Shown piece by piece: positions 1 through 40,452 of a DNA stretch of 40,452 bases (positions within the stretch are counted from its first letter, which is position 1; every line of letters starts with the position of its first letter). The DNA lies in assembly GCA_032718475.1 (NCBI GenBank), contig JAUCBJ010006785.1:1-40452 (forward strand), given 5' to 3'. The translations under genes and the position numbers were made by a program. Below the pieces are notes generated by a model. The model worked only from the letters and a program-made list of their open reading frames with translations, did not search any database and had not been told where the DNA came from. This DNA is from Nemertoderma westbladi (Eukaryota; Animalia; Xenacoelomorpha).

Positions 1-1408
1 TGAAAACTGTTTTCAAAAATATTGGGTAGTTTTCGAGTTATAGCACCATTTTTTAACCCTACTTTTGGCACTTTTTTTTGAGACTTTTTTGAAAATTACT
101 TCCTGAAATATGATTTGTAACATCTATATTTTTGATTTACACCGGTTTTTTGTTGTTAGCAATTGGGTGGAATTCATATATATTAATTTAGAAATTTAAA
201 AGTTATTTTTTTCGGCGGGTGCCAAATTTTGGTGCAAGCACCAAATTTTGAAATATGTCAATTATGTAAATTGATTGTTTGAAACTTGTTTTTTACGCAA
301 TTGGGGTTTTTAGGGGTTCTGGTCTCGATGGAATATATACGAGTTGCACAAAGCGTATCAAACTTGTATTTTTTGGTGCTGTGTGAAAATTTTGGTGCTA
401 GCACGAAATTTTGAAATTCCATTCAATAGATAAAATTGCTTGTGACAATTTATTTCTTTCGTTTTAGAGGTTTATGGCTGTTCTGAATTCAATGGAATAT
501 ATAATTATCGAACTAGACATCTCAAACTTGTATTTTTCGGAAGTGGGTGCAAAATTTGGTGCTAGCACCAAATTTTGAAAACCATATCAAATTTATCAAT
601 TGATTGCGTCATTTTGTTTCTTGCGTTATACGGGTTTGTGAGGGTTCTGAATTCAATGGAATCAGTAAAAATTTCATAAGAGTTTTCAAACTTGTATTTT
701 TCGCCGGTGGGTGAAAATTGTTGTGCCAGCACAATATTTTTGAAAATTAGCAAATTGTTCAGGAGATAGTATCATCTTGTTTCTTGTGTTATACGGGATT
801 CTGAGGGTCCTGAATCCGATGGAATCAATAAAAACAGCACTGGACATAGCAGACTTGTACTTTTTGGGGATGGGTACGAAATTTGGTGCCTAGCACCATA
901 ATTTGCAAAATTACGCCGAAAAATACAAGTAGCAATCATCTGGCATATTAGAAATGTATTCCATTAGAATCAGCGCCCTAGAAAACCTGAAAAATGTGAA
1001 TTAAAAATTTTGTGTTCTATCTGAAAAGTGCTGGTTATTTGTTTTTTTCATTTTTTTCGTCCGCAGAGAGGACTAAACAAAACAGCAATTTATAGTAATC
1101 ATATCATTTTTAACTATTTTCCAATGTATTTTGCGCCCCAGAAAACCTGTATTGAAAAACAATTAGCCGAAAAATGTAACTTTCAAATTTTGTGAAAATT
1201 GTGCACTACTTGTAATTTTGGTGCTGCAATATAACCACCCCAGTACATTTTTTCGAAATTTTTTTTTTCGGTCTGATCCAGACCTAATGATACCTACGTA
1301 CAAACAAAAAATCAGACGTTTTCGTAAAAATTTGTAGATTTTAGAGGGGGGTCAATATGACCACCCCCCCGTATTTGTACAACATTTTATAGCACGGTAC
1401 TAATAGGG
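1..1408. mobile_element. Right end of a piggyBac-like non-autonomous DNA transposon (left end outside window)
   Basis: AT-rich non-coding block ends ...TAATAGGG|TTAA (1401-1412), matching the CCCT/AGGG terminus and TTAA target of piggyBac; subterminal near-palindrome GGGGGGTCAATATGACCACCCCCCC at 1346-1370; composition switches abruptly to GC/purine-rich gag sequence after TTAA. Confidence 0.65.
220..910. repeat. About 5 diverged ~164-bp tandem subrepeats, each with a palindromic AATTTTGGTGC(T/A)AGCACCAAATT core
   Basis: Cores at about 225, 388, 553, 716 and 880; recurring AACTTGTATTTT and GGGTTCTGAATTCAATGGAAT motifs at the same spacing; inverted copies of these motifs at ~920-990. Confidence 0.7.
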
Positions 1409-1412
1409 TTAA

Positions 1413-2876
1413 TGTAAACACGTCGGACGTGTATGGCCAGACAGATGGGGCCCGGGTAGGCCACGTAGTTGGTAGGCAGGGAGTGGCTGGGTTGGGTAGA
1501 CCCGGCGAGGGCCTGGTAGGCCACGTAGTTGGTAGGCAGGGAGTGGCTGGGTTGGATGGACCCAGCGAGGGCCTGGTAGGCCACGTAGTTGGTAGACAGG
1601 GAGCAGAGGGCCTGGTAGGCCACGTAGTTGGTAGACAGGGAGCAGAGGGCCTGGTAGGCCGCATAGTCGGTAGGCAGGGAGCAGAGGGCCTGGTAGGCCA
1701 CGCAATAGCAGAGAGAGAGGCGGGGGTGAATAGACCCGACCGTGATAGGGTTGATGTGTCGACTAGAGAGGGATATAGTAGCGTAGTGAGGGATAGCGAA
1801 GTTAGATGTGGCGAGTGGGGGGGGGGGGGCTACAGGGGCCCCACAACAGCGAGTCAGCGGCGAAAGGGGGGGGGGGGGCAGAGAGTGTCCCACAGCCGTC
1901 AGCGGATAATGCGAGGGCCGAAATAGGTAAACCGCAACAACCGGCGACGGAAAGTAATAGGGGGATTGCGAGTATCCCCAGCGGCGTGCGACCGAGCAGA
2001 GAGAGACAGGTTGACGTCGTGAGAGGGCGGACGAAGCGTCGAGCCCGATCAGAAGAGGGAAGAAGAACAGTGGGGTTTAACCGGGAGGTCGACGAGAGAT
2101 CTCACGAGCGGGAATACTCCACTGAAAGGAGAGGAAGAGAAGACAGTAGTAGAGGTATCGCCGCGAACGATAGAAGAGCGAGGACGGATAGCGAGCCGTC
2201 GGTGGTCGAGATGAGAACAGAGAGTCAGTGGGGTCGGACTCCGGGAGATTGCCGTCGCCCCGGAGAGATGCGACCCGGCGAGGCGCACTACGCGCCGAGA
2301 GAGGGGTACGCGATGTACCGGTACGAAGATGAGAACAGTAGAGAGGGGGGTCGAAGAGAAACTTTCCGACGGAATACACCTATCGATCGAGAATACGGTA
2401 GCCGCGGGGAGGATTATTCGAGAGAGAATAAACTTCGATCCCGAACAACACATGCAGACTGTAGGACATACTGTAGGCCTTACTGCACATACCATAGGCC
2501 ATACTGAGAGAGGCAATGTAGGCGATAGGATGGCGCGGACAACGGGATTAAACCCGGAAGTCGCGGAATACATACCGGCGAGTAGGCCAGAAGCTGATAG
2601 GCCTATGCCGGTACCAGCACAGCAGTATGACTACAGCATGCAGGGACATAACATATACCCAGGGGAGGGGGGGAATCATTGCGGATAGGTGTATGGGCCC
2701 CAACATATTAACATCAACCCCATTACCAAACATACCGGCGGGGGGGGGGGGGGGGACAGGGTGACATTCCCCCATCACAATATCAACAATATACCCCGAT
2801 AGGAGCAAGAACAACGAGACCCTTAGATGAAAACAGGTCGTGTGACACAGAAATATGGAGGGGGCCGCTACCCCCG
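1413..2876 (+). pseudogene. gag: Low-complexity N-terminal Gag extension of element A, broken by frameshifts, several at G homopolymers
   Basis: Overlapping + ORFs 1429-1926, 1806-2507 and 2329-2688, plus the frame running into 2877 (GQGDIPPSQYQQ...PLPPMTYP), can be joined at G runs (~1866-1878, ~2667-2673, 2740-2755). Confidence 0.6.
1455..1702 (+). repeat. Coding minisatellite in gag: two 60-bp then three 39-bp units (GLVGHVVGRQGAE)
   Basis: GGTAGGCC anchors at 1455, 1515, 1575, 1614, 1653, 1692; unit lengths are multiples of 3 and only one + frame stays open. Confidence 0.85.
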
Positions 2877-5729
2877 ATGACATACCCAAGTCAGAGAAGA
2901 TCAAGAAATAGGACGGACGAACCGCACCAGACAGGAGAAACTATACAGCACCCGTCGAATCCATTGGAAGCGCAGGCGATGGGGATGGCCACGTTGATCG
3001 ATGCGTTGAAAACGAGGATCGAGCTACCACCCGTGGAACCATTCAAATTCGATGGGAGTAGGCCGGAAGAATATCTACAGTTTCGGCGCATGTATAGTAA
3101 CGAAATACTAACAAAAAACTTGACGCAGGCGGAGTGCCTAAAGTATCTGCAAGTATATACGGGAGGCCCAGCATACGATATCGTGAGGCAATATCAAGGA
3201 ATAGAGGGCGGCTTCACGACAGCATGGCGGGCACTGGATAGGGAATACGGGCACCCGGCCAAGATCATCAGGCAGACGCTGAGGGGCATAACATCGGGTG
3301 GCCTACAGGATAATCCCGTTAGCATTAAGACGTTCGCTAACAAAGTCGAAAAGGCGCTGATCGTGCTGAAGACGCTAGACGCGCCATACGAGCTCAATGC
3401 GTCCAATAACATCACCACGATAGCGCAGGCACTACCGAGTTGGATGCGCAACAAGTGGAGGAAAATTGCTTTCTCCACTCGAGACAAGAAGGGTGCGGAA
3501 CCGGGTTTAGAAGAAATGTCAAACTTCTTAAACTACGAGGCTGAGCTAATAACTGACCCAGTCTACAGCGAAGATAGCCTGGGAAAGGGACCGAAGACGG
3601 ATTACCATAGACCGAAACCAGAGCACAATACATCAAACGCATTACCGAGGCTCAGGCAATCATTGCCATATGCAGCGACGCAGGGGACTGCAAGTCCACA
3701 GCTAGCCGAAGATGAGACAACACCATGGAACGGACAGGGGAACAATAACAGCACGAATAAACATAACCCCAGTACGTCCAGTAGGCTGAATCCAAACAAT
3801 AAGAATAGTAGGGACTTTGGTACGAACGCAACTGCGATACGCAATGCGCTGTATAAAGAGGGCTACGACCCAAAGAGCAAATGCCAGCTACACGCAAATG
3901 CGCTTCATCAAACCATGAACTGCAGGTACTGGCAGGCGCTACCTAGGCAAGATCAGATAGATTATGCGTTGAGCAATAATATCTGCTCGCGATGTGTAAT
4001 GAGTGGACATAGAGCAAGGGAGTGCAAGGAGAAGCCGATAAAATTTGGTCAGAGAAGAGGCCAAACGATGGCGACGAGCACAGTAGGAGCGAAGAAGAGA
4101 GGAACGGTGCTACTTGGAGTAGTACCCGTGCGAGTGATTGGGGAAGGCAATCGATCAGTAACAACGCTAATGCTGGTTGATAGTGGAGCTGCCTTCACAT
4201 TAGTCGAGGAATGGGTGGCCGAAGAGATAGGATTGAGAACGAGGCCAAGCAGAATGGCGGTAACAACCATCTCTAGCAAAGATGAGATCCTGGAGATGAG
4301 GACAGGACGGTGCGCAATTGCAGCAGTGGCACCAGGATGCGACTATGGGGCAACCATCGACCCCATCCAAGTGATAGAGTCAATTAATATCAATGCCAGG
4401 CGACCAACCAACATCGAGGTCGAGCAGTATAAATTCCTGGACGACATTGACTTCTCAATCCCAGACGTGGACGTTAGGAAGGTGTCCATCATAGTAGGCA
4501 TGGACTGCCCAACGGCCCACGAAAGAATGCAAACGGTCTTCGGCGAAGACAAGCAGAGTGACCCGGTGGCCATATTAACACCATTCGGGTGGACGCTGAG
4601 TGGTCCAATTAAGAGCAAGATACCATTTAGGATGTCGGAGACATCAGGATGCATGTTCGCGGGAACAATGCAGGAAATGGGTGACGAGGGAGCAGAGGAG
4701 CAGCTTAAAAGACTGCTCAGACAGGATTTCGAGGGACTGAAAGAAACCGGGGTCGGGACCTCGGTGGAAGACAAGCAGGCTTTACAAAGCGTGGAGGAAT
4801 CGATGACATGCGATGAGGGGCGGTATACTATAGGAATGGTATGGAAACTACCGAAGATACCGCTGCCCGACAATAGGGGGATGGTACTCACGAGACTCCG
4901 CAAGCTGAAACAAACACTAAAACGGAGCCCCGAGAAGAATGAGTACATCCACAGAACAATTAAGAAGTACGTCGAGAAAGGATGGGCCGTGGAGTTACCG
5001 GTCGACGAGCCGAACACGGACAGGACATATTACCTGCCACTACACGTGGCTTTAGATCCAAAGAAAGGTAAACTACGGATGGTAGTCGACGCATCGGCAA
5101 AGACCGATGGAAAGTGCTTAAACGACTACCTGTTAGAAGGCCCAAACATATACAATTCGGGCATAGAGGTGTTACTTAGATTTAGAAATGGGAAACACGC
5201 CTTCACGTGTGACATAGAAGGCATGTTCAACCAAGTCCGTGTAACGGAGGAAGATAGCGACAGTCAGCGCTTCTTATGGTATAACGGCGAGGAAGAACCG
5301 TCGATAATACCGGCATATAAGATGGTAGTACAGAACATGGGGGCCAAGTCGTCTTCATTTACGACGACTATGGCAGTGAGAGACACAGTAAAGGGGAAGG
5401 AAGATAGATACAGCAGTAGGGCCGTCGATATGATTCGACGCGGCTTCTACGTAGACGACGGAATGGAGTCTGGAAATACGGTTAAGGAGATACTGGACAC
5501 AGGGCGCGAGGTTCGCGACATCCTAAAAGGATCCGGCTTTAACCTGACCAAATTCCAATCCAGTTCGGAAGAATTTATTAAGGCGATAGAGGACAGGAGA
5601 CCAGAATCGACCATGGACAATCCCACAACAGCCAAAGGGCAGGACATGGCGATTAAGAGAACAGAATCTCAACAGAAGGCATTGGGAATCGTGTGGGATA
5701 GAGAGACAGACGAACTTAATATCAGCTGA
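2877..5729 (+). CDS. gag-pol: BEL/Pao Gag (capsid-like domain, zinc knuckles), aspartic protease and reverse transcriptase; ends at a premature TGA
   Basis: PFKFDGSRPEEY capsid-like start, CSRCVMSGHRAREC knuckle, LVDSGA protease, LTPFGWTLSGP, KLRMVVDAS, CDIEGMFNQV and FYVDDG RT motifs. Confidence 0.93.
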   Translation: MTYPSQRRSRNRTDEPHQTGETIQHPSNPLEAQAMGMATLIDALKTRIELPPVEPFKFDGSRPEEYLQFRRMYSNEILTKNLTQAECLKYLQVYTGGPAYDIVRQYQGIEGGFTTAWRALDREYGHPAKIIRQTLRGITSGGLQDNPVSIKTFANKVEKALIVLKTLDAPYELNASNNITTIAQALPSWMRNKWRKIAFSTRDKKGAEPGLEEMSNFLNYEAELITDPVYSEDSLGKGPKTDYHRPKPEHNTSNALPRLRQSLPYAATQGTASPQLAEDETTPWNGQGNNNSTNKHNPSTSSRLNPNNKNSRDFGTNATAIRNALYKEGYDPKSKCQLHANALHQTMNCRYWQALPRQDQIDYALSNNICSRCVMSGHRARECKEKPIKFGQRRGQTMATSTVGAKKRGTVLLGVVPVRVIGEGNRSVTTLMLVDSGAAFTLVEEWVAEEIGLRTRPSRMAVTTISSKDEILEMRTGRCAIAAVAPGCDYGATIDPIQVIESININARRPTNIEVEQYKFLDDIDFSIPDVDVRKVSIIVGMDCPTAHERMQTVFGEDKQSDPVAILTPFGWTLSGPIKSKIPFRMSETSGCMFAGTMQEMGDEGAEEQLKRLLRQDFEGLKETGVGTSVEDKQALQSVEESMTCDEGRYTIGMVWKLPKIPLPDNRGMVLTRLRKLKQTLKRSPEKNEYIHRTIKKYVEKGWAVELPVDEPNTDRTYYLPLHVALDPKKGKLRMVVDASAKTDGKCLNDYLLEGPNIYNSGIEVLLRFRNGKHAFTCDIEGMFNQVRVTEEDSDSQRFLWYNGEEEPSIIPAYKMVVQNMGAKSSSFTTTMAVRDTVKGKEDRYSSRAVDMIRRGFYVDDGMESGNTVKEILDTGREVRDILKGSGFNLTKFQSSSEEFIKAIEDRRPESTMDNPTTAKGQDMAIKRTESQQKALGIVWDRETDELNIS

Positions 5730-5769
5730 GCCAGGAGGGCGCAGACATCCACACGAAGAGGGGCTATGT

Positions 5770-8086
5770 ATCGTATATAGCAAGGATATACGATCCCCTA
5801 GCCCTAGCATCCCCATTATTAGTCACGGGGAAACAGATACTCAAAAGAGTATACAAATTGAAGGATGAGTGGGATGTAGAGGTACCAGAGGAAATCAAGA
5901 AACAGTGGAGCAAGTGGACAAGAGACTTGGAGAAGATGGGAACATACAACATGCCCCGAGTGTATTTCCCGGATGGGAACATGACGAGTCTGGACCTACA
6001 CATGTTCTCCGATGCGTCGTTGGAAGCGTACGGAGCGGCACTCTACTTAGTACAACGAGAGGGGGCTCATAAGCCAAGACTAGCCTTTAGCAAAGCAAAG
6101 TCAACGCCGCCAGATTCAGCATCAGTTCCTAAGTTAGAATTGACAGCCGCGAGACTAGGAGTAAGAGCCACAGCCTACCTAGTGGATACTATTCCCAACA
6201 TAGTGGAGACACACTACTGGACGGACTCCATGGTAGTGCTTGGTTGGCTACACAACGAAAGGACGAGATACCCGATATTCGTCGCGAATAGAGTGGACGA
6301 AATAAGGGCGAGCACAGAAATGGAAAGGTGGCACTACTGCCCAACGGACGAGAACCCAGCGGACTTGTTGTCGAGGGGCGTGGTACGCCACACTTTCTTA
6401 AAGAAGGAAGTATTGTGGCAACATGGGCCACAATTTCTGAGCGATAAGGAGGCCTGGCCGCCGATGAGAAAGGTGGACCCGGGCACAGAAGTAGTGTCAG
6501 AGGGAGAAGAGGGAGATTCAGAGGGAGAAGAGATATACTCCCAGATGGTGAGGGAGATTATGGACGTGCAACCAGGACGAGAACTGTGCGATAACCCGAC
6601 GGATAAACTCCTCAGCTACAGTTCTAGTTGGTATAAGACCAAGAAACTAGTGGCGTACTGGAGAGCCTTCAGGAATTTCCTTGCGGGAGTTGGCAAGGAC
6701 AAGAAGATCAGGACAACCATAGATCTGGAAGGAGCGGCCAAGGCAGTGATCCGCTATGAACAACGGAAGAACTATGGCGACGAGGTGGAACGTGTCGGTA
6801 ACCAACAGCACCTCCGACGGGACAGCGAGCTGATTACGCTGTCACCACAACTCAATAACGACGGGATTCTAGTAATGAATTCTAGGGTGGGATACAACAA
6901 CAGCATAGTCGTACCACCGAAACCCATCATCATTCCCACAGGATCGCCAATAGTCCACCAGATTATCTGGGACTCCCACAAATCGATATTGCATGGGGGC
7001 ACTAACCGAACCCTCACAGAGATAAGGAGGACCTATTGGGTCAAACAACTGAGGAAGAAGGTAAAAGCGGTAGTGGGGCAGTGCCAGACCTGCCGACGAG
7101 CGAAGAAGGAGCGAGCCGTACAGGAGATGGCGCCACTACCGGCGAGTAGGGTAAGACAGCACGACCCGCCATTTACGCATTGCGGTGTGGACATGTTCGG
7201 GCCGATAAAGATCAAAGTGATGCGACACACGGAGAAACGCTACGGCATTATCTTCGTATGCAATAATACGCGGGCGGTAGGGATAGAACTCGCCCAAGAT
7301 GCAACCGCATCAGCGTTCATTAACGCCTTAGAAAGGTTTAGGGACCGCAAAGGTGGGACGATCGCAGTGATATACAGCGACAACGGCACCAACTTTGTGG
7401 GCGCAGAGAGTGAGATGGCAGAGGCCTTGGACATCTTGGAGGGAGAAGAAGTCAGGGCAGCCATGAGACGACGACAAGTAAAGTGGGAGAGAAGGACGCC
7501 GTATGCACCACATACACTAGGATGCGTCGAGAGACTGGTGGGCAGTTCAAAGCGTCTAATGACGAAGCTAATGAACACCCACATGGTCACTGAGGACGTC
7601 TTACGGACAGTACTTGCGAAATGCGAGGGGATCATTAATAGCAGACCGCTATATCCGGAGAATGATGACCCTGAGTCATTAGACGTGCTGACGCCTAGCC
7701 ATTTCCTGATGGAAAGGCCAGCGACCATCGATATGCGGGGTGTAGACCCAGATGACATACACTCCCGCCAAAGTTGGAAAGTCGCTAAAGCAATAAGCGC
7801 AGAGTATTGGAGGAGGTGGGTAGAAGAATACCTACCCACGCTCCATAAGCGAAGCAAGTGGAGGAAGCCGAACAGGGAGTTAAGAGTAGGAGATCTCGTA
7901 ATCGTTACGGATGATACTATCATCAACAACCAGTGGCGGTTGGCGAGAGTTGTAGGCACCTACTCAGATGAAGACGGAAGAGTCCGATCGGTAGAAGTGC
8001 GGATAGGTGGTAAGATAGGTGCGAAGGACAGGAAAACCTACAGGAGAGCAGTAGCCAAATGCTGTCTGCTAGAAGGAGCGCCTTAA
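5770..8086 (+). CDS. pol: BEL/Pao RNase H and integrase (continuation of pol after the nonsense codon and a frameshift at ~5760-5770)
   Basis: IARIYDPL upstream of 5858, HMFSDASLEAYGA, PKLELTAA, WTDSMVVL, NPADLLSRG; HHCC (HKSILHGG...CQTC), GVDMFGP, SDNGTNF, GCVERLV catalytic DDE; WVEEYLPTL...RSVEV C-terminus. Confidence 0.93.
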
Positions 8087-8239
8087 CTTGGAGTTAGAGT
8101 AGAGTTTAGTCGTCCAAGATTTGGACTGAGGGGGGTGGGATTGAGGGCGAGACGCCCTTCCCACACAAATAAAATAAAAATAAAATAAAAATAATAGTAC
8201 ATGGTAGGTACGCAGTTAGTAGGCAGAAGTTAGTTAAAA

Positions 8240-8795
8240 GGTACGTAGTACCTAGTTAGTTAGTTAGTTAGAAGGTACGTAGTACCTAGTTAGTTAGAGA
8301 GTTAGAGGGTACGTAGTACCGCTAGTTAGTTAGAGTTAGAGGGTACGTAGTACCGTTAGTTAGTTAGAGTTAGAGGGTACGTAGTACCGTTAGTTAGAGG
8401 AGAGTTAGAGGGTACGTAAGTACCGTTAGTTAGTTAGAGAGTTAGAGGGTACGTAAGTACCGTTAGTTAGTTAGAGAGTTAGAGGGTACTTAGTACCGTT
8501 AGAGAAGAGTTAGAGTTAGGGTACGTAGTACCGTTAGTTAGAGGAGAGTTAGAGGGTACGTAAGTACCGTTAGTTAGTTAGAGAGTTAGAGGGTACGTAA
8601 GTACCGTTAGTTAGTTAGAGAGTTAGAGGGTACGTAGTACCGTTAGAGAAGAGTTAGAGTTAGGGTACGTAGTACCGTTAGTTAGAGAAGAGTTAGAGGG
8701 TACGTAGTACCATTAGTTAGAGGAGAGTTAGAGGGTACGTAGTACTGTTAGTTAGAGAAGAGTTAGAGTTAGAGGGTACGTAGTACCGTTAGTTA
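8240..8795 (+). repeat. 16-copy ~35-bp minisatellite in the 3' region of element A (GGTACGTAGTACC core plus TTAG/TTAGAG runs)
   Basis: Cores at 8240, 8274, 8308, 8342, 8376, 8411, 8448, 8485, 8520, 8555, 8592, 8629, 8664, 8699, 8734, 8775. Confidence 0.9.
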
Positions 8796-10345
8796 GAGAG
8801 AGAGAGTAAGAGGTAAAAGGGGATATAGATATAGATATTAGTTAGCAGTTAGTAGAGATAGAGGGGCATATGAGTACAGCTGGGTAAATCGTATGGCCAC
8901 ACGACGCACACTGCTGTACTGCATAGGCCGACAGAGTAGGCCAGAATGTGGATTAGGGAATAGAATAATCAATAGGAAGCAGTAAGGTAGTAGGATTGAA
9001 ATAAAATCAAAAATAAAATTAGAATAAGAATAGGGCTAAGAAGGGGAACAAATTATGGTAACAGTAGTAAGAATAGGCAATAACTCAGAAATTCAGAAAG
9101 AGATAGGCCATCGAACTGAACTTAAACCACCTAAGCCCATCACTCATCACTTTGCGCCTTGGCAAGGCACCACCTACGGGTGAGCGATCGGGCAGAGTTC
9201 GACATGGCAGGTAAACTTGTGAGAGAGGAGAGAAGCAGAGGAGAGGGAGGAGGAAGCTAGGGTGCAGAGCTACGGCTTCGAGGAATAAGCAGCCTTAGAC
9301 GAACTTCGTTGGGCTTCGTCAGGGAGTTCGGGGGAGTCTCTAGGGAAAGAACTGGGGTGGACGGTGGGATCACCGAAACAGTCGACGTCGGGATTGCAAG
9401 CAATGAAGATGATCCTATGGGATGCCACCAGAGGGAGACAACCGGGCCACTCTGAGGGGCCACCTGCGAAACGGTATCGGGCACTAATAACACCAGCGCC
9501 CAAGGAGCCAACAACCGGAATCAACAGGGAGGTGGCGGCGAGAGTCCGAAAGCAGAAAGCGGATCCCAGAGGACGGGTGGTGACCAAGAAACGACCCAGG
9601 GAAGAGGACGCCAGGGGGAACTATCCTCAGAGGAACAGATAGGTTCCCAGGGCCGGGGGAGAGAAACTGGGACTTGGACGTGGTACGCCTGGAAGGCGCC
9701 GCGTGGGACGTACGAACTATTAAGTACAAATCTAATTAATGCAAATAATCATATAAGTGCAATTTGTATGTACGTACGTAGTGATTAGTAATCTAGAACA
9801 TATACGCTCGAAGTAAGTACTATAGTCAAACAACCTTTCTCAATTAGCTACTGGGACTGGGGGGTAAACTGACTATGGCACTATGGACGAGACACCAGAC
9901 AATTTCACACTTCTTGAGTGCGACGGCACGAGAGGGGAGGGAGATTTGTCAGAAGGGATGAGGTAGTCAGAGTGGGGTTGAGGGACGGAGTAATGGAGCG
10001 AAGTGCAGAGAGAGTGCGGACGCAATTCTAGTGTGGGGGGGGGGGAGAATAAGAGGCTGAGTGAGGGACGAGGAGGTCCGGGTGTATGGGAGAGTTAGGA
10101 TGAGAGTGAAGAAGAGATAGGGCGGAAGTGTTGGGGAAACAAAAGTTGCGTGAGAGGTGAGCGCGATCGGCCCGACATGAGACGCCAGGCACACAGGGTA
10201 GCGTTATCATACCCATAGGGGGCGGCCTGGAAAGCCGGCTCCGAGAGAAAAGAATTCCACCCCACACCCGATACTAGATCGGGATCCAGCGGGATTGTAG
10301 CGCACTTTTTTGGTTGATGCTATCTTCTTACCGGGAAGATAGCAT

Positions 10346-10354
10346 GGGGGGGAG
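10346..10354 (+). other. Polypurine tract of element A
   Basis: GGGGGGGAG directly before TGTTAG, preceded by an 11-bp hairpin (10317-10345). Confidence 0.75.
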
Positions 10355-10884
10355 TGTTAGCTTATTCAATCCCGCTAACACCCCATAAAGTTATAAGCCG
10401 ATAAGCAATATTGGGAGCCACGAGATTGGGTAATTAACCAACTCGTGCCATCCCAATAAGAATGGGAAGGAGAAGCACACAATGAGGGTCAGGGGCCAAA
10501 CCCCTAACCAAGAGAGAATAGGTGGAGTGAACGGGAACACTCCAAAGGGCGCCAACAAGGGTATCAACCAATCAGAGGGGGGAAAGGCATCGATTAGGTA
10601 AAGTAACAAGGCCAACCGTGCAATATAGCCACTTGGCAGTAATCATACCAATTCAGTTATCTCAGTGCAATACCGGTGCTAGATTAGGTTACATAGTTTT
10701 AGATAGGGAAGGACCGGGACTTTAGTTACCGTATCCCGCCTTCCATATACGACAATATCTATATATCTATATCTGCATATCATATTATATACGACAAACA
10801 TCAGAACTCATTCACTCTTTATACACGGCGGGGACGCGTGAACTAAAACCGGATAAACCGGGATCCCTCTTGGATCCCGTCACA
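10355..10884 (+). repeat. 3' LTR of element A (530 bp)
   Basis: Starts TGT after the PPT and ends GTCACA where the satellite begins; CCAAT box near 10568, TATA-like AATATAG at 10622, Inr-like TCAGTT at 10653. No second copy in the window to confirm the boundaries. Confidence 0.75.
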
Positions 10885-12838
10885 AATAGTTCGGAAATAA
10901 AAACAACAACTGTACCAGGAATAGTTGGAAAATAAAAACAACAACTATACCAGCAATAGTTGGGAAATAAAAACAAAAACTGTACCAGGAATAGTTGGGA
11001 AATAAAAACAACAACTATACCAGCAAAAGTTGGGAAATAAAAACAACAACTGTACCAGGAATAGTTGGAAAATAAAAACAACAACTATACCAGGAATAGT
11101 TGGGAAATAAAAACGACAACTATACCAGCAATAGTTGGGAAATAAAAACAACAACTGTACCAGGAATAGTTGGAAAATAAAAACAACAACTATACCAGGA
11201 ACAGTTGGAAAATAAAAACAACAACTGTACCAGGAATAGTTGGAAAATAAAAACAACAACTATACCAGGAATAGTTGGAAAATAAAAACAACAACTATAC
11301 CAGCAATAGTTGGGAAATAAAAACAACAACTGTACCAGGAATAGTTGGAAAATAAAAACAACAACTATACCAGCAATAGTTGGGAAATAAAAACAAAAAC
11401 TGTACCAGGAATAGTTGGGAAATAAAAACAACAACTATACCAGCAATAGTTGGGAAATAAAAACAACAACTGTACCAGGAATAGTTGGAAAATAAAAACA
11501 ACAACTATACCAGGAATAGTTGGAAAATAAAAACAACAACTATACCATCAATAGTTGGGAAATAAAAACAAAAACTGTACCAGGAATAGTTGGGAAATAA
11601 AAACAAAAACTGTACCAGGAATAGTTGGAAAATAAAAACAACAACTATACCAGCAATAGTTGGGAAATAAAAACAACAACTATACCAGGAATAGTTGGGA
11701 AATAAACACAAAAACTATACCAGCAATAGTTGGGAAATAAACACAACAACTGTACCAGGAATAGTTGGGAAATAAAAACAAAAACTGTACCAGGAATAGT
11801 TGGAAAATAAAAACAACAACTATACCAGGAATAGTTGGGAAATAAAAACAACAACTATACCAGGAATAGTTGGGAAATAAACACAAAAATTATACCAGCA
11901 ATAGTTGGGAAATAAAAACAACAACTGTACCAGCAATAGTTTGGAAATAAAAACAACAACTGTACCAGGAATAGTTGGAAAATAAAAACAACAACTGTAC
12001 CAGGAAAAGTTGGGAAATAAACACAAAAACTATACCAGCAATAGTTGGGAAATAAACACAACAACTGTACCAGGAATAGTTGGAAAATAAAAACAACAAC
12101 TATACCAGGAATAGTTGGGAAATAAAAACAACAACTATACCAGGAATAGTTGGGAAATAAACACAAAAACTATACCAGCAATAGTTGGGAAATAAAAACA
12201 AAAACTGTACCAGGAATAGTTGGGAAATAAAAACAACAACTATACCAGCAATAGTTGGGAAATAAAAACAAAAACTGTACCAGGAATAGTTGGGAAATAA
12301 AAACAACAACTATACCAGCAAAAGTTGGGAAATAAAAACAACAACTGTATCAGGAATAGTTGGAAAATAAAAACAACAACTATACCAGGAATAGTTGGGA
12401 AATAAAAACGACAACTATACCAGCAATAGTTGGGAAATAAAAACAACAACTGTACCAGGAATAGTTGGAAAATAAAAACAACAACTATACCAGGAACAGT
12501 TGGAAATTAAAAACAACAACTGTACCAGGAATAGTTGGAAAATAAAAACAAAAACTATACCAGGAATAGTTGGAAAATAAAAACAACAACTATACCAGCA
12601 ATAGTTGGGAAATAAAAACAACAACTGTACCAGGAATAGTTGGAAAATAAAAACAACAACTATACCAGCAATAGTTGGGAAATAAAAACAAAAACTGTAC
12701 CAGGAATAGTTGGGAAATAAAAACAACAACTATACCAGCAATAGTTGGGAAATAAAAACAACAACTGTACCAGGAATAGTTGGAAAATAAAAACAACAAC
12801 TATACCAGGAATAGTTGGAAAATAAAAACAACAACTAT
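10885..12838. repeat. 35-bp satellite array, left part (~56 units)
   Basis: Consensus AATAGTTGG(G/A)AAATAAAAACAACAACT(A/G)TACCAG(G/C); phase conserved from 10885 to 12810 (55 x 35). Confidence 0.98.
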
Positions 12839-14073
12839 TGTTCGCGCTTTCAGACCTTTGGCAGTTTAACCCGCCAAATTAGGATGTCTGTTAGATAATA
12901 AATCACTTTAGCCGATGACAAATATTTGATTCACTACACTAGTCGAAACCAATCTGTGCGCGATCATTCACCCGCTGGATAATTCCCGGGAGATTGGGTT
13001 CGACGGCTTAATTTTATTGCTATGTAAGCTTAATGTATTATTCGACTGACAGTATTATATAATCTCTGACAATATTATTCACCTTCGGGAATATTAACAG
13101 TTCCTTTAGGACGTGGCGCTTTATTTATATAAACAGAGTTATGACTTAAACTACTCACAACGATATGGCTTAATTATAATTCACATATATGGCGCATTCT
13201 TTAGGAAATGCTTCGTTATCAGTATCACTCGCACACAATGCTGCACAATACTGCACACTGATCTGCCGATCTTCACTGATTTTAGTTACATATAAAAGGA
13301 ACACGGACTGACTCATGTAGGGGCTATCAAATAACATTAGATTCACTTCAAACCACTTTAACATAAGTCACAATCGTTATGTATAACCTTTCTCTCTTAC
13401 CTTCAGTATATCAAGAATATTGGGTTTTCGGGGTTATTTATCGTTATTCCAAATATAATAATTCATCAACCAAATTATGAAGTACAGACAGCAAATAGCA
13501 GTATAACAATATAAAGTATGCACAGTGTTACACAGTATGCAGTGTATGCAGTACTGCAGTATGCATTGATTGCATTGAGTTAGGTTAGTCAAGTTAGATA
13601 ACGGATATATGTCCTTATGATTAAGCCTACTAGTGTACGGCTAAAACAGTAAAGCACAAAATACTTCCAAGCCGTTCTTTCTTTTGCTCAGGACTCAATG
13701 TAAACACTGCACATAGGCATTGCGTCATTTCTCGGAAATTTTCTGTACAAGGAGCCACAAAAACGCTCTAATTGGCTGACTGAACTGAGAGACGCCGTAG
13801 AACAAAGGAAATCAACACGTATGAATGTCAGCTGTTAACCGTAGTCATAGTAACTACTGTTCAAGAGTAGCTATCACCCTTTTGCGTCACGAATTGCCAT
13901 AGAATCATAAAATATGCCTTTCACAGTACACATACGGAGGAAATAGGTCTTAGATCCTCTAAAAACACCGATACAGCAATAATACGGTCTCTTACACTTA
14001 TTAAATCAACTACAGAGTATTTTAATGTAAAAGATAATAAAAATAACGGGGCAATTCAGCAAAGGCTTTTACA
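12839..14073 (-). repeat. 3' LTR of element B (1235 bp)
   Basis: Same length and, as far as I can read, same sequence as 24228-25462; identical small ORFs appear in both copies. Confidence 0.96.
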
Positions 14074-14081
14074 CCGCTCCC
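14074..14081 (-). other. Polypurine tract of element B
   Basis: Minus strand GGGAGCGG directly before the LTR start TGTAAAAGCC, preceded by hairpin GAAAAT-CCC-ATTTTC (14083-14097). Confidence 0.7.
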
Positions 14082-15176
14082 AGAAAATGGGATTTTCAGT
14101 CTATAAAATATAAAAATCACAGTTTCTAAAACCTAAAGATACTCTAAACAGTTAGTCTTTCTTGCGCGGACGGCGTTTACGCAGTTTTTTAAAGCTAGCA
14201 AGAGTCCTTTTCTCTTTGGGGGGAACCACTTTACTAAGAGGGCCATAACTCCTGGGTGAAGGGTGCAATATGATTGCATTAGAAGGTTTGGGTTTACTGT
14301 CGGTGTCACGTCCATTTCGATATGCTTCTCCTCGAGCTGATTTTCCTCCGCTTGTCATGGGATACGTTCGTCCAAAACTCTCGCAGAGAATAGGGTTTTC
14401 TAAGCTTGATATCTTCTTTGAGATTCGAGGTTTCCCAATCGAACTGAGATAAGGCCAATTCGTTTATCGATTGGACTTACTGTGATAACTTACGTTTATC
14501 TGAACAAACGCAGGTTTCTTTTTTGATCTTTATAAAATAGCGTTTAACTCGTTTCGTACAACGCTCTCCTTCACCTTGATGAAGGGTTGTATCGCGTTAA
14601 ACGGGACGACCATACGGTTGGATAGTGATATTAGGTGTCTGCGTCATAATCCAGCTAGGTAAGATGGGCGGCTAGCTAGAAATCACTGTCGGAGTGTTAC
14701 CGATTAATTGTTAGGGTAGCACTAGATCTTGAACAGTGAATACCGTCCAAGAGGATCCGCGACACCACCAGGATCGCAGGTCTGAGGTCCAACTAAGGAA
14801 TAAGGAGGTTTGACCGAGTATTCCGGGACTCTGATCGTAGGTTTACTCCAGGATCGTTCGAGCCGAGTGAGCATAGGTGGTACGTCAAACAAGTTTCGCT
14901 CGAAACTCCAGTAAATATGACGAGCACAACTGTGTTTAACACAACGTTTCCGTGGATGTTTATGTCTTTCCGTTTATTGGCTGGATCTAGGGCATTTATC
15001 GTAATAATACCAAAGACGCACGTCTGGTAGGGGTAACGCGGATGATATTTATTTGTTGTTACAATGCTTCTATCAAGAATTCCAAATATACGTTGGAGTT
15101 ACCGCGTTTATTTGTTTCTGTAGTGTCTTTTCTTTCGAGTCGATTTCGAATAGAATTTTCGCATTCGAATTTCAGT

Positions 15177-15509
15177 TTATGGTTCCGACTCCGCTGGGCA
15201 GGATATATAGTCGACATAGTCCGTATTGTGTAAATCGATAGGATGACCAGTGGTTAAGAAGACCATATACGTACCATTACGCTGCGTATATCGAGCAGCG
15301 AATTTTCTATAGTCCAACTCGCGCGCGAGCTGCTCTTGGGACATTGGTGGTTCGATATAACGACCATCGTCCTCCGCAGCAGTTGGACTAACGTCGCCGC
15401 GTATTAAGCTATCAACAAACGCTTGTAAAAGTAGAGTACATCGCTCCCCGATACCAAGACCATCTTCTATCAACTCCGTCATGTCTGCTATATATGAGTT
15501 TATCCACAT
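15177..15509 (-). CDS. Possible 110-aa accessory ORF in the 3' region of element B, function unknown
   Basis: ATG-initiated, same strand as gag, protein-like composition, in a GC-richer island of an AT-rich region; no family recognised. Confidence 0.3.
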   Translation of the reverse strand: MWINSYIADMTELIEDGLGIGERCTLLLQAFVDSLIRGDVSPTAAEDDGRYIEPPMSQEQLARELDYRKFAARYTQRNGTYMVFLTTGHPIDLHNTDYVDYISCPAESEP

Positions 15510-16314
15510 TATAAGGAGTTTATATTTAGGCTAGCGAGCGTCGCTGCCTACTCCAATTAACCCCCGGACAGTACGAGATCCTCAGCGCCGATGTGTCGTC
15601 GCCGCCGTACTTTCGCCAACGACGTAGCCGCACAACGACAACGACAACCGGCACAAGTCACTCGACTGTCCGTCCCAAAGGCTTAGATGTACTTCAGGTA
15701 TTCCTTGGAGAGTTAGGTTACTTTACGATTGCGACTGGCTACTGTAAACACACCTTAGCAGTAACATTCACCTATAAACTCACAAATACCACACACACAA
15801 CTTGTCACAAATTACACACATTCGGGCCATTTGTCCGTTAGTCAATGCCTTCCAGAATGTCACTGTATTATTATGTATCCTTGGATACTAGTAGTGCGCT
15901 ATTTATTCCCTATGCTATTCAATGGGACAAGCTTTCTATTGTTCGTTTAACTCAATTCTAATTCTAGCGTGGTTGTTGCTATGGTGACATTATGCAAAGC
16001 TAGCGGTAGAATTAGGGTGATTCCAATGCATACAGATCTGGGATGTTATTTAATAGTAATTCTTTAATAGTCAATGTCCTGTTTTATACATGACTTTATG
16101 AATTTTATCGGCTATTAACTATGTTTGGGAGACTTTCGTACACGCATACGCATAATAATATAAATCTCCGCTCCCTTGATCTATTAATTAATGGAATTTT
16201 GGGAATGTTATAAATCGCGTAAAATGGCAATTTATTAAATTCATTAAAAGACATGAATTTAAATTTATTCCCTGAAATTTTATTATTTGATAATTAAATG
16301 GACATATTTTGATT

Positions 16315-16600
16315 CTAGAACTTGTCTAGGGACACAAGATCCTTAATTCTAAGAAAATTGTCTCTTTAAGAATATCGGTAAATGCTGCGATATCTTAATT
16401 GACTAGAATTGTTGAAGGATCTGAATTTTACAGATTTTGACTTATTTGATTTGTAAATATTAACTAATTAATATTTGAGATGGGCACCGATTTATTCCAG
16501 AACTTGTCTGGGGACGTTAACCACTGATTCTATAATTTGTCTTTCAAGTATATCGGTGGGTGCCACGATATCTTAATCGACTAGAATTACAGATGGTCAA
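16315..16600 (-). ncRNA. Two diverged copies (offset 182 bp) of a structured RNA element: ~85-nt long hairpin plus small hairpin
   Basis: Long hairpins at 16337-16422 and 16517-16600, small hairpins at 16315-16329 and 16497-16511; pairing retained despite sequence change. Confidence 0.55.
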
Positions 16601-17132
16601 AGGGTTTAACAGATTTATTTTGCGTTATACGCTACTGTTAAAGGGACATCACGCTACTATATGTATTATTTAATATACGGTATGAGAGCAATATCGCACG
16701 AAGCAATGTCAGTGTGAAGAGGCAAGTCGTTTCCAAGGTCTACCCAGAGCTTGGTTTAGCCGAGACACGAGGATCTGAACTTTGCATTCCTAATACTCTG
16801 CCTACCAATAATACTTAAATATAGTAGTGGCTTATTGTACTTTAATAAGTACAGACATTTCATCTTACTGTAGTTACGTATTTATAATATAATACGGACA
16901 GTAAGGAAAGAGAAAAATAATTATTTCTTCGCCGTCGCACTAAATATAATATAAGTAAGTATGTACATAATAAACACGAATATATTGCACTATTCTACAA
17001 AATAATCGCTAAATAATATTCTACTAAATTAAATAAAACGATTATAATAAAATTACATAGTAATACATACATAAATATAAGAATGATAAAATAATATAAA
17101 ATAATAGAGTCACACGCCCACTCCATATGTTG

Positions 17133-20100
17133 CTACGTTATGGAGTCCCTAGATGTTTGAAGGATTAGGGAGGTGGTCGTGGGAAGAGAATCTTGCCTTC
17201 CACAGTTTCCGGAGAGTCCTCCATTCCCTTCCGGTAAACACAAACGACCGACTGGGTGATTGAGTCGCTGCATCCCGAATACAATTCCAGGTTTCCTCTT
17301 CGTCCTGGAATAGTGACGATAGAAACATCGCTCAAAGTATATGACGGCGTTACAAAGCCGATTCCAGGAGCTATAGTGGTCCGTCGCTCCCTGCAGGAGA
17401 GGTAAGAGTCCCTGCGAGACGTCTGATGTTCCAGAGCTCCAATCGCTCTCTCTGATCTTCATGAAGGATCCACTCGCGGTGGGGAGGTCCAGATCCACGG
17501 CGTCGTCCCTGGCAATATGTAATACCGACAGATCTATCCCGGGTTCAAATAACTCCGCTCCACCCGTCCGGGTTTTAGGTTTAACTTTCTCCGCTCCCTT
17601 GGCTGGTCTAATCTCAGTCGGAGTAAGATGGGGAGGCCATTCATCCTCCTTACTCAGGAAGTCGGGTTCACCTAACCGGTCTATAGTATCTGTCAGTTCT
17701 TGAGGAGTTGCTCCTCTGGAAGCGATGTCCGTTGGATTAAACTTCTTGGGGCAATATCTCCATTGATCTACATTGGAGCTAAGATTGTCATTATCTGAGG
17801 AGTGTGGTGTTCCCTCAGTTGGGTCGTCTCCCTCACTAGTATCATCTTCCCATTCACTCACCTGGCAGACGCGATCTTGAAGCAGTCTTTCCCTGAGCGT
17901 TCTACCGGAAGGTCCAGTAAGGTACCAACCTACTCTAGTTCTTACCGCATAGGTCTGTAGTGGCTGCGGTTGAGCAGGCCGTTTCTCTAATGTCTCCAGC
18001 GCCTCATGCGCGTTTTGGCCGATGAGTATTTGCACTCCAGGATAATCAGTCTGGAATCGAGGTATGTTAAGATGTTGGATGCTCTCATCCTCGTCCCAAT
18101 TATAAAGGTCTGCTTGAGTAGTAGCGAAGTTCTTTATAGCCACCATTTTCACTGACCTGATGCTATGTTCTCCTAGTTCGTCCTGGGGGGTGGACAACTC
18201 ACTTATATAATAGTCGGCAGCTACAGTAGAATTCCAAACCTGCATGATCCCTGACATGTTTAGCTTGGTTCGGAACTTGGGTTGTCCAGCAAAGATGTCT
18301 TCGGCTAGTTCTTTATCGATGAATGTTCCTGTGCTGCCGGAGTCCAGGAGGGCGTTCACTATATAGCTCTTCTGAGGTCCGTGGACCCGTAACTGGACTA
18401 CAGGAAATTCTCGGATTCCTATATTGGAAGTTGGCGCTTTCCAAGATGGTTGTTGATCGGAAGTAGTTAAGGTAAGGTCGCTGTCTGTGTCTTTCTCATA
18501 CACGAGTGCTCGATACACTGCGGTGGTGTTTATTAGGTAACAGGATTCGTTTTGGTCGGAGAACTCGTCCGTATAGAATCCTTCCATCTCAGATTGATCA
18601 GTGTCGTTCTCATCACTGAATTGGACATGTAGTTCGGACTCACTTACCTGACTCGGGCTGTTTCGTTCGAATTCCGTGTGCAACAAGATATGATGTTTTG
18701 CGCCGCACTTTGCACACCTTGCGTCGGAGTTACAGGTTCGCCGTTGGTGTCCTCGTCTGAGGCAATTATAACACAACCGCTTATCCCACATGACTTCACG
18801 TCTATCCTTTAGTGATTTCCTCAGGAATTTATCACACGCATTTAAACGGTGGGGCCCGTCGCACAGCACACATTTCGGCTTGATGTTACTTACTTTAACC
18901 TGTGCTATGTGGTGCACACTTGTTCTTTCCTCGGGCTTTCTCACCTGAATTCTTTTAGGAGACGTAGGAAGGGTTTTTTGTACCGGTTCCCTTCTGTCAT
19001 TGGGTCGAGACTCGGATTTACTTACCTGATCTTTAGGCATTTTATTGACATAATAAGATCTGTCAGTGTCTTTCCCGCTGTCCTCTCCTTGAGAAGTTTG
19101 GCTTTCACCGTCGTCGGTATAACATACTGGTGTTACCCTTCTCCTAGAAACGGGTTTCTCACTTACCTTGTTTTCCAATGTCCTCTCTCTGGACTGCCTT
19201 AGGAGCTGTAATTTCACTTCTCCATCTAAGAATGACATGAGATCAGCCATGGTAGGGTCTCGTCGTTGTTGTTCCATCATATATAACACTTTCTTATCCC
19301 AGCGTGTGCCTACTCCACCTTTCGGTAAAGTAGAAGCCACTGCTCTAATAACCATAGTGTTCTGATACTCATGAGACTTACCTAGCCAATCTAATTGTCT
19401 GCAGATCTCCTGGATCTCATCGGAAAACTCTATAATCCCGCTGCTAATAAACTTTCGGGGCGCTACCATCTTTGCATACAAATACCCAGCTATGTTATTC
19501 CTATTACCATACCTGATGTTTAGTGTATCCCAAACTTGTCTTAATCCGTCTGGATGTCCAATAAACTTTAACGCCATTAACTTGGGAGATCCTTCCAAGC
19601 ACTCGATGAGGTATCTAAGTTTTTCTCCATTAGATAGTACAGAGTTCTGTATGTTATCTTTGTAATATTCATTAAAAGGTAACCATTTCATCTCATCTCC
19701 ATTGAACTTGACGATCTCTCCAACCTTTACCGCTTGCCGGGCTTCGGTTCTAGCCATTTGACGCGTAAAACTTTCTTGGGCCATTGTGCTATTTAATATC
19801 GAGTTATCGGTATATAAATTCCTCGGATTATGATCAGTTCCATAGGGAATGTCATTATCAACAGGTCTATAATTACCCTTAATAGGGTTCACTATAGGAG
19901 TTTCTACTTCGCTAGCAGTATATATGCGTGTAGGCTCCACACCTTGCGCATGCGATACTTCAGACCTAACAGGTTGACACATTGTTACAGAGGGTGGTGG
20001 TATACCCTTTTGGGTATTTACTAATTTATCGCGTTCGAGCGCGATACTTTGCTGCACTTCTTGCAACTCTAGCCTACTTTCCCTTACTGTGCCCTTGAAT

Positions 20101-22064
20101 TGTTGGACAGTCTCCTGCATCTGCCCGAGCAGGAGATCCATCCCCCGTCGTCTCTCGTCCACCCATTCGACCGCCGAAGCGGGAGTCGCCAACGTTGTAG
20201 CGGGCGGACGAGGGACAACGGGCGACAAATCTGGAATATTTCGCACGGAGTCCAGGGTATGCACTGTCTCATGGACTGTTCTGCTGGGCACAGGTAGCTT
20301 AGTGCTGTGCAAAGGGAATTGAGAAGTAGGTTCAGGGAGTACAGGTGTCTCTACGACCGAAAGGGTAGCTTCGGGAACAGGCCTAATTATTTCAGGCTCA
20401 TCTACTATAGTAGGGAGTCTCTCTATTGTAATTATTTGGTCTGTGGGTTCTGTACTACCTACTTTGGTGTTATTTAGTTGCCTTCTAACAGCTGGAGGCA
20501 AATCAGGCAATTTCTGCCGGTGGAATGTTCTTTTACGTCTGCTTAGGCGAGATCGATTTCTTCCGCCTTCAGTGTCGGTGGTATCGCCTTCTTCAGATGA
20601 TGTATACCCCTGTCTTTTGGGAGTAGATCGACTCATCATCTGCATATTACTAGCTGTTAACTGTTTATTGAAGTTGTCTTGCCTCTCTTGAAGATTTTCC
20701 AACTCTAGTTGGGTTGCCTCTTCAGATGCCCTCCGTTCTGCTTCTGCCACTGCCTCTGCTGTTTTTCTTTCGGCTTCTGCCGCTGCCACTGCTGCTGCCG
20801 CTTTCCTTTCCGCTTCGGCCTCTGCCACTGCCACTGCTGCCTTTCTTTCCGCTTCTGCCTCTGCCACTGCTGCTGCCACTGCCGCTGCCTTTCTATCTTC
20901 TATACGTTTTTTCTTTAATTGTTCTTCTTGGTCTCTAGCGATGCGGAGTTGTTCATCGAATTTAGCTTGGTTCGCCGCTAACCTATCCACATCAATTGCA
21001 TCCAACACACGCTGGGCTCCTTCACTATTAGGGCTAAGCCCATCTAGTCTTCTCCGCAACTCTTCATCACCTACGAAACGCTGATAGTCTGACAGATAGA
21101 TATCAATGGCATCCCTCTTATGCGGTTTCTCTGCCGTCGCTTCACTTTCCACTTGGGAAAAAGTAGCGTCTGTTGATTCTCCATGGGTTGAGCGCTCCTC
21201 CAACTGAGCTTTCCACTGAGCTGCTCCTTGAACCTGGTGACTCACCCGTTGAAACCAAGTCTTTACGGCAACTTGCAACGACGTGTCTTGTTTTCTTTTA
21301 GAAGCCTCCTCAAAGGCGGATAAGATTAGCCTAATCCGCAGAACTCTTTCTCTAACTTGATAAAGCAGCGATCCCTGCTCTTGAGGTCCTTGAGGTTGTT
21401 GAAAAAGTTGCTTTTCTATTCGCTCTATAGAGCTGAAGAATCCCTGTGCGTATCCGGCTGCGGACCTCTTCCACACAGCTGGATCGATGGTTTCCTTGGC
21501 TACTCCCATCCGGTGTATGTCTTCCCAGGCAGCTTCTGATAAATCAAACGGGAGTCCGGGTCCGGGGAAGTTCCATTGCGACTCGACAATAGACTTCAGT
21601 TCTTCACTAGTGTATCCCGCGTAACTATCTCTAGTTGACCGTTGACTTCTCGCCCAATCGATCTGGTGTTCTTCCACCGCGATCAATAACCCAGCGAGCA
21701 CGGCTGCAGGAAGGATGAGAAGGGGATCCGTATAAACCGCATCCGTCATCTCTGCTCCGCTCTCGGGTGTCAGCTCTACAGTATCCTCACTACTGGAGCT
21801 GCTGGGCCGCTGAGGAATAAGTTCTTGACTAACGGGTTGTTGCTGTTCCGCTGCTTCTTGGTCCCGCTTGACCTGAGCTCGGGTGCCTATGATAGACCTA
21901 CGATGTTGGACTAGCCTAGGTTCTGTTATTACTACTGGAGGGATGACCTTCCTCACAGTGGGAGGTGAACTGGATTTACGACCAGACGGTTGTACGTCTC
22001 TATCTGAGTCGCAGATAGTTACATCTAATAAACTGTCTGACAGGTTCTGCTTAGTATCAGACAT
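17133..22064 (-). CDS. gag: 1643-aa BEL/Pao Gag-protease polyprotein with a short RNase H C-terminal remnant; no RT or integrase
   Basis: KFNGDEMKWLPF...EKLRYL capsid-like domain; three knuckles (CVLCDGPHRLNAC, CYNCLRRGHQRRTC, CAKCGAKHHILLH); LLDSGS protease; RTRVGWYLTGP then ~55 aa to WRYCPKKFNPTDIASRG and HYSSWNRL; no YVDD or DDE motifs. Confidence 0.92.
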   Translation of the reverse strand: MSDTKQNLSDSLLDVTICDSDRDVQPSGRKSSSPPTVRKVIPPVVITEPRLVQHRRSIIGTRAQVKRDQEAAEQQQPVSQELIPQRPSSSSSEDTVELTPESGAEMTDAVYTDPLLILPAAVLAGLLIAVEEHQIDWARSQRSTRDSYAGYTSEELKSIVESQWNFPGPGLPFDLSEAAWEDIHRMGVAKETIDPAVWKRSAAGYAQGFFSSIERIEKQLFQQPQGPQEQGSLLYQVRERVLRIRLILSAFEEASKRKQDTSLQVAVKTWFQRVSHQVQGAAQWKAQLEERSTHGESTDATFSQVESEATAEKPHKRDAIDIYLSDYQRFVGDEELRRRLDGLSPNSEGAQRVLDAIDVDRLAANQAKFDEQLRIARDQEEQLKKKRIEDRKAAAVAAAVAEAEAERKAAVAVAEAEAERKAAAAVAAAEAERKTAEAVAEAERRASEEATQLELENLQERQDNFNKQLTASNMQMMSRSTPKRQGYTSSEEGDTTDTEGGRNRSRLSRRKRTFHRQKLPDLPPAVRRQLNNTKVGSTEPTDQIITIERLPTIVDEPEIIRPVPEATLSVVETPVLPEPTSQFPLHSTKLPVPSRTVHETVHTLDSVRNIPDLSPVVPRPPATTLATPASAVEWVDERRRGMDLLLGQMQETVQQFKGTVRESRLELQEVQQSIALERDKLVNTQKGIPPPSVTMCQPVRSEVSHAQGVEPTRIYTASEVETPIVNPIKGNYRPVDNDIPYGTDHNPRNLYTDNSILNSTMAQESFTRQMARTEARQAVKVGEIVKFNGDEMKWLPFNEYYKDNIQNSVLSNGEKLRYLIECLEGSPKLMALKFIGHPDGLRQVWDTLNIRYGNRNNIAGYLYAKMVAPRKFISSGIIEFSDEIQEICRQLDWLGKSHEYQNTMVIRAVASTLPKGGVGTRWDKKVLYMMEQQRRDPTMADLMSFLDGEVKLQLLRQSRERTLENKVSEKPVSRRRVTPVCYTDDGESQTSQGEDSGKDTDRSYYVNKMPKDQVSKSESRPNDRREPVQKTLPTSPKRIQVRKPEERTSVHHIAQVKVSNIKPKCVLCDGPHRLNACDKFLRKSLKDRREVMWDKRLCYNCLRRGHQRRTCNSDARCAKCGAKHHILLHTEFERNSPSQVSESELHVQFSDENDTDQSEMEGFYTDEFSDQNESCYLINTTAVYRALVYEKDTDSDLTLTTSDQQPSWKAPTSNIGIREFPVVQLRVHGPQKSYIVNALLDSGSTGTFIDKELAEDIFAGQPKFRTKLNMSGIMQVWNSTVAADYYISELSTPQDELGEHSIRSVKMVAIKNFATTQADLYNWDEDESIQHLNIPRFQTDYPGVQILIGQNAHEALETLEKRPAQPQPLQTYAVRTRVGWYLTGPSGRTLRERLLQDRVCQVSEWEDDTSEGDDPTEGTPHSSDNDNLSSNVDQWRYCPKKFNPTDIASRGATPQELTDTIDRLGEPDFLSKEDEWPPHLTPTEIRPAKGAEKVKPKTRTGGAELFEPGIDLSVLHIARDDAVDLDLPTASGSFMKIRESDWSSGTSDVSQGLLPLLQGATDHYSSWNRLCNAVIYFERCFYRHYSRTKRKPGIVFGMQRLNHPVGRLCLPEGNGGLSGNCGRQDSLPTTTSLILQTSRDSIT
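20740..20890 (-). repeat. Coding repeat AEAERKAAVAVA (Ala-rich, coiled-coil-like) in element B Gag
   Basis: Four imperfect in-frame AEAER(K/R) units. Confidence 0.8.
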
Positions 22065-22199
22065 GACTAGGTATGTACAGTTGAATGCCTACTGCTATAT
22101 TACAGTCTAAGCAAGTCTAGTAACTCAGTATGAACTGCTAGCCTAGTAATTAATTACCGTTACTGCTACTCAGTGTAGCGTGATATATATATAATATAT

Positions 22200-22450
22200 T
22201 AGAATACCGGTATACTTATAGTATATATAACTATATAAGTATTATTACAGACTAGGTTTATCACAGAATACCGGTATAATTTTAGCACAAATATATATAA
22301 ATATATAATAGGCCTATCGGAATACCAGTATACAGCTTACAGTTTGTAGTATATATAATTCTGGAATAGAATTAATTACAAGTACCGGTATAATTTCAGC
22401 CTAGATTTATAGAAATAAGATAATAGGCCTATCGTAAATACCGGTATATC
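22200..22450. repeat. About 5 diverged ~60-bp repeats with (A)ATACCGGTATA core in the 5' UTR of element B
   Basis: Cores at about 22203, 22268, 22321, 22383 and 22437. Confidence 0.65.
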
Positions 22451-23384
22451 AATTATTTTGGAATAATTGAATTTCTGAACTTTAGGGTTACTTGGTTACT
22501 TTAACTTACTTTATTACCGTTATTTAAGCAGTAATCCAACTGATATTGAGACCTAATTGTTGTATGGTAGGCCTACTATTTATAAATCGTTAGATTTGAT
22601 TTATAATATATATATACCCGTTTTAATGGGTTTTGTCAATGTTTGAAATAAATGTTATTATTTCTGGGGAGTAATCACTACACAAAGCGGTGCGCTTTCA
22701 GTGAAGTGTTACTTATAGACACTAAAACAAATATTACTAATTTACCTAAGTTACTTAATACTACAAATTACGTACAATTCGGGTGAGATTACAATCTCTA
22801 AATAAATGCAAAAATTTACAAAAAACACAAAATACGAATTTTTAGGGTAATTTTACAAGAAGTCTACAAACCAGCCTAACAAAGGGTTAGAAAACTGGTT
22901 ATTACAACGGACAGGGTACTGCGGTATTTGAAAATAATACGTAGTAGTAAATACACTGCGTTGTCCAGATAGGAAAATACCACCGCCTGACGACCTATAG
23001 CCGTATCGTTATAGGTTCTACGTTATGTATCACGGAGTGTTCCTACCTAGAAGTTAATAGAGCTAATCGAATGTGCCTATCAACCACTTTACAACACAAA
23101 TATAATGCCTACACTAATTATTTTCGGAAAGCACTGTACACTAAACCCTAAATTAGGTACGAGTACTTGTACAACAGATAATCAGTAATTAAATATACTT
23201 GAACAGCTAAAAGAACCACGGCATCTGCTGGAGTGACCGATGCACAAAATCACCAGTCTTTACCTACGCCAAGCAGCCCGTGTAGTACCGAGGTTAATTT
23301 AACTATAGCGGTATGTATAACAAACACAATTACTGTAGGAACAAACTTGGGGAATGAATGTTGCGAATAATCGCATAAACTCTG

Positions 23385-23965
23385 AATAATAAATATTACG
23401 CTACGCGTACAAACTACTCAAACAAAATGCAGACCGAACACTGACAGACTACTATCAAGCCTAAACAAATACGGTATATGCAGACTCCGAAATAATTAGG
23501 TAGTATGCGTTCTAACCCAGTAGTACGACTTATTCTTTAATTGGGGATTTACCTTATAGCTTTGGCTGCCCCAACTTCCCAACCGTTCTTTATCGGACAA
23601 GGGCTCTACACAGACTGCAATCCGTTCAGACCTAATAACAGCCAGACAACTATCCAGCCTACAAATTATCTAAATAATATTATACGCTACCTGTACCGAC
23701 TACACAAACAAAGTACAGACCAAACGATGGCAGACTACTCTCAAGCCTAAATAAACTACAGGACATGCAGACTCCGAAATAGTTAGGTAGTATGCGTTCT
23801 AACCCAGTAGTACGACTTATTCTTTAATTGGGGGTTTACTTTACAGCAATGGCTACCCCAACTTCCCAACCGTTCTTTATCGGACAGGTGACCTACACAC
23901 ACTGCAATCCGTTCAGACTTAACAGCAATCAGACAACAGCTCAGCCTACAACTTGTCTGTACAAT
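23385..23965. repeat. Diverged 287-bp tandem duplication in the 5' UTR of element B
   Basis: ATGCAGACTCCGAAATA.TTAGGTAGTATGCGTTCTAACCCAGTAGTACGACTTATTCTTTAATTGGGG at ~23478 and ~23765. Confidence 0.9.
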
Positions 23966-24216
23966 ATGATCAGGCTTACACGCCTTCTGTTCAATACTGG
24001 CCTACAAACAATTAAAACTTGACAGAAATAAGTAAAAGTCTCAATAAAAAACCAGGGCGGGCCCTCCCTGATTAATTATTAAGGCCTACCGGTATATAAT
24101 TATCAAAATCGAATAATACTGCTGTAGGTACCGGTCCGGATGATCAGGCTGTCAGGCCTACTGGTTACCGGTCGACCGGTACTTTCGACTTTATTGCTTA
24201 CTGCAATAAAGAAGCA

Positions 24217-24227
24217 ATATCCGTTAT
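24217..24227 (-). other. Primer-binding-site position of element B: ATAACGGATAT, non-tRNA type, complementary to LTR 24987-24997
   Basis: Begins at the first base after the 5' LTR end (...CGAACA); no TGG present; exact 11-nt reverse complement lies inside the LTR. Confidence 0.55.
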
Positions 24228-25462
24228 TGTTCGCGCTTTCAGACCTTTGGCAGTTTAACCCGCCAAATTAGGATGTCTGTTAGATAATAAATCACTTTAG
24301 CCGATGACAAATATTTGATTCACTACACTAGTCGAAACCAATCTGTGCGCGATCATTCACCCGCTGGATAATTCCCGGGAGATTGGGTTCGACGGCTTAA
24401 TTTTATTGCTATGTAAGCTTAATGTATTATTCGACTGACAGTATTATATAATCTCTGACAATATTATTCACCTTCGGGAATATTAACAGTTCCTTTAGGA
24501 CGTGGCGCTTTATTTATATAAACAGAGTTATGACTTAAACTACTCACAACGATATGGCTTAATTATAATTCACATATATGGCGCATTCTTTAGGAAATGC
24601 TTCGTTATCAGTATCACTCGCACACAATGCTGCACAATACTGCACACTGATCTGCCGATCTTCACTGATTTTAGTTACATATAAAAGGAACACGGACTGA
24701 CTCATGTAGGGGCTATCAAATAACATTAGATTCACTTCAAACCACTTTAACATAAGTCACAATCGTTATGTATAACCTTTCTCTCTTACCTTCAGTATAT
24801 CAAGAATATTGGGTTTTCGGGGTTATTTATCGTTATTCCAAATATAATAATTCATCAACCAAATTATGAAGTACAGACAGCAAATAGCAGTATAACAATA
24901 TAAAGTATGCACAGTGTTACACAGTATGCAGTGTATGCAGTACTGCAGTATGCATTGATTGCATTGAGTTAGGTTAGTCAAGTTAGATAACGGATATATG
25001 TCCTTATGATTAAGCCTACTAGTGTACGGCTAAAACAGTAAAGCACAAAATACTTCCAAGCCGTTCTTTCTTTTGCTCAGGACTCAATGTAAACACTGCA
25101 CATAGGCATTGCGTCATTTCTCGGAAATTTTCTGTACAAGGAGCCACAAAAACGCTCTAATTGGCTGACTGAACTGAGAGACGCCGTAGAACAAAGGAAA
25201 TCAACACGTATGAATGTCAGCTGTTAACCGTAGTCATAGTAACTACTGTTCAAGAGTAGCTATCACCCTTTTGCGTCACGAATTGCCATAGAATCATAAA
25301 ATATGCCTTTCACAGTACACATACGGAGGAAATAGGTCTTAGATCCTCTAAAAACACCGATACAGCAATAATACGGTCTCTTACACTTATTAAATCAACT
25401 ACAGAGTATTTTAATGTAAAAGATAATAAAAATAACGGGGCAATTCAGCAAAGGCTTTTACA
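24228..25462 (-). repeat. 5' LTR of element B (1235 bp)
   Basis: Minus strand TGTAAAAGCC...CGCGAACA; direct repeat of 12839-14073. Confidence 0.96.
25109..25279 (-). promoter_or_regulatory. Candidate U3 promoter motifs of element B: CCAAT box and two TGACGCAA (ATF/CEBP-type) sites
   Basis: Minus-strand AGCCAATTAG around 25157-25166, ATGACGCAA at 25109-25117, GTGACGCAA at 25271-25279. Motif match only. Confidence 0.35.
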
Positions 25463-28400
25463 ACTATACCAGCAATAGTTGGGAAATAAAAACAAAAACT
25501 GTACCAGGAATAGTTGGGAAATAAAAACAAAAACTGTACCAGGAATAGTTGGAAAATAAAAACAACAACTATACCAGCAATAGTTGGGAAATAAAAACAA
25601 CAACTATACCAGGAATAGTTGGGAAATAAACACAAAAACTATACCAGCAATAGTTGGGAAATAAACACAAAAACTATACCAGCAATAGTTGGGAAATAAA
25701 CACAACAACTGTACCAGGAATAGTTGGAAAATAAAAACAACAACTATACCAGGAATAGTTGGGAAATAAAAACAACAACTATACCAGGAATAGTTGGGAA
25801 ATAAACACAAAAACTATACCAGCAATAGTTGGGAAATAAACACAACAACTGTACCAGGAATAGTTGGGAAATAAAAACAAAAACTGTACCAGGAATAGTT
25901 GGAAAATAAAAACAACAACTATACCTGGAATAGTTGGGAAATAAAAACAATAACTGTACCAGGAATAGTTGGAAAATAAAAACAACAACTGTACCAGGAA
26001 TAGTTGGAAAATAAAAACAAAAACTGTACCAGGAATAGTTGGAAAATAAAAACAACAACTATACCAGCAATAGTTGGGAAATAAAAACAACAACTGTACC
26101 AGGAATAGTTGGGAAATAAAAACAACAACTGTACCAGGAATAGTTGGAAAATAAAAACAACAACTGTACCAGGAATAGTTGGAAAATAAAAACAACAACT
26201 ATACCAGGAATAGTTGGAAAATAAAAACAAAAACTATACCAGGAATAGTTGGGAAATAAAAACAACAACTATACCAGGAATAGTTGGGAAATAAAAACAA
26301 TAACTGTACCAGGAATAGTTGGAAAATAAAAACAACAACTGTTCCAGGAATAGTTGGAAAATAAAAACAATAACTGTACCAGTAATAGTTTGGAAATAAA
26401 AACAAAAACTGTACCAGGAATAGTTGGAAAATAAACACAACAACTGTACCAGGAACAGTTGGAAAATAAAAACAACAACTGTACCAGGAATAGTTGGAAA
26501 ATAAAAACAACAACTATACCAGGAATAGTTGGAAAATAAAAACAACAACTATACCAGCAATAGTTGGGAAATAAAAACAACAACTGTACCAGGAATAGTT
26601 GGAAAATAAAAACAACAACTATACCAGCAATAGTTGGGAAATAAAAACAAAAACTGTACCAGGAATAGTTGGGAAATAAAAACAACAACTATACCAGCAA
26701 TAGTTGGGAAATAAAAACAAAAACTGTACCAGGAATAGTTAGGAAATAAAAACAACAACTATACCAGCAAAAGTTGGGAAATAAAAACAACAACTGTACC
26801 AGGAATAGTTGGAAAATAAAAACAACAACTATACCAGGAATAGTTGGGAAATAAAAACAACAACTATACCAGCAATAGTTGGGAAATAAAAACAACAACT
26901 GTACCAGGAATAGTTGGAAAATAAAAACAACAACTATACCAGGAACAGTTGGAAAATAAAAACAACAACTGTACCAGGAATAGTTGGAAAATAAAAACAA
27001 CAACTATACCAGGAATAGTTGGAAAATAAAAACAACAACTATACCAGCAATAGTTGGGAATTAAAAACAACAACTGTACCAGGAATAGTTGGAAAATAAA
27101 AACAACAACTATACCAGCAATAGTTGGGAAATAAAAACAAAAACTGTACCAGGAATAGTTGGGAAATAAAAACAACAACTATACCAGCAATAGTTGGGAA
27201 ATAAAAACAACAACTGTACCAGGAATAGTTGGAAAATAAAAACAACAACTATACCAGGAATAGTTGGAAAATAAAAACAACAACTATACCAGCAATAGTT
27301 GGGAAATAAAAACAAAAACTGTACCAGGAATAGTTGGGAAATAAAAACAAAAACTGTACCAGGAATAGTTGAAAAATAAAAACAACAACTATACCAGCAA
27401 TAGTTGGGAAATAAAAACAACAACTATACCAGGAATAGTTGGGAAATAAACACAAAAACTATACCAGCAATAGTTGGGAAATAAACACAACAACTGTACC
27501 AGGAATAGTTGGGAAATAAAAACCAAAACTGTACCAGGAATAGTTGGAAAATAAAAACAACAACTATACCAGGAATAGTTGGGAAATAAAAACAACAACT
27601 ATACCAGGAATAGTTGGGAAATAAACACAAAAACTATACCAGCAATAGTTGGGAAATAAAAACAACAACTGTACCAGCAATAGTTTGGAAATAAAAACAA
27701 CAACTGTACCAGGAATAGTTGGAAAATAAAAACAACAACTGTACCAGGAATAGTTGGGAAATAAACACAAAAACTATACCAGCAATAGTTGGGAAATAAA
27801 CACAACAACTGTACCAGGAATAGTTGGAAAATAAAAACAACAACTATACCAGGAATAGTTGGGAAATAAAAACAACAACTATACCAGGAATAGTTGGGAA
27901 ATAAACACAAAAACTATACCAGCAATAGTTGGGAAATAAACACAACAACTGTACCAGGAATAGTTGGGAAATAAAAACAAAAACTGTACTAGGAATAGTT
28001 GGAAAATAAAAACAACAACTATACCAGGAATAGTTGGGAAATAAAAACAATAACTGTACCAGGAATAGTTGGAAAATAAAAACAACATCTGTACCAGGAA
28101 TAGTTGGAAAATAAAAACAAAAACTGTACCAGGAATAGTTGGATAATAAAAACAACAACTATACCAGCAATAGTTGGGAAATAAAAACAACAAATGTACC
28201 AGGAATAGTTGGGAAATAAAAACAACAACTGTACCAGGAATAGTTGGAAAATAAAAACAACAACTGTACCAGGAATAGTTGGAAAATAAAAACAACAACT
28301 ATACCAGGAATAGTTGGAAAATAAAAACAAAAACTATACCAGGAATAGTTGGGAAATAAAAACAACAACTATACCAGGAATAGTTGGGAAATAAAAACAA

Positions 28401-29268
28401 TAACTGTACCAGGAATAGTTGGAAAATAAAAACAACAACTGTACCAGGAATAGTTGGAAAATAAAAACAATAACTGTACCAGTAATAGTTTGGAAATAAA
28501 AACAACAACTGTACCAGGAATAGTTGGAAAATAAAAACAACAACTGTTCCAGGAATAGTTGGAAAATAAAAACAATAACTGTACCAGTAATAGTTTGGAA
28601 ATAAAAACAAAAACTGTACCAGGAATAGTTGGAAAATAAACACAACAACTGTACCAGGAACAGTTGGAAAATAAAAACAACAACTGTACCAGGAATAGTT
28701 GGAAAATAAAAACAACAACTATACCAGGAATAGTTGGAAAATAAAAACAACAACTGTACCAGGAATAGTTGGAAAATACACACAACAACTGTACCAGCAA
28801 TAGTTGGAAAATACACACAACAACTGTACCAGCAATAGTTGGGAAATAAAAACAACAACTGTACCAGGAATAGTTGGAAAATAAATACAATAACTGTACC
28901 AGTAATAGTTTGGAAATAAAAACAACAACTGTACCAGGAATAGTTGGAAAATAAAAACAACAACTGTTCCAGGAATAGTTGGAAAATAAAAACAATATCT
29001 GTACCAGTAATAGTTTGGAAATAAAAACAAAAACTGTACCAGGAATAGTTGGAAAATAAAAACAACAACTGTTCCAGGAATAGTTGGAAAATAAAAACAA
29101 TAACTGTACCAGTAATAGTTTGGAAATAAAAACAACAACTGTACCAGGAATAGTTGGAAAATAAAAACAACAACTATACCAGGAACAGTTGGAAAATAAA
29201 AACAACAACTGTACCAGGAATAGTTGGAAAATAAAAACAACAACTGTACCAGGAATAGTTGGAAAATA
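25463..29268. repeat. 35-bp satellite array, right part (~109 units)
   Basis: Same consensus as the left part; phase conserved from 25474 to 29254 (108 x 35). Confidence 0.98.
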
Positions 29269-29560
29269 GATCCCATACAGCGGAGGTTACATACAGGTAG
29301 TTTTTGCGCGGGAAGGTTTGAACTTTGAAGGCGATTATCTCAGAATGACAATTTTTCACACGAAAAATACCAGTCCTCCGCCAACCGTTTTTGCAATTTT
29401 TTCTTTACGTAATTTCATATGCATCAGTAAATTTTGGACAGTTTTCTAGATTTCATACCTCAGTATTTCCCCATTTTTTTATGACAAATTTTTATTATTA
29501 TTTAATTTATTTTACAAACTTGACAACTTCAGAAATAATTCAAATAATAATATTAATAAT

Positions 29561-30277
29561 TTTATTATTATTATTTAAATACAACAATTATATCACATAT
29601 CAATATAATATAAAACTAAAAGTAATATTGTAATATACGATACATTGAACATTGCGTTAGAGTATGCTACGGCAAAGGCTACTGACCGGGCCCTAATCCC
29701 CAAAGAGTCCACCAGGGGATGGGCCAGCAGTTGCCAGGACAGACGCCGCGTTGCCCACCAGAATGGCCATGACGATACGCTGAAGTAGAAACCTGTGGGA
29801 GCGCGGCTCATGCGTCATGGTGTGGAGACGGGACCCAATCTCCTGGAGGAAGGAGGACGTCTCCGGACCGGGGCGCCCCAGGGTCTCGAACGCAACAGGG
29901 TGAAATATATGACCCCGCTCCATCACCTCCGCATATGTCAAGTTCTTTCCCTGTTCGGCACCCTCTGCAGCACGACCCCCTGCAATTAGCGTCTGTTGGC
30001 GGTGACTAGGGGCAAGGGGGTCAACCACTGTGGCATCCCAGGTTAGCATTCGACCCTGGGACCAAGGCACAAGTGTCACCCCGTCTACACGCTTCCCGTC
30101 ATTGCGGCAGAGTCCTGATGGTTCCAGAATGGAGGGAACCCCACAGCTGACCAATGCCCGTCTCACAATATCATTAACCATGGTGTGGCGAGGGAACCGG
30201 CCTGCGCGCCTCCGGCATGAGAGACCATGTAGACCATTGAACGCTACTGGATTGCCACAATGGTCGCAGATCTTCAC
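29561..30277 (-). mobile_element. 5'-truncated non-LTR retrotransposon, CRE-like clade with restriction-like endonuclease
   Basis: ORF fragment followed by a short AT-rich 3' UTR and a (TAA)n-like tail near 29561-29575; 3' boundary approximate, no TSD found. Confidence 0.75.
29693..30277 (-). pseudogene. C-terminal CCHC zinc knuckle and PD-(D/E)xK restriction-like endonuclease fragment
   Basis: CDHCG...HGLSC, RHTMVND, DGKRVDG, WDATVVD, AEQGK, FHPVAFETLG, LQRIVMAILVGNA match the pattern of CRE-clade ORF C-termini. Confidence 0.85.
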
Positions 30278-30910
30278 TTCACTGTATTTCTACAGCTTAT
30301 TGAGCTCAACATTACTCATTCACTATAGTTGGTTGTCCTTCCGCAGTTTCCCAAACGGAAACTCCCCCTATTAACACTCTTCATTACATTGTATTCTTGA
30401 CTCTTACGATATTTTTACGTTTATATTATTAGATCTCTTATTATGTATTCATGTTCTTGTATTTCCGTATATCTTATTACCCCTTACCGCTTATAATCCT
30501 ATATTATTATCTTATATGTTGTCTATAATAAATATGCTCCTAATTGCCAATCAAATAAACAAATTATTTTTTTTTATGGGACGTAACCGTGTAAACTGGG
30601 TGAAATCCATATATAGTTAAACATATTACGATCACATAGATCATCTTATTGTTTTATACACAAGAGCATAGCAACCGCTCTTACAGTTTGGGAAAACTCA
30701 AATAAAACTCTATGAAATTTACAATTATAAATAAATAAATAAAATTATATATTAATTATTTTATTTCTTAGTAATTCTTTACTATACCACGTTAATAAGC
30801 CTTTATAGCCAAGTTGGTATGTATTACAGTCTATCATTTAGGCGATTTTAACTTCTGTAGCTAGACTTTAAATTTTGAAGACGACACCTTTATTTAATTT
30901 GGATACAAAT

Positions 30911-33900
30911 ATGGACAACAAAGGTGTTCAAATGGACGACGAAATTCATTCAGCTTCGGAATCTGACGTATCCACACAGTCTGGTAAGTCACCTCTTACA
31001 TCTACACGTATTGAAAACGTTATCTCACCAACTCCTGTTGCATCTGTTGTAAATCCTACCGTAGGAATGTTTAGTGAGAGTTCAGTACCTAATCTAACTC
31101 ACGTAAAGAGAACGATTGCTGGTTATAAGGCTCATTTTACAGGACGTTTCAATGAGTTTACCATTCAAAGGTCTGCTACATTCGACCCTACTAATATCGA
31201 TTCTATATTTAATTCTTGTATTAATGTATACAAATCTTTGTGTAGTCACTATGAAAAATCAACTTTCGATTTCGAAAGATTTGGGTTTTCTGATGTGTCA
31301 CGTGAGCTAGCTGCACAATCAGTAACTGTATTGTCAGACCTTGAATCTAAACTCAATGACATTCGCGAATATATTAATAGCAATGAGCAGACCGTGACTC
31401 AGACCCAGACATGTCAGAGTAACGCCATACCTATTGTAGTTGTGTCTTCAGATGTTCCACAATATGTATCATCTCATGAACAATTGCAAGTTGGCGAGCT
31501 CAAACGTAATCGAACAATTTCAAATCACTCTGGCTCTACAGCACATTCTCGAGCCTCTACGAGCGCATCAGTTCGAGTTCATCGTGCCAAAGTCAAGCGA
31601 AAATTACTCCTGCTACAGCTCGAGCAGTCAGGAGCAGCTTCTCAGGCAGATCAGGCTGACACATTGATATTACAAAAATCAGAGCGGCAACAGAAAGAAA
31701 TTACTCGCTTGGCAAAGGAACGTGGCCTACGCGATGCTCTTGCACTTGCAGCACTTGAAGAAGCTTTAGAGTTGAAATCACCTGAATTTGGAGAAGCAGA
31801 AGCAGATTATGTAGCTTCTGCGCTATTACAATCACCAAAAAGATCTCCCACGTATGACGTACCAATTAGTGTACAAACTGAAAGTAATCTTAACAATAAT
31901 GTGACTGTTAATACAAGGATCCAATCAGAGTCTCCAGTCGACCATGTTGCCATAGCAACCACGGGCCTACCTGTTAATGTGAGTGCCTCAGATTCCTATG
32001 AATCAGCACAAAATAATCTGCAGTCTAGTCAATCTCATTCCTACCCTGTCACTGTAGAAACAACATCAGTAGTGTCATCTCAACTTCCAATTTTTTCTCT
32101 TACGTCTCCTATAAGACCTACTAGTGCGCTAATTAATAGTAGAGTTTCTGAAATTATCCCACTAGGTAATTTTTGTACAACTGGTCTCTTTATACCCCCA
32201 ACATCGCTTTTTAATACTGCATCTTCCTTAAGTCAGTATTCTCAGAGATATCCTAGAAGTTCCTCGGCCGGACAATGCATTTATTCATCCTATACTTCTG
32301 GAGGACAATATGTCCCATCCTATCTTACTACCAGCCGGGAACAATATAGTCAAGAGGAGCCTGTGGCATTTACATCTCTTGATGTAAATAGCCTTACATG
32401 TCCATCTATATATGTTTCAACATGCCCCATAGGGGGACAATTCCCCCACCTTTCCCACCCCATAGGTCAAAGTGTCCCATCATGTCCCAGGAATGTTCCG
32501 GGACAATCTGCACGAGAGAAGCACCCCAAGTTTGCCTCTTCTGCGCTATACAATACCCATAATATATCTCACGTCCCATCATTTACCATGGGGGGACAAA
32601 ACTTATATGACGAGGGACAATAATTCCCATATAGTACCACTGGCCTACAGGATCAATACAGTGAGACTCCTGGATTTTTATGTAATCCTGTAGCATCTGT
32701 AACTGCTAGTTCAATCTCTGTTGGTCAGTCTGCAGTAAATGCTCCAAATTCAAATCATGTACAATTTGCCATGGGGGGACACAATGGTCCAGTATATTTC
32801 GATAGAAATGCTCCTATTTCTGCACTATCGGGTATTACATCCATGAACCCTAATGATAGATCTTCTATTTCCATTGCAGGTGACCCCACTATAGTATCAC
32901 GTGGTGTCTATTTTGGAGGGTCCCCATTATCCAACCCACACAATGGTGCGCCATCAGATTTTGCCTTACAAGATTCTGGTCTCTCTCACACCCTGGATGC
33001 CTTAGGCAAATTAAATACTAAGCTATCCTTGCCACGCCCTGAACCTACAAAATTTAGTGATGATTCAGCTAAGTATATATTTTTGTGGCTACTTTTAAGG
33101 CTCATATCGACTTACGTGATTTTTCTGAAGTGGAAAAATTGCAGTACCTTTTACAATATACGTCTGGCAAACCTCATGAGCTAGTGGAGGCTTATGAAGG
33201 ACTTTCAAATGGTTACACTAAGGCTTGGGAGACCTTGCATAAACGTTATGGTCACCCTAGTGTAATCCTTAAAGCTACACTAAGAGATCTCGTCGCTTCT
33301 GTAGATTTAAATGGATCTTTTGGAATAAAAAGGGAAAAACTTCGTGACTATGCTGATAAGGTAAGAAGTAAGGTTACCATTCTTCAGCACTTGAGCAACA
33401 GTCATGAAATGAATGCTACCTCGAACCTCAAACAAGTTGCCTCTAACCTACCAACTGAGCATCTTGCAAGATGGCGTCGAGTTGCTCACGGTATTCGTGC
33501 TCGTTCTCAAAGGGAACCCACTCTTAATGAGCTTGCGGACTTCCTTGACAATGAAGCCGATATTATAAATGACCCTATTTATAGTATAGTTGACCGTGGC
33601 TCATTTGAGCCTCGCCCAAAGGTTACAACCTTGGCCACTGAAGTACATATCCCAGTTACTTCAGGGGTCGGTAATAATCCCAAAGTGTTAAAATCCCACC
33701 CCTGCCCATGCTGTAAACAACATGGGCATAAAATCAGTCAATGCAAAACCTTTCTAAATCTTACACCCCAAGAACGGTTAAACTGCGTACGTTCATACCA
33801 GTTGTGCTTTCGATGTTTTGCAAATTCACATTTTATTCCGGACTGCAAATCTGTTGATGTGTGTTTTGCTCCCGATTGCAAAGGAAAACACAATACCTTA

Positions 33901-36900
33901 TTACATGGTGCGTATGTATTTTCAAACACTCCCGATTCCAATAAATCGAAACAGAGTGTCAAGGACCCTGCGAGTAGTGAGAGCTCTGGTAGCCACACCG
34001 ACCGACCAAAATCTAAAGGTGGCAACATCAGCGCACAAAGTTCAACCAATTCCATGTCTGTACACTTATCAATTGCCAAAGTACAACCCGTATGGTTATC
34101 AGTAGTCCCAGTAACCATATGCATTGCCAATAAATCACTCACTACATATGCACTTCTTGATGATGGGTCTACTGCGACATTTGTTGACAAAAATGTAACC
34201 GATACTCTTGGTATCATTCCCGAAACTACTTCTCTTAATGTTAGTACTGTCTTCCAATCAAATATGTCTGTTTCTTTAGGGGAAATATCATGTAGTATCT
34301 CACCTATCAAAGGACAGCCAGAAATTAAACCCAATTTTGTCATCAACATGCCTCAAGTATTTGTAGTCCCCGATTTCAAAAGGGATTACTCATATGATGT
34401 AACACAACTGTGTCCTAAAACGCTCCAGCACTTAGATCACATATTGCCATATGTGACATGCTGCCCTAATCTTGATATCCCATCAATCACAATTCTGGTT
34501 GGTGGTAACCATCCTGAGGCCCTATCTAGGAATGTACATGTATTCCCAAAGGCTGGGAACCCTAATCCCTCTGCAATTAGGACACCATTTGGATGGTGCA
34601 TAATCGGTCCTGTGAGCTGTAAAGCAGTTGAACCCAATAGTACAGTAACACAGTTTAATCACATCACAGTCAGTGACCCTTGCACAGACCGCGACATCTC
34701 TAAACAGGTCACTCAATGGATGAAATTTCAGAGTTTTGCTGAAAGTTCACCTTCAGACGCAAAACCCTCACCCCTGATCGATGAGTTTCTATCACCATCC
34801 ATGGATGACTTAAAAGCATTAGAAATGTTTTCTAAGTCAATACGTCTAGTGGATGGTCACTATCAGGTAGGAATGCTCTGGAGGGACTCACCTCCATTAT
34901 TAATTAATTATTATAATATGGCAAAATCTCGTTTCGCATATTTAATCCGTCAGCTACATCGTAAGCCACATATCCATGCCCTTTATCAACAAAAAATAGA
35001 CGATTATGTCTTGAAGGGTTATGCTCGCAAACTCCTACCATGTGAGATAACCCCAGGGCCACAGACATATTACCTCGCCCATCATTTTGTTGAGAATCCC
35101 AACAAGCCTGGTGAGATAAGGATCGTAAATGATGCTGCTGCCTTATACCGAGGGATGTCCCTCAATAGTCAACTGTTAGAAGGTCCTAATCTCACCAGTA
35201 GCCTCATTGGAATTCTTTTGCGTTTTCGACAATATCCTGTGGCTTTCACCTGCGACTTAAAGGAAATGTACCACCAGGTGAGAGTCACACCAGGCGATGC
35301 CGATAGTCTTCGCTTCTTGTGGCAGCCCGATGGCTCTACGACAGTGGAGACTTACCAAATGTTAGTACATATATTTGGTGCATGCGATTCATCCTTTGTG
35401 GCATCAGGATCAGTCAAACGAACTGCTATTGATAATGCCAGTAATTTTAGCCCGGAGGTGATTGATGCCATTAATCGCCACATTTATGTGGATGATGGCC
35501 TCAAAAGTGCAGCATCTGTCTCTGAAGCTATTCACATCGCTTCTGGGATGGTAGATTGCCTCAAATTAGGTGGCTTTCACCTTACAAAATTTGCCTCCAA
35601 TTCTAGACAATTCCTAGATTCCTTTCCCGATTCAGAAAAGGCAAAATCCTTCATTAACTTAGATTTTGATAATCTTCCTATAACCCGTGCCCTTGGAGTT
35701 TCATGGGACACAAATTCAGATAACTTCATATTCTCCTATGTGCTTAAAAACACACCTTTAACTAAACGGGGATGCGTCTCTTTGACTAGCTCATTGTACA
35801 ATCCCATTAACTTTATCTTGCCTTTAATCATAGCAGGTCGATTAGATATAGCAAAAATGTGGTCAATGGAATTAGACTGGGATACCCCACTCCCACCAGA
35901 TACAGCACGTCAATGGATGAAGTGGCGAGATCAACTTCCTATGCTCAGCGAACTGGAAATCCCTAGGATGTACACCCCCGTCCATTCGGGTCCAATCAAC
36001 TACCAGCTACATATTTTCTCAGACGCTTCTAAAGTGGCCTACGGTACAGTATTGTACATCCGATCTGTAAGTGATAATGAAATAAATTCATCTTTCGTTT
36101 TCAGCAAAGGTAAGTTAGTTCGTACAGCCTCTGGACATTCAGTTCCTCGATTAGAGCTCCAAGCTGCAGTTTTAGCAGCACAGGTAAGTGACACTGTGTT
36201 AGAATCCCTAGACTTACCAATCGATAAATGTTATTTTTGGACAGACTCTACTGTCGTACTTGGGTACATAAACAACACCGTCAAGCAATTTCGATGTTTT
36301 GTTCACAACCGCGCTAAGTATATCCTTGATCGTACAACCAGTTCACAGTGGCAACATGTACCTGGTCATTTAAACCCTGCAGATGACATTACTCGTGGGC
36401 TTACAGCGTCAAGCTCATTAATTCACAGAAATGGTGGCATGGGCCTCCTTTTCTCGTTCAGCCTGAGGAAACATGGACGACAGTATCAACCATATGCCCA
36501 GAAACTATCACTAATACACTAATCAATAACCCAGATGTGCTAACTTCTCATATATTGGTGTCATCTGATATTGATTATAACGATGACATCACCATGACAG
36601 ACTTCTGGTTTGACATAGTTGTCGAAGAACAGACACCATACCACAATCCTGACACTGAAATAATTCTTAATGTCCACATTGATTCTAACACAGCATTTAA
36701 TGCTATAGGTTCACTTATAGCTAAACATTCGTCATGGAATAAATTACAGACTCTGTTCGCATGGATCTTACGTCTTTGCAAGTATTCTTTAAATCCAAAT
36801 TCGGTCTTAAATCTTAAAGGGAAATTTGTCTCGGTAAGTGAACGTCACCATGCTGGACGATGTCTGATTTATTTCTCACAGAGGCAATCCTATCCTAACG

Positions 36901-38183
36901 AAATTCAAATGTTACTGCAATCATCCCCAGTAGCTCGCTCAAGCCCACTAGCTAATCTAGCCCCAATCCTAACTCAGGATGGTTTATTGCGGGTAGGTGG
37001 CTGCATTACCTCCGCCCCAGTATCCTACGATACAAAACACCCTATAATTTTGAGTAAGTTACACCCACTTACAAATGTCATAGTATGGCACTGGCACATC
37101 TATTTATTACATGCCGGTCCCAACCAAGTAGTTGCCAAGGTAAGGGAATCCTATTGGATCCCTGGCCTTGTCACTTTCTGCAAGTCTTTAATACGTAAAT
37201 GCTTTAAATGTCGGCAATGTAAGGCTCCACGTGTGAATCAGCTTATGGCGCCATTGCCGTCCTCTAGACTGACCCCATATGAGCCGCCATTTACGTTTTC
37301 AGCCGTTGATATGTTTGGTCCACTAAAGGTCAAATACGGGAGAGGTTCTATAAAGCGTTATGCCTTTATCTTTACGTGCCTTAACTGTAGAGCAGTACAC
37401 CTCGATGTAGCTGCTGATGCATCAGCTGATGCCTTTATCAAAGTGTTCTTCCGTTTTAAGGCACTGAGAGGTTCGCCAAAGGAAATAGTTTCAGACAATG
37501 GGGGAAACTTCGTAGGTGCCGAGTCAGAATTACGGCAAAACCTGGAACTATGGGAACATCATATCGATATTGCCCTGCGCCCAAAGGGCATTACATGGAA
37601 ATTTATAACACCGTATGCCCCCCATATGGGTGGTGTATATGAACGGCTAATCCGTTCAATCAAACAAGTTCTGTTTCAGGTCCTTGGCAATTCTCTTGTC
37701 ACAGATGACGTGTTAGTGACATCATTAGCAGAAGTAGAGTGCACTCTAAACAGCCGCCCCTTGTGCCTTAGTACCGATGACCCTAAAGCTGATGAAATCT
37801 TAACTCCGAACCACCTTCTATTACAGCGCCCTGCTTACAACTTACCACCAGGTCCCATCTATGATAGTGATACATACTCAACTCGTAAATGGCGCCAGGC
37901 TCAGTTACTAGCCAATCATTTTTGGACCCGCTGGGTACGCGAATACTTAGTGACACTTCAATCAAGACAGAAGTGGACACGTGTTCGCAACAACCTTGCA
38001 GTAGGCGATGTCGTATTGCTTGTAGATGAAGGTCAAACACGCAGTTGTTGGAGTGTGGGTCGTATAACGCAAGTATACCCTGATGATGTGGGGTGAATTA
38101 GATCAGTTGAAGTAAAAACCTCCTTGGGAGTTTACAAAAGACCTCTGGATAAACTATGCCTCTTAGAAGAAATAAATAAGTAA
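30911..38183 (+). pseudogene. gag-pol: BEL/Pao gag-pol of element C with two nonsense codons and two frameshifts
   Basis: ATG at 30911; TAA 32621-32623 with the frame continuing through 32771; frameshifts at ~33080 and ~36420; TGA 38094-38096 followed in frame by IRSVEVKTSLGVYKRPLDKLCLLEEINK to TAA 38183. Motifs: three knuckles, LLDDGS, IYVDDG, HIFSDAS, NPADDITRG, AVDMFGP, SDNGGNF, GGVYERL. Confidence 0.93.
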
Positions 38184-39230
38184 CAATACACTACTACTAA
38201 AATTAATTAACCAATAAACCAGCATACTTTGTATACTTATCAAATAGTAAAATTATTTCTCTAATTTCCCTTTAGGTTTTGGTTACCAAAATTCTTGGGT
38301 CTGATGTGATGGTCGTCCACATCTTTTTTGACTTCCACTGAAGGATGAATATTGAACTCGGTCAAATGGAACTATAAGCAACGAACTATAAAATGATAAC
38401 TAGAGATCCTTTGTTAAAGAGATTATTAAGTATTAACCGTGTCAATTGGTGATGGTAGAGCTTACAGGGTACATCGTAAACTATGTAATGTAGTTATGTA
38501 ATTCATAAGTATTTTGAATTTATTCACCCTATAGTAGTTACTCTAACTAATCTATCACCACACTCCTAACAACCTAATCTATAATCCTAAATCATTGTGT
38601 AATAATTGTTTATCGTTTCCTATTTTCATAATGTCCTTAAGATGAGATATATTCTAAACAATTTTAACTAATTTTACAAAATTGACGATACATTATTTGG
38701 ATATTACACGTATCTTAACTTCGTCAAATACATTACTGAACAAATTACCTTCATTAAGTATTGTATTAATAATGTTGATCTTTGACCTTCAATGACCCTT
38801 TAGATACCAAGGAGCTTCTTATCTCCTTTGTATGGTTATGGTATATCCATGCTTTTAAATGTTTGTCCTCTATGTGTTACATGTGTTGTCTTCTGTACGT
38901 CTGTTTCACTCGTATGGCAACTCCATACTTTTAAACGTACGTCATATATGTATCCTCTATGTTTATCTGTCATTCGTATGGTTTACCCATACTTTTAAAT
39001 GTATGCACACACATGTACAAATGTTTATTTGTATTTAAATGTACACACAGGACATGTCCTGTGTGTAATCTTTGTTTTGTATGTCCTGTTCGTCCACCGA
39101 GGTAAAATATAAAGGCCATAGATTAATATTATTTGAGTGGGACAAGATGTTCCTTCGATTGTTTGAAATTTTTAAGATGTTTTGAGGAAGCCCAGATATC
39201 GTCAGACATCAGAAAAATTTGAAAATTTTT

Positions 39231-39442
39231 AAAGGGGAATGTAGTGGCGGGTCGCTCTCAAACAATAAAAAATATATTATCATTACATTACCGCCCATTC
39301 TCCCGGCTTATTTTTATAAACCAATATCTATCTCATCTCCAACATACTCATTCGACCATTATTGGCTGCCCCCATTCACAGCCGTTTATCCTATACAGAT
39401 AAACAGCTGTATTCTTCCCTGCCCGGGTTGAGAATCGTATCA
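39231..39442 (+). repeat. Candidate PPT (AAAGGGGAA, 39231-39239) and short 3' LTR (TGTAG...TATCA) of element C
   Basis: Hairpin, purine tract and TGT as in elements A and B; TATAAA at ~39315 and TCATT ~30 nt downstream. Right end is a guess. Confidence 0.45.
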
Positions 39443-39592
39443 TATTAGTAAAGTACTACCTAATGGCAAGGTACTGGCATGATAATTTTACGAAATTTTT
39501 ACAATTACCACATTTTGCATTATTTGTTAAGGAATTAAAAAATACTTGCCAAGTACAGTATAGATTTTAAGAAATATTTGGGTGGGCACTTA

Positions 39593-39731
39593 TCATGCAA
39601 TGCACTTACCAAATTCTTAACAAATTTTGTATACCTAGAATATAATTTCGATGACTTTATAATCATGCAATGCACTTAGCAAATTTTTAACAAATTTTGT
39701 ATACCTAGAACATACTTTCGTTGACTTTATA
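39593..39731. repeat. 69-bp tandem duplication
   Basis: ATCATGCAATGCACTTA.CAAATT.TTAACAAATTTTGTATACCTAGAA...GACTTTATA at 39593 and 39662. Confidence 0.9.
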
Positions 39732-40452
39732 ACTTGACAAAAATTTAATAAGAACTTTAGTGGTGCTTGACACGCATTGCAATTAAAAATCAGTCACATG
39801 ATCCACCGCCAATAAATGACTCATACAGTCATTTTGTCGTCAGTAGGCCTACTGCTGTACTGCAGAGTTGCGTTTATTGAGTTTTCTTTATTTACGTTTA
39901 ATTGCTTAATGAGTTTTGCTTACTTTAATAAATAGTGTATAAGGTTTTGTTACTTTAATTTATACTGGTAGTTTTATTGCTGTTTGTTTACTTCAATTCA
40001 ATTGTTTATTGTATTTTGTACTCTTTAATTTTGTTATTCTTTATAGAGTTTTGTAATCTTTAATTGTTTAGTGCCTGTTGTATACTTGTTTTGTTTATTT
40101 GTTTTGTTTGTACTGTCTATATCGTTAATGAAATATTTATGGTTTGCCTAATTGTCCGATTGTTGCTAATTGGCAATTTAATTGAATTAATGCCTAATTG
40201 ATACAATTAAAATTCAAATTTTTTGAATGTTAGTGAAATTTGATTAATAACAATTGACTTTGGAAGAATTGGAATTTAAAAAAGGCCTCATAATCCAAAG
40301 ACATATATTGAACTCCGTGATGTTGTTAGGGATCTGGCCTCTCTATCATTTGGACCACGAAACGTGACAGTCGGAACCCATATGCCATAGTCAGAGACCA
40401 GCCTGGATTAAGTGGAGAGGCAGGACTTGGTGTGATGTATGAGTTCGGGGGC

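Follow-up and report, generated by a model that had tools for sequence, protein, structure and literature searches.

How does a retrotransposon that carries no tRNA primer site start the synthesis of its minus-strand DNA? The question is raised by an element found in Nemertoderma westbladi contig JAUCBJ010006785.1, within a stretch of 40,452 nucleotides which was analysed as a whole and is called here the window. The element is young, non-autonomous and BEL/Pao-derived, and lacks a tRNA primer site. Its features, and those of related loci, are collected in Table 1. The end of the LTR is fixed by the 5-bp duplication ATAGT, which flanks the element on both sides. Since the LTRs are identical and the target duplication is intact, the insertion is recent, the ends of the element are certain, and the element must have been copied recently with its present primer-binding site (PBS).

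Table 1. Positions of the element and its signals in the window, and of primer-related regions in relatives
Feature	Position	Strand	Remarks
BEL/Pao-derived LTR retrotransposon	25462-12839	minus	12,624 bp
5' LTR	24228..25462	minus	1,235 bp, TG...CA; 100% identity to 3' LTR
3' LTR	12839..14073	minus	1,235 bp, TG...CA; 1,235/1,235 bases shared with 5' LTR
Target-site duplication ATAGT, 5' side	25463..25467	minus	
Target-site duplication ATAGT, 3' side	12834..12838	minus	
11 nt at PBS position	24217..24227	minus	offset 0 from LTR end, no TGG
Exact complement of PBS-position 11-mer	24987..24997	minus	LTR position 466-476; candidate self-primer
Same complementary 11-mer in 3' LTR	13598..13608	minus	
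Non-coding leader	22065..24227	minus	2.16 kb, with 287-bp and 114-bp tandem duplications
Stop-free frame, 1,651 codons	17133..22088	minus	Gag and protease; first ATG at 22064
Purine-rich tract GGGAGCGG, likely PPT	14074..14081	minus	before 3' LTR
Candidate signals	24402..24520	minus	AATAAA at 24514 and 24407; TATA-like words at 24520 and 24450
Splice-donor-like GTAAGA	24784..24789	minus	consensus match, ~200 nt downstream of 11-mer
Predicted 9-bp hairpin, just behind PBS position	24189..24211	minus	RNAfold on U5 end and leader, without shuffle control
35-bp satellite, insertion target of element	25460..29268, resumes 10885-12838		
Junction-type regions in relatives	L008:682-1100; L012:2079-2800; L053:8632-9200		
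Junction-type families	L008, L012, L017, L043, L053, L061, L065		10-15 nt pairing
Further junction-type loci	L003, L021, L026, L029, L032, L037, L055, L070, L071		

The best protein matches of the 1,651-codon frame are BEL/Pao polyproteins (22-33% identity). DUF1759 (PF03564, E 2.5e-11) is the sole Pfam match in the frame; PF03564 is present in 7/7 homologs of the protein, and PF05380 also in 6 of the 7. Three Cys/His knuckles and a DSG protease motif can be read from the translation, where the protease motif is followed by short remnants similar to the terminal part of RNase H. RT, RNase H and integrase domains were found in the element neither by the Pfam search nor in the translation, and because of their absence the element needs a helper. 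No match to the element protein, to alignment A2 or to the LTR-end pattern was found in viral contigs. At the place of the PPT before the 3' LTR, relatives carry GGGGCCGG. The region of about 3 kb that separates the gag frame from the 3' LTR (14074-17132) has short frames only (83-117 codons) and includes a 100-bp duplication whose copies have diverged; the region may be what is left of an additional gene.

The window hosts two other BEL/Pao elements, both on the plus strand and both devoid of paired LTRs or a usable PBS. The second element (about 1430-10885) has gag-pol in two frames and an apparent 3' LTR of ~2.7 kb, in which a unit of 34-37 bp is repeated in tandem, and its 5' LTR was not found; the third (30872-about 39300) is broken into four frames, with no 5' LTR match. 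In the interval from the satellite to the third element there is a 198-codon frame on the minus strand (29693-30289). Positions 115-930 are occupied by a tandem repeat of 163-164 bp, and a 28-bp palindrome lies there at 550-577.

The first-pass annotation had noted that the 5' LTR ends in CGAACA and is followed, without TGG, by ATAACGGATAT, and that the exact complement of these bases is contained in both LTRs. Both readings hold: ATAACGGATAT (24227-24217) directly follows the LTR end, TGG is absent from the first 8 leader bases, and the 11-mer is present in the window at three places only, the PBS position and the two LTRs. The CCAAT and TGACGC motifs reported upstream of the 11-mer are also in place, at 25164 the former, at 25278 and 25116 the latter. 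In 20,000 dinucleotide shuffles of the LTR, an 11-nt complement was found at offset 0 in 13 cases and at offsets 0-5 in 42, and a 10-nt complement at offsets 0-5 in 181; the earlier chance estimate of 3e-4, or a few-fold higher, was about right. An 11-nt LTR complement is available to 3 of 10,114 internal positions. The duplex between the PBS and the 11-mer is the strongest in the LTR (-14.9 vs -11.9 kcal/mol for the next), and its extension upstream of the 11-mer is not significant, as 344 of 1,192 other LTR segments do equally well. Priming from the polyadenylated 3' end was rejected, since neither AATAAA nor ATTAAA is found near the 11-mer.

A match of this kind may be fortuitous, or a relic left at the LTR edge by an old inverted duplication; in either case the 11-mer would belong to U3, and another primer, such as the RNA of the helper element, would be used. 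Many windows were scanned, and events with a frequency of 1 in 500 to 1 in 1,500 get picked up by such a search; for this reason the 11-nt match is by itself suggestive, not decisive. Matches of 11 nt do occur away from the PBS, because another complement of the same length, which is one of the 3 internal positions above, pairs 24119-24109 with 24434-24424 on the minus strand, 108 nt into the leader and at LTR position 1029. This second pairing, which may be due to chance or correspond to a U5-leader helix, accounts for both of the leader control windows (2/55) that reach 11 nt in the element.

A scan of BEL families lacking TGG for complementarity between PBS and LTR, suggested by the first-pass annotation, speaks against coincidence. 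Thirty polyproteins related to the third BEL element of the window, and not to the element studied, were aligned, relatives of that third element being from corals, urchins and molluscs; 78 loci were taken from metagenome contigs, as the best of at least 542 confirmed stretches. The LTR end could be fixed by comparing 5' and 3' copies in 7 families, corresponding to 8 loci (for L061 by way of L065, which is of the same family); a ragged end led to the exclusion of L028. None of the 8 loci has TGG. A complement of 10-15 nt in the own LTR is found in 7/7 of these families and in 7/8 loci, and its letters differ from family to family. In 6 families the complement is formed across a predicted GT-AG splice junction, the introns of the survey being predicted from consensus only, and in one it is contiguous. 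The contiguous case, L015 (11 nt at offset 3, region 566-930), is surrounded by junction-type families in the tree, and the similarity between its 5' and 3' LTRs is only 74%. The other complements lie across a GTAAG...AG junction of the LTR, at offsets 0-4, and measure 12 nt in L008, L012, L053 and L043, 15 nt in L017 and 10 nt in L065; in L061 the junction complement is of 10 nt under a loose acceptor rule and of 6 under a strict one. In the element, the complement is not formed only across a GT-AG junction of the LTR, its match being contiguous. LTRs ending in TATA instead of CA were seen in L015, L053 and L028/L029.

Matches between families are of 9 nt at most; longer ones occur only inside the L061/L065 family. 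Among control windows taken from the leader, a match as long as the observed one was present in 0/55 for six loci, in 1/55 for L065 and, at the strict value, in 23/55 for L061. A blind scan was extended to 53 other loci with at least 400 upstream bases, a further 17 being too short. A junction complement of at least 10 nt was found in 10 of the 53 loci, against 1/53 for the decoy, and in all 10 the match is separated from an ACA/ATA end by 0-5 nt, for which the background is 17%; 4 of the 10 belong to families already counted. No candidate intron is present in 21 of the 43 misses, and the missed loci need not hold an LTR. In a looser test on 10 sequences, matches of 10-11 nt were found in 7, and no complement of at least 10 nt was found in L020, L045 and L066; this test weighs less, because the LTR end was chosen by the match itself among 14-59 candidates, some of them bearing TGG. 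Overall, the signature is found in 16 families, 7 with a fixed end and 9 from the looser scans; the identity in the RT region is 42-67% among the 15 families compared. The pairing of different letters in each family amounts to covariation across families. The same type of match in 7/7 tested families without TGG raises the prior for the element well above chance. The element appears to be only distantly related to the surveyed families: in a Gag-protease tree obtained by a quick search on 45 rows, in which five survey loci had no usable row, its branch is long and falls outside the clade that they form, and the placement is unsure.

The primer could also be a tRNA fragment or another small RNA of the host, the match to the LTR being incidental or regulatory. 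Belpaoviridae are tRNA-primed according to the ICTV profile (PMC8742986), and half-tRNA priming exists in Ty1/copia (PMC6317226). In the element, the absence of TGG precludes pairing with the 3' end of a mature tRNA at offsets 0-5, and tRNA and Rfam searches of its 5' part detected no element-encoded tRNA and no known RNA. Moreover, PBS letters in the surveyed families are family-specific and match only the own LTR, a pattern that a conserved tRNA would not give. Priming by a host RNA is the least probable of the explanations weighed here, and is judged highly improbable.

The signals of the LTR can be read in more than one way. Downstream of the 11-mer lie its only TATA-like words and the AATAAA sites listed in Table 1. 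Combined with AATAAA at 24407, the TATA-like word at 24520 would make an ordinary U3-R-U5 layout, with the 11-mer in U3, as expected if the match were accidental or a relic. Yet a TATA-like word is expected in 80% of shuffled LTRs (it was found in 1,596/2,000), and the one at 24520 overlaps an AATAAA. In L012, L017 and L043, TATA-like boxes precede the junction by ~35-140 nt. The place of the primer site in the LTR, in fractions of its length, is 0.38 in the element and 0.39-0.57 in relatives.

Acceptor-like sites were identified by consensus at 25030 and 24277. Since most relatives use a splice junction, self-priming by another piece of the LTR has also been considered, in which an RNA starting from the TATA-like word at 24520 would be spliced from a predicted donor at 24789 or 24471 to an acceptor at 24409, and the junction would pair with 9 leader bases at offset 8. 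The 24471-24409 intron would fit between the TATA-like word and AATAAA 24407. Nevertheless, with 3,216 loose junctions and 13 offsets to choose from, a match of 9 nt is at chance level, offset 8 departs from the 0-4 of relatives, and the acceptor at 24409 fails the strict pyrimidine rule. Such a junction primer is accordingly rated as very unlikely.

Variants of the element were found in the public run X1, which is of uncertain kind, available as contigs only, and contains 38% of the sampled words of the element. X1 contigs cover the whole element in many variants, and intron-type ends were found at 0 of 7 joints; for both reasons the run looks like DNA. A single contig spans this part of U3, with 9 differences over 25004-25462 (~98% alike), and then departs from the window after 25004 until about 24896. 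At its loose end, read by eye, the first six letters of the 11-mer are kept and the following ones differ. The altered primer site counts against a simple invariance of the site, and is in line with a chance or relic origin of the match; compensation and decay look the same in this variant, because the contig shows the LTR and not the PBS. No variants at the PBS position are present among the 40 of 762 X1 difference rows listed. The divergent segment (24896-25003, ~100 nt) starts 6 nt before the candidate primer, and may mark a site of recombination close to the border of U3 and R. All considered, the view that the match is accidental or a relic is held to be unlikely.

Folding predictions are sensitive to the ends assumed for the RNA. 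In the local RNAfold prediction the PBS is unpaired, owing to the 9-bp hairpin behind it. The predicted probability of the helix between PBS and 11-mer is 0.85-0.97 for RNAs starting 0-10 nt upstream of 24997 and including 30-60 nt of leader, and falls to 0-0.22 for starts at least 20 nt upstream; the pair probability decreases to 0.15 with 120 nt of leader and to 0 with 250 nt. Values from 0 to 1.0 were obtained for relatives in the same test, and for this reason the fold is weak evidence either way. The loop between PBS and 11-mer is of 759 nt in the element, vs 89-219 nt in relatives. It had been proposed earlier that transcription must start near 24997: this is stronger than what relatives require, but it agrees with the prediction of a helix only for starts within ~10 nt of that position.

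Taken together, the data point to priming of minus-strand DNA synthesis by an 11-mer of the element's own RNA, in a Tf1-like manner, and this is considered quite probable. Transcription would start at or slightly upstream of 24997, and the 11-mer would therefore be part of R. It would anneal to the PBS across the 759-nt loop, or from a second packaged RNA, probably aided by the Gag zinc knuckles. The RT of a helper element would provide the RNase H that cuts after the eleventh base, leaving a 3'-OH primer; strong-stop DNA would then jump to the 3' R, whose end would lie near AATAAA 24514 or 24407, and the 3' LTR would serve to regain the primer sequence. In most relatives the primer would be made when an intron of the LTR is spliced out, and the element and L015 have it in contiguous form.

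The initial suggestion of self-priming in BEL/Pao elements fares differently at two levels. For the superfamily it is sustained by the 7/7 families, and the case is strong by sequence. This locus is among the less secure examples: self-priming is inferred here, the X1 LTR differs at the primer site, and the side helices of the Tf1 'pretzel' are not significant in the element (27/200 and 12/200 shuffles as good). On balance, one may lean towards the view that much of the BEL/Pao diversity of marine invertebrates is tRNA-free and takes its primer from the own R region, usually via a spliced LTR intron; the element would be an intron-less form, relying on a 0.76-kb loop or a second RNA and on the enzymes of a helper.

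Self-priming is not the textbook mechanism for BEL/Pao elements. If true, BEL/Pao would be the third LTR superfamily with self-priming, beside Tf1/sushi, where it is shown, and the copia TAR lineage, where it is predicted; the missing TGG would be explained without calling the PBS decayed, and in junction-type relatives the start of reverse transcription would be tied to host splicing. Self-priming would also make the elements independent of the supply of tRNA and exempt from silencing by tRNA fragments.

Self-priming in Belpaoviridae is not reported in the accessible parts of open papers, PMC3601003, PMC3286476 and PMC8220671 included; subscription papers, Repbase, GyDB, the full ICTV report and bioRxiv supplements are outside this scope and may hold a report. 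Passages on the PBS or on self-priming are similarly missing from the available portions of PMC3118150, PMC554778, PMC9094657 and PMC6238403, and three short motifs gave 0 matches in 7 supplement files of PMC13524379. The ICTV profile describes the replication of Belpaoviridae as poorly understood, and assigns to them tRNA priming from an 18-nt PBS for tRNA-Arg or tRNA-Gly (PMC8742986). A tRNA-Tyr-like site is described for Achilles (PMC4580426). The element shares with Belpaoviridae (Semotivirus; BEL/Pao) the TG...CA LTRs, the target duplication, the PPT, a Gag with DUF1759 and three zinc knuckles, and the protease motif. In contrast, it has no 18-nt PBS for either tRNA, lacks TGG at the start of the leader, and is devoid of the Pol domains. 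The LTR and the whole element, with 1,235 and 12,624 bp, slightly exceed the ranges given by ICTV for the family. Cer7 of Caenorhabditis elegans, a BEL-type element, has reportedly been proposed to encode its own primer, as a tRNA-like gene with CCA, whereas no tRNA-like sequence was found in the element studied here.

Self-priming has been predicted for the plant TAR lineage (Ty1/copia; Houba, Osr-1) and for plant Tcn1 by the same criterion that the element satisfies, a complement of at least 10 nt starting 0-5 nt behind the LTR (PMC6317226). These elements differ in superfamily and host, and self-priming is a prediction in both cases. The closest parallel is with Tf1/sushi elements, for which self-priming has been described (PMC7175516, PMC4600332 and PMC10085805). 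In Tf1 an RNase H cut after the eleventh base has been shown (PMC7175516), and a three-helix 'pretzel' including two side helices is known (PMC10085805). Tf1 and Tf2 of Schizosaccharomyces pombe and the other Tf1/sushi elements (Ty3/gypsy chromoviruses, Tj1 included) have in these sources, like the element, an 11-nt PBS right behind the 5' LTR, complementary to the own LTR, and no tRNA site. Unlike them, the element has a Gag of BEL/Pao type (DUF1759) and no chromodomain integrase, its loop is of 759 nt with no significant pretzel side helices, the 11-mer is placed at the RNA 5' end by inference, and most of its BEL/Pao relatives would need splicing to form the primer. The element is not a member of Tf1/sushi, though it most likely works like Tf1.
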